Shown here: piece by piece, positions 1-64,000 of the stretch
Numbering within the stretch: position 1 is the stretch's first letter
How the letters are laid out: every line of letters starts with the position of its first letter
Assembly: GCA_045593885.1 (NCBI GenBank)
Contig: JAZNXN010000034.1
Location: forward strand, 10,692 to 74,691
Source of the DNA: Eubacteriales bacterium
GTDB taxonomy: Bacteria > Bacillota > Clostridia > Oscillospirales > CAG-272
Direction of reading: 5' to 3'
Length of the DNA: 64,000 nucleotides
Program-made: the position numbers and the translations under genes
Notes under the pieces: generated by a model
Told to the model about the DNA's origin: nothing
The model's input: only the letters and a program-made list of their open reading frames with translations
Database searches by the model: none

Positions 1-1
1 C

Positions 2-1000
2 ATTATCATATTCAGCTTTCTTCTCTTGATGTTGGCATCAAGAGGGGGCATTTTCAGCAAGCGCGAAAATAAAATGACTGCTAAAAGGCCCGAGTTTACC
101 TCCGATTCGCTTTTCGATGGGGAATATTTTCAGCAGCTCGACAGCTTCTATACCGACAACGTTCCGTTCAAGGATACGCTTGCACAGATTAAGGCGGCGT
201 GCGAGGTCTGTATGCTGAAGCTTGAAAATAACGGAATAATAGTTTTAGACCGTCTTGTCGAGCGCCAGGAGCTATCCGACACGGAATTTGAAAAAAGCGC
301 CGAGGTGCTCGAAAAATTCAAGGCTTCGGCTGCTGAGGGCGGAATAACGCTTGATTCATTTATAATACCCGCATCGAGCGAGGTGAAGGGCGAGGGTCTT
401 TTCCTTTTCAATGATAAAAGCCAAAAACACGGTCTCTCTCTTACCCCACAGATGTACTATCGTACCGACCATCATCTGAATAATGACGGCGCGTATGAGG
501 TATACTGCCAAATCGCGAGCGCGCTTTCCTCACCCGTGAGGGATAAGGGTGATTTTGTTATATCCGAGAATTTTCTCGGGCGAAGCTATTACACCTCTGC
601 CATTCCGTACTATCCGTCGGAAATGATAGTCACGAGAGAAAACGATTTATCGGTAAATACCTATATTGACGGAGAATTTGCCTTCAATGGCTTTATCGAC
701 GGAAAATACATTGGTACTGCTGATGAATATTCGGCATTTTTCGGCTCGAATCACGCGGAGTGCTACGCCGAGAAGGAGAAAAACAGGGAAACCCTGCTCA
801 TAATCAAGGATAGCTATGCCCTGTCGGTTTGTCCGTACCTTTTGGATGATTTTAATATTGCTATGGTCGATGCGCGGTACGCGAAAAGAGATATTGGCTA
901 CTATATAGATAAATATGACTGCGACAGAATTATTTTGCTTTGTGGGCGGGAGCATTTTGAGTCCCCGGCACTACGCACGCTTCTGTCAGGTGAGATTTGA
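2..1000 (+). CDS. DHHW-family protein (AlgX/AlgJ-like polysaccharide O-acetyltransferase), 5'-truncated by the window edge
   Basis: Frame is open from position 2 through a hydrophobic N-terminal stretch; YYRTDHHLNNDGAY and IIKDSYA motifs. Confidence 0.7.
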   Translation: MIIFSFLLLMLASRGGIFSKRENKMTAKRPEFTSDSLFDGEYFQQLDSFYTDNVPFKDTLAQIKAACEVCMLKLENNGIIVLDRLVERQELSDTEFEKSAEVLEKFKASAAEGGITLDSFIIPASSEVKGEGLFLFNDKSQKHGLSLTPQMYYRTDHHLNNDGAYEVYCQIASALSSPVRDKGDFVISENFLGRSYYTSAIPYYPSEMIVTRENDLSVNTYIDGEFAFNGFIDGKYIGTADEYSAFFGSNHAECYAEKEKNRETLLIIKDSYALSVCPYLLDDFNIAMVDARYAKRDIGYYIDKYDCDRIILLCGREHFESPALRTLLSGEI

Positions 1001-1002
1001 AA

Positions 1003-1665
1003 TCATCGGGGCTTTCTCACCCTGACGGCGAGCATATTGATTGCAAAGCCCTTCTCGGAGAAGTTGCGCTCGTACTCTGTACGCACGTTTCCCTCATCAT
1101 ATATGCTGTTATGTAAATCAAAGGTTAATTCCTCAGGAACAACGCCAAGCTCGGAAAGCTCGGAGAGGGTAAACTCGAACAAATCTCTGTTATCGGTCTT
1201 GAAACGCAGATATCCTCCGTCCTTTATCAGCTCAAAAAACGATATGAGGAAGGAACGGTAGGTGAGCCTGCGCTTGAAATGCTTCTTTTTAGGCCACGGG
1301 TCGCTGAAATTCAGATACAGCGTGTCAACCGAATCGGGTGCAAACCATTCGCATATATCCTTCGCATCACCGATTGCGAAGCGCAGATTGTCGCATTCTC
1401 GCTCACTCTTTTCACTCTCTGCTCTCTCGGCGGCGGCTACTATTACGTCCGCTATGCGCTCGAAGGCAAAGAAATTAATATCGGGATGCTTTTTTGCCAT
1501 ACCGCAGGCAAAGCCACCCTTGCCGCAGCCCACCTCAAGATGAAGCTCGCCCTCGCGGTTGAAGCAATCGCTCGCGGAGTGCACGGGCTCGTTTGGCTTT
1601 TCGAATATCAGATGTGACAGCGCGGCGAGCCGTTCCTCGCCGTGCTTTTTTTTACGCATTCTCAT
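1003..1665 (-). CDS. trmB: tRNA (guanine-N7)-methyltransferase
   Basis: LEVGCGKG, LNFSDPWPKKKHFKRRLT, FKTDN and TEYE motifs. Confidence 0.95.
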   Translation of the reverse strand: MRMRKKKHGEERLAALSHLIFEKPNEPVHSASDCFNREGELHLEVGCGKGGFACGMAKKHPDINFFAFERIADVIVAAAERAESEKSERECDNLRFAIGDAKDICEWFAPDSVDTLYLNFSDPWPKKKHFKRRLTYRSFLISFFELIKDGGYLRFKTDNRDLFEFTLSELSELGVVPEELTFDLHNSIYDEGNVRTEYERNFSEKGFAINMLAVRVRKPR

Positions 1666-1877
1666 TTGTTTTTCCTATCACTTTTGCCGTATTTCTTTAA
1701 TTATATTAAAGTTTTTCTGTTTTGTCAATGAAATTCCACAAAGAAATAAGAGTTTGAGACCGATATTTGATTTTGACGAAAAAAATCGAATTTTCTTTTG
1801 TTTCCTACTTGCAAAAACGGTTGAAATGTGATATACTGTTTCCGTTATTTATTTTACAGCTTTTCTGGAGGTATTTT

Positions 1878-2858
1878 ATGAACAGCAACGTACGTCCACA
1901 GTCCCTTGAACGTATAACGACCAAGGCTCTCGCTGACAAATTTATCGACGAGCAGGTTAAGGAAATAAGGGCACAGGTAAAGGATAAGAAGGTTCTTCTC
2001 GCGCTTTCGGGCGGTGTTGACAGCTCGGTTGTTGCCGCGCTGCTTATCAAAGCTATCGGCAAGCAGCTGATTTGCGTACACGTAAATCACGGCCTTATGC
2101 GTAAGGGTGAGAGTGAGCAGGTTATCGAGGTATTTGGCAAGGCACTTGATGCAAATCTCGTTTACGTTGATGCTACCGACCGCTTCCTTGACCTTTTGGC
2201 AGGAGTTAGCGACCCTGAGAAAAAGCGTAAAATAATAGGTGCTGAATTTATCAAGGTGTTTGACGAGGAATCGGCAAAGCTTTCTGGCATTTCATTCCTT
2301 GCTCAGGGCACGATATACCCCGATATTCTTGAGAGCGACGGAGTTAAGGCTCACCATAATGTCGGCGGACTTCCCGAGGATATGGAAATGGAGCTTGTTG
2401 AGCCTGTTAAGTTCCTCTACAAGGACGAGGTTCGCGTAGTTGGAGATGCGCTCGGTCTGCCTCACAATATGGTGTACCGCCAACCGTTCCCCGGCCCCGG
2501 ACTCGGTGTTCGTTGCCTTGGCGCCATCACCCGTGACCGCCTCAACGCTCTGCGCGAGGCTGATGCTATTCTGCGGGAGGAGTTTGAGAAAAACGGACTC
2601 GCAGGCAAGGTATGGCAGTACTTTATCGCAGTTCCCGACATGAAGAGTGTAGGTGTACGTGACGGCAAGCGTTACGATGCTTGGCCCGCAATTATCCGCG
2701 CTGTAAATACCACCGATGCAATGAGCGCAACAATTGAGGAGATTCCCTACCCGCTTCTCCATCATATAACCGACAGAATAACCCACGAGGTAGAGGGCAT
2801 TAACCGTGTCCTTCTCGACCTCACGCCGAAGCCTATCGGCACTATCGAGTGGGAATGA
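1878..2858 (+). CDS. guaA: GMP synthase, ATP-pyrophosphatase/C-terminal part only (no glutamine amidotransferase domain)
   Basis: ALSGGVDSSV, QGTIYPD, HHNVGG, RQPFPGPGLGVR and KPIGTIEWE motifs; RBS GGAGG before ATG 1878. Confidence 0.9.
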   Translation: MNSNVRPQSLERITTKALADKFIDEQVKEIRAQVKDKKVLLALSGGVDSSVVAALLIKAIGKQLICVHVNHGLMRKGESEQVIEVFGKALDANLVYVDATDRFLDLLAGVSDPEKKRKIIGAEFIKVFDEESAKLSGISFLAQGTIYPDILESDGVKAHHNVGGLPEDMEMELVEPVKFLYKDEVRVVGDALGLPHNMVYRQPFPGPGLGVRCLGAITRDRLNALREADAILREEFEKNGLAGKVWQYFIAVPDMKSVGVRDGKRYDAWPAIIRAVNTTDAMSATIEEIPYPLLHHITDRITHEVEGINRVLLDLTPKPIGTIEWE

Positions 2859-2954
2859 TTGATTTTTACTGATTTTATTGATATTAGTGGCGTCGCAGCG
2901 AAAATGCTTGCGACGCCCTTTCATTTTGAAAAATTCAAAGAATTTCAAAAAGCA

Positions 2955-2991
2955 TTGACAAACGCAATACTTCGTGATACAATGTATCACG
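2955..2991 (+). promoter_or_regulatory. sigmaA-type promoter overlapped by a palindromic operator (likely PadR autoregulation)
   Basis: TTGACA(2955)-17bp-TACAAT(2978); perfect inverted repeat CGTGATACA-A-TGTATCACG at 2973-2991. Confidence 0.7.
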
Positions 2992-3007
2992 CAAGGAGGA
3001 GTATTCG

Positions 3008-3328
3008 ATGGATATTCAATTGAAACGCGGTCTTTTAGACGTCTGTGTGCTGACCGCTATCAAAAACGGGGATTCATACGGCTACAAAATCATCAAGGAT
3101 ATGAAGCCGTATATAGAAATGTCCGAGTCAACTCTATATACTATTCTGAAGCGGCTGGAGCTTTCGGGTATGCTGACGGTGCGAGCTGTTGAGCACGACG
3201 GAAGGCTGCGTAAATACTACCACATTACAAATGCAGGACTTGGACGTATTGAGGATTTTAAGAACGAGTGGCGCGAGGTTATGTCGATTTATAAGTTTGT
3301 TACCAAGGAGGATGCCGAAAATGAATAA
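3008..3328 (+). CDS. PadR-family transcriptional regulator
   Basis: QLKRGLLDVCVL, DSYGYKII, STLYTILKRLE and RKYYHIT motifs. Confidence 0.9.
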   Translation: MDIQLKRGLLDVCVLTAIKNGDSYGYKIIKDMKPYIEMSESTLYTILKRLELSGMLTVRAVEHDGRLRKYYHITNAGLGRIEDFKNEWREVMSIYKFVTKEDAENE

Positions 3329-3920
3329 GCAGGAATTTCTGGATGCACTCAGGATGAAGCTGTCAGGTCTGCCAAAGCAGGACATCCGAGAGCGCATTGT
3401 TTTTTATAGCGAAATGATTGACGATAGAATAGAGGAAGGTCTTTCAGAGGAAGAAGCCGTTCTGGATATCGGTTCTGTAGACGAAATTGTAACGCAGATT
3501 ATAGCAAATATCCCTATTAGTAGAATAGTAAAAGAAAAAATAAAGCCGAAAAGGGCGTTAAGGACGCGGAAAATCGTGCTTTTGGCACTAGGCTCGCCAA
3601 TTTGGCTTTCACTGGCGGTTGCCGCTGTGGCTGTGATTTTTTCGCTATATATTGTGCTATGGTCGGTTATTGCTTCTGTTTGGGCTGTCTTTGCTTCACT
3701 CATTGCATGTGGGCTTGGCGGTATAATAGCAGGTATTATTTTCGCCATCGGCGGCAATGCGCTCACAGGGGGCACCATTATCGGCACGAGCATTGTCTGT
3801 GCAGGACTTGCTATATTTCTGTTTTTCGGATGCAAGGCGGCGACGAAGGGCACCTTGCGGCTCACCGGAAAAATCGCTATAGGTATTAAAAAATGCTTTA
3901 TCGGAGAGGAGAACGCATAA
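3321..3920 (+). CDS. DUF1700-like membrane protein
   Basis: MNKQEFLDALR...FYSEMIDDRIEEGLSEEEAV N-terminus plus TM helices; typical partner of PadR. Confidence 0.8.
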   Translation: MNKQEFLDALRMKLSGLPKQDIRERIVFYSEMIDDRIEEGLSEEEAVLDIGSVDEIVTQIIANIPISRIVKEKIKPKRALRTRKIVLLALGSPIWLSLAVAAVAVIFSLYIVLWSVIASVWAVFASLIACGLGGIIAGIIFAIGGNALTGGTIIGTSIVCAGLAIFLFFGCKAATKGTLRLTGKIAIGIKKCFIGEENA

Positions 3921-4888
3921 TGAGTAGAACTGCAAAAATATGGCTTATTATAGCAGCCTCTCTTGTATTAATCGGGATTATTGTTTTTGGAGGTGTAATG
4001 GCAATGCTCAAATGGGATTTTACAAAATTATCAACGAACAAATACGAAACAAACAATTATGAAATTAATGAAAATTACAGCAACATCTCAATCGTTACCA
4101 ATACCGCCGATATTGTATTTGTTGCCACCGACAATTCGGAATGCTCGGTTGTGTGCTATGAGCAGAAAAAAGTAAACCATTCGGTTTCGGTAAAGGACGG
4201 TACGCTTGTTATAGAGGTTGTCGACACGAGAAAATGGTATGAGCATATAGGAATCAATTTCAAAACGCCAAGTATAACGGTATACATCCCCCGCGGTGAA
4301 TACGGCGCGCTTTCGGTAAATGGAAAGACCGGCGACGTTCAAATAGCAAAGGATTTTAGCTTTGCAAGCATAGATATTAAACAAAGCACCGGGGACGTAA
4401 CGAGTTATGCTTCCGCTTCGGAAGGTATAAAAATAAAGACGACTACGGGTAACATTTGCCTTGAGAACTTATCAGCAGGCTCGCTCGACCTTTCGGTTTC
4501 AACGGGCAAGGTTGCCGTTTCGGGTATAACCTCATCTGGTGACGTTGCGATCGGTGTAACAACAGGCAAAGCATTTCTTACCGATATTAAATGCAAAAGC
4601 GTTATATCAAACGGAGATACGGGTGATATATCGTTGAAAAACGTTATTGCCTCAGAAAAGTTTTCTATTGAAAGAAACACGGGTGACGTGAATTTTGACC
4701 GCTCGGACGCTACCGAGATTTTTGTAAAAACAGATACCGGCGATGTTGAAGGCAGTTTACTTACCGATAAAGTGTTTATTACTAAAACGGACACCGGTCG
4801 AATCAATGTCCCGAGCTCCGTTACAGGCGGCAGATGTGAAATAACCACCGACACGGGAAATATCAAGATAAGCATTGCATCGGAATAA
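3920..4888 (+). CDS. DUF4097-like beta-strand repeat protein
   Basis: N-terminal TM anchor, repeated TGDV/TGNI/TGKV units; third gene of the PadR-DUF1700-DUF4097 triplet. Confidence 0.8.
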   Translation: MSRTAKIWLIIAASLVLIGIIVFGGVMAMLKWDFTKLSTNKYETNNYEINENYSNISIVTNTADIVFVATDNSECSVVCYEQKKVNHSVSVKDGTLVIEVVDTRKWYEHIGINFKTPSITVYIPRGEYGALSVNGKTGDVQIAKDFSFASIDIKQSTGDVTSYASASEGIKIKTTTGNICLENLSAGSLDLSVSTGKVAVSGITSSGDVAIGVTTGKAFLTDIKCKSVISNGDTGDISLKNVIASEKFSIERNTGDVNFDRSDATEIFVKTDTGDVEGSLLTDKVFITKTDTGRINVPSSVTGGRCEITTDTGNIKISIASE

Positions 4889-5119
4889 GGCTTAACAAAG
4901 TGAGGGATCCGTGATATAATTTCCCTGTCAATTGAGCTGTTTCGAAGGAAAAAATTCTGAATTTCAACGATTGATTAGAAAAGGCGGCACGCAGTGAGGT
5001 GAACCCCAAATAGTTCACAGGTGCCGCTTTTTTGTTTGTTTTTCAAACCTTTTTATTTGAAATTACTATTGAAAACGCAAGAATTGTGTGGTAAAATGTA
5101 GATACACAAAAGAATAACA

Positions 5120-5262
5120 CAGTTCATCGGGTGAGTTATCTCACCGTTGTCGCGCACGCTGCTCTGACGGTGCTGCGCGGAGATAAGGAAATTGCGGTGC
5201 AAATCCGCGGCAACAGCCATTGCCGTAACTGAAATCTCTGATTTCTCAAGTCGGAATGCTTA
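5120..5262 (+). ncRNA. Cobalamin riboswitch (boundaries approximate)
   Basis: AAGGAAATTGCGGTGCAAATCCGCGGCAACAGCCATTGCCGTAA core and AAGTCGGAATGC B12-box-like motif upstream of predicted B12 uptake genes. Confidence 0.8.
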
Positions 5263-5414
5263 TCGTTCTGTGACCGATAGAAGTCCTTGGGCAACGTGGG
5301 GGACGGCGGATATCAAGAGGGTACGGCAGGGTATCTCTCATTTTGCGCCTTTTTTCACGGAAGGGTGCTTTTATTTTATCCTTTAGTGACAAAACAAAGG
5401 AAAAGGAAAAAGAA

Positions 5415-5861
5415 ATGAAAAGAATCTTAAAATCAACTCTATTAATTTTACTCTCACTTGTATTCGTTGTATGCGCGGTTGCCTGCTCAAAACCCGTCGA
5501 ACAGACAGGTCTTTGGGAAAATGCTACCTATCTTAAGGATACCGAGCTTGGCGAGGGCGCAACCGAGATATTCGTTGACGTCGTGGCTGAAAACCAGATG
5601 ATTACCTTTACTATAAACACCGACAAGACAAATCTCGGCGATGCTCTGTTTGAGCATCAGCTCATTGATGACGCATCATATTTTGTGAAGATGAACGGAA
5701 TGCTCGCCGACTACACGGCAAACGAGGCGTGGTGGAAGGTGTGTGAGGTCACCAAGGATGAAAATGGCGAAGAAAAGGAAACTGCACTCTCCGTTGGCGT
5801 TGCGCTCACCGAGCTTACAAGCGGTGACCATTACAGAGTAATATATACTATAGGATTCTGA
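5415..5861 (+). CDS. Lipoprotein, probable cobalamin-binding DUF4430-like protein
   Basis: Lipobox AVAC; C-terminal YFVKMNG...AWW...SVGV pattern; directly downstream of the B12 riboswitch. Confidence 0.65.
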   Translation: MKRILKSTLLILLSLVFVVCAVACSKPVEQTGLWENATYLKDTELGEGATEIFVDVVAENQMITFTINTDKTNLGDALFEHQLIDDASYFVKMNGMLADYTANEAWWKVCEVTKDENGEEKETALSVGVALTELTSGDHYRVIYTIGF

Positions 5862-5865
5862 TATT

Positions 5866-6387
5866 TTGAGTAAAAACAGAAGAAGGATTTTTGAGATGGC
5901 GGTGTTCGCAATGCTCGGAACCGTCATGTTCTGCTCAAAAATCATAATGGAGGCACTACCCAACATTCACCTGCTCGGAATGTTGACTATGGTATATACG
6001 GTTGCATTTCGTAAAAAGGCGCTCATTCCTATATACGTTTACGTTTTGATAAACGGACTGTACGCAGGCTTTTCTATGTGGTGGATACCGTATCTTTATA
6101 TCTGGACAATTCTTTGGGGCATAACTATGCTACTGCCCCAAAACATGCCAAAGAGGGTGGCGTATGCGGTTTATTCCGCGGTCTGCGCTCTGCACGGCTT
6201 CGCCTTCGGTATTCTGTATGCGCCTGCACAGGCGCTTATGTTTGGGCTTGACCTGAGTGGAACGGTCGCGTGGATAATCGCAGGCTTTCCCTTTGACATA
6301 ATACACGGAATCAGCAATATCTTTACAGGGCTGCTCGTTATTCCTCTATCCGACCTCATCAAGCGTTTAATGAGCCGTATGGCATAA
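5866..6387 (+). CDS. ECF transporter S component, CbrT-like (cobalamin)
   Basis: Six-TM hydrophobic protein with ALPNIH and GFPFDIIHGISN motifs; riboswitch context. Confidence 0.7.
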   Translation: MSKNRRRIFEMAVFAMLGTVMFCSKIIMEALPNIHLLGMLTMVYTVAFRKKALIPIYVYVLINGLYAGFSMWWIPYLYIWTILWGITMLLPQNMPKRVAYAVYSAVCALHGFAFGILYAPAQALMFGLDLSGTVAWIIAGFPFDIIHGISNIFTGLLVIPLSDLIKRLMSRMA

Positions 6388-6391
6388 AGAT

Positions 6392-6424
6392 AAAAGCCAA
6401 GTCGAATTTCGACTTGGCTTTTTT
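6392..6424. terminator. Bidirectional terminator-like hairpin
   Basis: AAAAGCCAAGTCGAA-T-TTCGACTTGGCTTTTTT. Confidence 0.7.
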
Positions 6425-6501
6425 GTGCAAAAACTAAAAAAGATGTTTTTGCGGGGTTTCGTATGTACTTGAACCCACGCGTCCCAATCACACCAAAGGC
6501 G

Positions 6502-6654
6502 TGTATATCATCAAAACGCAGTTTTGTATATCACCAAGGCGTGAGCCTTGTATATCATCATTGCGAAATAGGATACAGCCTGCGTCTGATGATATACGCC
6601 TGCGGCGATGATATGCACGCTAACGCGTGATGATATGCCATTGCTTTCGCAATG
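6502..6654. repeat. Cluster of TGTATATCATCA-like motifs (3 forward, 3 inverted) separated by small hairpins
   Basis: Forward copies at 6502, 6525, 6549; inverted copies at 6587, 6607, 6628. Confidence 0.8.
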
Positions 6655-6693
6655 GATAAAAAAATTCGACAAGTCGAAACTTGTCGAATTTTT

Positions 6694-6830
6694 TGGCAGG
6701 GGCAGAAGGTAAGCGAGGGAAAAACAGTTGATAACTGTTTTTCGTGATGCGCCCCAAGAAAACAAGGAGAAATCAAGCAAGGCTTGCCGAGTGATGATTT
6801 CGACTATGCTTTTCGAGCCGTCGGAGAACC
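6694..6830 (-). repeat. 121-bp tRNA-associated element (6710-6830) fused to a duplicate of tRNA-Trp nt 61-76 (6694-6709)
   Basis: 103/121 ungapped identity to 42269-42389; TGGCAGGGGCAGAAGG is identical to 7832-7847. Confidence 0.9.
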
Positions 6831-6962
6831 CTTGGGTTCGAGCCCGATAGGCTAATAAAAAATCCGCATTCAAAAAGAATGCGGATTTTTTGTGTAAGAC
6901 GGACAAAAAAGATATTTCTGTGAGGTTGCGTATGGGCTTGAACTCACGTGCCATGCGAAAAA

Positions 6963-7250
6963 TTATTTCACTTCGCTTTTTATAATGCTTAGTAGTTTTG
7001 GAAAAGTATCCTCTTTTTCAAAATAACGATAGGAACTATGGCATATCATTTTGTCATTGCAATAAATTTCACCGCGATCAGTTATAAACGTATAATGCTT
7101 ACTTGGAGAATTTATTTTTACACTCATATTGCCAAAATGTTTTTTATCATATTCGAATGACATAAGGGTACAGTTGTCAGGAAGGATTTGTTTAATGTCC
7201 GTTATCATTTCGTTATTGCGTTGTTCTCGTATCTTTTTGAAAATATTCAT
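6963..7250 (-). CDS. Hypothetical protein (AT-rich cassette gene)
   Basis: 95-aa ORF that overlaps the stop codon of the upstream four-helix-bundle gene. Confidence 0.65.
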   Translation of the reverse strand: MNIFKKIREQRNNEMITDIKQILPDNCTLMSFEYDKKHFGNMSVKINSPSKHYTFITDRGEIYCNDKMICHSSYRYFEKEDTFPKLLSIIKSEVK

Positions 7251-7594
7251 TTTACATTATCCTTAACCGTATTAATGGAGGCAATCAAAATTCTTTTTAT
7301 TTCCGTACATTTATCAAGCAAAGTTTTATCGTGATAATATTCACTTTCTAAAATAAGCTCGATCCAATATTCTGTTTCAGAGCACTCTTTCAAAGCAATT
7401 TGAAGTTTAGCAATAAAGTCAGCCTTGCCGTGTGCATAAAAAGCTTCACGAATGTTTGCGCCAATACTCGTTCCCGAACGCAAGAACTGATTGATCAATG
7501 CACTTTCACATTTTGCCACTCGGAGCTGCTTGCACACCTGTATCCCTTCAAGCGCAAATGCTTTTGACTTTATAATCAAAGGACTGTCAGCCAT
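7247..7594 (-). CDS. Four-helix-bundle protein (23S rRNA-IVS protein/bAvd-like family)
   Basis: QFLRSGTSIGANIREA...ADFIAKLQIALKECSETEYWIELI signature; RBS AAAGGTGG. Confidence 0.9.
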   Translation of the reverse strand: MADSPLIIKSKAFALEGIQVCKQLRVAKCESALINQFLRSGTSIGANIREAFYAHGKADFIAKLQIALKECSETEYWIELILESEYYHDKTLLDKCTEIKRILIASINTVKDNVK

Positions 7595-7711
7595 AACTTT
7601 ACCACCTTTCAACTTGCTACGATAATTATAACATAAAACTTATTACTTTTCAACTTGATATAACAAAAAATGCTTTTCGACCAAAGGGAGAAAAGCTACA
7701 TCAGATATCTT

Positions 7712-7795
7712 TTCACTATTCACTATTACTTATTACTTGCCAAAAATCGACAAGAGTGTTTTTAGTGAAAAGTGAAGAGTGAAAAGTGAAAAAGT
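7712..7795. repeat. Inverted heptamer tandem arrays (TTCACTA)n / (AGTGAAA)n
   Basis: TTCACTATTCACTATTACTTATTACTT at 7712-7738; four AGTGAA(A/G) units at 7764-7791. Confidence 0.8.
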
Positions 7796-7831
7796 AAAAT
7801 CGACAAGCTTCTGTCGAAACTTGTCGATTTT

Positions 7832-7907
7832 TGGCAGGGGCAGAAGGGCTCGAACCCACGACCCACGGTTTTGGAGACCGGTACTCTACCAACTGAGCTA
7901 TACCCCT
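7832..7907 (-). tRNA. tRNA-Trp (CCA)
   Basis: AGGGGTATAGCTCAGTTGGTAGAGTACCGGTCTCCAAAACCG...GGTTCGAGCCCTTCTGCCCCTGCCA cloverleaf, 76 nt. Confidence 0.95.
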
Positions 7908-8023
7908 ATTTATTACAGTTTTTCTGCAACGATAGATAGTATAGCACATATTTTTTTGATTTGCAAGTGTTTTTTCGTATTTTTTAGTTTTTTTGCTTTT
8001 TAGCTAAAGCCAGAAGGTCTTTT

Positions 8024-8626
8024 TCACCTTTTCCTATCAAACGAAGGGTTGATGGCGTAGAAGTTTTTGCTGTCGAGGTTATCCTGCGCTATGCGAAGGG
8101 CATCGCCAAAGCGCTGGTAGTGAACGAGCTCGCGCTGACGCAGATACTTGATAGGATCACGCACGTCGGGATCGTCGGTCAGACGCAGAATATTGTCATA
8201 GGTAACTCTTGCCTTTTGCTCTGCGGCAAGGTCCTCGTTAAGATCTGCTATGACGTCGCCCTTAACGCCGACGTATTTCATATCAAACGGCACACCGCTT
8301 GCGGCGACAGGGTAAACGCCAGTCGTATGGTCAACAAAATAGGGGGCAAACGGTGAATTTGCGATTTGTTCCTCTGTAAGATTTCGGGTGAGCTGATGAA
8401 TTATGGCAGCCACCATTTCAAGATGTGCCAGCTCCTCTGTACCCACATCGGTCAGTATTCCCTTCACCGAATCGTAGGGCATTGAGTATCTTTGATGCAG
8501 ATATCTCATGGACGCGCCCATCTCTCCGTCAGGACCGCCGAGCTGGCTGATTATTACCTGAGCCAGTTTGGGATTAGGATTCTTTATTTTTACAGGGTAT
8601 TGCAGTTTTTTGTCATAAGTCCACAT
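8024..8626 (-). CDS. cotJC: Manganese catalase-family spore coat protein
   Basis: MWTYDKKLQYPVKI, GGPDGE, TEELAHLE and REL-H motifs. Confidence 0.92.
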   Translation of the reverse strand: MWTYDKKLQYPVKIKNPNPKLAQVIISQLGGPDGEMGASMRYLHQRYSMPYDSVKGILTDVGTEELAHLEMVAAIIHQLTRNLTEEQIANSPFAPYFVDHTTGVYPVAASGVPFDMKYVGVKGDVIADLNEDLAAEQKARVTYDNILRLTDDPDVRDPIKYLRQRELVHYQRFGDALRIAQDNLDSKNFYAINPSFDRKR

Positions 8627-8643
8627 GATTTTCTACCTCCTCT

Positions 8644-8916
8644 CTAATTTGCGTCGGCTTCCCACGGCCAAGGTCCCTGTGTCCAATCCCACGAGGTGTG
8701 GCTGTTGTTGCCGTACATTGTAAGAGGCCCGCAATTTGCCTCATATTCAGCTATCATTTTTTCGCGTGCCGCCTTCATTTTCTGATAATAAGCGAGTGCC
8801 CTTTGGTTGTTGGGGTAGGCATCAAGATAGAGAACGGTTTCCTGAAGAGCGAAATCTATCTGTCTTATTTTTTTGAGCATAGAATCGCAGCTTCTTGCAT
8901 TATTTGTCATATTCAT
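8644..8916 (-). CDS. cotJB: Spore coat protein CotJB
   Basis: LYLDAYP, CGPLT and WDWTQGPWPWE motifs. Confidence 0.9.
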   Translation of the reverse strand: MNMTNNARSCDSMLKKIRQIDFALQETVLYLDAYPNNQRALAYYQKMKAAREKMIAEYEANCGPLTMYGNNSHTSWDWTQGPWPWEADAN

Positions 8917-9158
8917 CTTATATGTCCTCCCATAAACGGCTTTACAAGCTCGGAAAACAGGCTGCCGTGCGCGAGCGCCTCAGAGGGCTCGAGTATTCCC
9001 TGCCAGCATTGCTCGGGTGAATACACCATAGCGAGTGAGGGTGCCCACGCCTGCATAGCACAGTTATAGCTTTGCTCTGTATTCTGATTTCCGTTGCTCA
9101 TGCATCCGCATCCGCCCTCGGTGCCGCAGTTATTGCATCTTCCTTTATCTGTATACAT
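8913..9158 (-). CDS. cotJA: Spore coat associated protein CotJA
   Basis: LAMVYSPEQCW...ALAHGSLFSELVKPF motif; first gene of the cotJ operon. Confidence 0.85.
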   Translation of the reverse strand: MYTDKGRCNNCGTEGGCGCMSNGNQNTEQSYNCAMQAWAPSLAMVYSPEQCWQGILEPSEALAHGSLFSELVKPFMGGHIR

Positions 9159-9325
9159 TGTTTTTTCCTTTCCGCCGTTACTTGACGGCTATTTTCATTT
9201 TATGCCAAATATGAAAGCGCGTGAGTAATCAAACGGACACGCGGGGTTGACAAAGCACGGTTTTTTATGTATAATGTATATTATGGATAAATGTGCGCGT
9301 TAATTTGTGCGCGAAGGGAGGGGCT

Positions 9326-10507
9326 ATGGATAAGCTGACGGTTCTTGCTGTTCACAACAGATACAGGCTGGCAGGCGGTGAGGATTCCGTGTTCGAGAGC
9401 GAGGTTACTATGCTCAGAAAAAACGGACACAGGGTTATCGAGTATGTCCGCGGCAATAAGGAAATAGACTCGTTTGGTATGCTCCATAAGCTTCTTCTGC
9501 CCTTCACGAGTATTTTTTCATTCAAGACCTATCGCGAGATTAAGCGCATAGTCAAAAGAGAGGGTGTTGACGTAGTTCATATTCACAACACCACAACCCT
9601 CATTTCCCCCTCGGTTTTCAGGGCGGCGAGAAAATGCAATGTGCCTGCGGTTCAGACACTCCACAATTTCCGTATGATTTGTCCCGGCGGTATTCTCTGC
9701 CGCGAGGGCGGGATATGCGAGGAGTGCATAGATCGTGGCTTTTCTCCCGCAATAAAAAAAGGCTGTTACAGGAACAGCAAAATACAGACCTTTATTCTTT
9801 CAACGGCAATGAGGATACACACCCTTTTGGGTACTTACAGGCACGCGCATTACATAGCATTGACCGAGTTCAACCGCGAAAAGCTGCTCTCGGCTGATAA
9901 AAAGGGCAGGAAATTTTCGGCAGAGCGCATATTCGTCAAGCCTAATTTCAAAACGGTTGACAGAAGCAGCGACGAAACGGAGCGCAAAAAGCAGATAGTG
10001 TTCGTTGGAAGACTGGAATGGCTGAAGGGTGTCAGGGTGCTGCTTGAGGCTTGGAGAGAAATCAAGGATTACGAGCTTATAATATACGGCGACGGACCTC
10101 TGCGCGAGGAATGCGAAGGAACGGTTCGTGACAATTTTCTTGACAACGTAAAAATTATGGGAGCTGCCCCGAATAGCGAGGTTATTTCCGTTATATCGGA
10201 GTCGGCGGCACTCATTCTTCCCACCCAGTGCTACGAGGGCTTTCCCGTTACGATAGTTGAGGCACTGGCTTGTGCGACACCTGTGCTGACGTCGGATATA
10301 GGAAACCCCGCGCAGCTCATAGATGACGGTGTTACAGGCTATAAATTTAACGCAAGGTCTGCCGAGTCTATACGCGAGGCGGTTGGCAAGCTCGACGGCT
10401 CGAATCTGTACGGCAGCTGCCGCAGAGTGTACGAGGAAAGCTACACTGAAAAAGCAAATTATTCACGCCTAATAGAGATATACGAAAAAATCGGAGCGAA
10501 AAAATGA
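9326..10507 (+). CDS. Glycosyltransferase family 4
   Basis: VHNRYRLAGGED, FVGRLEWLKG and YEGFPVTIVEA motifs. Confidence 0.9.
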   Translation: MDKLTVLAVHNRYRLAGGEDSVFESEVTMLRKNGHRVIEYVRGNKEIDSFGMLHKLLLPFTSIFSFKTYREIKRIVKREGVDVVHIHNTTTLISPSVFRAARKCNVPAVQTLHNFRMICPGGILCREGGICEECIDRGFSPAIKKGCYRNSKIQTFILSTAMRIHTLLGTYRHAHYIALTEFNREKLLSADKKGRKFSAERIFVKPNFKTVDRSSDETERKKQIVFVGRLEWLKGVRVLLEAWREIKDYELIIYGDGPLREECEGTVRDNFLDNVKIMGAAPNSEVISVISESAALILPTQCYEGFPVTIVEALACATPVLTSDIGNPAQLIDDGVTGYKFNARSAESIREAVGKLDGSNLYGSCRRVYEESYTEKANYSRLIEIYEKIGAKK

Positions 10508-11607
10508 AAAAGGTCGCAATAATAACGAACTATCCCTCGCCCTACCGAGTGGACCTGTTCGATTATATGATAGAACACTATCCCGAATATGAATTTCACA
10601 TAATTTATTCCCTGAAAAAGTCAAATCTGCGCGAATGGGAATCCGAGGGAGAATTCCGCAATTCGACCTTTCTTAAAAATAAAAAAATAACGGTAAAAAC
10701 GAGATATGATGCCCGGGATATAATTTTCACTCTTGGTTTGAATAAGGAGCTGAAAAGGATAAAGCCCAACATAATAGTTGCCACCGAATACAACATCACA
10801 ACGCAAAAGGCGCTGTCCTATGCAAAGCGACACAAAATACCGTTTGTCAGCTGGAGTGACGCGACTAAAATATCCGAAAGAGATATAAGCAAGCTGCAGA
10901 TGAGGCTTCGCAAAAGAGTTGTTAAGCACGCAAATGCGTTTATAGCCAGCAGCACTCGGGCAAGAGAGCTTCAGATTGAATACGGCGCGCCTGCCGACAG
11001 GGTTTTTGTGAGTCTTTTGACCGTTGACACAAAAAAATACGAGGTAATCAAAGAGGATTACCCAAAAAGCATAATCTACGTCGGAACTAATGCGAAGCGC
11101 AAGGGGCTCGACCTTCTTATATCGGCTCTTTCAAGGGTGGGTGAGGATTACACACTCGAAATTATAGGTTGCAAAAGCCTTGACGGAGAAGCCGCCGAGC
11201 TGGCAAGCAGCACAGGTGTCGCCGAAAGGATAAATTTCCACGGTTTTATCTCGCCCGACGAGATAAAGGAGTTTTATAAAAGGGGCGGAATATTCGTTCT
11301 GCCCACGCGCGAGGATTGCTTTGCTCTGGTAATCCTTGAGGCAATGTGCGCGTCGCTACCTGTATTGGTATCAAAATACGCAGACGGTGCGTACGATTTA
11401 ATGCGCGACGGAGAAAACGGATATTTGTTTGACCCGTACGACGCCGACGGCACAGCAGAAAAAATCAATGCTCTGCTGTCCGACGAAAAAATGAGAAGAA
11501 AATTCGGAGAATGCTCGCACGAGCTGTCAAAGAGCTTCGGGCTTGCCCCCTCCGCCAACGATTTTATGAGGACTGTTGATTTCGCATTGAAGGGAGAGAA
11601 AAAATGA
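10504..11607 (+). CDS. Glycosyltransferase family 4
   Basis: PSPYR, KRKGLD and EDCFALVILEAM motifs. Confidence 0.9.
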   Translation: MKKVAIITNYPSPYRVDLFDYMIEHYPEYEFHIIYSLKKSNLREWESEGEFRNSTFLKNKKITVKTRYDARDIIFTLGLNKELKRIKPNIIVATEYNITTQKALSYAKRHKIPFVSWSDATKISERDISKLQMRLRKRVVKHANAFIASSTRARELQIEYGAPADRVFVSLLTVDTKKYEVIKEDYPKSIIYVGTNAKRKGLDLLISALSRVGEDYTLEIIGCKSLDGEAAELASSTGVAERINFHGFISPDEIKEFYKRGGIFVLPTREDCFALVILEAMCASLPVLVSKYADGAYDLMRDGENGYLFDPYDADGTAEKINALLSDEKMRRKFGECSHELSKSFGLAPSANDFMRTVDFALKGEKK

Positions 11608-14486
11608 ACGCTGTTATTGAAAAATGCAGGAATAAAGCGACTGAGCTTTTTCATTTCGCAGTAAAAAATCCGTTCTCGGTCTACTTTTTGCTGTTCTTGA
11701 AGCCTATTGTGGATATGTTCTACGACATAGCCATATTCGACTATGCAATTCTTTTGTATTCAATAGCAATACTCGCATACAATCTCATAAAACGCCCTGA
11801 CGTATTCAGGCGTTTCCGCCTTATGGATTATTTGTGCTTTGCCATTCTTTTCCTCATGGTGCTCGCATTTTTGAGAAACACCGATGGATTTAGAGTGTTT
11901 GTAAAGACAGCATCGCAGTTCATACTGTTTTTCATCGGAAGATATTGCCACGAGGAAACCGAGAAATGCGTAACTGCGCTGCGCTATTCCTCAATTGTCG
12001 TTATACTGGTTAACGCGATTGTGCTGGTTTTGGGATTCTTCTTTAACAGTCCCGACTTCGAAGTCTTCAAGCTCTGGGGCGGAGCCATCACCTTTGTCGG
12101 AATGTATTTCTTCAAAACCGACCTTGCGCTCGCTATGACGCAATGCCTGATATTTATTCTTTTCGTCAAGAAGCTTCGCTGGTATAATTACACCCTTGCG
12201 GCGCTTGCCTCGATAATGATATTTTTGTCAAACGCAAGAATATCCTTCGTTATCGCGTTTATGATATTCGGTCTTGTATTCCTTTACAAGATATCGAGAT
12301 TTTTCAAAAGACGTATTCGTATATTCGACCTGAGAATGATAGCGACGGTGTGTATAAGCGTAGCACTCGCTATCGCTTCCCTCACGGTTCTCTCCAAGCT
12401 GCCGATTAACGAATATCTCGGTCACATCTCCCTCTCGGTTGACAACAGTGTTCAATCGGGTGATATTTCCGACACAATCGGTGACGAAATGATAGATACC
12501 GACAACGACGGAATACCCGATACGCCTGCTGACGAGAACCTTTCTCCTAACGAGGAATTTACATTCAAAACAATAAGGGCAAAAATCGTCAGCGTATGGT
12601 TGAAAATATACACACCCGCGAACACACAGGGACGCTCAACGATATGGAGAATGCTCGTTGAGGATTTCTCGTCGCGAGGTGTTATGAGCCGACTGTTCGG
12701 CATTGATTTTATATCCGACAATTACCAGATAACCCCGACCTTCTCCGCAGGCTCACATAATGCGTATCTGAAAACCATGTTCTCGATAGGCATTATCGGT
12801 CTTATACTGTTCTTTGCATTTCTTTTGGTTGTGATACTGAAGCTGACCTACCGCACTCAGAACAAGATGTTCTTTTTGATAACTCTGCTGATGTGCGTGC
12901 TTCTCACTGTCAGCTTTACTACCCCTGCGTGCGAAACCACGCAATATACGTGGGTTCCTATGCTCTTCCTCGGACTTTTGTTCAGGCGTGACCCGCAGCC
13001 TCACGACGAGGAAGAAGTTCCCACGGCACCTGACAAGTATATAATCGACTACGTGCCCGTGGATAGAATGAGCAGCTTCCTTTCCTCGATAGAGCTCTCA
13101 ATAGCAATGGCAATTGCGGCGTGCGTTATAGTTATAGGCAATTTTCAGGTTGGCGGTGTAGTTGCTTTTATACTCATCATTTCCGCAATGCTCATTCTTT
13201 GCAAGGACATAACGGTTACAACCGCTCCGTTCCTTTATCTGTGCGTATTTGCCTGCATGAGCTACGATTCATTCGATACCTATATTAAGCTGTGGTGGCT
13301 GGTAATTCCTGCAGGATATGCCCTGATATACCATTTTGTAAAATACCGTCAGCCCGTAATTATCGGAAAATCCTTCTGGGGAATACTCACAGTTTCGGTT
13401 GCGGTGACGCTGGGCGGTCTTGGATTTATCAGTGTAAAGGAATATTTCAACCCAATTGCCCTCTACTATACGCTGGGGCTTGGCTTTGGAATGCTTCTCT
13501 GCTACGTTCTGATTAAATCTCAGATAGGGAACGTTAATACCGATATGGCGAAAAATCGCATTTTGTGTGCGCTGTACTGCATGGGACTCATTGCCGCACT
13601 GTGCGTATATATTCAGTATATATGGGGATGGGATACCGTAATCAGCACCGAAAAGGTTTTGTCCGAGCTGGTATCGAGAAACAATTTCTCAACCTTTATA
13701 ATATTTTCCCTGCCTATTCCGTTCTATTTTGCTCTGAAAAATCCGTACCACCTCATAAGTGCGGCGGTGATGTTTGGAGCTAACATACTCTCCGGCTCGC
13801 GCGGCGGTATGCTGTTCGGCACGGTTGAGTTCGTCTTGTGCGTAATATACCTCATAGTGTTTACTAAGAGTAAAACTCGCAGAATAGTTTACTTATCTAT
13901 CTTTGCCGCACTGATAGCAATTGCTCTTTCAATTCTTGATCCGTTTCTCAACTTCTGGAACGCGAGATACGGAGGAGCGGATGCGACCGTCGAAAACAAT
14001 TTGAAATACGACATACGCTACGACTTTCTCTTTGGAAAGAAGGGAACAAATGAGGGCTCGCGAGTTATCAAGAATTTTCTTGACAATCCCATGTTCGGTC
14101 AGGGACTCGGCTCTACTGCAAACCTCGATATTTACACTCCGAAGAAGGGTGCGCTCTGCTGGTATCACATGATGACACCGCAGATAATAGGAAGTCTCGG
14201 CATTATGGGAATTTTAGGCTACGGCTATCAGATAGTAAGCCGTATTTGGCTCTCGGTTAAGCGCATAATGAATCCGTTTGCAATTGCTCTCACTATATCC
14301 TATCTTGGCGTATTTATGATGAGCCAGGTTAACCCCGGAGAGCTCTGCCCTCTGCCCTACGAGCTTTTGGTCGTAATTATGTACATATTCATTGAAAACG
14401 AGGCGGTGTCTCCCTTCAAAAGAAAGGAAAAGCTTCCCGCAGCACCCGCAGAGAACGCGGACAACGCACCTGAAAGGGCGGAGTAA
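11604..14486 (+). CDS. Polytopic membrane protein with two tandem O-antigen ligase/polymerase-like domains
   Basis: Half 1: SNARIS...GRSTIW...HNAYLKTMFSIGIIG; half 2: SGSRGG...PMFGQGLG...WYH...GSLGIMG. Confidence 0.7.
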   Translation: MNAVIEKCRNKATELFHFAVKNPFSVYFLLFLKPIVDMFYDIAIFDYAILLYSIAILAYNLIKRPDVFRRFRLMDYLCFAILFLMVLAFLRNTDGFRVFVKTASQFILFFIGRYCHEETEKCVTALRYSSIVVILVNAIVLVLGFFFNSPDFEVFKLWGGAITFVGMYFFKTDLALAMTQCLIFILFVKKLRWYNYTLAALASIMIFLSNARISFVIAFMIFGLVFLYKISRFFKRRIRIFDLRMIATVCISVALAIASLTVLSKLPINEYLGHISLSVDNSVQSGDISDTIGDEMIDTDNDGIPDTPADENLSPNEEFTFKTIRAKIVSVWLKIYTPANTQGRSTIWRMLVEDFSSRGVMSRLFGIDFISDNYQITPTFSAGSHNAYLKTMFSIGIIGLILFFAFLLVVILKLTYRTQNKMFFLITLLMCVLLTVSFTTPACETTQYTWVPMLFLGLLFRRDPQPHDEEEVPTAPDKYIIDYVPVDRMSSFLSSIELSIAMAIAACVIVIGNFQVGGVVAFILIISAMLILCKDITVTTAPFLYLCVFACMSYDSFDTYIKLWWLVIPAGYALIYHFVKYRQPVIIGKSFWGILTVSVAVTLGGLGFISVKEYFNPIALYYTLGLGFGMLLCYVLIKSQIGNVNTDMAKNRILCALYCMGLIAALCVYIQYIWGWDTVISTEKVLSELVSRNNFSTFIIFSLPIPFYFALKNPYHLISAAVMFGANILSGSRGGMLFGTVEFVLCVIYLIVFTKSKTRRIVYLSIFAALIAIALSILDPFLNFWNARYGGADATVENNLKYDIRYDFLFGKKGTNEGSRVIKNFLDNPMFGQGLGSTANLDIYTPKKGALCWYHMMTPQIIGSLGIMGILGYGYQIVSRIWLSVKRIMNPFAIALTISYLGVFMMSQVNPGELCPLPYELLVVIMYIFIENEAVSPFKRKEKLPAAPAENADNAPERAE

Positions 14487-14488
14487 TT

Positions 14489-15421
14489 ATGGAAAAGCTA
14501 ATCTCGGTAATAGTACCTATATACAAGGTCGAAAATTATCTTGACAAATGTATCGAAAGTATAGTCGCACAAACCTACAAAAGCCTTGAAATAATACTTG
14601 TTGACGACGGCTCTCCCGACAGATGCCCCGAAATGTGCGACGAGTGGGCAAAAAGAGACTCGCGCATCAGGGTTATTCATAAGAAAAACGGCGGTCTGTC
14701 AGATGCGCGCAACGCGGGAATTGATGCCGCAAGCGGTGATTTCATCAGCTTTATCGACAGCGACGATTATATCGCGCCAGGCACCTACGAGCGCCTGACA
14801 GATGCTATTGAGAGCGCTGGCGCGGATATGTGCATCTTTGGCTTTCAAAAGGTTGATGAAAACGGTAGCTTCATTGAGGAGGACTCGGAAATCCGGGATG
14901 AGCTTCTCAGCCGCGACGAGGCGTTTTCGAGGATAAACGAGTGGCCGTACGTTATGTCACAGACCAAGCTTTACAATAGGGAAATTTTCTCGAGCTTGCG
15001 TTTTCCTGTTGGCAAGCTTCACGAGGATGAATTTGTAATACACCGAGCGGTCGGAGAATGTCAGCGCGTTGTTGCCGTTTCGGACAAGCTCTACTATTAT
15101 TTTCAGCGCAGTGATAGCATAATGGGGAATTTCACAGATCCCAAACACCTTGACGGAGCACTCGCATTTCTTGACAGATACGAGTACCATAAGAATTCTG
15201 GCAGGCGGGCACTTGCCGCTCGCTCGCTCAATTTAGCATACGGAGCACTCGTCGTATTTCTTGACAGAGTTGATATGCCCTTGCCTGCACCAAGGCTATC
15301 CGAGGTTTATCGCTATATAATCAAAAAGCTCATACTGAGTGCAGATTTGCGTGCGGTGAAGCTATTCCTGATGTACAGAAAATGCATGTCAAGGCTCAAG
15401 GCAAAGGGAAAAGGGATATGA
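14489..15421 (+). CDS. Glycosyltransferase family 2
   Basis: ISVIVPIYKVE, VDDGSPD, NGGLSDARN and FIDSDD motifs. Confidence 0.92.
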   Translation: MEKLISVIVPIYKVENYLDKCIESIVAQTYKSLEIILVDDGSPDRCPEMCDEWAKRDSRIRVIHKKNGGLSDARNAGIDAASGDFISFIDSDDYIAPGTYERLTDAIESAGADMCIFGFQKVDENGSFIEEDSEIRDELLSRDEAFSRINEWPYVMSQTKLYNREIFSSLRFPVGKLHEDEFVIHRAVGECQRVVAVSDKLYYYFQRSDSIMGNFTDPKHLDGALAFLDRYEYHKNSGRRALAARSLNLAYGALVVFLDRVDMPLPAPRLSEVYRYIIKKLILSADLRAVKLFLMYRKCMSRLKAKGKGI

Positions 15422-16527
15422 AAAAAATACTTATAATAAACGACTTTGTCGTAGGCGGCGGAGTTGAGGGCGTTATGAAAAGCCTTATCGATTACATTGC
15501 CGATAGAGATTATGACGTTACCCTTCTTACGCTTTACGACAGAAAAAATGACTTTGAAGGCTTGTTTGCCCCGTCGGTGAAGTACGATTCGTACGGATAT
15601 TCCGACAAGGAAAAGCACAAAAGGCTCTCACCCCTATGGTTTTTTGAGAAATTCTTTGTGCATATAAAGCGATTTATCAAAAGACAGAAAAAATATGACG
15701 TCGTTTTTTCCTTCAAGGAAGGTGCTTCAATGAAGGAGGGCGCAAAATTCAAGGGAGATAAAAAATTTGCATTCATGCACGCAGATTATCAAAATCTCTA
15801 CTGGACTAAATTCTGCTTCAAAACACCAACGCAGGAAATCAACTGCATGAAAAAATATGACTGGGTACTATGTGTAACTCAGTCTGTGAAAAAATCAGTA
15901 CTCAGTATTATTGGTGACCCCGAAAATCTTCGGGTGAAGCATGTCCCTGTTGACGTTGACAGTATAATCAAAAAGGGCTCGGAGAAAATCTCCGAGCTGA
16001 CAGAGGCACTTAAGGTCAGAAAAGAGCGCCCGTTGCTCGTATCCGTCGGCAGATTGCACGAGCAGAAGGGCTATGAGCGCCTGTTGCGAGCATGTGCGCG
16101 ACTTAACGAGCATTATGATTACGATATGTGGATAGTTGGCGACGGTCCTGAACGCGAGCGCCTTGAGGCAATTATAGATGAAGAGGGACTTGAAAACGTC
16201 AGACTGTGGGGACACAGAGCTAATCCCTACCCGTTTATGAGGGCTGCGGATTTGTTCGTATCCTCCTCGCTCGGTGAGAGCTACGGACTCGTTATTCAGG
16301 AATCGCTTATGCTCGGTGTTCCCGTGCTGGGCGCAACCTGCCCTGCTTTTGAGGAAACCGTGGGAGAGGGTGAGGCTCTGCTCGTGCCTAACAGCTACGA
16401 GGGGCTTCTTGAGGGCATATCAGACTATCTTGAGGGCAAGGTAACACTCTTTCCCGATATGAACAGCCGTACTCACGAAAAAATGTTTGACCAAAGGCTC
16501 TCGGAATTCGAAGCACTTTGGAGTTGA
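15418..16527 (+). CDS. Glycosyltransferase family 4
   Basis: GGGVEG, SVGRLHEQKG and ESYGLVIQES motifs. Confidence 0.88.
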   Translation: MKKILIINDFVVGGGVEGVMKSLIDYIADRDYDVTLLTLYDRKNDFEGLFAPSVKYDSYGYSDKEKHKRLSPLWFFEKFFVHIKRFIKRQKKYDVVFSFKEGASMKEGAKFKGDKKFAFMHADYQNLYWTKFCFKTPTQEINCMKKYDWVLCVTQSVKKSVLSIIGDPENLRVKHVPVDVDSIIKKGSEKISELTEALKVRKERPLLVSVGRLHEQKGYERLLRACARLNEHYDYDMWIVGDGPERERLEAIIDEEGLENVRLWGHRANPYPFMRAADLFVSSSLGESYGLVIQESLMLGVPVLGATCPAFEETVGEGEALLVPNSYEGLLEGISDYLEGKVTLFPDMNSRTHEKMFDQRLSEFEALWS

Positions 16528-16640
16528 GATTCTAATAAAAGGGGCTACTTCATTTCGGCATAACCGAAAACAAAAAAGTGAGGGACAAAAAGTTCCTCAC
16601 TTTTAATTTTACTGAATTCTTAATGACTCAGCCCATTTTG

Positions 16641-17660
16641 TTATCTGAATATTGAAGCAATAGCCAAAAGAGCACGTTGACACCGTTTGGCAAAGCCGTA
16701 GAGATGCGAATAAACGAAGAAAACGAAAGCACCGCTACGCGCAATTCTTGTGCACCGTGATGCACCCGCGATTTTTGGGTGTTCTGTACGAATACGGTCG
16801 TATTCCTCTATGAGAGCCTTACGCAGCCTTCTAAAATCGCTTCTGTTTTTGAAATAAACGAAATCAATAATGATTTTACGGAGCAGAACCGCCGTATCGT
16901 TAACCCGCTTGTAAGCCACGTGCTGATAAAGCTCGGGAAAATTCTCGCTTATATAATCAACGAGCCGCCCAGCAGAATCAATGAGCGCCATCCTCGACGG
17001 AGTGTACCGAGCCTGCTCGGTGCTGCCGCGTCTGACGTACTGTACGTAGTACGCGCCGCCGATATGCACGGCTCTGTTCGCCCTTCCGAGTATTTCGTGC
17101 AGGATGTATGCGTCCTCGTTTGCGCGGATAGTGGGAAAGCGGATATTATCGAAAAGCTCTTTTTTGTATAGCTTATTGCACATTCCCGTAAAAACGTTAA
17201 GCGTCGTTATATAATCAAGTAAAAGCTCTCTCGGGCTTTCATAGACATGAGGTGCGGGGTAGGTATCCGAAAGAATCAGCTTTCCTGCCGTAAGAGTTGC
17301 CAAGCCGCATATACAAATGTCAGCATCCTTTTCAAAAATGGCTGATATCATTTTTTCGAGCATATCACACTCGATATAATCGTCGGAATCAACGAAGGCA
17401 AGAAAATCTCCCCGAGCCCTTTCAAGCGCGAGATTTCGGGCAGAGCCCTGACCGCCGTTTTCCTTGTGAAAGGCAAAAACCCTCTCATCACCGGCGGCGT
17501 ATTCGTCAATTATAGCGCCGCTACCGTCGGTAGAGCCGTCATCGACAAGCAATAGCTCAAAATTTTTATATGTCTGAGATAAAATGCTGTCGATGCAACG
17601 TGAAATCAGCTTTTCCGTATTATATACGGGGACTATCACGCTTACCTTTGAATCAATCAT
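16641..17660 (-). CDS. Glycosyltransferase family 2
   Basis: VSVIVPVYNTE, VDDGSTD and FVDSDD motifs. Confidence 0.9.
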   Translation of the reverse strand: MIDSKVSVIVPVYNTEKLISRCIDSILSQTYKNFELLLVDDGSTDGSGAIIDEYAAGDERVFAFHKENGGQGSARNLALERARGDFLAFVDSDDYIECDMLEKMISAIFEKDADICICGLATLTAGKLILSDTYPAPHVYESPRELLLDYITTLNVFTGMCNKLYKKELFDNIRFPTIRANEDAYILHEILGRANRAVHIGGAYYVQYVRRGSTEQARYTPSRMALIDSAGRLVDYISENFPELYQHVAYKRVNDTAVLLRKIIIDFVYFKNRSDFRRLRKALIEEYDRIRTEHPKIAGASRCTRIARSGAFVFFVYSHLYGFAKRCQRALLAIASIFR

Positions 17661-17688
17661 TATGAAATCCTCATAATACAAAAATTAA

Positions 17689-19338
17689 TTACTCAATAAC
17701 AGAGGTGTCCCACATTTCAGGAGCTTCGTAACCAAGGAGATTTACAGTTGTAGCCGCAACGTTGGAAAGTCCGTATTCTCCATTTTGTTTAACCTTGTAG
17801 GTATCAGCGTAGAAATTGTCGTAGAAGATGAGCGGAACGGGGTTTAAGGTATGACTGGTCTTCGCCTTGAAGGAACCGTCCTTGCCCTGCTTGGGCGCGC
17901 CCGATTTCTTGTCAATCTCGTACATTTCATCTGCATTGCCGTGATCGGCGGTTATGAGAGCTACGCCCTTCAGCTCGTCAACTACTGCAAGTATTCTTGC
18001 AAGCTGGAGGTCAAGCGCTTCCATAGAGCATTCGGTAGCAAGGAAGTTGCCGGTGTGTCCTACCATATCGCCGTTGGGGAAGTTTACGCGAAGATATTTG
18101 TACTCGCCGCTTCTGAGACACTCAATGAGCTTATCGGTTATCTCAGCACACTTCATCCACGGTCTCTGCTCGAAGGGAACAACGTCACTGGGGATTTCGA
18201 TATAGGTTTCGAGATTCTCGTCAAACTTTCCGCTCTTGTTTCCGTTCCAGAAATATGTTACGTGACCGTACTTCTGTGTTTCGGAAATAGCGAGCTGAGG
18301 AATACCCGTTGCTACGAGATATTCGCTCTGAGTATTGGTAATTTCGGGGGGATTTACAAGGAAGCGCGAGGGGATATGAAGGTCACCGTCATACTCGAGC
18401 ATTCCTGCATAGATTACGCTCGGAACTCTCTTGCGGTCAAACTTATCAAAGTCATCTCCGCCCTCAAACGCCTTTGATATCTCAATAGCGCGGTCACCGC
18501 GGAAATTGTAGAATATAACCGCATCACCGTCCTCAACCGTGCCCGCGGGCTTGCCGTTTTCAGCGATAACGAAGGGGGGGAGGTCCTGATCAATGACGTG
18601 GAGCTCCGCTCTGTACGTCTCAACCGCATCCTTTGCAGATGCAAACTGCCTGCCCTCGCCGAGAACGTGGGTATACCAGCCTGCTTCAACCATTTTCCAG
18701 TTAGCCTCGTAACGGTCCATAGTTATCTGCATTCTTCCGCCGCCGCTTGCTATCTTAACGTCGAAAGCATCCGAGCGGATGTCGGAAAGGAACTGCTCGA
18801 AGGGGAGTATATAATCAAGCGCCGAGGTTTCACCGACGTCGCGCCCGTCAATAAGAGTGTGTATTCTGACTGAGCCAATGCCCTCAGCCTTCGCCCTCTC
18901 AATCATCGCCTTGAGATGGTCGATATGCGAATGAACGTTACCGTCGGAGAAAAGTCCTATGAAATGAAGGGTAGAGCCGTTAGCCTTAACCTGGCTCACT
19001 ATATCCTTCCACGTGTCAGACTCAAACATTTTGCCTGTTTCTATCGAAAGGGATACAAGCTTCGCTCCCTGAGCGAAAACCTGTCCCGCGCCGAGCGCGT
19101 TGTGTCCGACCTCAGAATTGCCCATGTCGTCGTCCGAGGGAAGTCCTACGGCTGTTCCGTGAGCCTTTATTGCTACGGTAGGATATTCCTTCATTATTCT
19201 GTCAAGCGTGGGGGTGTGCGCTGCCCTCACCGCGTTTGCACCGTTGTCGGGAGCAATTCCGACACCGTCCATAACGATAGTTACCAGAGGGCCCTCAATG
19301 CCCTTGAATGTTTTTGATTTTATAAGTGCGTTTACCAT
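17689..19338 (-). CDS. gpmI: 2,3-bisphosphoglycerate-independent phosphoglycerate mutase
   Basis: MGNSEVGH, SDGNVHSH, DGRD, NFRGDRA, DMVGHTG and TADHGNAD motifs. Confidence 0.95.
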   Translation of the reverse strand: MVNALIKSKTFKGIEGPLVTIVMDGVGIAPDNGANAVRAAHTPTLDRIMKEYPTVAIKAHGTAVGLPSDDDMGNSEVGHNALGAGQVFAQGAKLVSLSIETGKMFESDTWKDIVSQVKANGSTLHFIGLFSDGNVHSHIDHLKAMIERAKAEGIGSVRIHTLIDGRDVGETSALDYILPFEQFLSDIRSDAFDVKIASGGGRMQITMDRYEANWKMVEAGWYTHVLGEGRQFASAKDAVETYRAELHVIDQDLPPFVIAENGKPAGTVEDGDAVIFYNFRGDRAIEISKAFEGGDDFDKFDRKRVPSVIYAGMLEYDGDLHIPSRFLVNPPEITNTQSEYLVATGIPQLAISETQKYGHVTYFWNGNKSGKFDENLETYIEIPSDVVPFEQRPWMKCAEITDKLIECLRSGEYKYLRVNFPNGDMVGHTGNFLATECSMEALDLQLARILAVVDELKGVALITADHGNADEMYEIDKKSGAPKQGKDGSFKAKTSHTLNPVPLIFYDNFYADTYKVKQNGEYGLSNVAATTVNLLGYEAPEMWDTSVIE

Positions 19339-19370
19339 TTTATTTTTCCTTTGGTTAAATTATTTTTTTG

Positions 19371-21371
19371 TTAAATATCCGCGTCCTTCATATACCTTGC
19401 AGCATTTTCCGCTATGAATCTCTTCCTCTCGGGCAAATCGTCGCCAAGAAGTGTTTCAAACATCCAAAGAGTCTGTGCCTCGTCGGTGGGAGAAACCGCA
19501 ATAAGTCTGCGCGTTGCGGGATTCATCGTGGTCTTCCACATCATATCGGGGTCGTTTTCGCCAAGTCCCTTTGAGCGCTGAACAGTATACTTCTTGCCCT
19601 CAAGGGTTGCAAGTATCTCTGCCTTCTCAGGCTCGTTGTATGCAAAGAAGGTATCGTCGCCGGAGGTAATCTCAAACAGCGGTGATTCCGCAATAAACAC
19701 TTTATTTTCACGGATGAGCGTGGGGAGAAGTCTGTAGAACAGCGTGAGCAGAAGCGTACGTATCTGGAATCCGTCCTCATCCGCATCCGTACAGATAATT
19801 ATTTTACTCCAGCGCAGATTATTTATGTCGAATTTGACGAGGTCGCCTTTTACCTTGCCCTCCATTTCAACACCGCAGCCGATAACGCGCAAAAGGTCGC
19901 ATATTATCTTGCTCTCAAAAATTTTCACGTATGAGCTCTTCATACAGTTGAGCGTTTTACCCCTTACGGGTATTATAGCCTGAAATTCGGCGTTTCTTCC
20001 TGTTTTACAGGACGACATAGCCGAGTCACCCTCAACTATATAAAGCTCTCGCTTCGACGGGTCCTTCGAGTGACAGCTGACAAACTTTTCAACTCGGTTG
20101 GTAACGTCCATCGAGCCTGCGAGCTTCTTTTTAACGTCAACCCTTTCCTTCTCGGTTGCCTCGCGCGAGCGCTTTGTTATCAGTACCTGATTTGCAAAGA
20201 GCTGGGCGTCACTCGGATTTTCCGCAAAATAAACCTCAAGGCGTTCCTGAATAAACTTAGTCAGAGCCTTGTAGATAAAGACGTTGTTTATCGCCTTCTT
20301 CGTCTGGTTTTCATACGAGGTGTAGGTTGAGGAGCTGTTAATTATAACTACTATACTGTCCTCAATATCGGAAAATCCTATCTTGGATTCGTTTTTGTTA
20401 TATTTGCCCTGCGCCTTGATGTATTTGTCAAGCGAGGATGTGAATGCGGTTTTCACTGCCTTATCGGGTGCTCCGCCGTATTCAAGGAAGCTGGAGTTGT
20501 GATAGTATTCAAGAGTGCTGACAGCGCTCGAAACACAGAAGGCGACCTCAGCCTTCAGCTTATAATCCTTCTTATCCTCACGGTCACGTCCAACAGTATC
20601 AAGCTTCCATACCACAGGGGATGTGAGAGAATTATCCTTTGTTATCTCGACGATATAATCTGTAAGACCGTTTTTGTAGCAATACGAGCTTTCCTCAAAT
20701 TTTCCGTTAGCAAGCTCCTGACGGAGAATAAAATTTATACCCGCATTTACGACAGACTGACGGCGTAAATTCTCGCGGAAGAACTCAATGGGAATATTGA
20801 TGTCGGTAAATACCTCAAGGTCGGGCAGCCACCTTACAACAGTACCTGTTCTTGACCTGAGCTTTGGCTCCTCTATCTCGCTGACCTTAAGCTCAGAGCT
20901 GACGTATCCCTTCTTGAAGGATATCTCGGAGAGCTGACCTGCGCTATACGATTTTACTGTCATATACTTTGAGGAATACTGCGTCGCACACGCGCCAAGA
21001 CCGTTTGTTCCAAGAGAATACTCGTATGCGGCATTTTCCTCGTTATTTGCATACTTACCGCCTGCATAAAGCTCGCAGTAAATGAGCTCCCAGTTATAGC
21101 ACTTCTCCGCCTCGTTATATCCGAGCGGAACTCCGCGTCCGAAATCCTCGACCTCTATTGAATGATCGCGGTAGACGGTGGTTATTATCTTGCTGCCGAA
21201 GCCCTCACGAGCCTCATCAACCGCATTTGCAAGTATTTCAAAATAGGAATGCTGACAGCCCTCAAGTCCGTCCGAGCCAAAAATTACGGCAGGGCGCTTA
21301 CGTACTCTGTCAGGACCGCTCAGCTTCGTAATGCTCTGGTCATTATACGCTGTTTTTGCGTTCTTTGCCAT
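19371..21371 (-). CDS. Type IIA topoisomerase B subunit (GyrB/ParE-like)
   Basis: VRKRPA, EILANAVDE, DFGRGVP, VEGDSA, PVRGK, TDADEDG and KGLGE motifs. Confidence 0.9.
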   Translation of the reverse strand: MAKNAKTAYNDQSITKLSGPDRVRKRPAVIFGSDGLEGCQHSYFEILANAVDEAREGFGSKIITTVYRDHSIEVEDFGRGVPLGYNEAEKCYNWELIYCELYAGGKYANNEENAAYEYSLGTNGLGACATQYSSKYMTVKSYSAGQLSEISFKKGYVSSELKVSEIEEPKLRSRTGTVVRWLPDLEVFTDINIPIEFFRENLRRQSVVNAGINFILRQELANGKFEESSYCYKNGLTDYIVEITKDNSLTSPVVWKLDTVGRDREDKKDYKLKAEVAFCVSSAVSTLEYYHNSSFLEYGGAPDKAVKTAFTSSLDKYIKAQGKYNKNESKIGFSDIEDSIVVIINSSSTYTSYENQTKKAINNVFIYKALTKFIQERLEVYFAENPSDAQLFANQVLITKRSREATEKERVDVKKKLAGSMDVTNRVEKFVSCHSKDPSKRELYIVEGDSAMSSCKTGRNAEFQAIIPVRGKTLNCMKSSYVKIFESKIICDLLRVIGCGVEMEGKVKGDLVKFDINNLRWSKIIICTDADEDGFQIRTLLLTLFYRLLPTLIRENKVFIAESPLFEITSGDDTFFAYNEPEKAEILATLEGKKYTVQRSKGLGENDPDMMWKTTMNPATRRLIAVSPTDEAQTLWMFETLLGDDLPERKRFIAENAARYMKDADI

Positions 21372-21563
21372 TTACACATCTCCTTGATTTTTCGGAAGCA
21401 AGCTCCTCGGTGGCGCAGTAAGCGAGTGCTCGGCTTCTCCCTTTATTTCTAACTATAATATTTTACCATCTTTTTATTTTTTTGTCAATACGGGTGCGTT
21501 TTTTATTGACAAACTCTTTTTGCGGTGGTAAAATTAAGCAAACATACCTGAGAGGAAGAAGCT

Positions 21564-23783
21564 ATGAGAAAAAGCGACTTTATCCTATTTGAAAACAAAC
21601 CGGCAGAAAAATTCACAGAGGCATACCCTATCGGCAACGGACATATAGGAGCTATGTTATACGGCGATTTTCCGAAAATGAAAATCGGACTCAACCACGA
21701 CGAGCTATGGACAGGATACGAAAAATCCATAACTCATCTGTGGGATAAGACAAAGCTCGACGAGGCAAGAGAAGCGGTATTTTCCGGTGACTACGTTCTC
21801 GCCTGTGATATTTTAGGGAAGCATTATGCTAAAAACGATGCGTCCTCATACATAACGCTCGGAGATTTGTATATAGATTTCGGGGGCGGCGAGCCCACTG
21901 ATTACAAGCGTACGCTCGACACGAGCCGCGGAGTTGCAGAGATTGGGTTTGCACTTAACGGCGGGCGGGTGACCGCAACCCTCTTCGCCTCATATCCCAC
22001 AAACACCTTAGTGTGCAGAATACGCTCAGACCTACCCATTTTCCTGTCGCTCAGTCAGGACTGCCCGATAGAAGGCACCCCTTCTTTGAAAAACGGCACA
22101 CTGATATATGAGGGCGTATGTCCTCTCTATCGCAACAGAGAGAAGGAAAAGGAGCTGAACCGAATAGTCTACGAATACGGCGACAGGGACAGGGCGATAG
22201 CATTCGCAACCGTTCTCCACACTGTCACCGACGGAGAGATTTTTTGCGAGGAAGGAAGGATAAGCGTCAGGGACGGAAAGGAAACTACGCTGTATTTCAC
22301 AGTTGAAACGAGCTACAAGGACGGATTGGCGAGAGGAAAGGAGCCCTCCTCGCTTCTGCCTGTGGCAGAGGAACGTGTTCTACGTATAGCTGAGCGGACG
22401 TTTGACGACCTGCTCCTTGAGCATACCGAGGATTTTTCAGAGCTGTTTTTCAGGAGCTCTGTCGAGCTCGACGGCAAGGATATGTCGGACACCCCCACCT
22501 CAGAAAGAGTTGAGGCACAGGACATAACCGACACCTCGCTTTTGAACCTACTCTACAATTTTGGAAAATACCTCATGATTTCGTCGAGCCGCGAGGGCAC
22601 GTGTGCCGCAAACTTGCAGGGCATATGGTGCAGAAGCATAGCACCCCCCTGGGGAAGCGGATATACCACAAATATCAATACCGAGATGAACTACTGGGCG
22701 GCTATGCCAACGGGACTTTTTGACTGTATGGAGCCGCTTGAAGCACTTGTGAGAGTGCTTAACAGAACAGGCAAAAGCGTTGCGAGGGACTTGTTTGGCG
22801 CCCGCGGTGCGTGCTCCTGTCACAACTCGGATATTTTCGGTCACGCCACCCCCGTTTCGGGAATGGTTATGTGGTCATTCTTCCCCTGTGCGTATGCATG
22901 GCTGGTAGGCGAGCTGTGGCGTAAATATGAGTACACGGGTAACGAAAAATACCTTGAAAGCATATATCCTCTCGTTGAGGATGCGGCTCTATTCTTCATT
23001 GACACACTGGTTTTTGACGGCAAATACTATATATTCTCGCCCGCTACCTCGCCCGAAAACAGATATATACACAACGACCGTCTGTGTCAGGTGGCAAAAT
23101 CGAGCACGATGTTTGGCTCTATCGCCAAGGAAGCACTCGCAAATTATATAAATGCCGCAGACCGCTTTGGAATAGAAAACGCGGACACCCTGCGCGCAAA
23201 TGAGATTTTTAACAAGCTGCTTCCCTTGCGTGTCATGAGCGACGGAAAGCTCGACGAGTGGTATCTTTGTGAAAAGGACGGAGAGCAGAGCGAGCATCAG
23301 CCCGTACACCGCCATATATCCCATCTTTACGGTCTGTATCCTGCAAGAGAAATTAATACCGACGTGCTTCGCCGCGCGGCAAAGGTCAGCCTTGATATGA
23401 GAGGTGACGAGTCTACGGGCTGGAGTCTCGGTTGGAAAATGTGCTGTCGCGCCCGTCTGTTTGACGGCGACGCCTGCATGAGATTGATAAAGCTGTTCTT
23501 GCGTCCCTGCAATACCGAAACGGTAGCTGCTACAGGTGGCGGAATCTACAAAAACCTGTTCTGCGCGCATCCACCGTTCCAAATAGACGGAAATTTCGCG
23601 TTCACCGCCGCAATATCCGAAATGCTGGTGAGCGAGCGTGACGGCGAGATTTATCCCATCCCCGCGCTTCCCAAGGAATTGGGCAACGGCAGGGCGAGAG
23701 GCATCCGCGTCAGCGGCAACAGAGCCGTAGACCTTTCCTTCAAGGACGGAACGGTTACCGAATTCAAGGTTTATAACTTATAA
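21564..23783 (+). CDS. GH95-family glycoside hydrolase (alpha-L-fucosidase-like)
   Basis: PIGNGHIGAM, NLQGIW, YTTNINTEMNYW, HRHISHLYGLYP and PPFQIDGNF motifs. Confidence 0.92.
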   Translation: MRKSDFILFENKPAEKFTEAYPIGNGHIGAMLYGDFPKMKIGLNHDELWTGYEKSITHLWDKTKLDEAREAVFSGDYVLACDILGKHYAKNDASSYITLGDLYIDFGGGEPTDYKRTLDTSRGVAEIGFALNGGRVTATLFASYPTNTLVCRIRSDLPIFLSLSQDCPIEGTPSLKNGTLIYEGVCPLYRNREKEKELNRIVYEYGDRDRAIAFATVLHTVTDGEIFCEEGRISVRDGKETTLYFTVETSYKDGLARGKEPSSLLPVAEERVLRIAERTFDDLLLEHTEDFSELFFRSSVELDGKDMSDTPTSERVEAQDITDTSLLNLLYNFGKYLMISSSREGTCAANLQGIWCRSIAPPWGSGYTTNINTEMNYWAAMPTGLFDCMEPLEALVRVLNRTGKSVARDLFGARGACSCHNSDIFGHATPVSGMVMWSFFPCAYAWLVGELWRKYEYTGNEKYLESIYPLVEDAALFFIDTLVFDGKYYIFSPATSPENRYIHNDRLCQVAKSSTMFGSIAKEALANYINAADRFGIENADTLRANEIFNKLLPLRVMSDGKLDEWYLCEKDGEQSEHQPVHRHISHLYGLYPAREINTDVLRRAAKVSLDMRGDESTGWSLGWKMCCRARLFDGDACMRLIKLFLRPCNTETVAATGGGIYKNLFCAHPPFQIDGNFAFTAAISEMLVSERDGEIYPIPALPKELGNGRARGIRVSGNRAVDLSFKDGTVTEFKVYNL

Positions 23784-23822
23784 TACTTGACAAAATTAAA
23801 ATAATGTGATAAAATCACAGCA

Positions 23823-24041
23823 TGGCGATAAAAGGAAGGAGTAGCAGTCCCTCTCGCATTCAGAGAGCCGTCGGCGGTGCAAGACGGTTGTGACGGGCGG
23901 TGAAGTAGTCCTTTTGCCGAGGGAAGAAAGGCATGCCGATTAGACCCCTCCGCATATCTGCGTTACGGATATTGAGTGATAAATTCAGGTGGTACCGAGC
24001 ATTATTTGCGCCCTGTGGATGTTTTTCCGCAGGGCTTTTTT
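23823..24041 (+). promoter_or_regulatory. T-box riboswitch (Val specifier)
   Basis: Stem I AGAGAG/GGTGCAAG motifs, GAA-GTA specifier, AATTCAGGTGGTACCG T-box, terminator GCCCTGTGGA...TCCGCAGGGCTTTTTT. Confidence 0.9.
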
Positions 24042-24073
24042 ATTCAGAAATAATTTTCCGAAAGGACAAAAAT

Positions 24074-26704
24074 ATGAGAAAAGAATTGGCAAAGACATAT
24101 TCTCCCTCAGAATTCGAGAAGAGAATATATAAAAACTGGTGCGAAAAGAACTATTTTGCACCCGACCCCGACGAGAAGAAGCCCCCCTTCTCCGTCGTTA
24201 TACCCCCGCCTAACGTAACGGGACAGCTCCACATGGGACACGCCCTCGACGAAACGCTTCAGGATATTCTTGTTAGGACGAAGCGTATGCAGGGATACAG
24301 CACCCTCTGGGTACCCGGCACCGACCATGCGGGAATTGCTACACAGATAAAGGTTGAGGAAAATCTGCGCGTTAACGAGCGGCTCACACGCCATGACCTC
24401 GCACGTGAGAAATTCCTTGAAAGAGTATGGGCGTGGAAGAATCAGTACGGCTCCCGCATAATAAATCAGCTCAAAACCCTCGGCGCCTCGTGTGACTGGA
24501 ATCATGAGAGATTCACTATGGACGAGGGCTGCTCAAAGGCAGTAAAGGAGGTTTTCGTCAACCTCTACAACAAGGGACTGATATACCGCGGAAACAGAAT
24601 AATCAACTGGTGCCCCAACTGCACCACCGCGCTCTCGGATGCAGAGGTTGAATATAGCGAGCAGGCGGGCAGCTTCTGGCATATCAAGTATCCTATAAAG
24701 GATGAGGACGGATTCGTTGAGATAGCAACAACGCGTCCGGAAACCATGTTCGGAGATACCGCCGTCGCGGTAAACCCCAACGACGAAAACACAAAGCACC
24801 TTATCGGAAAAACCCTCATACTTCCTCTCGTTAACCGCGAAATTCCCGTGGTTGGAGATGACTACGTTGAGATTGGATTCGGTACAGGCTGTGTTAAGAT
24901 AACCCCTGCACACGACCCCAACGACTTTGAGGTAGGAAAGCGCCACAGTTTACCTATTATAAGAGTAATGAACGACGACGCAACCCTCAACCACTATGCA
25001 GGTCAGTTTGAGGGCATGGACAGATACACCTGCCGCAAGGCGCTCGTTGAGGAGCTTGACCGTCAGGGCTATCTCATAAAGGTAGTTCCCCACGCGCACA
25101 ACGTAGGCACCTGCTACCGTTGCAAGACGGTTGTAGAGCCCCTGACCTCTAACCAGTGGTTTGTCAAGATGGAGCCGCTTGCGAAGCCTGCGCTTGAGGT
25201 TGTTCGTGACGGACGCGTTAAGTTCCAGCCCGAGCGATTCTCGAAAATATATATCAACTGGATGGAAAACGTACACGACTGGTGTATTTCCCGTCAGCTC
25301 TGGTGGGGACACAGAATACCCGCATTCTACTGTGACGAATGCGGAGAGATGCTCGTAACGAAGGAAAACGAGGCGTATTGCCCGAAATGCAACGCAAAAA
25401 TGCGTCAGGAGGACGACGTTCTTGACACATGGTTCTCCTCGGCACTCTGGCCCTTCTCTACGATGGGATGGCCTGAAAAGACCAAGGACCTCGAAAGATA
25501 CTATCCTACCTCTGTTCTCGTAACGGGATACGATATAATCTTCTTCTGGGTTGCACGAATGGTATTCTCGGGACTTGAGAATATGGGTAAGGAGCCGTTC
25601 TCCACCGTATTCATTCACGGTCTTGTCCGTGACGCGCAGGGACGTAAGATGTCAAAATCTCTCGGAAACGGTATAGACCCCCTTGAAATAATCGAGAAAT
25701 ACGGTGCAGATGCGCTGCGCTTTGCACTCGCTACAGGTAATGCACCCGGAAACGATATGCGCTTCTCCGACGAGAAGATTGAGGCGGCGAGAAACTTCGC
25801 CAACAAGCTCTGGAACGCATCGCGCTTTGTCCTTATGAATCTTGACGAAAACGACGAGGACTATGCGCTTCCCTCGGTAGATAAGCTTTCAGCTGAGGAC
25901 AAGTGGGTGCTTGATAAGCTCAACAACCTCTCGCGCACGGTAAATACCTCTATTGATAATTACGAGCTGGGCGTTGCACTCTCGGAGATATACGATTTCA
26001 CCTGGGATATTCTCTGTGACTGGTATATCGAGCTTTGTAAGGCAAGGCTTCAGGATAAGGGAAGCGAGGGCGCTCATACCGCCGCACACGTTCTGGTGTA
26101 CGTGCTGACACAGACACTCAAGCTCCTTCACCCATACATGCCGTTCATAACCGAGGAGATATATCAATCTCTGCCCCACGCCGACGAGAGCATTATGATA
26201 TCCGCATTCCCGAAATACGACGACAGCCTAACCTTCACCAAGGAGGCGCTTGAAATGGAGAGGGTTATCGGCGCTATCAAGGCTATTCGCGCACGCAGGG
26301 CTGAGATGAACGTAGCTCCCTCGCGCAAGGCAAAGCTCTATATGATAACCTCTCACAAGGATACCTTTGAGGGTGCAAGGCAGTTTTTCATCCGCCTTGC
26401 CTCTGCATCCGACATTGAATTTGTTGACACATATCCGTCCGACGATGCCGTTAGCATAGTAACCGATTCCGTCACAGTCTTCATTCCCCTCTCGGATATG
26501 ATTGATTTTGATAAGGAACGCGAAAGACTCGCCGGCGAGATAAAGAAAAATGCCTCTGAAATCGAGAGAATAGAAAAGAAGCTGGCAAACGAGGGCTTCG
26601 TTTCGAAGGCTCCCGCGCAGGTTATCGATGGTGAGCGCCAGAAGCTCGAAAAGTACAAGGCTACTGCCGAGGCACTCGCAGAGGCGCTGGCAAAGCTGGG
26701 ATAA
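24074..26704 (+). CDS. valS: Valine--tRNA ligase
   Basis: [25 protein letters not shown] and KMSKS motifs; C-terminal coiled coil. Confidence 0.97.
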
Positions 26705-26780
26705 AAAGAGCCGTCCGCGGTCAGCGGACGGCATCAACCGAAAGGCCTGCATATGAAAATTATGAAAGGAAATAAGACAA

Positions 26781-27722
26781 ATGAAAAAACTCATCTGTCT
26801 TTTACTGATTATGGCTACACTTTTTACTGCATCCTGCAATATTGATGACACCGATGATACAGTTACCACAACAACTACGACAGGTCAACCGACTCCGGAG
26901 ACACCGCCAAGGGTTGTACCGAACGCACCCGAAAGCTACGACTATCTTTCAATGGAGGCAGACATAACGCCTCTCAGGCAGGATATTTATGCAGTCAAGG
27001 GCAATTACAGATTGCCGATGAATATTTTTGCGCCCGAGGTTGAAAACGCAAACAACAGTATAGCGATTCTCTGCATACACGGCGGTGGCTGGAACACATC
27101 GCTGACCGAAAGCAGCACGTTCTCAGGTGACTGGATGCGCCATCAGGCGAGATACTATGCGGCTCTTGGCTTCTACACCTTCGAGATAACCTACCGCTCG
27201 CTGAACAAGGGCTTCAACATCAAGGATATGCAGGCAGACGTTGAGGATGCTATGCGATACATCAATACAACCCTTGCTGCCGAATTCGGAATTGATAAGG
27301 TTATTACGATAGGCGACAGCGCAGGCGGACACCTTGTTCTCTGCCTAGCTCTCTCCGAGGACGAGAGCCTTCGCCCATATGCAACCATTGCCTGCAATCC
27401 CGTATCAAACTGCGTTGATACAATATGGACGGGCGGTATTGCCGATGCCGAGATTGGCAAGACGGTTTCTCCCTACCACATGGCAAAGAAGGTTGACGGA
27501 AAAATACTGATAATGCACGGAACTGCCGACACAGTGGTTGATCCATCCGATTCACAGAATCTCTACGATGCTCTTTCAGAATACGAAAACGACGTAGAGC
27601 TCGTATGGCTCAACGGTGCAAAGCACGCATTTATCCTCTACGGCTATCAGACACCGAAGGAAAACGTTGACACCTATATGGCAATGACGGTTGAATACAT
27701 AAACCGAATACTTGAACAGTGA
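26781..27722 (+). CDS. Alpha/beta hydrolase lipoprotein (esterase/lipase)
   Basis: Lipobox TASC, Thr/Pro linker, HGGGW, GDSAGG, HGTAD and HAF motifs. Confidence 0.85.
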   Translation: MKKLICLLLIMATLFTASCNIDDTDDTVTTTTTTGQPTPETPPRVVPNAPESYDYLSMEADITPLRQDIYAVKGNYRLPMNIFAPEVENANNSIAILCIHGGGWNTSLTESSTFSGDWMRHQARYYAALGFYTFEITYRSLNKGFNIKDMQADVEDAMRYINTTLAAEFGIDKVITIGDSAGGHLVLCLALSEDESLRPYATIACNPVSNCVDTIWTGGIADAEIGKTVSPYHMAKKVDGKILIMHGTADTVVDPSDSQNLYDALSEYENDVELVWLNGAKHAFILYGYQTPKENVDTYMAMTVEYINRILEQ

Positions 27723-27760
27723 GCATAAAAAAGCAGGCACGGTGTGCCTGCTTTTTGTTG

Positions 27761-29326
27761 TTATGAAAGTCCTGCGTACTGAGTTTTGAGAGTTGAAAGT
27801 CCGTTGACCTTCAGGTGACCGTAGGATGCCCACTGGGTATCAACGCCCTGACCGCCGTTGGCGTATTCCATAAGCATTGAAAAGAGAGCGGGAATACCCA
27901 ACGACTTGTTAGAATCAGTGATGTATCTGTCCCAGATGAATGAGTCGATGGTCATTTTATCGTGAATGATGTCGAGCATAGCCATATTGTTGGAGCCACT
28001 TCCCGAGGTATCGTACTTAACACCAAGACCCTTATCGTAGTAAGCGATTCTGGTTTCCTCACTCTTTATCGAGCAGTACTGCCAGTATGCACTGACCTCA
28101 GTGAAGCGTCTGGAATTCTTGAATATAGCACCAAAGGATGCGTTATCGTGAATGTAAGACTTGTAGTCATCGGTATCATAGAGCTTCGGGAAGGGAATCG
28201 GTGATTTCTTCATCGAGCTGAGAAGCGTGTTCTCAAGGTCGTAAAGACGAAGGTTGGTTGCAAACAAGGTCTTGCCGTTAGCAAATATAGTTCTTACCTG
28301 ACTAACATCCGTAGCGCCATAGCTACCGTCGCTGGTAACGAGTGTTCTCGCCTTATCTGCCAGTTCCTGAAGCGATGCTCTGTTAGAGAAGTACTGGAGC
28401 TGTCCACCGACGTCCTCGATATAATTAATATCGGCGGAATGAGTGATAGCCATTGCTATACCTGCGGCGAGATGGCTCTCAGATCCTGCAAGCGTACCCT
28501 GATATACCATACCTATTTCGTCTGTCGGATCCTTGCCGATAGGGCTGTTGGCGGTTTCGTTGTAAGCCATATCTACCAGTCCGTTAAGACGGTCCCACGT
28601 CCACTCGCCATCCTTTATCTCCTGATAGAAAGCATCTGTGTCAGAGAAATACTTTGCCAAAACATCCTCGTTTACCATTATGATATTAACGCAACGAAGA
28701 ATATCAATGAAGTAATCGCTCGCAAGTATGTACATTTTGCCCGTAGTCATTTCAGAGCTGTTAGACATCAGAGCAAGAGATGTCATAGTTGCATCATACC
28801 AGCAATCGTCGTTGAAATCAAAATAGTTTGTGCTATCCGTGGTATTTACATTCTTGAAAATACCCTGCATCATACAGGGAACGACACCGATAAGATTGAG
28901 TGCAATTGCATCGGTGATACCGTCGTTTGCATCAAATTTTGTTTTGATTACGTCAGGAACCGTGTCCCAGCCGGCATCGGTGTAGTTGTAGTTAACGTTA
29001 AGATTGAGCTTGCCCTTGACATACTTATTTCTGTCGTTTACGGCTTTAAGAATGGTATCGTTATCATTCTCCTGACCGTTATCCTCAAGTCCTGTCATAT
29101 ACTTCGCAACCGAAGCACCGACACGGCCAGGATCCTGGTTGTTGGACATGAGAATCGTTATCGTTTCCCCGTCAAAATCAGCATCCTTGAAGCGATCCTC
29201 GCCCGTACCCTCAACAGGACCTGCAGGGCCGTCACCATCGCCATCGTCCTTGCACGCCACCATAAGAGAGAGCGCGAAAACCAGAACAAGCACAAGACAC
29301 ATAAGTCTTATAAGTTTGCTTTTCAT
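27761..29326 (-). CDS. Extracellular solute-binding lipoprotein (orphan, sugar-SBP-like)
   Basis: Lipobox MVAC, DG linker, GEWTWD and PIPFPKLY motifs; paralog at 47750-49303. Confidence 0.7.
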   Translation of the reverse strand: MKSKLIRLMCLVLVLVFALSLMVACKDDGDGDGPAGPVEGTGEDRFKDADFDGETITILMSNNQDPGRVGASVAKYMTGLEDNGQENDNDTILKAVNDRNKYVKGKLNLNVNYNYTDAGWDTVPDVIKTKFDANDGITDAIALNLIGVVPCMMQGIFKNVNTTDSTNYFDFNDDCWYDATMTSLALMSNSSEMTTGKMYILASDYFIDILRCVNIIMVNEDVLAKYFSDTDAFYQEIKDGEWTWDRLNGLVDMAYNETANSPIGKDPTDEIGMVYQGTLAGSESHLAAGIAMAITHSADINYIEDVGGQLQYFSNRASLQELADKARTLVTSDGSYGATDVSQVRTIFANGKTLFATNLRLYDLENTLLSSMKKSPIPFPKLYDTDDYKSYIHDNASFGAIFKNSRRFTEVSAYWQYCSIKSEETRIAYYDKGLGVKYDTSGSGSNNMAMLDIIHDKMTIDSFIWDRYITDSNKSLGIPALFSMLMEYANGGQGVDTQWASYGHLKVNGLSTLKTQYAGLS

Positions 29327-29531
29327 AAAAAACCTCCTAGTTTATTAATTATATTATAAGGCATAACGGCGAGTAAAAAAAGATGTGTTTTTACTGTAAA
29401 ACCGACACTTTTTTACTAATGAAAATTATATAAAATAATTCTCAACACTTTTTTATCTTGGCTATTGAAAAAGGCTTGGTTTTATGTTAAAATATAATAA
29501 TAATGGGAAGGAGGCGAGGCTTACAGCTGCT

Positions 29532-30497
29532 ATGAGAGAATTAACCGTAGGAAAAAACGATGCAGGACAGCGTCTTGACAAATTTCTTTGCAAGGCACTT
29601 GTTGATATACCGCACTCACTTCTTTACAAGTCGATAAGGACAAAAAAAATAAAGGTCAACCGAAAGAGAGCAACACCCGAGCAGATCTTGTGCGAAGGAG
29701 ATATGCTAGAGCTATTTATCTCCGATGAATTTTTCAAGGATACAGGCGAGAATGACACCGAGCTTTTACTCTCAAGGACCAACACACAGATAAAAATAAT
29801 TTACGAGGATGAAAACATAATACTCGTCAACAAGGACGCGGGTGTATCGGTGCACGAGGATGAGGGAAACGTGCGAAACAACCTCATAACCTACATTCAG
29901 GCGTATCTTTGGCGCAAGGGTGAGTATGACCCGAAGAACGAGCAATCCTTTGCCCCTGCGCTTTGTAACCGTATTGACAGGAATACGGCGGGCATCGTTA
30001 TAGCGGCGAAAAACGCAGAGGCTCTGCGCTGTATGAATGAAAGAATACGGCAAAGACGTATATCCAAATTTTATCTTGCCGCCGTTCACGGAGCACCCGA
30101 AAGAGCTGAGGCAACACTGAATGCCTACCTCGAAAAAAACGAAAAAACCAACACCGTACGAGTTTCTGACAAGCCGTTTGGCTCCGCCAAAAAAATAATA
30201 ACGAAATATAAGGTGCTGGCGAAAAAATCGGGCTATGCACTCGTTGAGGTTGAGCTGGTAACAGGACGCACCCACCAGATACGCGCTCATTTTGCACATA
30301 TCGGACACTCTCTGCTCGGCGACGGAAAATACGGACAGAACAAGGATGACAGGGCTCTTGGCTATAAGCATCAGGCACTCTGCTCGTATAAGCTCAAATT
30401 CCCCGCAAGCGTGGATAGCGACCTTCTTTCCTACCTTGACGGACGTGAGTTTTCTATACCTAAGAAGGAGATTTTTTTCACGAGTCTGTTCTTTTGA
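29532..30497 (+). CDS. RluA/RluC-family pseudouridine synthase
   Basis: S4-like N-terminus GQRLDKFL, NRIDRNTAG and TGRTHQIRAH motifs. Confidence 0.92.
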   Translation: MRELTVGKNDAGQRLDKFLCKALVDIPHSLLYKSIRTKKIKVNRKRATPEQILCEGDMLELFISDEFFKDTGENDTELLLSRTNTQIKIIYEDENIILVNKDAGVSVHEDEGNVRNNLITYIQAYLWRKGEYDPKNEQSFAPALCNRIDRNTAGIVIAAKNAEALRCMNERIRQRRISKFYLAAVHGAPERAEATLNAYLEKNEKTNTVRVSDKPFGSAKKIITKYKVLAKKSGYALVEVELVTGRTHQIRAHFAHIGHSLLGDGKYGQNKDDRALGYKHQALCSYKLKFPASVDSDLLSYLDGREFSIPKKEIFFTSLFF

Positions 30498-30531
30498 TGC
30501 ACTACAAAATAAGTACTAAAGGATTTTTGAA

Positions 30532-32160
30532 ATGAATTTAAGTCCGATGATTTCATATTTTTTCGGTATAATAGCGGCGCTGCCCCTCTGCTTTGACAGT
30601 ATAGGAGTGCTGATATTCTTTTCCTTTATCCCTATGCTTTACCTCATGATGTCCGAGAGGATAAAGGGCAGCTGTGACACTCAAGCACCCCGACACCCCT
30701 ATGCAAAAAGCTATGGCAATGGAGCTTTGTTCTTCCTCGGCTATTACATGGGTGCTTATTTCTGGTTCTGGTCTATGTACCCTCTGGATTTTGCCGGCTT
30801 TTCCGAGAGCGAGGCGCTGGTAGTTATACTGTTTGCGTGGATAGGTCTTCCTCTGTTTCAGGCACTGACCTACGCGCTGATATTTCCCCTGTACCGATTC
30901 TTTACCCGCCGTTCAGGCGAGGGGGTGTGGGCAATACTCTGCTTCTCCTCCCTGTTCGTTATATTCGGATATTTGCAGACTCTCACCTGGGCAGGTGTTC
31001 CTTGGGCTCCGCCCTCAATCGCGCTATACCGCGCCCGTATATTCTTGCAGAGCGCATCGGTTTTCGGCTCACTCTTTACCGATTTTATTATCATCACCGT
31101 AAATCTGCTGATTGCGCGTGCGCTGATTGCGTTCAGGCGGCAGTTTGACCTTGACGGCGCGTGCAGGCTGCTCGTCGGCGCGCTTGCGCTGTTTCTTGTG
31201 AATACGCTCTTCGGCGGAATTGTGATGCTGATACCCAACAACACCGACACCCCTGTGAAAATAGCCGTTCTTCAGGGTAACATTTCCTCGACGGAAAAAT
31301 GGGGCGGCTACGATGCTCCGCTTGAGGTTTACTGCGAAATGGCAGAGGAGGTTGCAAGAGAGCACTCGCCCGACATAATCGTTATGCCCGAAACGACACT
31401 GGTCAACACGATACGCAAGGGCTCTTATTACGAGAGAGAATTCACTCGTCTTGCGAAGGAAACGGGTGCAGAGATACTCGTCAGTGCCTTTTACGATGAC
31501 TATGAAGCGGATAAATATTATACCTCTATATATCTTTTCTCGCCCGAAACCGGGATGAGCGAGATTGTTTACAGTAAGCAAAAGCTGGTCCCCTTCGGCG
31601 AATTTGTGCCGATGAAGGAGATAATTGAGGCAATAGCCCCGCCCCTTGCCGATTTGACCATGGCGGTGTCAGAGATAGATGCAGGCGAGAGCTCCCGCCC
31701 CTTGCCGTCGGCGTTTGGTGGAATTGGCGGTCAGCTATGCTTTGATACCATATATTCAACGGTGGTAATTGACGAGGTGCGCGAGGGTGCAGGCCTTATC
31801 GTAGTCGGAACTAACGATTCCTGGTTTGGCGACAGCAGAGCTATATATCAGCACCACGCACATTCGGTGCTTCGCGCGATTGAGAGTGGCAGATGCTTTG
31901 CCGTCAGCGCGAACACGGGCATTTCCGCGTTAATTACGGACGAGGGAAAAATACTCGGCGAAACCGCGCCGCTTGAGCGCGACAGCGTAACCGACACCCT
32001 TTATATGCAGTCGGGAAAAACTCTCTATTCAACCGTCGGGGATATATTCGTCTTATTTGCTCTGATTTACGTTGTGGGCTTTGTTTTCAGGGCACAGCTG
32101 CTCACCTTATCGAAGACGGTGCTGAACAAAATCAGAAAAAACGGTGTTGCAAAGGATTAA
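30532..32160 (+). CDS. lnt: Apolipoprotein N-acyltransferase
   Basis: TM N-terminus, GVPW, QGNI, MPET, KQKLVPFGE, LCFD, TNDSWFG and RAIE motifs. Confidence 0.88.
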   Translation: MNLSPMISYFFGIIAALPLCFDSIGVLIFFSFIPMLYLMMSERIKGSCDTQAPRHPYAKSYGNGALFFLGYYMGAYFWFWSMYPLDFAGFSESEALVVILFAWIGLPLFQALTYALIFPLYRFFTRRSGEGVWAILCFSSLFVIFGYLQTLTWAGVPWAPPSIALYRARIFLQSASVFGSLFTDFIIITVNLLIARALIAFRRQFDLDGACRLLVGALALFLVNTLFGGIVMLIPNNTDTPVKIAVLQGNISSTEKWGGYDAPLEVYCEMAEEVAREHSPDIIVMPETTLVNTIRKGSYYEREFTRLAKETGAEILVSAFYDDYEADKYYTSIYLFSPETGMSEIVYSKQKLVPFGEFVPMKEIIEAIAPPLADLTMAVSEIDAGESSRPLPSAFGGIGGQLCFDTIYSTVVIDEVREGAGLIVVGTNDSWFGDSRAIYQHHAHSVLRAIESGRCFAVSANTGISALITDEGKILGETAPLERDSVTDTLYMQSGKTLYSTVGDIFVLFALIYVVGFVFRAQLLTLSKTVLNKIRKNGVAKD

Positions 32161-32213
32161 ATTGTATGGTAAAATGTTATACATAACACGAAAAATGTAC
32201 AGGAGGCTTTGAT

Positions 32214-32801
32214 ATGTTTGGGAAATACATGTTGGTATTTTTTATGTCAATGCTGCCGATAGTCGAGCTGCGCGGAGCGATTCCCGTGGGTGCGGCTACC
32301 GGGCTTGATATAATCCCAACCTTCCTTTTGAGTGTGGTAGGAAATTTTCTGCCCGTTCCGTTCATTCTTCTTTTCATTCGCAAGATTCTTTCCTGGATGA
32401 AAACCACCAAGACCTTTGCCAAAATTGCGCTCTGGGTGGAAAAGAAGGCGAATAAAAACAAGCACAAAATAGTTGGCACGCAGAACAGTGCCGCAGAGGA
32501 TGAGATCTCGGAGAATACGGAGCATCCCGTGATAAACGGTGAGTCCACCGATACCGACGAGGCGGCAAAGGTAAAGAAAAAACGCTCTATTATGAAAAGT
32601 GCGGCGGTTGCACTTTGCATATTCGTCGCAGTACCTCTGCCCGGTACGGGTGCGTGGACGGGCGCGCTCATTGCGTCGCTTGTCGATATGAGAATGAAAT
32701 ATGCTCTGCCCGCAATTTTCCTCGGAGTCGTGATAGCGGGCCTGATAATGTCGCTCGCCTCCTTCGGCGTCGTTGGATTCCTCAATTTCTTAGCGAGCTG
32801 A
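32214..32801 (+). CDS. Small multidrug export-like membrane protein (COG2426-like)
   Basis: SMLPIVELRGAIP and FVAVPLPGTGAWTG motifs. Confidence 0.85.
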   Translation: MFGKYMLVFFMSMLPIVELRGAIPVGAATGLDIIPTFLLSVVGNFLPVPFILLFIRKILSWMKTTKTFAKIALWVEKKANKNKHKIVGTQNSAAEDEISENTEHPVINGESTDTDEAAKVKKKRSIMKSAAVALCIFVAVPLPGTGAWTGALIASLVDMRMKYALPAIFLGVVIAGLIMSLASFGVVGFLNFLAS

Positions 32802-32858
32802 CAACACAATAGACGCCCCATGACAATTCATCGGGGCTCTCTTTTTTCGGTGGGTAAT

Positions 32859-34235
32859 ATGGATAAAATTAGGAAAAATGAGCGCTTCGAGCTCGAAATA
32901 ACCGATATAAACAACCTCGGCTTTGGTGTCGGACGGCACAAGGGGACGGTTGTTTTTGTTGCGCGCACCGCACGCGGTGACGTAATTGAGGCGAAGGCGG
33001 TCAAGGTTGCCTCATCCTATGCAGTTGCTATCTGCGAGCGAATAATTACCCCTTCCCCCTATCGCATTTCGGATGGCTGTCAGCGCAAGGGGTGCGGCGG
33101 ATGCGCCTATCAGCATATATCCTATGAGGAGGAAAAAAGGCTGAAGGAGAGCTACGTCAGGCATGCGTTTATCAAGGCGGGCGTGGATGCAAGAATTATG
33201 CCCCTGACCTCAAACGGTGAAATGTGCGGCTACCGTAACAAAGCCGAATACCCGATAGCGAAAACAAAGGACGGCTATGCCGTCGGATTCTACGCACCGA
33301 AAAGTCACAGAGTGGTTGAGTGTGAGGACTGCTCGCTTCAGCCCAAGATATTTTCGGATATAATTGATTTTCTCAAGGATGAATTTTCCCGCTATGCCCT
33401 CACGGTCTACGACGAGAAGAACGGCAAGGGACTTTTGCGCCATATATACCTGCGCCGAGCGAGCACAGGGGATATTGCGCTTACGCTGGTCGTTACCGAG
33501 GAATTTAAGGAGCAGACCGAGCTTTGCCGCCGCGTGTGCGAGAGGTTCGGCGAAATCAAAAATTTTGCGCTGAATATCAATTCAGAAAAAACCAACGTCA
33601 TATGCTCGGACAGGTATGTAAACCTTTTCGGCAAGGGCTATATAACCGACACTCTTTCAGGTGTTAAGCTCAACATTACCCCTGCATCCTTCTATCAGGT
33701 TAACCACGGCATGACCGAGCTTTTGTACGCCAAGGCGCGGGAGCTGGCAAGGCTTGATAAGGATATGACCGTATGCGATTTGTACTGCGGAATCGGCAGT
33801 ATAGGTCTTTCGATGGCGAAGGAATGTCGAAGACTTGTAGGAATTGAAATAATTGAAAGTGCGGTTGAATGTGCAAAAGAAAATGCACGGCAGAACGGAG
33901 TTGACAACGCAGAATTTTTTGCTGGTGACGCGTCGAACACCGAGAGCTTTTTTGCCTCGGTAAAAACCGAGAACGGCGAGCCGTTTTTGCCCGACGTTAT
34001 CCTGCTTGACCCCCCTCGCAAGGGATGCACCCCCGCGCTTATCGAATATATTGCAAAAAGCTTGAAAACCGATAGGGTGGTTTACATTTCCTGCAACCCC
34101 GACACCCTTGCCCGCGACGCTCGGCTCTTCGCCGACCTCGGCTATACCGTCGGCGACGTCTATCCGTTTGATTTATTTCCAAGAACAGGGCATGTCGAAA
34201 GTGTTGTTTGTCTGACTAAAAAAGCATTTCAATAA
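32859..34235 (+). CDS. rlmD: 23S rRNA (uracil-5-)-methyltransferase
   Basis: TRAM domain, CGGC, SFYQVN, DLYCGIG, DPPRKG, YISCNP and HVE motifs. Confidence 0.92.
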   Translation: MDKIRKNERFELEITDINNLGFGVGRHKGTVVFVARTARGDVIEAKAVKVASSYAVAICERIITPSPYRISDGCQRKGCGGCAYQHISYEEEKRLKESYVRHAFIKAGVDARIMPLTSNGEMCGYRNKAEYPIAKTKDGYAVGFYAPKSHRVVECEDCSLQPKIFSDIIDFLKDEFSRYALTVYDEKNGKGLLRHIYLRRASTGDIALTLVVTEEFKEQTELCRRVCERFGEIKNFALNINSEKTNVICSDRYVNLFGKGYITDTLSGVKLNITPASFYQVNHGMTELLYAKARELARLDKDMTVCDLYCGIGSIGLSMAKECRRLVGIEIIESAVECAKENARQNGVDNAEFFAGDASNTESFFASVKTENGEPFLPDVILLDPPRKGCTPALIEYIAKSLKTDRVVYISCNPDTLARDARLFADLGYTVGDVYPFDLFPRTGHVESVVCLTKKAFQ

Positions 34236-34267
34236 CGTTAATACGGTACAAAAAGGTTGCTATAAAG

Positions 34268-35071
34268 ATGAAATACAAATTTGACCACGATTATCATATA
34301 CATTCCACTCTGTCAAGGTGCTCGGCGGACCCCGAGCAGAGTGACGAAAGAATTCTTCGGTATGCAAGAGATAACGGACTGACAGAGATTTGCCTTACCG
34401 ACCACTATTGGGACAGTGCGGTGCCCTGTGATTTCTATTGGTATCAGCCGCAAAATTTCGAGCACATAGCAAAGGCTCTTCCTCTGCCGAAGGCGGAGGG
34501 AGTACGCTTTATGTTCGGCTGTGAGACCGATATAAATAAAGAGCTGCTGCTCGGCACCGTACCCGAAAGGTTTGATAGCTTTGATTTTATAGTTGTGCCG
34601 ACAACCCACCTTCATATGACTAATTTCACCATTCGCGAAGAAGATAAAAAGAGCTGCGAGATACGCGCAAGGCTATGGGCTTCACGCCTCGATGCGCTAC
34701 TGTCAATGAAGCTACCGTTTAACAAAATCGGCATCGCACATCTTGCCTGCTCTCTTATCAATAACAATTCAAGAGAGGAATACCTCAAGACCCTCTCGCT
34801 CATTCCAACCGAGGAGATGGAAAGGCTGTTCGCAAGAGCCGCCGAGCTCGGCTGCGGAATAGAATTAAATCGCGACGATATGAGCTTTGCTGATAGCGAG
34901 GCGGATACAATTCTTCGCCCCTTCCGCATAGCGAAGGCGGCGGGGTGTAAATTCTACCTTGGAAGCGATGCTCATCATCCAAAGGATTTTGAAAACGCAA
35001 AGGCGGTGTTTGAAAGAGCGATAAATCTGCTCGACTTGAAGGAAAGCGACAAGTTCCATATAGGCGAGTGA
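34268..35071 (+). CDS. PHP-domain phosphoesterase
   Basis: DYHIHS, LTDH and GSDAH metal-binding motifs. Confidence 0.85.
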   Translation: MKYKFDHDYHIHSTLSRCSADPEQSDERILRYARDNGLTEICLTDHYWDSAVPCDFYWYQPQNFEHIAKALPLPKAEGVRFMFGCETDINKELLLGTVPERFDSFDFIVVPTTHLHMTNFTIREEDKKSCEIRARLWASRLDALLSMKLPFNKIGIAHLACSLINNNSREEYLKTLSLIPTEEMERLFARAAELGCGIELNRDDMSFADSEADTILRPFRIAKAAGCKFYLGSDAHHPKDFENAKAVFERAINLLDLKESDKFHIGE

Positions 35072-35190
35072 CGGTTTCCATATTTTAGCAGATAAGGGAA
35101 TTATCTATTGACATAATGGGCATAATTTGATATACTGAAATACAGACATTTCGGGCGCGTGCGCACCGCCCGGCATATCGGAGGTACAAT

Positions 35191-36882
35191 ATGAACAACA
35201 AAAATTATCCTCTTTACGAGGTCGAGCGTGTCGAAAGCATAAAGGAGATAATGGAGATAGCAATACGCGATGCGGCGGATAAGATTGCCTTCCGCTTCAA
35301 GCAAGGTGATGACGTAAAGGACGTAACCTACGCCGAATTTGACCGAGAGGTCAAGAGCCTCGGTACCGCGCTCGCAGATATGGGCTTTGGCAGCTCGCAT
35401 ATCGCTATGCTCGGTGAAAACAGCTACGGCTGGATAGTCACATATCTCACCGTTCTGCAGAGCGAGGGCGTTTTCGTGCCCATTGACAAGGATATGCCCG
35501 ATGCGGATAAATTCAACGTTATAAACGATAGCGACAGTTCAGTGCTTTTCTATACCGAAAAGTATGAAAAGCTACTCATGGACAACGCGGATAAAATGCC
35601 GAATATCAAGTATTTCATCGGTATCGAGCGCGAGACTGATGCGGGAAAATTCCTATCCTGCAAGGCGCTTACAGATAAGGGGGCGGCTCTGCTCGACAGC
35701 GGTAACACCGCATACCTTGATATGAAATCCGACCCACGTGCGCTCAAGCTGCTCGTATATACCTCGGGAACTACCGGACGCAGCAAGGGTGTTATGCTTT
35801 GCGAGGAGAACCTCGTCAGCGTTGTTTACTACGGACTCCAGGTATCCAGGGTTTACGACACCTGTCTTTCGGTTCTGCCCTACCACCACACCTACGAGGC
35901 AGTTGCGGGAATACTCGTCTCCCTGCATAACCACTCTACCGTCTGCATAAACGAGAACCTCAAAACCGTTCTCAAGAACATACAGCTATATAAGCCCGAC
36001 TACATCTATCTCGTTCCAGCGTTTGCAGAGAAATTCTACAAAAAGATTTGGGATACTGCGGCGCAGAAGGGAATCGCCCTGAAGCTGAAGGCAGGCATCA
36101 AGGCATCTGATGCAATGAGAAAGCTCGGCATTGATAAAAGGCGCAGTCTGTTTGCCGACATACATGAAACATTCGGCGGAAACCTCAAAAAAATCGTGTG
36201 CGGCGGCGCTCCTATCAATGCAAAGATAGGTAAGTTCTTTGACAGCATCGGCATTGATTTGATAAACGGCTACGGAATTACCGAATGTTCGCCTCTGGTC
36301 AGCGCGAATCGCGACGAATTCAACAATCCCGCAACCGTCGGAACACCTCTTCCCTGCTGCGAGATAAAATTCGAGGACATCAGCGCAGAGGGCAACGGCG
36401 AGATATGCGTTAAGGGTCCTACCGTTATGCTCGGTTATTACAAGCAGCCCGAGATGACCGCCGAGGTGCTCGACGGTGAGGGTTGGTTCAGGACTGGCGA
36501 CTACGGAAGAATGAATGCCAAGGGGCAGCTCATAATTACGGGTAGAAAGAAAAACATTATCGTTCTTGATAACGGAAAGAACATCTATCCTGAGGAGCTT
36601 GAGGACATCATCGGCGCAATTCCCTACGTTGAGGAGGTTGTCGTATTCGGAATAACCACCGACGGTGCAGAGAGAAGCCTCGGAGCTGAGGTATACCTCA
36701 ACGATGAGAAGATTAAGGAGATGGGTATTGATTCGCCTGAGGCACAGGTAAGGCGCGACGTTCAGAGAGCACTATTCCTTCTCCCCGCATATAAGCACGT
36801 ATCGAGAGTGTACGTCCGTGCATTCCCGTTTGAAAAGACCACAACGAACAAAATCAAGCGTTCAAGCGTAATTCACAAATGA
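35191..36882 (+). CDS. Long-chain fatty acid--CoA ligase (AMP-binding)
   Basis: YTSGTTGRSKGVML, GYGITECSP, FRTGDYG and NGKNIYPEE motifs. Confidence 0.9.
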   Translation: MNNKNYPLYEVERVESIKEIMEIAIRDAADKIAFRFKQGDDVKDVTYAEFDREVKSLGTALADMGFGSSHIAMLGENSYGWIVTYLTVLQSEGVFVPIDKDMPDADKFNVINDSDSSVLFYTEKYEKLLMDNADKMPNIKYFIGIERETDAGKFLSCKALTDKGAALLDSGNTAYLDMKSDPRALKLLVYTSGTTGRSKGVMLCEENLVSVVYYGLQVSRVYDTCLSVLPYHHTYEAVAGILVSLHNHSTVCINENLKTVLKNIQLYKPDYIYLVPAFAEKFYKKIWDTAAQKGIALKLKAGIKASDAMRKLGIDKRRSLFADIHETFGGNLKKIVCGGAPINAKIGKFFDSIGIDLINGYGITECSPLVSANRDEFNNPATVGTPLPCCEIKFEDISAEGNGEICVKGPTVMLGYYKQPEMTAEVLDGEGWFRTGDYGRMNAKGQLIITGRKKNIIVLDNGKNIYPEELEDIIGAIPYVEEVVVFGITTDGAERSLGAEVYLNDEKIKEMGIDSPEAQVRRDVQRALFLLPAYKHVSRVYVRAFPFEKTTTNKIKRSSVIHK

Positions 36883-37346
36883 GAGATAAAACCTGTTGCT
36901 TCACAGGACACAGAGATATATCAAAAAACGAGCTTTTACCCCTGAAAAATCGCCTGAAGCAAACGTTGCGTGACCTCATTGAAAAGGACGGAATCGTTTA
37001 TTTCGGATACGGCGGAGCGCTCGGCTTCGATATGCTCGCCGCTGAGTGCGTTTTGGAGTTGAAAAGCGAATTTGAGCAAATACGCCTGATACTCGTAGCC
37101 CCCTGCGCCGACCAGTGCAAGAGGTGGTCGCAGGGCGATATTGCTCGCTACGAAAGCCTTAAGGCAAGCACAGACAAAGCGGTATGTCTGTCCGAAAAAT
37201 ACTACAACGGATGTATGCAGAAAAGAAACCGCTACCTCGTCGACAACAGCTCTGTATGCGTATGCTATCTGAGAAAAAGCTCGGGTGGCACTGCATACAC
37301 GGTGAGGTATGCAAGGGACAACGGCGTGCGGATTTTTGAGCTATAA
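36879..37346 (+). CDS. SLOG/DUF1273 (YpsA-like) protein
   Basis: CCFTGHR, GGALGFD, RNRYLVD and GGTAYTV motifs. Confidence 0.85.
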   Translation: MRDKTCCFTGHRDISKNELLPLKNRLKQTLRDLIEKDGIVYFGYGGALGFDMLAAECVLELKSEFEQIRLILVAPCADQCKRWSQGDIARYESLKASTDKAVCLSEKYYNGCMQKRNRYLVDNSSVCVCYLRKSSGGTAYTVRYARDNGVRIFEL

Positions 37347-37436
37347 GAAAAAGTTTTGTCAAAAAGGCAAAAAATATTGACATAATTATTTTAATATGAT
37401 AAAATTATATATCATAAGTCAAAAGGAGATTTTGAG

Positions 37437-37583
37437 ATGAACAGAATTAAGACTATAAAGACAAGAGATATTGCAGGCTCTGTTAAGAACGGCGGCTGTG
37501 GCGAGTGCCAGACCTCCTGCCAGTGCGCGTGCAAGACCTCTTGCGGCGTTGCTAATCAGCAGTGCGAGAACGACAATAAGTAA
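37437..37583 (+). CDS. scfA: SCIFF ranthipeptide precursor (48 aa, not in ORF track)
   Basis: MNRIKTIKTRDIAGSVKNGGCGECQTSCQCACKTSCGVANQQCENDNK; RBS AAGGAG; upstream of the radical SAM maturase. Confidence 0.93.
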   Translation: MNRIKTIKTRDIAGSVKNGGCGECQTSCQCACKTSCGVANQQCENDNK

Positions 37584-37654
37584 TTTGTTCACAAGACGCT
37601 GCCTTCACGGGCAGCGTTTTAATTTGCATAAGGCTTGACTGAAAGGTAATATAA

Positions 37655-39028
37655 ATGGTACATCAGTATAAATTAAACGGATACAATATAGTGCTTGATA
37701 CCGCGAGCGGCTCGGTGCATACAGTTGACGAGGTGGCGTACGATATAATCGCTATGTACAAGGATAAGAGTGAGGATGAAATCGTTGAGAAAATTCTATC
37801 AAAATACTCATCCGCGCCCGACGTTACAGAGGAAGAAATCCGTCTGTGCATCGATGACATTCGCGAGCTCGAACGCGAGAAAAAGCTTTTTTCCGAGGAC
37901 CCGTACGAGAAGCTGGCGTATGAATATAAGAACAATTCCAATGTAATAAAGGCGCTCTGTCTTCATATCGCTCACTCGTGCAACCTCAACTGTTCATATT
38001 GCTTTGCAAGCCAGGGCAAGTATCAGGGCGAGCGCGCTCTTATGAGCCTTGAGGTAGGAAAACGCGCATTTGATTTTCTTATCGAGAACTCGGGCAAAAG
38101 AAAAAACCTTGAGGTAGATTTCTTCGGTGGCGAGCCTCTTATGAACTGGGAGGTTGTCAAGGAGCTGGTAAAATATGCCCGCTCGATTGAGAAGGAAAAG
38201 GGCAAGAATTTCCGTTTTACCCTCACAACCAACGGCGTTTTAATAGACGACGAGGTTATTGATTTTGTCAATAAGGAAATGTCAAACGTTGTGCTCAGCC
38301 TTGACGGCAGACGAGAGATACACGACCATTTCCGCAAGGATTATGCCGGAAAGGGAAGCTACGACACAATAGTTCCGAAATTCAAGAGACTGGTTGAGAA
38401 GCGCAATGGCAAAAATTACTATATGCGCGGTACCTTCACTCACAACAACGTTGATTTCACAAACGATTTGTTCCATATGGCTGACCTCGGTTTTACCGAG
38501 CTTAGTATGGAGCCCGTCGTTTGCCCGCCCGGTGACCCGTATGCGCTGGTTGACGAGGATTTGCCCCTGCTTTTCGAGCAGTACGAGCTTCTCGCTACCG
38601 AAATGCTCAAGCGTAAAAAGGAGGGAAGGCCGATAACCTTCTACCACTACATGCTCAATCTGGAAAACGGTCCCTGCATCTATAAGAGGATAACAGGATG
38701 CGGCTCGGGAACGGAATATATGGCGGTAACCCCCTGGGGCGAGCTTTACCCCTGCCATCAGTTTGTAGGTGATGAAAAATACAAGCTCGGCGACATCTGG
38801 AAGGGTGTGACCAACACAAGCGCTCAGGATGAATTCCGCCAATGCAACGCATACGCGCGCCCCGAATGTAAGGAATGCTGGGCGAGAATGTACTGCTCGG
38901 GCGGATGCGCGGCAAACGCATATCACGCAACCGGTAACATTGGCGGCATTTACGAATACGGATGCAAGCTGTTCAAAAAGAGAATTGAGTGCGCTATTAT
39001 GATGCAGGTCGCAGAGGCGGAGGAATGA
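37655..39028 (+). CDS. scfB: SCIFF radical SAM/SPASM maturase
   Basis: CNLNCSYC, DFFGGEP and SPASM Cys motifs (GCGSG, YPCHQF, CKECWARMYCSGGC). Confidence 0.93.
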   Translation: MVHQYKLNGYNIVLDTASGSVHTVDEVAYDIIAMYKDKSEDEIVEKILSKYSSAPDVTEEEIRLCIDDIRELEREKKLFSEDPYEKLAYEYKNNSNVIKALCLHIAHSCNLNCSYCFASQGKYQGERALMSLEVGKRAFDFLIENSGKRKNLEVDFFGGEPLMNWEVVKELVKYARSIEKEKGKNFRFTLTTNGVLIDDEVIDFVNKEMSNVVLSLDGRREIHDHFRKDYAGKGSYDTIVPKFKRLVEKRNGKNYYMRGTFTHNNVDFTNDLFHMADLGFTELSMEPVVCPPGDPYALVDEDLPLLFEQYELLATEMLKRKKEGRPITFYHYMLNLENGPCIYKRITGCGSGTEYMAVTPWGELYPCHQFVGDEKYKLGDIWKGVTNTSAQDEFRQCNAYARPECKECWARMYCSGGCAANAYHATGNIGGIYEYGCKLFKKRIECAIMMQVAEAEE

Positions 39029-40365
39029 TGACTACCCCGATTCTTGATTTTGTGAGGGAATATGCAAAAAGCGATATAACCCGCTTTCATATGCCCGGTC
39101 ACAAGGGGGCAGGCGTTATTGGATGCGAGACTCTCGACATTACCGAAATATCGGGGGCTGACGAGCTGTTCGCGCCCGACGGTATCATAAAGGAGAGCGA
39201 GAAAAACGCATCAAGGCTGTTTGGCAGCCTGAAAACTCTCTACTCAACCGAGGGCTCTACACTCGCTATAAAGGCGATGCTCGCAATCGCAATATCCGAC
39301 ACCCCACGAAAAGAAAAGCCCCTCGTTTTAGCGGCAAGAAACGCGCACAAGGCGTTTTTGTACGCGGCGGCACTGCTTGATTTTGACATAGAATGGCTCT
39401 ATCCAGATAGCTTTTCACATCTCTGCTCGTGCGCGATTACGAAGGGTGCGGTTGAAAAGAAGCTGGATTCTATGCATCGAAAGCCGACGGCGGTTTACAT
39501 AACCTCGCCCGATTACCTTGGGGGAATGTGTGACATAATGGGAATTTCAGAGGCTTGTCATGCTCACGGTGTAAGGCTTTTGGTTGATAACGCACACGGT
39601 GCGTATCTTGCGTTTCTTCAAGACTCTCACCACCCGATAGCTCTCGGCGCGGATATGTGTTGCGATTCCGCACACAAAACCCTATCTGTTCTCACAGGGG
39701 GTGCCTATCTTCACATATCCAAAGCTGTCGCGCATCTTGCTGATTCAGCGAAGGATAAAATGGCTCTGTTCGCGTCGACAAGCCCCTCTTACCTAACGCT
39801 TTGCTCGCTCGACGCTTGCAACGCATATCTTGACACCGTTTACCGTGAAAGGCTAACTTACGCTATTGAGTGCCTTGACAAAATAAAGCTTTTGGCGAAG
39901 GGACGCGGCATCCCCGTCCTTGACTGTGAGCCCCTCAAGCTCGTATTTCAGGTCGCAAAATGCGGATACACGAGAGATAGCTTCCGCGCGCTTCTGCGCG
40001 AGGCGAAAATAGAGGCAGAGTTTGTTGACGGCGATTATGCCGTTTTAATGGTGAATGAGAAAAACTCCGACAGAGATTTTTCCCGACTTGAAAACCTTGT
40101 TGCAACGATACCACTACTACCCGCGAAAACGCGCATCATACCAAACGCATCACACCCTGTGCGTAAAATGAGCGTAAGAGAAGCAATTTTTTCACCGAGC
40201 GAAAGGGTGTCCGTTGAAAACGCCGTGGGCAGAATATGTGCATCCCCTACGGTTTCCTGCCCCCCTGCTATACCCCCGATTATGAGCGGAGAGCTTATAG
40301 ACGACAGCACCGCTTCCCTGTTTCGTCATTTCGGTATAGATAGCGTATTAGTTGTACAGCAATAA
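39025..40365 (+). CDS. PLP-dependent Orn/Lys/Arg decarboxylase family protein
   Basis: FHMPGHKG, RNAHKA, DNAHG, SAHKT and STSPSY motifs. Confidence 0.88.
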   Translation: MMTTPILDFVREYAKSDITRFHMPGHKGAGVIGCETLDITEISGADELFAPDGIIKESEKNASRLFGSLKTLYSTEGSTLAIKAMLAIAISDTPRKEKPLVLAARNAHKAFLYAAALLDFDIEWLYPDSFSHLCSCAITKGAVEKKLDSMHRKPTAVYITSPDYLGGMCDIMGISEACHAHGVRLLVDNAHGAYLAFLQDSHHPIALGADMCCDSAHKTLSVLTGGAYLHISKAVAHLADSAKDKMALFASTSPSYLTLCSLDACNAYLDTVYRERLTYAIECLDKIKLLAKGRGIPVLDCEPLKLVFQVAKCGYTRDSFRALLREAKIEAEFVDGDYAVLMVNEKNSDRDFSRLENLVATIPLLPAKTRIIPNASHPVRKMSVREAIFSPSERVSVENAVGRICASPTVSCPPAIPPIMSGELIDDSTASLFRHFGIDSVLVVQQ

Positions 40366-40393
40366 AAAAGGGTCGGCAGAGCCGACCCTTAAT

Positions 40394-40978
40394 TTATGCT
40401 TTTTTCCTTATATTCAAAAGACGTACCGTTACGGGCGAGAGCAGAATGTTCGAGCCAAGCTCAAACAGGAAATTGCCGCCTACAAGACCAAGGAACATAT
40501 AAGCGACCACACTATACCCTTCGGCTGCGCCCCATGCAGCCACCGTGTCGAGAAAGAATACCGAGCATCCGAGCAAAAATATTCCCGTGTTGACCAGCGG
40601 ACATATCACCGCCGCCGCCACAACCGCAAGATAGCGGTTATATTTCTCAAGCAGCTTGTAAATCACGCCTGCCGCAAGCCCGCAGCACACGCCCTTCAAA
40701 AGAACCGTAACTACCGTTCCGGGTATGCTGATTGCGAGAAAGGCAGCCGCATCACCGCTTATCAATACTACTGCGCCGAACACGAGTCCGAGCCACGCTC
40801 CAACCCCAATTCCGCAGGTCGCCGCCCCAATAACTATCGGTATCAGCACCAAAGAAATCGAGAAGGGGCCGAGTCGAATAAACGAGCCCATAAATTGCAG
40901 TATAACTACAAGCGCCGTCATTATCGCTCCAAGCGCTAAGGTCTCGGTCGACATTTTCCTTCTGTTTTTTGCTTCCAT
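40394..40978 (-). CDS. ECF transporter S component (possibly pantothenate, PanT-like)
   Basis: Hydrophobic S-component pattern (IPIVIGA, PLVNT); downstream of coaX. Confidence 0.7.
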   Translation of the reverse strand: MEAKNRRKMSTETLALGAIMTALVVILQFMGSFIRLGPFSISLVLIPIVIGAATCGIGVGAWLGLVFGAVVLISGDAAAFLAISIPGTVVTVLLKGVCCGLAAGVIYKLLEKYNRYLAVVAAAVICPLVNTGIFLLGCSVFFLDTVAAWGAAEGYSVVAYMFLGLVGGNFLFELGSNILLSPVTVRLLNIRKKA

Positions 40979-41064
40979 AAAAATCCTCCTTGCTGTCGTC
41001 CGCTTATGCGGTACAACGCATATAAATTTATATTATCTCCAAATGGAGCAATATACATAAATAT

Positions 41065-41829
41065 TCAATTGTTTTTTCTGTAAAGGATATTGAGCCCTTT
41101 GAGCACCATATGCTCGTCGAGTGTTATATCGTGCCTGCAATATCCGATTACAGTAGAGGCTAGTCCGCCCGTAGCATATACGGGAAGACTCATTTTGAAC
41201 TCCTCGTTTATGCGGTCAATCATACCGTCAACCATGCTCGCGTTTCCGTAGATAACCCCTGATTTCATACAGTCAGCGGTATTTTTGGCTATAACAGTGC
41301 TCGGTGCCTCGAGGCTGACCTGCGGCAGTTGCGCCGTTCCTCTCGAAAGGGCCTTCAAGCCCATAAGAACTCCTGGGATAATCGAAGCTCCGACAAACGC
41401 GCCCTTTTCGTTGACCACCATCATTTTTGTTGCCGTTCCCATGTCTATTATAAGAGACGGACTGCCGTATAAATGGTGTGCCGCAACGCAAGCGCATATC
41501 AGGTCAGAGCCGACGGAGGAAGGTGCGTCACAATGTATATTGATGCCCGTTTTTATGCCGGGGCCTACTATAATAGGCTCTATGCCAAATAGAAATCTTA
41601 CCGCCTTTTTCATAACAGAGTTGAGCGGAGGCACAACGGAGGAAATTATTGCTCCGTCTATTTTGCTTTTATCTATGCCGTAGAGGTTGAGGATTCCTAA
41701 TATTTTGCTTGAATACTCGTCCTCTGTTTTTGAGGCATCGGTAGACACGCGGGCTACAAATATAAGCTTATCTGCGTTAAAGCCACCAAGCATTATATTC
41801 GAGTTTCCGATATCAATTGTCAGTATCAC
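41065..41829 (-). CDS. coaX: Type III pantothenate kinase
   Basis: DIGNSN, SSVVP, VGSD, DMGTAT, IIPG and ATGG motifs. Confidence 0.92.
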   Translation of the reverse strand: MILTIDIGNSNIMLGGFNADKLIFVARVSTDASKTEDEYSSKILGILNLYGIDKSKIDGAIISSVVPPLNSVMKKAVRFLFGIEPIIVGPGIKTGINIHCDAPSSVGSDLICACVAAHHLYGSPSLIIDMGTATKMMVVNEKGAFVGASIIPGVLMGLKALSRGTAQLPQVSLEAPSTVIAKNTADCMKSGVIYGNASMVDGMIDRINEEFKMSLPVYATGGLASTVIGYCRHDITLDEHMVLKGLNILYRKNN

Positions 41830-42102
41830 ACGATCAACTCCTTTATCAAATGTAGCACATACGACATTATAGCAGTTTTTTTCGAAAAAATCAAGATGTT
41901 TGGAAAAATATAAATGTCGATAACATAAAATAGCTCGGCAAAAAGTACGGTACCCCCACGCATTTCACCGTGTTTTTTCAGATGAGCTTCAAAAAAGCAT
42001 AAAATTGCAAAATTAACCTTGACAAACCACCGATAATGTGTTATTATAATTCGTGTGCAAAATCAACCTCTTCGCTTTTCACTCTTACCTATTACTTCAT
42101 AT

Positions 42103-42189
42103 GCGGGTATGGCGGAATTGGCAGACGCGCTAGATTCAGGTTCTAGTGACTTCACGGTCATACAGGTTCAAGTCCTGCTACCCGCACCA
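42103..42189 (+). tRNA. tRNA-Leu (CAG)
   Basis: GCGGGTATGGCGGAATTGGCAGACGCGCTAGATTCAGGTTCTAG...GGTTCAAGTCCTGCTACCCGCACCA; long variable arm, 87 nt. Confidence 0.95.
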
Positions 42190-42504
42190 CTAGCATTACG
42201 AGAAATCGTAGTGCTTTTTCTTTTCGTGGTGAGGGTATGGACTTGAACTGAATTGCGACAGCAATTCAGGTTCTCCGACGGCTCGGAAGGCATAGTCAAA
42301 ATCAGCACTCAGCAAGCCTCGCTCGATTTTTTCTTGCTTCCTTCGGGCGCTTCGCGAAAAACAATACTCAATTGTTTTTCCCTCGCTTACCTGCTACCCG
42401 CACCACTAGCATTACGAGAAATCGTAGTGCTTTTTCTTTTCGTGGTGAGGGTATGGACTTGAACTGAATTGCGACAGCAATTCAGGTTCTCCGACGGCTC
42501 GGAA
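42174..42504 (+). repeat. Exact 115-bp direct repeat (42174-42288 and 42390-42504, period 216) containing the tRNA-Leu 3' end; spans the 121-bp element at 42269-42389
   Basis: Direct sequence comparison. Confidence 0.9.
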
Positions 42505-42723
42505 AGAAAAAAGTCATATGTAATCCCATTGACAAACTAAAGATTAAAATCCATCACAGGAATCTCGTCCATGATGGATTTTTCTTTTTCCTACTCGGTT
42601 AGCGCGATTTCTTCGTTAAGTACATTACGCTAAAGACGGACGGAGTTTTTTGTATTTTGATTTTTTGAATATATGGCGAGGGATGGGACATACTATTTTT
42701 GATTTCAAAAAGGGGGTGAAGAA

Positions 42724-42843
42724 ATGGATAAGAATCAGAACTATAAGAATGAGAAAAACCAGAACAACCAGAAAAATCAGAACAACCAGAATCAGAAAGA
42801 CCAGAACGCCAAGGACTGTCCTTCGAGTCAAAATAATAAATAA
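42724..42843 (+). CDS. Small N/Q/K-rich peptide (39 aa), candidate forespore protein
   Basis: MDKNQNYKNEKNQNNQKNQNNQNQKDQNAKDCPSSQNNK; RBS AGGGGGTG; GAATA-17bp-CATACTA promoter; terminator AAGGGACTCG-TG-CGAGTCCCTTTT. Confidence 0.65.
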   Translation: MDKNQNYKNEKNQNNQKNQNNQNQKDQNAKDCPSSQNNK

Positions 42844-42917
42844 TTTTTGTCAAAATGGAAAGGGACTCGTGCGAGTCCCTTTTTGTTTGCGGTTATGCCA
42901 AAATGAAGCAGCCCCTC

Positions 42918-43886
42918 TTATTTCATTGCTATTTTTTCGTTTATTCCGACGAAGGTTACGCTTCCGACGCTTGCGCCCTCGGCAAAAATGCCCTTGCCGC
43001 GACAGACTGTGATGTTGTCTGCACTGACGTTTTTGCAGTCCTCACAAAATAGTGATTTTTCGACCTCAACGGTGGTCAGTACATCAACCGACACACCGTC
43101 GGTGTCCTTTGCATATATAGCGGAATATCTGCCTGCACGAAGGTCCTGCACCTCAATGTTTTTAAGGGATACATCCTTGCAGCCTATAAAGTTGAGTGAG
43201 CAATCAGCCGTTGCGTGCAAGCCGTGCTCCTGACGGATGTTCTCCTTGTCACACTTGCCGACTAAAAATGCGTTTTCAACCGTGATGCCTTTGTAGTTCT
43301 CGGCGAGCACTCCGAAATCAGAGGTGTAAATCTTTACATTCTTAACTGTGAGATTTTCTCCGTTGCGAGCCGAAAAGCACTTACCCCTGCCGAACACCTC
43401 GCAATTTTCAACCGTTATATCCGAGCCCTCGGTATCAACGAGCTTTGATTTCTTTATCTTAGTAACCACCGACTCCCTATGGAAAATATAGGGGGTTGCC
43501 ATAATAGTTACGCCTGAAAGGGTGAAGCACTCCTTCGCGGTTATTATGTTATCATACTCGGAAAAGACGGTGACCTTCAGATTCTTGACGGTTGCGTTTT
43601 TGCCGCAGATGATATAGTCAAGGCATTTTGGCGGCTCAACATTTGACTGAGGATGATAGTGCCATACGAGGTTCGTCAGTCCCTCGCCCTCACCAAGAAG
43701 CGTTACTCCGTCGGGAACGTAGAGGGTGTCGCGCAGACCGTATGCTCCCATTGTGAGAAATACGGTGCCACCTATCTCTGCCATACGGTTGATTGCCGCC
43801 TGTATTCTCTCGGTGCTGTCATCGTGGCGCGAGGTATCGTAGCAATTCTGAATGTTAGGTGAAAGTATTTCAAAATCACGCCTCAT
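42918..43886 (-). CDS. Pectate-lyase-like right-handed beta-helix protein
   Basis: DSTERIQAAIN...GGTVFL..GAY...GVTLLGEG N-terminus; repeated ITVEN/LTVKNV strands. Confidence 0.7.
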   Translation of the reverse strand: MRRDFEILSPNIQNCYDTSRHDDSTERIQAAINRMAEIGGTVFLTMGAYGLRDTLYVPDGVTLLGEGEGLTNLVWHYHPQSNVEPPKCLDYIICGKNATVKNLKVTVFSEYDNIITAKECFTLSGVTIMATPYIFHRESVVTKIKKSKLVDTEGSDITVENCEVFGRGKCFSARNGENLTVKNVKIYTSDFGVLAENYKGITVENAFLVGKCDKENIRQEHGLHATADCSLNFIGCKDVSLKNIEVQDLRAGRYSAIYAKDTDGVSVDVLTTVEVEKSLFCEDCKNVSADNITVCRGKGIFAEGASVGSVTFVGINEKIAMK

Positions 43887-46464
43887 ATTCCTGCGCCCCC
43901 TTTCTCTCTACAAGCTCAGAGTTAGTCCAGAGCTTGCACCTTGTATTATATTGCCGGTTTTCACGGATGATAAATCTTGTTGGATGATGCAGCGTATCGG
44001 TGTCACAGTCCACTCTTATGCCCGAGAAATTATCGTGTATTTTATTTTTCTCAAGAACGGAAGCAGTGGTTGCACCCTTGTTCGCAAGAAAATAGAACGC
44101 GCCCATATCATTTCTCTTTGTAGTCGTACCCAAGGTGGCGTGCACCTCGTACATCTCGGTGTATACCGATGCCTGAGGACCCATACTGGGTCTGCCCTCA
44201 TAATCAAGGCTGTGGTTGCCCGTAATTCCAATGTTACCCACTACGGTGGTGAGTATATTAGGCTCTGCCGAGAACATCGGTGCATCTTTACGCCAATTGC
44301 CTGAATGGTTGTTATAGGGCTTTTCGTCAATTTGGCGGAGTGTGGAGTTCACTACCACAGAGCCCCCGCGGTAGAGTATGTTATTTGCAACTATCGACTC
44401 ATAGTTTGGCGGGTAGGTCTGAAGGCATGCCGCCGTTTCAATATAGTTTTTATCAAGAATGTGCCGTCCGTTAAACACACCCATAATAAACACCGAGCTA
44501 TTGTCGGGAATAACGTCCCATGGTCTGTCGATTATAACGAGATTTCCCTCTATTGCTTCAACAGCTCTGAACTGTCCCATTCCCTTGCCCGATATTATGA
44601 CTGCATTGAGTCCGTGCCACTCTCTGTCATCACGCTTATGAGCCGTGAGCGCGGCAAGAAAGTTGTGCTTTCTGTATGGGGTTCTGTGTGTCGGTACGCC
44701 GTTAGGGATACCGTCAAACACCTGCGGCGCGTACTCGGTCACCAGCTCACAGCCGTGTGCCGCCGCCTTGCCAAAGAAATAGGTTCCGTGGTCGTCGTAG
44801 GTTATTCCCTCACGGTCACCCCACAGACAGTGTATGATTCTGTTTCTTGCTACGTAGTTAAAGAAATTTCCAACGTAGGAATTATTAGGCCATATCGACG
44901 AGCCCGCTACCAGACCTATCGTGGTCATCAGATTATCCTCTGCCGTAACCCTGTTGCACGCGCGGAAATATATACCGCCGGCTCCCGCCTTTATATGGCA
45001 TGAGCGAATTGCAGAGAAAGAACAGCGCGACAAATCAACACCCATATGATCAGCGTATATTTCGCTATTCTCTATCACAAGATTTTTAACGCTCTGCGCC
45101 AGGAATGCAACACCTATCATTTCTCTTGCGGTTTCTATCTTCTCGGAAATGACAAACGTGGAATTGTATATTCTGACTCCGTCACCGTGCACGTATGCAA
45201 GATTGCCCTCCTTGGTATGAAGGAAATCAAAATAAACGTTATTTACCTCACTTCTGGAAAAGAAATTCACCGAGCCGTACATATTCACGCGCACGTCGCC
45301 CTCACCCACGAGCCTGACGCCCTTACCTATGCGGATAGGGCCCTTCACAAGATATTCTCCTTCTGTGAGAGTGAGAGCTCCGCCGCCGCATTTTTCAAGC
45401 TCCAAAAGTGCTGTATCTATCGTGTCGAACATATCATCATCGACAGGATTGAGGGTGATGTGAGCTTCACCGCGCTTATAGGCAGGAACGCAATCTATCC
45501 AATCGTGGCGCGACCAGCCGCACTCGCCACCGTAGCCGTTATGTACCCATATATCGTATCTGCCGAGAGGAAGATCGCTCGCCCTTGCCCTCACGCAATA
45601 TTCATCGGAAAAATATACATCCAGGGGATATTCGCATCCATCCCTCTGCGACACAAGCTTCACACGCGCAGCACCGTTAAGGAAAAGGGCATTACCCATC
45701 ACCTGAACCGTTCCGTTTTCTGTTATTTCCTCACCGTCATCTGCAATAAACCACCACGCGTTGGGGGCATTTACGAGAACCTCGTCGCTCTCGCCGTAGC
45801 TGTTTTTTATTTTTACCGAATATATGCCCATAGACATATCCTTGGGGATGGTGAACATTATATTTTCATCGCTGACCATAAGGGGCTTCAATTCTCTCAT
45901 ATCCTCGCCTGCAAATTCGTCGGCAAGGCGCGTCAAAAGAACAGTTGAGTCGTTTTCAAAATTCACTCCAAGCATATTGACGGTTTCGTCGGGCAAGCTC
46001 GTATGGTTATGCCAATAGACAAGGGCAACACCGTCCGCCGTTCCTTCAACCCTTACTCTGTCCGCATCGGTAAATACGAGGGGGCTTTCGTTGAGATATG
46101 CAAGCTTGTCAATTCGATTTTTCTCGCAGTACTCGTCAACCGAGAAGGGTTGAGGGCATACTCCGTCCCTTGCATAAATATCAAAGAATAGCATAACCGC
46201 AAGCTTAATAGAATCATAGCCGAGACCCTCAAATACGAGATTATCCCCCTCGGTGTAGAATCGGGCATCGCCACGCGCGTAGTCCAACGGATTCTCAGAA
46301 AAAACAATCTTCTTTTCCTTTCCGCTATTGCTCGGCTCCGCTCCGAAAAGCTTGAGCGACCTTGCTATAAACGCTTTTTTGGCGTTTTCCTCAGCAAAGC
46401 TTTCTGAGTGAATACACTCCGCCGAATACTCAGATACTTCATATCCCAAAAGCTGTCTGTTCAT
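43876..46464 (-). CDS. Large beta-helix-repeat protein, probable glycan-degrading enzyme
   Basis: IDTAL...GGGALTLTEGEY...GVRLVGEG followed by parallel beta-helix repeats; no obvious signal peptide. Confidence 0.6.
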   Translation of the reverse strand: MNRQLLGYEVSEYSAECIHSESFAEENAKKAFIARSLKLFGAEPSNSGKEKKIVFSENPLDYARGDARFYTEGDNLVFEGLGYDSIKLAVMLFFDIYARDGVCPQPFSVDEYCEKNRIDKLAYLNESPLVFTDADRVRVEGTADGVALVYWHNHTSLPDETVNMLGVNFENDSTVLLTRLADEFAGEDMRELKPLMVSDENIMFTIPKDMSMGIYSVKIKNSYGESDEVLVNAPNAWWFIADDGEEITENGTVQVMGNALFLNGAARVKLVSQRDGCEYPLDVYFSDEYCVRARASDLPLGRYDIWVHNGYGGECGWSRHDWIDCVPAYKRGEAHITLNPVDDDMFDTIDTALLELEKCGGGALTLTEGEYLVKGPIRIGKGVRLVGEGDVRVNMYGSVNFFSRSEVNNVYFDFLHTKEGNLAYVHGDGVRIYNSTFVISEKIETAREMIGVAFLAQSVKNLVIENSEIYADHMGVDLSRCSFSAIRSCHIKAGAGGIYFRACNRVTAEDNLMTTIGLVAGSSIWPNNSYVGNFFNYVARNRIIHCLWGDREGITYDDHGTYFFGKAAAHGCELVTEYAPQVFDGIPNGVPTHRTPYRKHNFLAALTAHKRDDREWHGLNAVIISGKGMGQFRAVEAIEGNLVIIDRPWDVIPDNSSVFIMGVFNGRHILDKNYIETAACLQTYPPNYESIVANNILYRGGSVVVNSTLRQIDEKPYNNHSGNWRKDAPMFSAEPNILTTVVGNIGITGNHSLDYEGRPSMGPQASVYTEMYEVHATLGTTTKRNDMGAFYFLANKGATTASVLEKNKIHDNFSGIRVDCDTDTLHHPTRFIIRENRQYNTRCKLWTNSELVERKGAQEYEA

Positions 46465-46535
46465 ACAGTATCACCTCTGCGTATGTAATTTTCTACTGTA
46501 TAAATTATATTACATATGCGCGTGCGTGACAATAC

Positions 46536-46567
46536 CATATCCTACTAAAAACTTGACATATTCTACT
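46536..46567. promoter_or_regulatory. AraC-type tandem operator 1
   Basis: CATATCCTACT / CATATTCTACT direct repeats at 21-bp spacing, upstream of the beta-helix operon promoter. Confidence 0.7.
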
Positions 46568-46782
46568 ATTTGCACAAAAAGAAAAACGCCCGATTTCTCG
46601 GGCGCCCACGCGAGCATCTCAGCCCTGCGTGTAAGGAGAAAGTGGAAAGCTTACGCTCTCCAATATGAAAAATATATTGAATCGCCTCGCGGCGAAACAA
46701 CCAAAGACTTGAAAAGCGAGAATTCAAGGGGATTTTCGCCTTTATGACTATATTATATAGCATAGTTGAAAAAATGCAATAA

Positions 46783-46828
46783 CATATTCTACTTAATACT
46801 TGACATATCCTACTTTTTATGATATAAT
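46783..46828 (+). promoter_or_regulatory. AraC-type tandem operator 2, overlapping the araC-family gene promoter
   Basis: Repeats at 46783 and 46804; TTGACA(46800)-17bp-TATAAT(46823). Confidence 0.75.
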
Positions 46829-46875
46829 AAGTTCAAAATTGAGGCTTCAAACGAAAAAACGGAGGGGAAAACTGT

Positions 46876-47694
46876 ATGTTAAGGTGTCCGAGTATGGCTT
46901 CAAACGTTATGGCGCGTATTGGCTTTGCAACTGAACAGCCCAAACAGAATGTATACATCTTCCATTACTTCCACAGTAAAATGAGATTCAAGTGTCATTA
47001 TAACGGCGGAACTGCGGTTTACGACCTTGAGCCAAACGCCTGCATTCTAATAGATAAAAATACATATTTTTCTATATATAGCATTCTTGACCATCCCGTT
47101 TCATACGCCTGGATGATGGTGGACTGCTCACCTGAGGAAATTGCGAAATTCGGTATTGAGTTTGGACGTGCGTATTATCCTACTCAGTACGACAGACTTT
47201 CCCGCGCACTTTCCGAGCTTGACCGCATTTTTTTGTACAGATACGGCTCCGAGCAGTATGCCTTAGATTCCGACAGACTCGTCAGGCAGATACTCGAGCT
47301 GACGACCTCTACGGAGGAAGCACCTAAAATTTCCAGCGAGCATCTGGAAATGAAGCTGTATGCACTAAGAGAAATGATGATTGAGAACCCCGGAGATAAA
47401 TGGACGGTTCCCGTTATGGCAAAAACCGTGAACCTGAGCCTTTCCTATTTCGCAACACTGTATAAAAGCATATACGGTGCCGCACCTGTTGACGATTTGA
47501 TTTCTATAAAGATTGAAAATGCAAAAAAACGTATTCTTGCAGGAGAAACGCTCACCGATATATCCGATTCGCTGGGATATGCCAACTACACGCATTTTTC
47601 ACGGCAGTTCAAAAAAATAGAGGGTATTCCTCCCATACAGTGGAAAAAGCAGCACAAGCAGAAAAAACAGAGGTCTCTCCCTCCCACGCACTGA
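46876..47694 (+). CDS. AraC-family transcriptional regulator
   Basis: C-terminal double HTH (WTVPVMAK..LSLSYF; ISDSLGYANYTHFSRQFKKIEGIPP). Confidence 0.92.
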   Translation: MLRCPSMASNVMARIGFATEQPKQNVYIFHYFHSKMRFKCHYNGGTAVYDLEPNACILIDKNTYFSIYSILDHPVSYAWMMVDCSPEEIAKFGIEFGRAYYPTQYDRLSRALSELDRIFLYRYGSEQYALDSDRLVRQILELTTSTEEAPKISSEHLEMKLYALREMMIENPGDKWTVPVMAKTVNLSLSYFATLYKSIYGAAPVDDLISIKIENAKKRILAGETLTDISDSLGYANYTHFSRQFKKIEGIPPIQWKKQHKQKKQRSLPPTH

Positions 47695-47749
47695 AAATAC
47701 ATATAAAAACCGCCAGACAAAATCGGGCGGTTTTTACTTTTACTGATTT

Positions 47750-49303
47750 TTAGGTAAGCGCATTATACTTGCTTATCGCGGCGTTAAGCGCGTTGGTCTT
47801 CGGTGACCGATAGGTTTCCCAAAGTCCTGCAATATCCTGATCGCCGTTTGTTATCATTTGCTGGAATATCTCCGTAAATTCCTGAGCCTCGGAATTTTCC
47901 AGCTTCGCAAGGTTTTCCCAAACGAATGAAATGTTTACGTCAATGGCATCGTAGATGATATCGAGCATAGCTCTGGTATCAGAGCCAAGATCATACTTGA
48001 GTCCAAGTCCGTCTGTGTAGTATTTCTCGCGCGCAGGCTGGCTCATTATGCTTGCATACTGCCAGAATGCACTCACTGCCTCGAAATCTCCGGTCTTGAA
48101 TATCGCTCCGACAGATGCGTTGTTATGCATAAACGCCTTGTATTCATCGGTTTCATAGAGCTTCGGCAGAGGAATGGGGCATATCTTCATGCTGGAAAGG
48201 TCAGCGCTCTCAAGATTGTAAAGCTTGAGTCCAAGAGCGAATAGGGACCGATTCTTAAGGAATACATTCTTAACATCGTCAGCCGCACCTGCTCCGTAAC
48301 CGTAATCAATAACGGTTGCAACCTTATCACGCAGAGTGGTGAGCGAGGAAAGATTCTGTATTGTGTTGAATTGATATCCGTTACCGTTATTTACAATGTA
48401 ATCGATATCCGCGGAATATACGAGTGCCATATTGGAAAGACGGGTTGTATGGCCGAGCTCTCCCGAATATACTATTCCGTTCTCGTCGTTTTCATCGTGA
48501 CCGATTTCCGAGCCTGTATTGTTGTATGCGAGCGAGGCGTAGGTTGCCATTCTGTCATAGGTCCATGCATCGTCAGCCTCACCCTTTATCATCTCATAAA
48601 AATACTTGACACCCTCTGTGCCGTTTCCGTTTTTAGCCTCAAGAACCTCCTCGTTTACAAAAAGAATATCAAGGGTACGGATTACGTCGATAAAGTAATC
48701 ACCTGCGATAACGAACATCTTACCGTCTTCCAGGTCCGCGCCAAGCGAATATGCCTGCAAAACGTCAGCGAACCAGCTCTCATCGGTAAAATCGAAATAG
48801 TTGGTCTTGTCAGTTCTGTTGCAGTTTGAGAGAATGCCCATCATCATTACGCGGACGACGCCTGCGGTCATGTTTGCTACTGCATCGGCAAACCCGTCGT
48901 GTGCATCATACTTAGTCTTAAGAGTATCAGCAAGAGTACCCGTGTTGTCGTTAACGTACGTATAATTTACGTTCAGACCGAGCTTGCCCTTGACGTACTC
49001 GTTTCTGTTGTACACAGCCATAAGTATCGGGTCATTATCGTTTTTCTGGTCATTATCCTCAAGTCCGTTCATGTACTTCGCCGTGGAAACGCCGTTTCTC
49101 TCTGCATCCTGATTTCTGGACATACAAATAGTAATGGTCTTTCCGTCAAAGTTTACGTCCTTGAAGCGATCCTCACCCGTACCGGTTACCTCGGTAGGAC
49201 CGTCGCCGTCACCGTCGCCGTCACCATTGCAGGCTACGAGAGCTGACATAACGAAAACGAGCGCGAGGATAAGACAAATAAGTCTTAAAATCTTACTTTT
49301 CAT
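47750..49303 (-). CDS. Extracellular solute-binding lipoprotein (paralog of 27761-29326)
   Basis: Lipobox LVAC, DG repeats, shared GTGEDRFKD, YFIDxxR and PIPLPKLY motifs. Confidence 0.7.
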   Translation of the reverse strand: MKSKILRLICLILALVFVMSALVACNGDGDGDGDGPTEVTGTGEDRFKDVNFDGKTITICMSRNQDAERNGVSTAKYMNGLEDNDQKNDNDPILMAVYNRNEYVKGKLGLNVNYTYVNDNTGTLADTLKTKYDAHDGFADAVANMTAGVVRVMMMGILSNCNRTDKTNYFDFTDESWFADVLQAYSLGADLEDGKMFVIAGDYFIDVIRTLDILFVNEEVLEAKNGNGTEGVKYFYEMIKGEADDAWTYDRMATYASLAYNNTGSEIGHDENDENGIVYSGELGHTTRLSNMALVYSADIDYIVNNGNGYQFNTIQNLSSLTTLRDKVATVIDYGYGAGAADDVKNVFLKNRSLFALGLKLYNLESADLSSMKICPIPLPKLYETDEYKAFMHNNASVGAIFKTGDFEAVSAFWQYASIMSQPAREKYYTDGLGLKYDLGSDTRAMLDIIYDAIDVNISFVWENLAKLENSEAQEFTEIFQQMITNGDQDIAGLWETYRSPKTNALNAAISKYNALT

Positions 49304-49401
49304 GTTGTTTGTCTCCCTTTAAGATTTCGTGATGCCGTTAAAAGCTGTGGCGGCATTTCACTACATAATAATTATATCGCATATAAAAGCAAAATCAATA
49401 A

Positions 49402-49433
49402 CATATTCTACTTAATACTTGACATATTCTACT
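49402..49433. promoter_or_regulatory. AraC-type tandem operator 3
   Basis: CATATTCTACT twice at 21-bp spacing, upstream of the SBP gene promoter. Confidence 0.7.
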
Positions 49434-49505
49434 TTGAAAAAAAGGAGTATGTAAAAATTGCACAAAAACAAGCTTTGCATGTTGTGCACCTGTCACAACC
49501 GTTTT

Positions 49506-50900
49506 TTATTCTTCAAAAAATGCCGCCAATTCCTCCGCAGTTGCCAATATACCGTAGTCGGAATATTCAAAAATCGGCGCATTCCTGTCGGGATTTACCG
49601 AAATAACCGTGCCTGACCTCTGCATTCCCGCTACGTGATGAACGGCTCCGCTCACACCTACCGTTATGTAAACGGGGGGTGCTACCGTTCTGCCCGTCAA
49701 ACCTACCTGAGAATTATAGGGTGTATATCCATTATCAACGAGCTTTCTTGTAGATACCGGCTCTGCATTCAGATGCTCTGCAACGGCACGTATTCCGTCT
49801 ATGGAATCCTTCGCACCAAAGCCTATCGCAACTATTATATCACGGCTATCGGTTACCGTTCGCACGGTTGCCATAGCAGGACGTGTTCTGCTCTCAATTT
49901 TCGCAATTATGCTTCCCGACAGCGCAGGGCGGCTCATAATGAGCCTTCCGTTTTCGACCGACAGCTCCGTGCAATCGGCACAAAGTCCAAGGCCGAGCAT
50001 CGCAGACGTCCTCGCGGCAAGCTCCTTTGAGAGAGAATCACTGCCCCATAGCACTGCGTCGGGAGAAAGCTCCTCTATTTTTTTAGCCAAGAAATCGGCA
50101 TCGGTCAGCTCGAGCACTGCTATATTGTCACTTACCGCTTCGGCAAACGCGCGGGGCGATTCACCTACTATGCACACACAACCGAGCCTTTCGTCCGAGC
50201 GCGTGTCCGTGTGTGCTCTGCTCTTATCCTTTTCAAGTCCCTTCGCGATAGCGTCGTTAAGCTCACTAAGCTCGATGAATTTGCATCTGCGCTTTCCCGA
50301 TTCATTCTCAAAGGTTTTGAGAACTCTGGTGGGCGAGCCGCGAAGCCCGCATCTGTCGGCGTCTGCACCGATATCCTCGGCACTCCATACCTCTATCTCT
50401 CCCATTCGGGACATAATGCTCGGAAGCCTCAGGGTATTTATGCGCTCGATTGTGAGAAGTGCGGGAAGCGGTACGCTTCTCGCTCCCAAATCTCTCGTCG
50501 TACAGGTTATGCTGTCGCCTATTTCATCAATGCTCATTACGTTGGTGATAAGAGAGGCGCCTGCGTATACCGATAGCATAGGACCCGTCTGTGCGGTATC
50601 GCCAACCAGTGTCTGACGTCCGCAGAATACAAGATCGGGGGACAGCCTTTTCAAAGCGAGCGAAAGCGCATAGGCTGTTGCGAGAGTATCAGCACCTGCA
50701 AAAGCCTTATCTGTGAGAAGCACCGCTTTTTTTGCGCCAAGACGGGTAAGGCGCAGAAGAAAATCGTGTGCGCTCGAGGGTCCCATACTGAGCAGGGTTA
50801 TTTCTGCCCCCTTTACGCGCAGAGCCGCTTCGTATGCCGAGGCATCAAACGGGCTTATCTCTCCGTCAAGCCCCTGGCGGACACAAACAACTATTTTCAT
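49506..50900 (-). CDS. Fused electron transfer flavoprotein beta-alpha protein
   Basis: N-terminal EtfB motifs (MKIVVCVRQ, GADTLATA, GRQTLVGDTAQ, GSPTRV); C-terminal EtfA motifs (GLCADCT, QVGLTGRTV, GVSGAVHH). Confidence 0.85.
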   Translation of the reverse strand: MKIVVCVRQGLDGEISPFDASAYEAALRVKGAEITLLSMGPSSAHDFLLRLTRLGAKKAVLLTDKAFAGADTLATAYALSLALKRLSPDLVFCGRQTLVGDTAQTGPMLSVYAGASLITNVMSIDEIGDSITCTTRDLGARSVPLPALLTIERINTLRLPSIMSRMGEIEVWSAEDIGADADRCGLRGSPTRVLKTFENESGKRRCKFIELSELNDAIAKGLEKDKSRAHTDTRSDERLGCVCIVGESPRAFAEAVSDNIAVLELTDADFLAKKIEELSPDAVLWGSDSLSKELAARTSAMLGLGLCADCTELSVENGRLIMSRPALSGSIIAKIESRTRPAMATVRTVTDSRDIIVAIGFGAKDSIDGIRAVAEHLNAEPVSTRKLVDNGYTPYNSQVGLTGRTVAPPVYITVGVSGAVHHVAGMQRSGTVISVNPDRNAPIFEYSDYGILATAEELAAFFEE

Positions 50901-50903
50901 TGC

Positions 50904-52382
50904 TTATCTTTTATCTCTCCTTGCATAAATCGGGGCAAGAGCATCGTGAATTTGCTTGTATATCTCAAACACTCTCTCGTAACGAACAGTATTTTCGGGG
51001 TTGGGATAAACTATATCCTTCGCCCTTACGCAATGGTCAACCGCATCCTCTGCATTCCTGAAAGCACCGACCGCAATTCCTGCCAGCATAGCAGAGCCGA
51101 GCGAGGAATCACTGCTCTCGGTAGTTCTTAGGGTGATTCCGAGTGCATCGGCTACCATCTGCCGCCAAAGCCTGCCCTTCGTTCCGCCACCGATTGCCGT
51201 AGCAACCTTATTGTACGGTATTTTGAGTGAATCAAGATACTTCTTACTGTCGAGTAAGGAATAGACAACACCCTCGAGCACCGCACGTGTAAAATGCGCT
51301 CTTGTATGCGTTGCGCGCACACCCGTGAAGCTTGCGCTGAGAGTGGGATCTGCATAGGGGGTAAGCTCTCCGTTGAGGTAGGGGTGGAATATAAGTCCGT
51401 CGCACCCTATATCTATTTCCGACGCCGCCTTGTCCAATTCCTTGTAATCTCCGCCGAAGGTATCCCTGTACCAACGGTAAGATGCCGCGCAGGATTTAGT
51501 AGCCGTACCCGGATACCAGAGTCCGTTTACTATATGAGAATAGTTAACTAAATGTCTGTCGGGGTAGGGCTTGTCGGTTATGACGCATATTCTGCCCGCG
51601 GTTGCGAGCTTCACGGTTACATCGCCCGTGCCTACCGCGCCCGAGGCAAACACCTCCATAGCCGTATCGGTAGTTCCGCATATGACCGGAGTTCCCTCCG
51701 AAAGACCTGTGGCATATGCTGCACTCGCGGTTACGGTGCCGACGATATCGGTAGGCTTTACAACAGGGGGAAGCATATCCTCGCTGATACCGCAAAGCTC
51801 GCAAAGCTCGTTATCCCAGCTCATGCTGTTGCAATCAAAGAGCATGCTGCCCTCTGCCTCAATATAATCGGTGCAGTAAACGCCCGTGAGGTAGTAACGT
51901 ATGTAATCCTTTTCGAAGAATATATATCTTACAAAGGAAAAGAGGTTGGGCTCTTTCTCCTTCAGCCACAGAAGCTGCGGAAGTGTCCATATCGTGTCAG
52001 GGCTGTGATAGGTTTTTTCAAATATCTCCGTACCCATTTTGTTCCTGAGCATCTGTGCCTGTGCGCGGCTTCTCGTATCCGTCCAATGCATAGCATTGCG
52101 AAGCGGTCTGAAATTACGGTCGCAGACAAGGGAAGTATGCGTGGCAGAATCAACTGCTACCGCCAAAATATTATCTGCGCGCACGCCACTGACCGACAAA
52201 AGCGCCCTGCAATTCTCAGAGAGCGCGGCTATCCAATCCTCCGACCTCTGCTCGCAGGCGCCCTCAGATGGATAGAGTGTGGGATATTCTACCGTATTCT
52301 CGGCAACTATATTGCCGTTTGTATCGATCAGCGTTGCCTTCGAGGCGCCGCCACCGAAATCTATACCCAAAAGATATTTCAT
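50904..52382 (-). CDS. FGGY-family carbohydrate kinase (xylulokinase-like)
   Basis: LGIDFG, WTDTRS, PYLNGELTP and RAVLEGV motifs. Confidence 0.88.
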   Translation of the reverse strand: MKYLLGIDFGGGASKATLIDTNGNIVAENTVEYPTLYPSEGACEQRSEDWIAALSENCRALLSVSGVRADNILAVAVDSATHTSLVCDRNFRPLRNAMHWTDTRSRAQAQMLRNKMGTEIFEKTYHSPDTIWTLPQLLWLKEKEPNLFSFVRYIFFEKDYIRYYLTGVYCTDYIEAEGSMLFDCNSMSWDNELCELCGISEDMLPPVVKPTDIVGTVTASAAYATGLSEGTPVICGTTDTAMEVFASGAVGTGDVTVKLATAGRICVITDKPYPDRHLVNYSHIVNGLWYPGTATKSCAASYRWYRDTFGGDYKELDKAASEIDIGCDGLIFHPYLNGELTPYADPTLSASFTGVRATHTRAHFTRAVLEGVVYSLLDSKKYLDSLKIPYNKVATAIGGGTKGRLWRQMVADALGITLRTTESSDSSLGSAMLAGIAVGAFRNAEDAVDHCVRAKDIVYPNPENTVRYERVFEIYKQIHDALAPIYARRDKR

Positions 52383-52385
52383 ATC

Positions 52386-53045
52386 CTACTCCTGATATGA
52401 GATTTTGTAATTTATTCCGCTGATTCCCGCAACTGCTCCGCGTGCGATAAGCGCCGCGTTTTCCTCGTGCGCTATCAGCCATTTGTTCTTGCGGAACAGC
52501 ATTTTGTCGTCAACTTCCTTTTCAAGCGCAACGTTAGTTCCGAGAGGAAGAGCAACCACACAGCCAAAGCCGTCGGTGTGTACCTCGCAGGGACAGAAAT
52601 GAAGGGTTGTTGCGTAAACCTCGATAACCGTTCCCTTCGGTACAAAAAACGCCTTCATTACCGAGGAATTGATTTTTCCGTCCTTAAGCTCGCAGCGTCT
52701 GCCGAGAATGAGCACAAGGTCGGTTACCGCCACGTTTATTTCGCTCGAGGTATGCCACTCCGCCGCATTGAGATAGTTACTGTGTCCCCAGCAATATCCG
52801 AGCTCTGTCGGCAGAGTACCGAACATTTTATCCGCTATTTCTTCTGCAACGGACAGACGTTCAAAGCGCTCCTCGCTCGCAACGTACATCGAGCCGCCGC
52901 CCTCGGGATTTTCTATTTTTTGAGCTACAGAAATAAGCTCGGATACGTCAATTCCGTCAATCACTCTGCCGTATTCGGCAAATTCAATGTCGTTTACCGA
53001 ATAAATCTTTACGTCGGGATTTTTTCTTCTTAAAATTTCAAGCAT
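52386..53045 (-). CDS. DUF4867-family protein
   Basis: FAEYGRVI, GYCWGH, EWHTSSEIN, YATTLHFCP, LPLGTN and NKWLIAH motifs. Confidence 0.8.
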   Translation of the reverse strand: MLEILRRKNPDVKIYSVNDIEFAEYGRVIDGIDVSELISVAQKIENPEGGGSMYVASEERFERLSVAEEIADKMFGTLPTELGYCWGHSNYLNAAEWHTSSEINVAVTDLVLILGRRCELKDGKINSSVMKAFFVPKGTVIEVYATTLHFCPCEVHTDGFGCVVALPLGTNVALEKEVDDKMLFRKNKWLIAHEENAALIARGAVAGISGINYKISYQE

Positions 53046-53049
53046 AAAT

Positions 53050-53901
53050 TCACCCTATAAATTCTATACTGTGCTCCTTATTCCAGGAGCCGTTTTTTTC
53101 TATTCTGATTATGCCTTCCTTAGTGGCAAAATTCTTGTCAGTGTCAAAGCGGTCGGGAAGTCCGCACCACGGTTCAAGACAGATGTACGGTGCGCCCGGC
53201 CTTGTCCAGAAAAGGATAAGACTCGTATTCGGGAATTTTACCCTCACCGCCCTATCCGAATATCTGTGCTTTATCAGTGCCTCCCTTGATTTCATATCCT
53301 CGAAAATCAACGCGTCGAAGCTGAAATAACCGTATTTGAGCGAAAGCGTGTCGCTGTCGGTTATTACGTCCTTTTTGTCGTATCCGAAGCCGTTTTTGTC
53401 AATCAGGGTGGTTTTTAGTGTTTCGCGGGTTGGGAATATAACGTCATATTCCTCTATTCCCTCAGGGCAAAGATAAGCCTCGTGAGAGCCTATTGAAAAA
53501 TACATATCTCCGTCCGTGAGATTTTTCACGTCGTAGCGCACGGCGAGAGTTTTCCTGTCGATGCGATAGGTAACGCGAAGCTCGTACTCAAATGGATAGC
53601 TTTTCCTGCTCTCCTCATTTGAACGGAGAAGAAGGGTTATAAAATCATCACCCTTCTCCTCTACCTCAAACACCGAGCTTTTCGCATAGCCGTGCTTTGG
53701 CAGAGTGTATCTTTTTCCGTTATAGAAATACTCGTCGTCGCATAGGCTGCTGCAAATGGGGAAAAGGATAGGCGCAGAGCCCATCCAGAATCTTTCATCT
53801 CCCTCAAATATTCGCTTTTCGCCGTCACACACTAGACTCTTTATCTCCGCGCCAAGCTCGTTTATTCTAATGCTGATATGCTCGTTTTTTATTTCAACCA
53901 T
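53050..53901 (-). CDS. Aldose 1-epimerase (mutarotase) family protein
   Basis: GAEIKSL, APILFPI, HGYA and YICLEPW motifs. Confidence 0.88.
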   Translation of the reverse strand: MVEIKNEHISIRINELGAEIKSLVCDGEKRIFEGDERFWMGSAPILFPICSSLCDDEYFYNGKRYTLPKHGYAKSSVFEVEEKGDDFITLLLRSNEESRKSYPFEYELRVTYRIDRKTLAVRYDVKNLTDGDMYFSIGSHEAYLCPEGIEEYDVIFPTRETLKTTLIDKNGFGYDKKDVITDSDTLSLKYGYFSFDALIFEDMKSREALIKHRYSDRAVRVKFPNTSLILFWTRPGAPYICLEPWCGLPDRFDTDKNFATKEGIIRIEKNGSWNKEHSIEFIG

Positions 53902-53927
53902 GCTTTTCCTGCCTTTCAGGCACATTA

Positions 53928-54722
53928 TTATTTTTTCTCTATCCAGGCGTGGTCGGGGTCGTTACTTCTGTTAAAGCCCTGATAGTCGCCTGCCATCAGC
54001 CAAAGGAAATAGCTCTTATATCCCGGTGTTGCGACGGTTGTGTGATAACCGTAGGGAAATTCCACAAGCTCGTCGTTTTTAACCCTGTACGCCTCGTCAA
54101 GCGAGCCGTCAGAGGTATAAAGGCACTGAACGGCAAAGCCCTGCTTTGGCTCAAAAAGGAAATAGTAAACTTCCTCTGCTATGCACTCGGCGGGCATATT
54201 GTCCTCGTCGTGCTTATGAGGGGGGAAGCCTGCCCAGTTACCCTCTGTGCAGTATGCCTCTCCGACGGTGAGAACCCTTGCGTTGGTTGTTCCGTCAACA
54301 AGGAAGCTCGTTTCTCTCTGGAAGGGAGGAATACCCAAAAGCTTCAGGGGCACTCTGTCCTCGCGAAGCAGCTGTGGCTCGGTTTTCTCATTAATGGGGG
54401 TTGCAACCACCGCAATCTTTATGCTATCGCGTGCTACGATTTCGAGCTTTTGCTCTATCGGCATATAAAAGCACTCTGCCCTACGGTTTTCAAACACCGA
54501 GGCTCTGTTTCCAACGTTTTCCCATACCGTGCCGTCAAAGCGCACGTCAACATGTCCCTCGAGCATCACGAAAGCAGTTTCCTTATCCTCTGTATCGAAG
54601 GCAAGCGACTGTCCCTCTGTAAGCTCGATTATACCGAACTCCAGCTTTTTAAGGCTGCATTCTCCTATCTTGCAGATGGGGGTGTAGCCGTTTTTTGATT
54701 TGTAGGTTTTCTTAAAGCTCAT
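53928..54722 (-). CDS. IolB/KduI-family isomerase (5-deoxyglucuronate isomerase-like)
   Basis: GNWAGFPPHKHD, EEVYYF, GYHT and YFLWLMAG motifs. Confidence 0.85.
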   Translation of the reverse strand: MSFKKTYKSKNGYTPICKIGECSLKKLEFGIIELTEGQSLAFDTEDKETAFVMLEGHVDVRFDGTVWENVGNRASVFENRRAECFYMPIEQKLEIVARDSIKIAVVATPINEKTEPQLLREDRVPLKLLGIPPFQRETSFLVDGTTNARVLTVGEAYCTEGNWAGFPPHKHDEDNMPAECIAEEVYYFLFEPKQGFAVQCLYTSDGSLDEAYRVKNDELVEFPYGYHTTVATPGYKSYFLWLMAGDYQGFNRSNDPDHAWIEKK

Positions 54723-55623
54723 AACCTCTCTCCTTCATGAAATTAACTGCGGTTTCGAAATCGGGCGAGCTCTCTCTCGCTCCGACACCCGTGCATTTAA
54801 GCGCGGATACCGCACTGGCAAAGCGGCAGCAACGAGCAAAATCATAGCCCTTGACAACCGCGGCGGCAAACGCACCGTGGAAAACGTCGCCCGAGCCGTT
54901 GGAATCCGCAACGGTGACGGGATAGACGGGATACTCGGTTATTTTCTCTCCGTCATACATAATTCCGCCCTTTTCGCCCTGCGTGATTACGATAACGCGT
55001 GGGGAATAGAGCTCCCACAGGCGCACGGCGGCATCCTTTGCTCTGTCGCATCCCGTGTGACCGAGAGCAAACTCCTCCGACGGAATCATAATGTCGGTTA
55101 GGGCGAGCAGTCGCTCAACCCCCTCGTAAAGACCGCCGCAGTCGTAAAGAACCAAGGTGCCGTTTTCACGCGCAACCCTCGCCGCCTCAACCGCCGCGTC
55201 AAGCTCGTTTCCGTCAACCATGAGAAGCTCCGCGCTCTTTATTGCCTCTTTCTGCTCGAAAGAAAGCTCAAGAGGGGGAAGATTTCCCTTATCAAAAACG
55301 CAGGTACGTGTACCCGTGTCGGCGCATAGCCAGAGCACCGAGGTAAACGAGCGATAACCGCCCTTTACGGTAACGAGTGAGGTATCTACTCCGTACTTTT
55401 CAAAGTCCTTGACGAGAAAGCTGCCGCTGCTGTCGTCCGACAGATTACCTATGTACGCCGCGCTCTCGCCAAGCTTGCTTGCGGCAACTATGCCGGTAGC
55501 AACCGGGCCTCCGCCCGCGAGCTTGCTCGCGAGTGCGCGCATCTTTTTATCCTCCGAGGGATAGGTTGGAACGTTGTAGAGCGTGTCCATAACACACGCG
55601 CCTATTCCCACTATTTTAGCCAT
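54712..55623 (-). CDS. PfkB-family carbohydrate kinase
   Basis: GGGPVAT, ITQGEKG and DSNGSGDVFHGAF motifs. Confidence 0.9.
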   Translation of the reverse strand: MAKIVGIGACVMDTLYNVPTYPSEDKKMRALASKLAGGGPVATGIVAASKLGESAAYIGNLSDDSSGSFLVKDFEKYGVDTSLVTVKGGYRSFTSVLWLCADTGTRTCVFDKGNLPPLELSFEQKEAIKSAELLMVDGNELDAAVEAARVARENGTLVLYDCGGLYEGVERLLALTDIMIPSEEFALGHTGCDRAKDAAVRLWELYSPRVIVITQGEKGGIMYDGEKITEYPVYPVTVADSNGSGDVFHGAFAAAVVKGYDFARCCRFASAVSALKCTGVGARESSPDFETAVNFMKERGYEL

Positions 55624-55625
55624 AA

Positions 55626-56465
55626 TTATGCCCTTCCGTATGCGCCGACGAGCTTTATCTTATCAAGCGCGACCAGCTTTACAGCCTCAACTGCCTTTTT
55701 CATAAATATATCGACTGCAAGGCTTCTCTTGGGATCGTCAAGCGACGTCTTCGTGCCCTCTGCGAACGCACAGCACACATCAGTACCGATATTCATTTTG
55801 CGAACACCCGCCGCAATAGCCGCCTTCACCTGCTCATCGGGAATACCCGAGCCGCCGTGAAGCACGAGGGGAATACCGCCGGTAGCCTTTCGTATAGCCT
55901 TCACTCTCTCGATGTCGAGACAGGGTGGCTTCTTGTAATGACCGTGTGCGTTACCTATCAGCACCGCAAGGCAGCATACGCCCGTTTCCTTCACAAACCT
56001 TGCCGCCTCGTCGGGATTGGTAAATTCGTCCATAGAATCGTCGTTTACACTTCCCACGTGACCGAGCTCGCCCTCGACACCTACGCCGATGGCATTGCAG
56101 ATTTCAACGATGTGCCTTGTATTTTTGATATTATCCTCGAGGGGATGAACCGAGCCGTCGTACATTATGCCCGAAAATCCCCAACGAAGCGCTCTCTGAG
56201 CCTCGATTTCCGAGGGACCGTGATCGAGGTGAAGGCAGATAGGAACACTCGCCCTGTGTGCCGCGGCAACTATTGCAGGCGCAAGGTAGAAGCCTACCTG
56301 CTCATTTACGAGTCTTGGATATATCTGAATTATTACGGGAGCCTTTGCTTCTTCTGCTGCATCAACCACTCCCATTACGGTTTCTACGTTGTATACGTTG
56401 AAGGCGGGGATGCAGTAGCCGCCCTTTTCTGCCATAGATATTATTTCTTTAAGTGATACTAACAT
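55626..56465 (-). CDS. Class II (metal-dependent) fructose-bisphosphate aldolase-family protein
   Basis: AFNVYN, HLDHG, EGELG, GNAHG, LVLHGGSG and KMNIGT motifs. Confidence 0.92.
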   Translation of the reverse strand: MLVSLKEIISMAEKGGYCIPAFNVYNVETVMGVVDAAEEAKAPVIIQIYPRLVNEQVGFYLAPAIVAAAHRASVPICLHLDHGPSEIEAQRALRWGFSGIMYDGSVHPLEDNIKNTRHIVEICNAIGVGVEGELGHVGSVNDDSMDEFTNPDEAARFVKETGVCCLAVLIGNAHGHYKKPPCLDIERVKAIRKATGGIPLVLHGGSGIPDEQVKAAIAAGVRKMNIGTDVCCAFAEGTKTSLDDPKRSLAVDIFMKKAVEAVKLVALDKIKLVGAYGRA

Positions 56466-56477
56466 TATACCGCCTCT

Positions 56478-57560
56478 TTATCCTAAAATCAAGTCCTCAA
56501 GAGAGAGAATCTCTACGTCAGTCGCAGCATTTGAGAGTGCGGCGTACTCGGACACCGACGCCGTGACTATCGTATCCGCGCCGACACTCTTTGCGTTGAA
56601 TATTCTTCTCTCGGACACCTTTTTGATGATTTCGGGCATATACTGAGCCGTCAGTATGTTTCCTGCCCAAACGGTTTCCTTGCGATTGAGAAGCATCTCT
56701 CCGAGAACCGCATAGGACATAACTATCTCACGCACCTCGTCGCTCTCCTCAAGGTCGCGCGAAAGCTGAGAGGGATCCTGAAGGGTAACCGTTCTGCCGG
56801 TGTTTTCAGCCGCAAGCCTTCCATCTCTGATAAGGGAAGCAACAAACGAGGTATAAGTAATCGCATTTGCCGAATATTCAACATCATACGCCTTGTAGGT
56901 CTGCTTTATCGACTTTGCATCCTGAGGGTCGTATATAACGACGGTCTTGTAATCGGAAAGCATCTTCGCGCAGGCGAGCATCTGCTCCTTCGTTTCGTTT
57001 GCCGCACCGATGAGGAAGTCGAGCTGAGCGCCCGAAGCCGCTTCGTCGGCAAGAACGGTGAACTCAACGCCTGCCTTCTCGAGCACGCGAATAGCCTTTA
57101 TCGCCTGACTCGGCACCATATATCTTGCATCTACGCCGAGGAAGAGCAAGGTATCGGTCTTCTTGCTATGCGCTTTTATCGCATCTGCAAGAGCTGCATC
57201 AAGCTCGGTTTTTCCGTAGGCGTTGCCTGTGTTAAGGCAATTTTCTACCAATACTGTTATGTATGCAGGAAGCTTGCCGTCAAGTGCTGCGAGAAGTCTT
57301 GTTTCCTTCGTGAACATAACGGGGTCCCATCCCGTAACGCAATCGTGTACGCATGCTCCGCAGCCCACGCACTCGTAAATGTTATCCATTATTTCCTCGA
57401 GCTCAATCGCACCTCTGTTTACAAGAGAAATACCGAGCGCTCTTGCGCGGGGGGTGCTTCTCTCGTGTCCGCTTGCGTTTCCTATCGGGCAGATGTGGTG
57501 ACACATCCAGCAGAATCGGCAGGCGTCTGCGTGCTGCTTGCTTTTTTCTGACATCATCAT
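56478..57560 (-). CDS. (Fe-S)-binding protein (GlcF/HdrD-like N-terminus, degenerate CCG domains)
   Basis: CRFCWMCHHICP and CVGCGACVHDC 4Fe-4S motifs. Confidence 0.8.
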   Translation of the reverse strand: MMMSEKSKQHADACRFCWMCHHICPIGNASGHERSTPRARALGISLVNRGAIELEEIMDNIYECVGCGACVHDCVTGWDPVMFTKETRLLAALDGKLPAYITVLVENCLNTGNAYGKTELDAALADAIKAHSKKTDTLLFLGVDARYMVPSQAIKAIRVLEKAGVEFTVLADEAASGAQLDFLIGAANETKEQMLACAKMLSDYKTVVIYDPQDAKSIKQTYKAYDVEYSANAITYTSFVASLIRDGRLAAENTGRTVTLQDPSQLSRDLEESDEVREIVMSYAVLGEMLLNRKETVWAGNILTAQYMPEIIKKVSERRIFNAKSVGADTIVTASVSEYAALSNAATDVEILSLEDLILG

Positions 57561-57573
57561 AGCTATATCCTCC

Positions 57574-59010
57574 TTATATACCGAGCTTGAACGGATTCAT
57601 TATACCGTTGGGGTCAAGCTGCTTTTTGAGTCCCTCAAATACCTGCATTGCAGGGCCGTACTGCTCCTTCATAAGACGTCCAAGCTTTATACCTACTCCG
57701 TGGTGATCGTTTACAACGCCACCATGTGCAAGAGCTGCTCTGACTCCGCAGGACCATACTGCCTGATGCAAGCGCAGTGCCTCAACGGGATCCTTGGGCA
57801 CGTCCTTACCCTCGATAATGAAGCGGTCGTAAACCATAGCGCCCCACTCGTACCAGTGAGAGAAGTGAGCGATGAACTTCGCCTGAGGGAAGTTTGTTTC
57901 GATTGCCTTCTTCATTGCCCAGTAGATTTCCTCAATCTTGTCGTAGGGGGCAATTGTATCCATAGTTCCGAACATCTGAGGAATATCCATCATGTGTCCG
58001 GGGTAGAAGAAGGTTATCTTCTCCTTCCACCATTTCTCTCCGTACTCTGAGCCAAGGTCCTCAGCGCCGTACTTGGCGAAGGTTTCAAGAAGAAGCTTCT
58101 CCTCAACCTCAACGAGCTCCTTGCAGCCCTCGATTGCAACGTTCATGAACGCGCCCTTGCGCTCAACGCCGACAATCTTCTTGATGAGCGAGGCGGTTTC
58201 AGCCTCGTCGTAAAGGCGCATAACCGATGGCTTGAACTTCTGGAGAAGCTCACGGCTCGCCTTGAATGCGCCGGTCATATTCTGGAACAAAAATCCGCGG
58301 AAGCGGCGCTCCTCAGGCTGATCGAATATTCTTATCTGCGCCTTCGTGATAATTCCGAGCGTTCCCTCAGTGCCGATGAATATCTGGTTGAGGTCGGGAC
58401 CTGCCGCATGCTTGGGTGCAGACGAGGTATTGATGATATCTCCGTTAGGAAGAACAACCTCCATCTGAAGCACCATATCGTCAATCTTTCCGTACTTGGT
58501 CGAGCATACGCCGATTCCTCTGTGAGCGAGGAAGCCGCCGACGGTTGAGCAGGTGAGGGATGAGGGGTAGTGCATCGTTGCCTTGCCAACCTCGTTTGCC
58601 GCCCACTCAATGTGCTTGTAGATAGCACCGGTACCGCACTCTATGTACATACCCTCGGTATTGACCTCGTATATCTTATTCATTCTCTTGGTGTCCACGA
58701 TAATACCGCCGCATACGGGAATAGCTCCGCCCTGCGTTCCGCCGCCCGCGCCCCAGGTGGTAACGGGAAGCTTGTAGTAGTTAGCGATTTTGAGAACCTT
58801 TGACACCTCGGTTGCGTTCTCGGGGCAAACGATTATGTCAGCCTCGGGCATACGGCATCCGCGGTCAGCCCACATACGTGAGAGCCAGTAGTAGTCAACG
58901 CTGTGCGTTACCTTGTCAATTGCTCTTGTCGAGCAGTTTTCCTTTCCGACCGCATCCTCAAGCTCGGTCAGAATCATTGCAAACAAAAATTCATTCATCT
59001 GATACTGCAT
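57574..59010 (-). CDS. FAD-binding oxidoreductase (VAO/PCMH family; alkylglycerone-phosphate synthase/YgcU-like)
   Basis: STVGG, STKYGKIDD, AAGPDL, GTEGTLGII and HHGVG motifs. Confidence 0.85.
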   Translation of the reverse strand: MQYQMNEFLFAMILTELEDAVGKENCSTRAIDKVTHSVDYYWLSRMWADRGCRMPEADIIVCPENATEVSKVLKIANYYKLPVTTWGAGGGTQGGAIPVCGGIIVDTKRMNKIYEVNTEGMYIECGTGAIYKHIEWAANEVGKATMHYPSSLTCSTVGGFLAHRGIGVCSTKYGKIDDMVLQMEVVLPNGDIINTSSAPKHAAGPDLNQIFIGTEGTLGIITKAQIRIFDQPEERRFRGFLFQNMTGAFKASRELLQKFKPSVMRLYDEAETASLIKKIVGVERKGAFMNVAIEGCKELVEVEEKLLLETFAKYGAEDLGSEYGEKWWKEKITFFYPGHMMDIPQMFGTMDTIAPYDKIEEIYWAMKKAIETNFPQAKFIAHFSHWYEWGAMVYDRFIIEGKDVPKDPVEALRLHQAVWSCGVRAALAHGGVVNDHHGVGIKLGRLMKEQYGPAMQVFEGLKKQLDPNGIMNPFKLGI

Positions 59011-59028
59011 TTTCTTATCTCCTTATAT

Positions 59029-60438
59029 TCAAACGGTTTTATCAACTTTAAGACTTGGGAAGTACTTGCAAAACTCCGAGAGCTCCTTGCGGTAGTCACC
59101 CTCTATCTCGACGAAGTGGTGTATGTAAGGACCGTCGATGATTCTGTCCTCGACCTTCTGCAAATCCTCGAACTCGCCCCAGAGGTACGTGCCACTGGTC
59201 GCAGGTCCGTCTGTTGTTTTGCAAACGAGGGGCAGAATTGAGTATTCTCCGCCGTCCTGGTCAATGCGCGCAACGGTGTAGGTTCCGTCCTTCGCCCTGA
59301 ACCATTCGCGCTGATTTACTATGCGTGCCGCGCTGTCCTTGCCGCTCTCCGCCTTCTGCGAGAGAGGGAAAAGTCCGCAATGCCAAAGAAGCTCCGCATT
59401 TTTATTTTCGGGATGGCGTACGGTGAACTCGCCAAACAGAGGCTTGCCCTTGCCAAGAGTTGCACATTTGAGAAGCGCCATTGTCATCGCGCAGTGAATA
59501 TCGCTCTCGCAGGATACGATATATCCCATATCGTTCAGCATTCCGTATACCGCGCAGGGAGCAAGACCGTCAAACATCACAGGCGTTGCCGTCCAGCACT
59601 CCGCAGAGAGAATATCAAGCTTGTATTCCTCAAACAGATGCTTGTATACCGCCGCCAGCGTTGCCATCGGGCGTATGTACTTGGGTGTCTGCTCGTCAAG
59701 CTCGAATTTCGAGAGGAAATATTTTTCGTATTCGGATATTTCCTCGGAGTAAAGCTCTGGTGCCGCCTTCATTCTCTGCTCTATGAGCGCGAAGTTTATG
59801 GGTATAATCTTGATACCGAATTTCTCCATCAGCTCGCCCTCGTTCCAGATAACTGAGTAGAAGGGCATCGGGCGTCCGCCTATCTGTCCTATACGCATTC
59901 CCGAAAAATTCTTGACCATGCAAACAACTCTTACAAATCTGTCAAAGCCCTCGGCAAATTCCGGGCTGTTAACTCTGCAAGAGGGCAGGTGCGAGAACGG
60001 AATGTGGAAGCGCTGGAACTGCCGCGAAACTCCGAACAGACCGCACTGGGAATCGGTGGTGCGTACTCCGTCGGGGCCGTATTCCTCATCAAGAGGTGCC
60101 CAGAGCAAAACGGGCTTACCAAGAGCCTTCGCAAGATCTGCGGCAATCTCCTCGTTTCCAAAGTTGCAGTTAATAATCATAACTGCGTCAACGTTCTCTG
60201 CCTTAAAGCGCTGAAGAAACTCCTCCATAGAAGCATCGTCAAACATAAGGTCGTTGCAGCCAAGCCCCTTGCTGTTGACAAACTCTACATTGTCGCTCGC
60301 AAAGTTTTTCTCGATGTAGCCGACGAACTCATCCGCGCGCTTCTCTGCCGCATCCCACGCAAACGGCATACCGCTGGGGCGCCGGCTGAGGTTTCTCCTC
60401 ATAGGCGCGAGGCCAATTTTTACCTTGTATTCAAACAC
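59029..60438 (-). CDS. L-fucose/L-arabinose isomerase-family protein
   Basis: NFGNE, DSQCG, ECWT, CESD, WHCG and PYIHH motifs; GTG start with GGAGG RBS. Confidence 0.82.
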   Translation of the reverse strand: MFEYKVKIGLAPMRRNLSRRPSGMPFAWDAAEKRADEFVGYIEKNFASDNVEFVNSKGLGCNDLMFDDASMEEFLQRFKAENVDAVMIINCNFGNEEIAADLAKALGKPVLLWAPLDEEYGPDGVRTTDSQCGLFGVSRQFQRFHIPFSHLPSCRVNSPEFAEGFDRFVRVVCMVKNFSGMRIGQIGGRPMPFYSVIWNEGELMEKFGIKIIPINFALIEQRMKAAPELYSEEISEYEKYFLSKFELDEQTPKYIRPMATLAAVYKHLFEEYKLDILSAECWTATPVMFDGLAPCAVYGMLNDMGYIVSCESDIHCAMTMALLKCATLGKGKPLFGEFTVRHPENKNAELLWHCGLFPLSQKAESGKDSAARIVNQREWFRAKDGTYTVARIDQDGGEYSILPLVCKTTDGPATSGTYLWGEFEDLQKVEDRIIDGPYIHHFVEIEGDYRKELSEFCKYFPSLKVDKTV

Positions 60439-60618
60439 AACAAAAAATCCTCCCGTTGCTTTTTTATTTTATTTTAACATAGCGCTCAAAGGATTGAAAT
60501 GCAAAAAACAATATATTTTTTGTAAAAAACGATACACTTTTGTAAGAAAGTGTGGTATAATAAAGCCAAAGGACTGTCTACCCCATCATTTTTAGAGAAG
60601 AGAGGCGTGAAAAAACCT

Positions 60619-61449
60619 ATGAAAATCGTTCCGTTTGAGGCACTCTACAACACTGAATTTCAGATAAACGAGCCAATGTCAAAAACGCAGGACTGGCACT
60701 CCCGCTACAATTATTATAACGCACTCGGAAGGCCGAAGATTTCTCACACCCTTCTGTGGATGAAGAACTGCTGTGCAACGGTAAGGGATAAGAGCGGATT
60801 TATCCTTGAGGTCGGGAGAAATCAACTGCTTTACACGGCAAAGGGCACGGAGTACAGAATTGATTTTCGCGATACGGGAGAGGGGGATGACGATACAGTC
60901 GTTATCCATTTTCAGTTGACCGACGCAAGCGGTGAGGATATTGCCCCCTCGATGCGGCCCGTTCTTTGCTTAAAAAACGTCGAATCATCTATGGCTATGG
61001 ATATGGATAATCTCGCCGAGGAGATGAAAAAGAATATCGTTTGTATGCCTAAGGTCAAGGCAATTATATACCGTATACTCGCCGCTATTTGTCAAAAACA
61101 AAAAAGCCGTGCTACAAAAAATAAGTACGCCTGCATCCGCACGGGAATTGAGCTTCTGGAGCAGGATTCGCGACTGAGCATAGCGCAAATCGCAGAAAAA
61201 AGCGGTGTCAGCGAATGTTATTTCAGGCGACTGTTTTGCGAGTATAGCGGCGAGAGTCCTATGACCTTTCGCCAGAGGCACAGAATAGAGAGAGCCAAGC
61301 AGCTCCTTCTCTCCGAGGAGCATTTCACTATAGGTGAAATTGCCTATCAGCTTGGTTTTTCCGACATATATCATTTCAGCAAAACCTTCAGTAAATTCAC
61401 AGGGTTGTCGCCGTCCGCCTTTCTCAAAAAGGCTACATTATTAAAATAA
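60619..61449 (+). CDS. AraC-family transcriptional regulator
   Basis: LSIAQIAEKSGVSECYFRRLF...IAYQLGFSDIYHFSKTF; divergent from the catabolic operon. Confidence 0.92.
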   Translation: MKIVPFEALYNTEFQINEPMSKTQDWHSRYNYYNALGRPKISHTLLWMKNCCATVRDKSGFILEVGRNQLLYTAKGTEYRIDFRDTGEGDDDTVVIHFQLTDASGEDIAPSMRPVLCLKNVESSMAMDMDNLAEEMKKNIVCMPKVKAIIYRILAAICQKQKSRATKNKYACIRTGIELLEQDSRLSIAQIAEKSGVSECYFRRLFCEYSGESPMTFRQRHRIERAKQLLLSEEHFTIGEIAYQLGFSDIYHFSKTFSKFTGLSPSAFLKKATLLK

Positions 61450-61581
61450 TAATCTCTTTTCAGCGCACTGTGCAAAGCAAAAAGCCCCGATTTCTCGGGG
61501 CTTTCCTTTGTTTTTGGGATAGGTTGCGGAGCTTTCGGATGCAAAAGCAACCAAAACAACTCTTTGATTAGGTCGAGGGAC

Positions 61582-61719
61582 TTATAACGTCCAGTTTAAC
61601 GGCAAATCCCAGATGCCGACAGTATTGTCATTATTTCCCGTGCTGTTAATGGAGAGAGTGATGAATTCTTCACTCTTGATTTTAACAATTTCGAGTGTGG
61701 GTTTAGTATATTTTTTCAT
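61582..61719 (-). CDS. Small peptide (45 aa) with YxxPxL leader-like motif (not in ORF track)
   Basis: MKKYTKPTLEIVKIKSEEFITLSINSTGNNDNTVGIWDLPLNWTL; starts 14 bp after the upstream gene stop. Confidence 0.7.
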   Translation of the reverse strand: MKKYTKPTLEIVKIKSEEFITLSINSTGNNDNTVGIWDLPLNWTL

Positions 61720-61733
61720 TCATCTATCCGCCT

Positions 61734-63649
61734 TTATTCTTCATTTACGGGTGCGCCAACAACTGCCTGAATACAAACGTTTGTTGCAAATTCACCGTTG
61801 TTGTATGCCGCATAGTAGTCGGATATCTCGGCAAGAGATACGCTGGAATTATTGTAGTTATCGCTCGCACCGTCAGCGTATACGATATAGGTTACGCCTC
61901 TGCACTCAAGAACCGCATAAGAACGGAAGAGAAGCTCAACATCCTTCATACCGTCAATGCTGCTTGTACCGGTGACTGTACCGTTCTCGTCAATAGAGCC
62001 GTTAAGGAAATCAACGGTGTACGCAAACATTGTATAGTCACCAATACCCTCAGTTGTATTGAGGATGTACGCCTTCTCGGCATTACCTATGGTCTTGAAG
62101 CTCGTATCGGTGCTTGCGGTGATTCTGAAGTTCTGCGAAGCAGATACTCCGTTCTCCTCATCATAGCTTATTACAAGCTCGTCGAACCCGGTATCACCCT
62201 GATCAACCGCAACAATTGCGCCGTATACCTTAACGGTTATACCCATCTCTGCAAGAGATGCGTTGTCAAGGTAGAATACGGATCTGATACCAACATTAGA
62301 ATGGAGTCTTGCCTGATAGCCTGCGAACCTGATTACGGTTTCGCCGTTTGCGAGCTCGTTTATCTTCGTCTCGATAGCAGCCTTTGCACCCGTATCGCTA
62401 AGCTGATAGTCAGATGCGAATGCATAGAGCGTTACTTTGCTGCTATCGGAAAGTGCATCAAACTTTGCAGTATCTATCTTATTATAATACATAAGATCTG
62501 CAAAGTGGTTCTGCATAACCTGAAGGTCGGTAAGAGCGACGTCGTAAACTCTGAGGTAATAGAAGTAGTTGTTGCCCGCAAGGTTAGCCATAACGGTATT
62601 CATGTTTGCACTTGCACCGTAGAAGGGATACTCACTGTATCCGCCAGTAGCTGCCTTCTCGTAGGATGCAGCCTTGGAAACGAGCTTATGTCCGTCGGTG
62701 GGATGGTCAAGAAGCACCTTGTAGCTCGTAAGGAAGGAATATCCCGTAGTGTAGCTAACAGTGGAGGTAAGGTGCAAGGAGCCGCCTACGCTGCTCTTAC
62801 CCGAAGCACCGCCGAAACGTCCCGCATATCCGTTTGCAAAATTGCTGATGCTTCCGTCGGTTGTATTCTGCTGTGCTGTTGTGAAGACTCCGTCTGCTTC
62901 GACTGCTCGTTTGACGTTCCTTCAAACATATCCGTGCCTGTGGAGCTGATTGCCGTATAAGATGACAAGAATACCGAATAGGGATACTGAAGGGTATTCT
63001 CACCAATGTAAACGGATGCGTCAACGGTGAATGCGTTACCGCCGTTAGCGGCAGGAAGCATATAGCTGTCACCTACAAGAGTAGTCTCAGTGTAGGAAAG
63101 TGTGAAGGATAGCATATTTCCCGCTTCCTTCTCACTGAAGGGCCTCGAAATAATTATACCCGTTCCAAATCCCGCGATATAGGCACCAGAGCCCTGAGTG
63201 TCGGCAAAATCGGTAAATCCACCCGCAACCGTCGGGAAAGTGTTAGTGGAGTTGCTCTTCGTGGTTATCATATACCATTTGCCTGCATTTTCGCCGCCGA
63301 TTATCTTGATATAGCTGCGTCCGTAGTTTCTATCAAAGCTGGTGGATGCGGAATATCCGTTGATAATACGGTAGTTACCGTCGTGAAGGTTAACCTGATA
63401 TCTGAGACCGATTTTTTCGTCATAGGAGAGCTGCTTTGCATGGCGGTCAGCGCGCTGCTCGTCGGTTATGTTCATAAGGTCAACGAAGGACAATAGGTGT
63501 CCGTCATCGTACCACAAATGCTCGTAGTACTCGTAGGTGCCTACCTTTGGCTCGTTTGCATCATCTGCATATGATACCAGCGATATTGCAGGTATTGCAC
63601 AAATCAGCATAACTGCCACTAAAAGTAAGCTGACAATTTTCTTTTTCAT
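61734..63649 (-). pseudogene. Secreted/surface protein split by a single frameshift near 62900-62920
   Basis: ORF 62786-63649 has a signal peptide; the frame of ORF 61734-62777 stays open upstream to about 62921 with protein-like sequence (AVEADGVFTTAQQNTTDGSISNFANGYAGRFGG). Confidence 0.65.
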
Positions 63650-63870
63650 GAATGGTCTCCTTTACAAATTTGTTGCAATTATACTATACAATACGCGATT
63701 TTTTACTGTCAATTGTGATTTATTACAAAAAAGTAATGTTCAATTTTCGCAAGTTGCACAAGGGATTTTGACATATTACCCTACTTTGTTTCGTTTTTGA
63801 CATATTCTTCTTTAACAATGCAATAAAAACATATTCTTTATACCGTGACTTAACCGCTGAAAAATGGTTA

Positions 63871-63899
63871 TTGACAAAGCCTTGCCAAAATGCTATAAT
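63871..63899 (+). promoter_or_regulatory. Consensus sigmaA promoter
   Basis: TTGACA-17bp-TATAAT with extended TG. Confidence 0.7.
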
Positions 63900-64000
63900 G
63901 AGGGTGCTACACATCACGAATAATTCCGTCAAAGAGGAGAAACACTATGCTAAAAGTGTATCCTCTCTTTTACCTGTTCTCTTTTTTGGCGGATATGTAG

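What the first reader, a model, noticed from the sequence alone, without database searches (positions are those of the whole stretch)
6694..6845. Same 121-bp element fused at tRNA position 60/61 at two different tRNA loci (Trp and Leu)
Seen: the minus strand of 6710-6830 aligns without gaps to 42269-42389 at 103/121 identity by hand count. Both copies end in ...TTTTTCCCTCGCTTA. Each is joined directly to the last 16 nt of its own neighbouring tRNA (CCTTCTGCCCCTGCCA for Trp, CCTGCTACCCGCACCA for Leu), so the junction falls exactly after the T-loop. Each is preceded by an inverted copy of the cognate T-arm (GGGCTCGAACCCA; GGACTTGAAC). The 3' hairpin covaries (GAAAAACAG..CTGTTTTTC versus GAAAAACAA..TTGTTTTTC). 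Established: tRNA-targeting integrases duplicate tRNA 3' ends, usually as part of kb-scale islands. Inference: a small non-autonomous mobile or recombination module, or a structured RNA ending in a tRNA-type CCA, that recognises tRNA T-arms generically. No recombinase is present in the window, so any enzyme would act in trans.
Basis: partly seen in the sequence, partly recalled or inferred. Interest (0 to 1): 0.85.

Follow-up and report, generated by a model that had tools for sequence, protein, structure and literature searches.

The report
Clostridial tRNA-linked repeat with mobile core
Behind two tRNA genes sits the same 116-base folded, gene-less insert, lodged in a spare copy of the tRNA's end; it is an uncatalogued gut-Clostridia counterpart of the still unexplained 'tRNA-linked repeats' of E. 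coli, and it likely moves as folded single-stranded DNA with the help of an enzyme that I did not find.

Summary
In detail: 103/121 identity, and both copies join tRNA nt 61-76 of the cognate tRNA. The '121-bp element' is 5 nt of T-arm copy plus a 116-nt core. Each unit reads: tRNA end, terminator, imperfect inverted tRNA end, small hairpin, T-arm start, core (replacing nt 57-60), nt 61-76. All 30 genome hits of a pattern that left the 3' flank free were followed by a tRNA tail. The core covaries strongly, is present or absent at matching loci, and switches target tRNA. Relatives sit in other tRNA loops, often on the antisense strand, so 'generic T-arm recognition' is too narrow and a CCA-ended RNA cannot be the general function. 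E. coli tRNA-linked repeats (TLR/RtT, RF00391) have the same layout but an unrelated core. This is therefore a new family of a known, unexplained kind. The scan has noted TLR-like units on much other DNA (347 notes matched a word search). Pairing statistics lean towards folded single-stranded DNA. No mobilising enzyme was found; HUH and RT genes showed no significant co-occurrence.

The parts
7832..7907 (-). intact tRNA-Trp(CCA), the cognate gene of the Trp unit
   Evidence: ARAGORN; Rfam
7796..7831 (-). terminator-type hairpin directly after tRNA-Trp
   Evidence: sequence
7247..7612 (-). four-helix-bundle (23S rRNA IVP-like) gene, part of a ~0.9-kb cassette nested between tRNA-Trp and the core unit; not part of the core family
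   Evidence: TIGR02436 E=6e-28; 83% identical cassette lies after the core instead of before it in L045
6857..6891 (-). terminator-type hairpin heading the Trp unit
   Evidence: sequence
6835..6845 (-). inverted copy of the tRNA-Trp T-arm (11 nt exact)
6826..6838 (-). turn hairpin and forward copy of tRNA nt 51-56; hairpin resembles other Trp/Pro/Gly units, not the Leu sister unit
6710..6825 (-). 116-nt structured core (long bulged rod, A/T-rich 3' hairpin, conserved 9-nt tail), replacing tRNA nt 57-60
6694..6709 (-). exact copy of tRNA-Trp nt 61-76
6659..6693 (-). terminator-type hairpin after the tail copy, followed by an unrelated mini-hairpin array
42103..42189 (+). intact tRNA-Leu(CAG)
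42191..42225 (+). terminator-type hairpin and T tract
42226..42248 (+). imperfect inverted copy of the tRNA-Leu 3' end, back to the T-loop
42249..42273 (+). turn hairpin and forward copy of tRNA nt 50-56 (7 nt match)
42274..42389 (+). 116-nt structured core, second copy
42390..42405 (+). exact copy of tRNA-Leu nt 61-76
42406..42504 (+). start of a second tandem unit (period 216 bp), cut off about 15 nt into the core
   Evidence: 115-nt exact repeat from 42390

Best explanation
This is a tRNA-linked repeat (TLR-type) unit: a 116-nt folded, gene-less core lodged in a loop of a spare partial copy of the neighbouring tRNA gene, and it likely moves as folded single-stranded DNA handled by an unidentified enzyme acting in trans. 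Shown: the layout; the conserved fold; presence and absence of the ~217-bp unit at matching loci; tandem copies; the same core lineage at different tRNAs; and related cores in either orientation and in other tRNA loops. Inferred step 1: the core is inserted into one strand at a tRNA loop, with a precise 3' end (a 9-11-nt tail after the hairpin, joined to CC) and loss of 0-5 target bases. Inferred step 2: fold-back copying leaves an inverted copy of the uninterrupted target plus a duplicate of the gene end, so an intact tRNA survives; other outcomes would be lethal. Inferred step 3: the finished unit is then gained, lost, amplified or core-swapped by recombination through the 16-nt tail, the terminator and the conserved core ends. 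An HUH-type (IS200/IS605- or RAYT-like) nuclease is my favoured but untested candidate.
For: Junction: 30 of 30 hits of a pattern that left the 3' flank free are followed by a 16-mer within 0-4 mismatches of a tRNA tail (24 within 1), against 7 of 1500 control 16-mers within 3. In 29 units with a tRNA upstream the tail is cognate: 21 exact, 25 within 1 mismatch; 23 have at least 4 nt of forward T-arm before the core; 25 have an inverted copy scoring 18 or more. Fold: 94.9% of cells paired, 12 of 30 pairs compensatory, 0/500 shuffles as high on cells paired, 40-52% paired when slid. Filled or empty: G425 lacks the unit that G423 and G437 carry at tRNA-Leu(TAG); G425 shares 744 bp downstream with G423 (90%) and 1587 bp upstream with G437 (84%). 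Target switch: the window's Trp core groups with Leu-linked cores (100/99 and 96/96); the 12 Trp-linked cores as one clade are rejected, p-AU 0.00024 (40 rows). Orientation: of 55 other-class cores, 29 are antisense (14 at the tRNA 5' end, 15 behind the 3' end) and 2 sense. DNA-like pairing: 1645 Watson-Crick, 22 G-T, 20 A-C cells, against 1250, 98, 27 in tRNA stems. C-TNC-G triloops (GNA on the other strand) number 34 against 7.8 in shuffles, maximum 12 of 40; GNA mini-hairpins are more stable in DNA than RNA (PMC13037366, passages). Same layout in E. coli TLRs.
Against: No enzyme was found. Y1_Tnp is in 19 of 39 core-positive and 40 of 111 core-negative family genomes (p=0.19); RVT_1 in 14 of 39 and 27 of 111 (p=0.21). 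No core and no tRNA lies beside 20 RAYT-like and 12 IS200-like genes. G000 (76% complete) has neither family. Both strands fold about equally well with RNA or DNA parameters. The pairs in the G-T/A-C count were chosen for high pairing, and one invariant U-G pair of the T-loop subfamily was not among them; the sequences are related, so counts are not independent. The window's Trp unit is a mosaic (Leu-type core, Trp/Pro/Gly-type turn hairpin), which plain recombination between resident units explains without a new insertion. Some tail copies are foreign to the local tRNA (L233, 3 mismatches; L255, an Asn-like tail before tRNA-Lys). No circle or excision intermediate was seen. Gain cannot be told from loss in the filled/empty trio.
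Confidence: 0.52

Rival explanations
1. A functional RNA trailer like RtT: read-through from the tRNA promoter yields a folded RNA that ends in a tRNA-type CCA and acts as a decoy, processing aid or small RNA.
For: Strong covariation. E. coli rttR is annotated as a small RNA, and three rRNA-operon TLRs are transcribed, processed and bind Hfq and CsrA in vitro (PMC8144298, passages). The T-loop subfamily is always co-oriented with the tRNA.
Against: 29 of 55 other-class cores lie antisense, 14 of them at the tRNA 5' end. A terminator lies between tRNA and core. G-T is no more frequent than A-C. Presence is patchy: the right-end pattern is in 38 of 213 genus genomes. Many copies are truncated. 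The two RNA runs laid covered only tRNA of other organisms, so expression is untested.
Confidence: 0.15
2. A miniature integrative islet: a ~215-bp circle whose 16-nt tRNA tail is an att core, integrated by a tyrosine integrase in trans.
For: Exact direct repeats bound the unit, and the empty site is clean. The T-loop/acceptor junction is a common island subsite, and Islander ignores candidates under 2 kb or without integrase (PMC4383910, passages). Some pairs of cores flank cargo genes (L266, L267, L270, L272).
Against: One core lineage uses many tRNAs, loops and both strands. It does not explain the inverted copy or the forward T-arm stub. No tyrosine integrase was among 95 neighbouring ORFs; one serine-recombinase fragment lay beside L044. 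No match in phage or plasmid collections.
Confidence: 0.12
3. A miniature retro-element: an RT in trans copies the core RNA, primed at the target or by the tRNA annealed to the inverted copy, and template jumps build the zig-zag.
For: Precise 3' end, ragged 5' side with small target deletions. The inverted copy is complementary to the tRNA 3' end, like a primer-binding site (analogy recalled, not tested).
Against: No RT in G000 and no significant RT co-occurrence. Three genomes at least 95% complete with 4-6 cores (G096, G174, G183) have neither RT nor Y1_Tnp hits. Antisense and 5'-end geometries do not fit tRNA priming. No ribozyme or other Rfam family matches.
Confidence: 0.1
4. No dedicated enzyme: palindromic cores stall forks, host template switching makes the inverted triplication, and gene conversion or transformation spreads the units.
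For: At least 7 of 26 tRNA-Leu loci carry other, unrelated inserts with a duplicated tRNA end. Microhomology joins and truncations are common (L266, L268). No enzyme was found.
Against: Exact reuse of one junction (nt 60/61) in five tRNA isotypes, and a conserved tail and fold across subfamilies, imply specific recognition.
Confidence: 0.11

Closest known systems
E. coli tRNA-linked repeats (TLRs), including the tyrT-tyrV 178-bp repeats / RtT (rttR; Rfam RF00391); PMC8144298 (passages read)
   Same: Gene-less units behind tRNA genes, in 1-5 copies, ending in a copy of the upstream gene's 3' end, with no known function. In K-12 tyrV and lysQ I see the same order: imperfect inverted tRNA end, tiny turn hairpin, forward T-arm start, folded insert, tRNA tail; the insert is shared between Tyr and Lys loci.
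   Different: Cores are unrelated: RF00391 in 0 of 61 family genomes, my model has no hit on the two E. coli loci, blastn finds none in E. coli genomes. The repeat is 16 nt rather than 18-19 nt, with loss of nt 57-60. Here related cores also sit antisense, in other loops and at tRNA 5' ends. The words 'inverted', 'mobile', 'insertion' and 'duplication' do not occur in PMC8144298.
tRNA-targeting genomic islands (tyrosine integrase; Islander, PMC4383910, passages read)
   Same: Intact tRNA plus displaced 3' fragment, junction at the T-loop/acceptor subsite, tandem arrays.
   Different: About 200 bp, no integrase, an inverted target copy, and one core at many tRNAs, loops and strands.
REP/BIME with TnpA-REP (RAYT) and non-autonomous IS200/IS605 ends (PMC8266576, PMC3733652, passages read)
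   Same: Bulged palindromes, tandem arrays, a fixed end a short distance from a hairpin; ssDNA cleavage and strand transfer would fit.
   Different: No GTAG tag 5' of a 20-50-nt palindrome, low copy number (3 in G000), strict tRNA location, and no core beside 32 Y1-transposase genes.
Bacterial MITEs (PMC3184786, passages read)
   Same: Small, gene-less, folded, dependent on an enzyme in trans.
   Different: No terminal inverted repeats; target bases are deleted rather than duplicated as a short TSD; target-derived flanks.
IS110 bridge RNA (PMC11208160, passages read)
   Same: Non-coding DNA that carries target-matching sequence for both strands.
   Different: Target copies flank the core as a fold-back rather than lying in internal loops; no recombinase gene between the ends; not scarless.

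Membership tests
TLR kind (E. coli tRNA-linked repeats) | gene-less unit behind a tRNA/rRNA gene whose 3' end repeats that gene's 3' end | tested here: met
   the repeat is 16 nt here, 18-19 nt in E. coli
TLR kind (E. coli tRNA-linked repeats) | one to several tandem copies; insert shared between loci of different tRNAs | tested here: met
   216-bp tandem in the window; three-copy arrays L083, L084, L019; tree
TLR kind (E. coli tRNA-linked repeats) | transcribed and processed RNA (shown for some E. coli members) | tested here: inconclusive
   no RNA run holds this organism's stretch
RtT RNA, Rfam RF00391 | covariance-model match above the gathering score | tested here: not met
   window and loci negative; 0 of 61 family genomes; E. 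coli control positive
tRNA-integrated genomic island | tRNA plus displaced end fragment in direct orientation | tested here: met
tRNA-integrated genomic island | tyrosine integrase encoded inside; kilobase size | tested here: not met
   the Leu unit has no ORF; the Trp interval holds a TIGR02436 gene; the only PF00589 hit of G000 is on another contig
REP/BIME-RAYT | GTAG-tagged 20-50-nt palindrome next to a tnpA-REP gene | tested here: not met
   consensus; no core beside 20 RAYT-like and 12 IS200-like genes
REP/BIME-RAYT | ssDNA cleavage and strand transfer by a Y1 HUH enzyme | not testable with these tools
   needs an in vitro assay
MITE | terminal inverted repeats and short target-site duplication | tested here: not met
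   alignment; junctions
IS110 bridge-RNA element | DEDD recombinase gene between the ends; guide loops inside the RNA | tested here: not met
   no such ORF in the units or among 95 neighbouring ORFs; a genome-wide PF01548 search was not run
Retro-element / retrozyme | self-cleaving ribozyme or linked RT | tested here: not met
   Rfam; RVT_1

The most novel reading that the evidence does not exclude
TLRs, from E. coli to gut Clostridia, are an unrecognised class of protein-free mobile ssDNA elements. A folded core is written into any loop of a tRNA gene on either strand, and a fold-back step builds a self-made, target-matched cassette that keeps the gene intact and can later carry cargo genes. 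The enzyme is a widespread, still unassigned host or HUH-type protein with retargetable specificity.
Probability: 0.25. Interest if true: 0.85.

Novelty: new variant of a known kind. Interest (0 to 1): 0.5.

Why it matters
tRNA-linked repeats have been known since 1978 and have no known function (PMC8144298). They are usually read as RNA trailers. This family supplies natural experiments: filled and empty loci, target switching, reversed cores and mirror-image units at tRNA 5' ends. These point to a mobile DNA module and away from an RNA function. Because E. coli K-12 carries the same layout, the question can be tested directly in a laboratory strain. If a dedicated enzyme exists, it inserts DNA into tRNA loops without destroying the gene, and it would help explain how small accessory genes stack behind tRNAs without an integrase. 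Island finders that require 2 kb and an integrase miss such units. The kind itself is not new, and this scan has met it many times.

Tried and rejected
Rfam: no family except tRNA in the window or in 40 loci at gathering scores (one unrelated ZMP-ZTP riboswitch); only a chance mir-142 match (E=8.6) at the Leu locus in E-value mode. Phage, plasmid and E. coli blastn: no match. Viral contigs: three patterns gave 0, 2 and 0 hits; both hits lacked the core. Autonomous version: none among 84 metagenome hits of the right-end pattern (22 printed after a hairpin/core/tRNA filter), nor in 40 fetched genus regions with unpaired or distant ends; these were truncations, other subfamilies, cargo-flanking pairs or chance matches in genes. 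HUH and RT co-occurrence: not significant. Strand choice by folding energy: no asymmetry; my early note that G-U pairs favour the sense strand is withdrawn. Sequencing runs: all 20 held under 10% of the words; the two RNA runs laid covered tRNA only. The first tree had three mislabelled rows and the second one spurious row; one search is the clean run, with 3 of 43 rows left out (two long branches, one non-member). The MAFFT alignment of the filled/empty trio misplaced the gap; I rely. Ten literature searches found no description of this Clostridial family; the library lacks most subscription papers, including Rudd 1999, and two papers sought by recalled id were not held. Not run: IS110, IS91-type, serine-recombinase or relaxase searches across genomes; full annotation of the window's ORFs.

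Full report
Observation. The minus strand of 6710-6830 matches 42269-42389 without gaps at 103 of 121 positions, E=7e-37 within the genome. ARAGORN finds tRNA-Trp at 7832-7907(-) and tRNA-Leu(CAG) at 42103-42189(+). Each copy is followed by the exact last 16 nt of its own tRNA and preceded by an inverted T-arm copy. tRNA-Trp is 1 kb upstream; a TIGR02436 four-helix-bundle gene lies between. The Leu unit is a 216-bp tandem with a truncated second copy. The window is G000:C34:10692-74691, a 76%-complete genome. Relatives are titled Clostridia or Eubacteriales MAGs.

Anatomy. The unit reads: intact tRNA end, terminator, imperfect inverted copy of the 3' end, small turn hairpin, forward copy of nt ~50-56, 116-nt core, nt 61-76, terminator. 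The core therefore sits in the T-loop of a spare partial tRNA copy and replaces nt 57-60. Where a longer half-tRNA precedes it (L008, L056, L266, L286, L290), the join after nt 56 is plain.

Generality. A pattern built from core-internal motifs, with the 3' flank left free, gave 30 hits in the genome collection. All 30 are followed by a 16-mer within 0-4 mismatches of a tRNA tail, 24 within one; 7 of 1500 control 16-mers came within 3. Of 29 distinct units with a called tRNA upstream, 21 tails are exact and 25 within one mismatch. Targets are Leu (four anticodons), Trp, Pro, Gly and Lys. The right-end pattern occurs in 38 of 213 genus genomes, with no control matches. Covariance model R1 hits 40 of 151 family genomes and 8 of 150 class genomes; R2 hits 8 of 151 order genomes; each count includes G000. 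These are draft genomes, so absences are weak.

Structure. On 31 cores, a bulged rod plus an A/T-rich 3' hairpin is 94.9% paired, with 12 of 30 pairs compensatory. No shuffle of 500 reached that pairing, and slid controls give 40-52%. The search pattern fixed some columns. Across 87 cores of the wider set the best covarying columns are the same helices. At 21 well-paired positions there are 1645 Watson-Crick, 22 G-T and 20 A-C cells; acceptor and T stems of 117 tRNAs give 1250, 98 and 27. C-TNC-G triloops, which read GNA on the other strand, number 34 against a shuffled mean of 7.8. GNA mini-hairpins are more stable in DNA than in RNA (PMC13037366, passages). Folding energies do not prefer a strand or a molecule. 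This leans towards folded DNA but does not prove it: pairs were chosen for good pairing, and the sequences are kin.

Mobility. tRNA-Leu(TAG) is empty in G425 and carries a ~217-bp unit in G423 and G437. G425 shares the downstream flank with G423 and the upstream flank with G437. Gain and loss cannot be told apart. Of 26 tRNA-Leu loci, 6 carry this core (one degenerate) and at least 7 carry unrelated inserts with a duplicated tRNA end. In a tree of 40 cores the window's Trp core groups with Leu-linked cores (100/99; 96/96), and the 12 Trp-linked cores as one clade are rejected, p-AU 0.00024; Gly-linked cores do form one group. The window's Trp unit keeps a turn hairpin of the Trp/Pro/Gly type, so this switch may be a core swap between resident units. 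Two DNA runs from different studies hold a related contig spanning inverted copy, core and tail.

Beyond the T-loop. The model also finds relatives with the same inner motifs, 3' hairpin and tail but a different outer helix. Of 87 distinct cores, 55 fall outside the T-loop class (two of them are 5'-cut T-loop copies). Of these 55, 29 lie antisense to their tRNA: 14 at a duplicated 5' end (Ser, Pro, Arg) and 15 inside the 3' zig-zag with the core reversed (Met, Pro, Cys). Two are sense, 6 have a tRNA near without a 10-nt flank match, and 18 have no tRNA called. G000's third copy is of the 5'-end kind. By eye the 3' end mostly joins a CC and 0-5 target bases are lost. The inverted arm copies the uninterrupted target. 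A CCA-ended transcript cannot come from antisense or 5'-end units, and T-arm recognition cannot be the general rule.

Enzyme. None was found. G000 has no Y1_Tnp or RVT_1 hit and one partial tyrosine recombinase on another contig. Of 59 and 36 ORFs near cores, the one mobile-type family that recurs is the four-helix bundle (3 and 1 hits), with one serine-recombinase fragment. Co-occurrence with Y1_Tnp (19/39 against 40/111) and RVT_1 (14/39 against 27/111) is not significant. No core or tRNA lies beside 32 Y1-transposase genes. No autonomous version, and no phage or plasmid copy, turned up. Some pairs of cores flank 1-7 kb of accessory genes without an integrase hit.

Mechanism. I commit to a two-stage model (confidence about 0.5). 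Rarely, the folded core is inserted as ssDNA into a tRNA loop, and fold-back copying leaves an inverted target copy and a duplicated gene end, so the tRNA survives. Commonly, the finished unit spreads, amplifies, truncates or swaps cores through its short repeats. The layout, fold, patchiness, target switching and orientation freedom are shown. The single-strand intermediate, the fold-back step and the HUH candidate are inferred. TnpA-REP and IS200/IS605 enzymes cut and join folded ssDNA near hairpins (PMC8266576, passages), which is the basis of the analogy.

Comparison with what is known. E. coli has 22 tRNA-linked repeats at ten loci, ending in 18-19 bp of the upstream gene, with no known function (PMC8144298, passages). 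I fetched two K-12 loci. The tyrV repeats and the lysQ unit show the same order of inverted end, turn hairpin, T-arm start, folded insert and tail, and Rfam RtT marks both loci. The cores are unrelated. So this works like a TLR and belongs to that descriptive kind, but is not a member of RF00391. It fails the defining tests for islands (PMC4383910, passages), MITEs (PMC3184786, passages), REPs (PMC3733652, passages) and bridge-RNA elements (PMC11208160, passages). PMC2864571 (passages) gave no matching motif. No supplements were read. Ten searches found no paper on this family, but the library omits most subscription papers.

Earlier notes. The scan has recorded similar units in Patescibacteria, archaea and other gut Clostridia, and 347 notes match TLR/RtT words. 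None matched this sequence. I ran the E. coli comparison before seeing. These notes are leads, not support.

Verdict. Real, and a new family of a known but unexplained kind. Interest 0.5: the kind is old and often met, but reversed cores, 5'-end mirrors, empty sites and target switching turn a 1978 puzzle into a testable one.

Noticed in passing
window 7247-7612; G000:C1:21025-21333; G000:C7:36327-36620: All 3 TIGR02436 four-helix-bundle genes of G000 lie just downstream of tRNA genes (Trp, Gln, Tyr). The Trp and Gln ones are headed by 7-mer low-complexity runs that enclose an inverted copy of the tRNA end and terminator (window 7738-7754).
   Followed up: partly
window 6460-6657: An array of mini-hairpins with repeated short boxes follows the second terminator. 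Similar arrays follow tRNA-Gln, -Met and -Leu elsewhere in G000. Earlier notes liken such arrays to Gut-1; Rfam did not call it at the gathering score.
   Followed up: no
window 6900-6945 and 6430-6480: Two copies of a T-arm-like motif followed by a conserved A/T tract end the four-helix-bundle cassette and the hairpin array just before a terminator; related ends occur behind tRNA-Gln (C4) and tRNA-Arg (C8).
   Followed up: no
G000 C15 tRNA-Glu(TTC), C9 tRNA-Glu(CTC), C19 tRNA-Leu(GAG), C21 tRNA-Arg(CCT), C26 tRNA-Cys: Other, unrelated inserts with the same zig-zag layout or parts of it.
   Followed up: no
L228, L229, L232, L234, L236, L245, L247: Several further core types behind tRNA-Leu(CAG), with duplications of 16 to 65 nt; no Rfam match.
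   Followed up: partly
L255 (G467:C15:1462-2014): A core ending in a non-cognate, Asn-like tRNA tail sits between two complete tRNA-Lys genes, followed by a cognate T-loop unit; this genome is in another family.
   Followed up: no
L268 (G430:C101:4074-5222); L266: A cargo ORF is cut off and joined to the core's 3' end through about 12 nt of microhomology; in L266 a core is shortened between two internal look-alike motifs.
   Followed up: partly
L270 (G393:C21), L272 (G568:C29), L267: Cores at both ends of 1.3-7.4-kb stretches of sugar-catabolism or unknown genes with Pro-type tRNA fragments; no integrase hit.
   Followed up: partly
L009, L072, L076, L092, L088, L167, L301, L302: Cores with no tRNA called nearby; some may use non-tRNA targets, for example another palindromic repeat in L302.
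   Followed up: no
L187:1-234; L170:1-112: In L187 two cores of different subfamilies lie back to back in opposite orientation; L170 holds a second, oppositely oriented core 1.6 kb from the first.
   Followed up: no
L286:1616-2452: A PF13354 beta-lactamase-family ORF lies about 0.7 kb from a decayed core attached to a half tRNA-Pro copy.
   Followed up: no
L306, L307 (E. coli K-12 tyrT and lysT regions): TLR cores are rich in GNA-loop mini-hairpin motifs on the tRNA strand, and the tyr turn hairpin has the same 6 letters as some Pro units here.
   Followed up: partly

Follow-up and report, generated by a model that had tools for sequence, protein, structure and literature searches.

What is degraded by an operon that combines sugar isomerases, kinases and an aldolase with a flavoenzyme, an Fe−S protein and an ETF? 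Such an operon lies in a 64,000-nt stretch of DNA from an Eubacteriales bacterium (the window). With modest confidence, we propose that it degrades a hexose bearing an anionic group X on C6, which would be split into trioses, and that the flavoenzyme strips X.

A ten-gene operon conserved as a unit

The following features were assigned in the window:

59029..60438, − strand: FucI/AraA-family aldose isomerase, likely the entry step (aldose to ketose)
57574..59010, − strand: ADPS-like FAD enzyme with the VAO/PCMH fold, likely oxidative substituent removal from a substituted DHAP
56478..57560, − strand: 2×[4Fe-4S] protein, GlcF/GlpC-like with loss of the CCG cysteines, predicted to partner the flavoenzyme
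55626..56465, − strand: class II ketose-1-phosphate aldolase without the 6-phosphate residues of FBA
54712..55623, − strand: PfkB kinase, YihV/ketohexokinase-like, likely a ketose 1-kinase
53928..54722, − strand: IolB/KduI-family isomerase, likely substituted aldehyde to ketone
53050..53925, − strand: aldose 1-epimerase family protein (PF01263), accessory
52386..53045, − strand: DUF4867 cupin of the SqvB/SftX family (PF16161; match to 9GYY), accessory
50904..52382, − strand: FGGY kinase (XylB model passed), likely acting on a substituted hydroxyacetone
49506..50900, − strand: fused ETF beta-alpha (PF01012+PF00766)
60619..61449, + strand: divergent AraC regulator
61481..61504, + strand: terminator-like hairpin 3' of the AraC gene (10-pair stem, T tail; a consensus match only)

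All ten − strand open reading frames were confirmed, with intergenic gaps of 18, 13, 12, 2, −11, 2, 4, 3 and 3 nt from the isomerase gene to the ETF gene. Ten co-oriented genes with a divergent AraC gene constitute a real operon, and its strands and gene families are those of the original prediction. A promoter scan gave 20 sites, no excess over shuffled sequences (14.7 ± 4.0), and the downstream lipoprotein gene (47750-49303) is outside the conserved unit, being present in 1 of 80 loci.

Of 599 GTDB stretches matched by pattern, at least 579 encode a relative, and gene order is retained across most loci. In a census of 110 well-flanked loci, we found the FGGY kinase in 110, the Fe−S protein in 109, the ETF and IolB in 108 each, and the aldolase and PfkB kinase in 106 each. 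The isomerase is present in 81 of these loci and is replaced by NagA-like and NagB-like genes in 13; NagAB add-ons occur in 19, aldose 1-epimerase in 34 and DUF4867 in 49, and the commonest gene order accounts for 56. Residues of the NagA-like add-ons had no diagnostic value. Conservation as a unit is far beyond chance, which removes the concern that the genes might not belong together. The regulator elsewhere is usually RpiR (72 loci) rather than AraC (15 loci). Median identity of the flavoenzyme in the 80 nearest loci is 94%, versus 59 to 78% for the other core genes. Its clade was detected in 41 of 399 sampled Clostridia genomes (~1 in 10 species), mostly of uncultured gut species, which points to a common, unnamed food source. 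According to a published neighbourhood table, the gene set is apparently also present in the cultured Hungatella hathewayi WAL-18680 and Congzhengia minquanensis.

The flavoenzyme and its predicted redox partners

The flavoprotein contains PF01565 and PF02913, and its top PDB matches are ADPS structures (TM 0.88). The likeness to ADPS/AGPS (alkyl-DHAP synthase of ether-lipid synthesis, EC 2.5.1.26), at ~25% identity, includes the catalytic residues. R265 and Y394 align with R352 and Y508 of Dictyostelium ADPS, which passages of PMC3509576 name as catalytic, and H436 and H437 preserve two of the three loop histidines, while the first is replaced by Asp. A substituted-DHAP substrate and an N5 adduct may be shared as well. 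The pocket differs: R396, N290, N434 and D435 are invariant in 193 of 193 loci, and R396 adjoins the catalytic Tyr, at a position that is hydrophobic or aromatic in ADPS. Judging by alignment, polar residues and Arg396 stand in place of the hydrophobic acyl tunnel of ADPS, and R447 of ADPS is absent. Alignment and strand alternation suggest that R396 faces the leaving group, and the invariance of this added Arg suggests an anionic group on the substrate, although R396 could instead replace the lost R447 in phosphate binding. Also unlike ADPS, the flavoenzyme stands in a catabolic context and has dedicated Fe−S and ETF partners, which imply net redox chemistry.

The Fe−S protein is a Fer4 dicluster protein whose C14, C17, C20, C24, C64, C67, C70 and C74 are invariant in 50 alignment rows. 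The flavoenzyme is predicted to dock on this partner, with a complex score of 0.81 versus 0.00 for the best control; the score clears a threshold that 116 of 157 solved pairs attain, as against 2 of 215 mismatched ones, a pass that may stem from resemblance to solved flavoprotein/Fe−S pairs. Prediction runs share at least 79% of contacts, with partner pLDDT of at least 90, and place the first Fe−S motif against flavoenzyme residues 151-155.

Considered against the bifurcating type of ETF (two FADs, NADH-binding), the fused ETF is shortened and has LctB, EtfAB and CarDE as its top PDB matches. A VAO-fold flavoprotein, an Fe−S partner and an LctB-like ETF beta recall ETF-linked LctBCD/GlcDEF, but the flavoenzyme scores 187 bits on the GlcD model (cut-off, 568), and the His-His-Glu metal site of LctD/GlcD 2-hydroxyacid dehydrogenases is not kept at its aligned positions. 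An ADPS-like flavoprotein, an FGGY kinase and an ETF also come together in the uncharacterized ygc cluster of E. coli (YgcU, YgcE, YgcW, YgcQR, YgcNOP). However, YgcU and YgcE are 30% and 24% identical to their counterparts, the YgcU pocket is devoid of R396, N290 and W386, entry is through an SDR, and this type of Fe−S partner, IolB, PfkB and the aldolase are missing, so that the link to YgcU drawn in the original prediction is loosened.

Sugar-processing enzymes and known pathways

The enzymes do not all cluster with one characterized pathway. Sulfo-EMP/EMP2 sulfoglycolysis (YihS or SqvD, YihV or SqiK, YihT or SqiA, YihR or SqvB) shares the design of the upper half, i.e., a FucI-type isomerase, a YihV-like PfkB kinase, a class II aldolase near SqiA, a mutarotase and DUF4867. 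The isomerase has no Pfam match and scores 102 bits on NCBIfam SftI, below the cut-off of 700 for a SftI/SqvD orthologue; its nearest plasmid matches are annotated as L-fucose/L-arabinose isomerase family, and its nearest relatives, 36 to 37% identical, are in clusters with transketolase and DUF4038/DUF5060. The aldolase (PF01116) counts SqiA among its top PDB matches, and its Y25, Y49, R51, C231 and K256 are invariant in 101 of 101 sequences. The PfkB kinase (PF00294) has YihV as its best PDB match (127 bits; next, 90), with 32% identity versus 23% to Ilyobacter IolC, and D13, K27, S95 and D246 are the same as in YihV. Examination of the sulfonate-binding triad K27-N109-R138 of YihV, suggested earlier, found it not intact: K27 is kept in 98 of 99 sequences, while Val and Asn occupy the N109 and R138 positions in 99 of 99.

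Because YihQ is missing in the 41 carriers and the sulfonate residues are changed, the operon is not canonical sulfoglycolysis. The sulfoquinovosidase YihQ was sought with the NF007746 profile, which detected the K-12 positive control, and was found in 0 of 41 carrier and 0 of 39 non-carrier genomes and in none of the operon loci. For the NAD-dependent sulfoquinovosidase SqgA (GH188), one linked Gfo/Idh protein was compared, and no SqgA-named structure is among its matches. The operon also has no SLA reductase or dehydrogenase, and whereas sulfo-EMP/EMP2 excretes the C3 half, a five-gene module would process it here. The supposed tie between DUF4867 and sulfoglycolysis is weakened by mmc2 of PMC11968277, whose operon-type rows, the window protein not among them, fall in the small clusters 12, 33, 39 and 45 or are singletons, outside sulfoglycolytic cluster 3. 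Comparison of the same 41 carriers and 39 non-carriers, which are not independent of family, indicates no sulfite reductase link (AsrA above cut-off in 0 versus 3). Sulfatase matches with E < 1e-45 occur in 0 versus 7, weaker matches of 600 to 800 aa in 21 carriers being read as LtaS-like, and GH123 occurs in 22 versus 11 (family-confounded).

Loss of anion-binding residues from PfkB and from the NagB-like enzymes, the latter without the TGS loop, means that a neutral X fits too. An ether such as O-methyl, processed by the same steps, would be in line with the C−O chemistry typical of ADPS and with the loss of YihV N109/R138 and the FBA 6-phosphate residues. It is nevertheless improbable given the invariance of R396 and of aldolase R51 and K256, and TRAP and TTT anion transporters supply enzymes with the same pocket; to our knowledge, 6-O-methyl hexoses are uncommon in gut diets.

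The operon is not lower inositol catabolism either, because its PfkB is not IolC. The analogy with IolB/C/J holds for the families, and for IolB (PF04962) it includes a pass of the curated TIGR04378 cut-off (218.5 versus 205). It weakens at PfkB, with 101 bits on the IolC model (cut-off, 300), at the aldolase, 38% identical to an IolJ, and at the independent movement of IolB, which is apart from aldolase and PfkB in 12 of 110 loci. As the original prediction noted for the operon, iolD and iolE are missing; both are below cut-offs throughout the 76%-complete genome. E. coli YdjH/YdjI (octuluronate kinase and aldolase) offers a closer aldolase, 41% identical and with Cys at the FBA Arg259 position, yet PfkB is 24% identical to YdjH and ydj has no redox module.

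A FucI-type isomerase would also suit a different route, one that degrades ordinary sugars such as a 6-deoxyhexose or a hexuronate, and these exist in aldose and N-acetylamino forms. FBA-type class II aldolases yield products of 3S configuration, so that L-fuculose and L-rhamnulose are excluded, and this genome has a separate fucose/rhamnose-type locus on contig C47, as read from ORF starts. For X = H, methyl hydroxylation by the flavoenzyme is unfavorable for a fermenter by rough estimate; a hexuronate offers no carbon for ADPS chemistry, and UxaC is already present in 33 of 41 carriers (16 of 39 non-carriers; family-confounded). We hold this route to be most doubtful.

Rearranged loci and the proposed pathway

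What is new here is the likely order of reactions, which we infer from rearranged and swapped loci. The isomerase would convert a 6-X-aldose to the 6-X-ketose (or NagA-like and NagB-like enzymes would admit the N-acetylamino form), PfkB would make the ketose 1-phosphate, and the aldolase would yield DHAP and 3-X-lactaldehyde. IolB could then form X-hydroxyacetone, which the FGGY kinase (386 bits on XylB TIGR01312; cut-off, 380) would phosphorylate to X-CH2-CO-CH2-OP, an analogue of the acyl/alkyl-DHAP of ADPS. An N5 adduct of the flavoenzyme at the X-bearing carbon would expel X, and water, acting as it does in nitroalkane oxidase, would release hydroxypyruvaldehyde phosphate and leave the FAD reduced, with electrons passing through the Fe−S subunit to ETF. 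The operon has no enzyme for the aldehyde product.

In 12 of the 110 well-flanked loci, IolB lies with the flavoenzyme, FGGY and ETF genes, and aldolase and PfkB form a separate block that mostly includes the isomerase or NagAB. Locus L142 retains IolB, and a 2-hydroxyacid dehydrogenase, an HpcH aldolase and a TctABC-type transporter replace PfkB and the class II aldolase. Isomerase, aldolase, PfkB and IolB genes are all missing from loci L171 to L173, which carry TRAP, glycerol dehydrogenase and FGGY genes (plus an SDR in two), the entry expected for an X-glycerol, while their flavoenzyme pocket is that of the operon clade. FGGY kinases also adjoin most of the distant ADPS-like genes examined, along with glycerol dehydrogenase, an SDR or GlpK/GlpD.

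The reverse order is nearer to the original prediction: an intact ketose phosphate would arise from the isomerase and FGGY, the flavoenzyme and ETF would oxidize it or remove its substituent at C3, and IolB, PfkB and aldolase would follow as in IolB/C/J. This order is unlikely but draws on several loci. IolB is above its equivalog cut-off and adjacent to PfkB and aldolase in the dominant order, which does not discriminate between reaction orders, and in genome G177, whose operon lies in two parts (isomerase-aldolase-PfkB-IolB; RpiR-ETF-flavoenzyme-FeS-FGGY) and is thus compatible with both. L024 and L026 keep isomerase, FGGY and flavoenzyme, with IolB absent or a fragment and no PfkB orthologue found in their genomes; this content is predicted by the reverse order, although both loci look decayed (truncated ETF, aldolase fragment). 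A NagB-like gene directly precedes the flavoenzyme gene in L169 and L170 (short contigs), and a Priestia IolB-like gene lies alongside tagaturonate reductase and altronate dehydratase. Against this, the isomerase or NagAB mostly travels with aldolase and PfkB rather than FGGY, distal-phosphate residues are missing in PfkB and aldolase, and C3 oxidation would leave no aldose for IolB.

If X were on C3, as in a muramic-acid-type 3-O-lactyl sugar, the aldolase would free X-DHAP directly, and IolB and FGGY would recycle glyceraldehyde. The NagAB add-ons, lactate-type add-ons, a MurQ-like gene just 3' of the operon in L250 and MurQ-like genes in 10 of 41 carriers versus 2 of 39 non-carriers (family-confounded) are in keeping with this, but the isomerase is the main entry, PfkB keeps the C3/C4-OH ligands D13 and S95 of YihV, and L142 and L171 to L173 do not fit; we give a C3 substituent very little weight.

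For X on C6, a carboxyalkyl (lactyl-type) ether is the most likely identity, if a tentative one; a sulfonate is less likely, an O-sulfate somewhat less so again, and another anion is improbable. A 6-O-carboxyalkyl hexose may occur in a Butyrivibrio exopolysaccharide; the literature searched did not confirm a natural, abundant one. O-acyl groups were rejected, since esterases would suffice, as were 4-O-methylglucuronate and 4,6-pyruvate ketals, since aldol cleavage requires a free C4-OH and PfkB retains the C4-OH ligands. The earlier idea of an undescribed ETF-coupled route for a modified sugar is supported, with ether and sulfo sugars still candidates and a plain deoxy sugar unlikely, and the literature searched, which did not extend to subscription journals, held no paper describing the pathway or the function of YgcU.

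The chances are about even that these catabolic ADPS-type flavoenzymes, with Fe−S and ETF partners, form a new enzyme class that breaks C−O ether or C−S sulfonate bonds without oxygen or radicals. If so, such cleavage by ETF-coupled flavin N5 catalysis would be new chemistry, and in either case a testable reaction type for the E. coli ygc cluster. With a sulfonate, ~10% of gut Clostridia species would completely degrade sulfoquinovose/DHPS anaerobically and release sulfite, an additional gut source; with a carboxyalkyl ether or O-sulfate, the route to modified glycan sugars would be independent of etherases or sulfatases. Analysis by module has reduced a list of genes that defied assignment to a short panel of assays.

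Three kinds of neighbor were counted as support for a released acid: an Ldh_2 dehydrogenase within or just 3' of the operon in 10 of 193 loci, an AEC exporter in 13 of 193, and adjacent LctD/GlcD-like and Etf genes in 2. The TRAP binding protein of L171 is nearest, if weakly, to keto-acid/lactate-binding structures (E 1e-23 to 1e-18).

Layout and distribution of the operon

The operon and its neighboring AraC gene lie in the window as follows:

60438 to 49506, minus strand: ten ORFs, head to tail, spaced -11 to 18 nt apart
60619-61449: AraC gene, diverging from the operon

The family labels of the original prediction (FucI-like isomerase, alkyl-DHAP synthase (ADPS)/YgcU-like flavoprotein, Fe-S protein, class II aldolase, PfkB, IolB, mutarotase, DUF4867, FGGY kinase and fused ETF) were all confirmed by family scans. 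Equivalog cut-offs were passed only by IolB (218.5 versus 205) and the FGGY kinase (XylB, 386 versus 380), a subfamily model was the sole model passed by the aldolase, and isomerase, PfkB and flavoprotein scored far under the cut-off of every named function in these scans. The window operon has no transporter gene. A solute-binding-protein-like lipoprotein gene (47750-49303, minus strand), with no Pfam or NCBIfam match, lies 202 nt downstream of ETF; it neighbors the operon at just 1 of 80 loci, and two paralogues, at window 27761-29326 and on contig C6, bring the genome's copy number to three.

The pathway is real, widespread and, in the literature searched, undescribed. A flavoprotein relative is encoded in at least 579 of 599 pattern-matched GTDB stretches. 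When the class was sampled evenly, matches turned up in 47 of 399 genomes and reached ≥65% identity in 41. Within the genus, only 3 of 36 genomes have a match; thus, the trait is patchy. We pooled 193 loci with a flavoprotein at least 58% identical and retained 110, near-duplicates included and hence not independent, whose flanks reach 2.5 kb or more upstream and 8.5 kb or more downstream. FGGY (110), Fe-S (109), ETF (108), IolB (108), aldolase (106) and PfkB (106) form the core, while isomerase (81), DUF4867 (49), mutarotase (34) and NagA plus NagB-like genes (19) are less constant. The flavoprotein is unusually constrained: its median identity is 94% in the 80 nearest loci versus 46 to 78% for neighboring genes, a gap inflated by selection on flavoprotein similarity, but the pattern recurs in the unbiased class sample (84% versus 39 to 60%). 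In class-sample loci L122-L161 compared with L001-L080, IolB (~78% and ~39% to the window) and the isomerase (~73% and ~45%) each occur as two interchangeable subtypes in otherwise identical operons.

Proposed reaction order and the flavoenzyme

The upper half works like that of sulfoglycolysis, but tests of membership in that pathway were negative. The isomerase falls outside the SftI group, and its closest annotated relatives (36 to 37%) cluster with transketolase and DUF4038/DUF5060 genes, neighborhoods that we take to be apiose-type clusters. Among structures, PfkB comes closest to the sulfofructose kinase YihV (127 bits; the runner-up scores 90). It retains both ring ligands (D13 and S95) as well as K27 and the catalytic Asp, but not N109 or R138 of the sulfonate pocket described in PMC8006165. 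The aldolase, close to YdjI and SqiA, has invariant Y25, Y49, R51, C231 and K256 but not the Ser/Arg/Arg set with which FBP aldolases bind the 6-phosphate (PMC10665668), and the TGS phosphate loop is missing from the NagB-like add-on. These pocket residues argue that C6 of the ketose carries a modification (X) other than phosphate.

The common gene order (56 of 110 loci) is uninformative on reaction sequence; rearranged loci are more telling. Eight have flavoenzyme-FeS-IolB-FGGY-ETF, followed in seven by aldolase-PfkB, and four have isomerase-aldolase-PfkB and then flavoenzyme-(FeS)-FGGY-ETF-IolB. In genome G177 the set is split into isomerase-aldolase-PfkB-IolB and RpiR-ETF-flavoenzyme-FeS-FGGY. 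NagB-NagA replaces the isomerase in 13 of 110 loci and, in locus L236, occupies its slot after PfkB. Locus L142 has kept IolB but has, in place of PfkB and class II aldolase, a tripartite tricarboxylate transporter and two enzymes, a 2-hydroxyacid dehydrogenase and an HpcH aldolase. At L171-L173, where isomerase, aldolase, PfkB and IolB are all missing, FGGY is accompanied by a TRAP transporter and glycerol dehydrogenase and, at two of the three loci, also by an SDR. All these variants share the flavoenzyme pocket. Read most simply, they represent three entry routes converging on a single small intermediate, X-CH2-CO-CH2OH, whose phosphorylation by FGGY would give the flavoenzyme substrate. 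In agreement with this reading, distant ADPS-like genes (30 to 41%) have an FGGY kinase next to them, together with glycerol dehydrogenase, SDR or GlpK/GlpD. Loci L024 and L026, which keep isomerase, FGGY and flavoenzyme, count against convergence; both contain gene fragments, and their incomplete genomes have no PfkB orthologue.

The flavoenzyme model (pLDDT 95.5) matches ADPS best (TM 0.88), with R265 and Y394 aligned to Dictyostelium R352 and Y508. According to the review PMC3509576, the two Dictyostelium residues are catalytic in ADPS, the substrate carbanion attacks FAD N5, and the acyl group departs via an iminium; for the adduct, this review points to nitroalkane oxidase as a precedent. 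R396, N290, N434 and D435 do not vary in any of the 193 sequences, and D351 and W386 are conserved in 99% or more; at position 396, ADPS, YgcU and the Microbacterium homologue have a hydrophobic or aromatic residue. Attack of the iminium by water instead of alcohol would yield an aldehyde and reduced FAD, which would account for the Fe-S protein and ETF. A flavoenzyme/Fe-S complex was predicted with a score of 0.81 versus 0.00 for the best control (contact agreement ≥79%, partner pLDDT ≥90), placing the first cluster motif of the Fe-S protein against flavoenzyme residues 151-155. Among solved pairs, 116 of 157 attain the mark used, as do 2 of 215 mismatched ones; these counts hold roughly, given our own alignments, and the pass may stem from resemblance to solved complexes. 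The literature searched, preprint supplements and subscription papers lying outside its coverage, contained no characterized counterpart of this ADPS-like redox end module. Taken together, the proposed reaction order and an anionic C6 substituent are, on balance, somewhat probable.

Candidates for the proposed C6 substituent

Three candidates for X were weighed. A sulfonate is suggested by the upper-half homologies and the DHPS-like entry in L171-L173, but the 41 carriers lack YihQ (the positive control worked), AsrA was not found, the PfkB pocket is changed, DUF4867 lies in separate clusters, and NagAB variants exist. The C-S cleavage types in the accessible part of a 2026 review are only oxygenase and glycyl-radical or lyase. 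The NagAB variants are compatible with an O-sulfate, a candidate also favored by nearby GH2 and GH123 genes and by strong sulfatase matches in 0 of 41 carriers versus 7 of 39 non-carriers, although its intermediates are expected to be labile.

A carboxyalkyl ether, the third candidate, matches the C-O chemistry of ADPS and the presence of R396. Against it, the abundant natural 6-O-carboxyalkyl hexose that would supply it is putative. Further points in its favor are Ldh_2 (10 of 193 loci), AEC exporters (13 of 193), adjacent LctD/GlcD-like and Etf genes (2 of 193), a TRAP protein of lactate/keto-acid type, esterase add-ons, and MurQ-like genes in 10 of 41 carriers versus 2 of 39 non-carriers. 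The AEC and Ldh_2 add-ons argue both ways, since AEC also occurs in a sulfoglycolytic neighborhood and the best NCBIfam match of Ldh_2, under cut-off, is sulfolactate dehydrogenase. Plain uronates are already catered for by UxaC (33 of 41 carriers). The MurQ-like proteins at carrier loci L250-L255 are short (~270 aa) and lie beside an XRE-type protein or a kinase and RpiR; at L250 the gene follows the operon's NagAB add-on.

Related clusters and other window genes

Clostridial ygc-type clusters (L146-L149; SDR, FGGY, YgcU-like, ETF) include BCCT transporters, which hint at a quaternary-amine-substituted glycerol as substrate. A Mesorhizobium plasmid (L089:10495-20992) encodes a xylB-like kinase, a 41% flavoenzyme with R396, an ABC transporter and a class IV aminotransferase; its Fe-S homologue has lost most cysteines, and ETF is absent from the cluster. 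The Microbacterium plasmid cluster L090:9950-15515 (ADPS-like gene with a hydrophobic pocket, GlpK, GlpD) is a candidate for alkyl- or aryl-glycerol ether cleavage. On a Priestia plasmid (L165:6178-12936), an IolB-family gene accompanies aldehyde and alcohol dehydrogenases, altronate dehydratase and tagaturonate reductase, a set suggesting that IolB is usable as a uronate isomerase. L143:1242-9088 is a further substrate branch, with a 46% flavoenzyme, an Fe-S partner retaining the CCG cysteines, and a creatininase-family hydrolase, UPF0261 and a fumarate-reductase-type flavoprotein as neighbors.

Elsewhere in the window, a PqqD-fused radical SAM/SPASM protein (37655-39028, plus strand) adjoins an AMP-binding enzyme and a PLP decarboxylase. 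Two beta-helix (pectate-lyase-like) proteins are encoded at 42918-46464 (minus strand) under a second AraC gene, and the 862-aa one has two paralogues (37 to 38%), on contigs C1 and C22.
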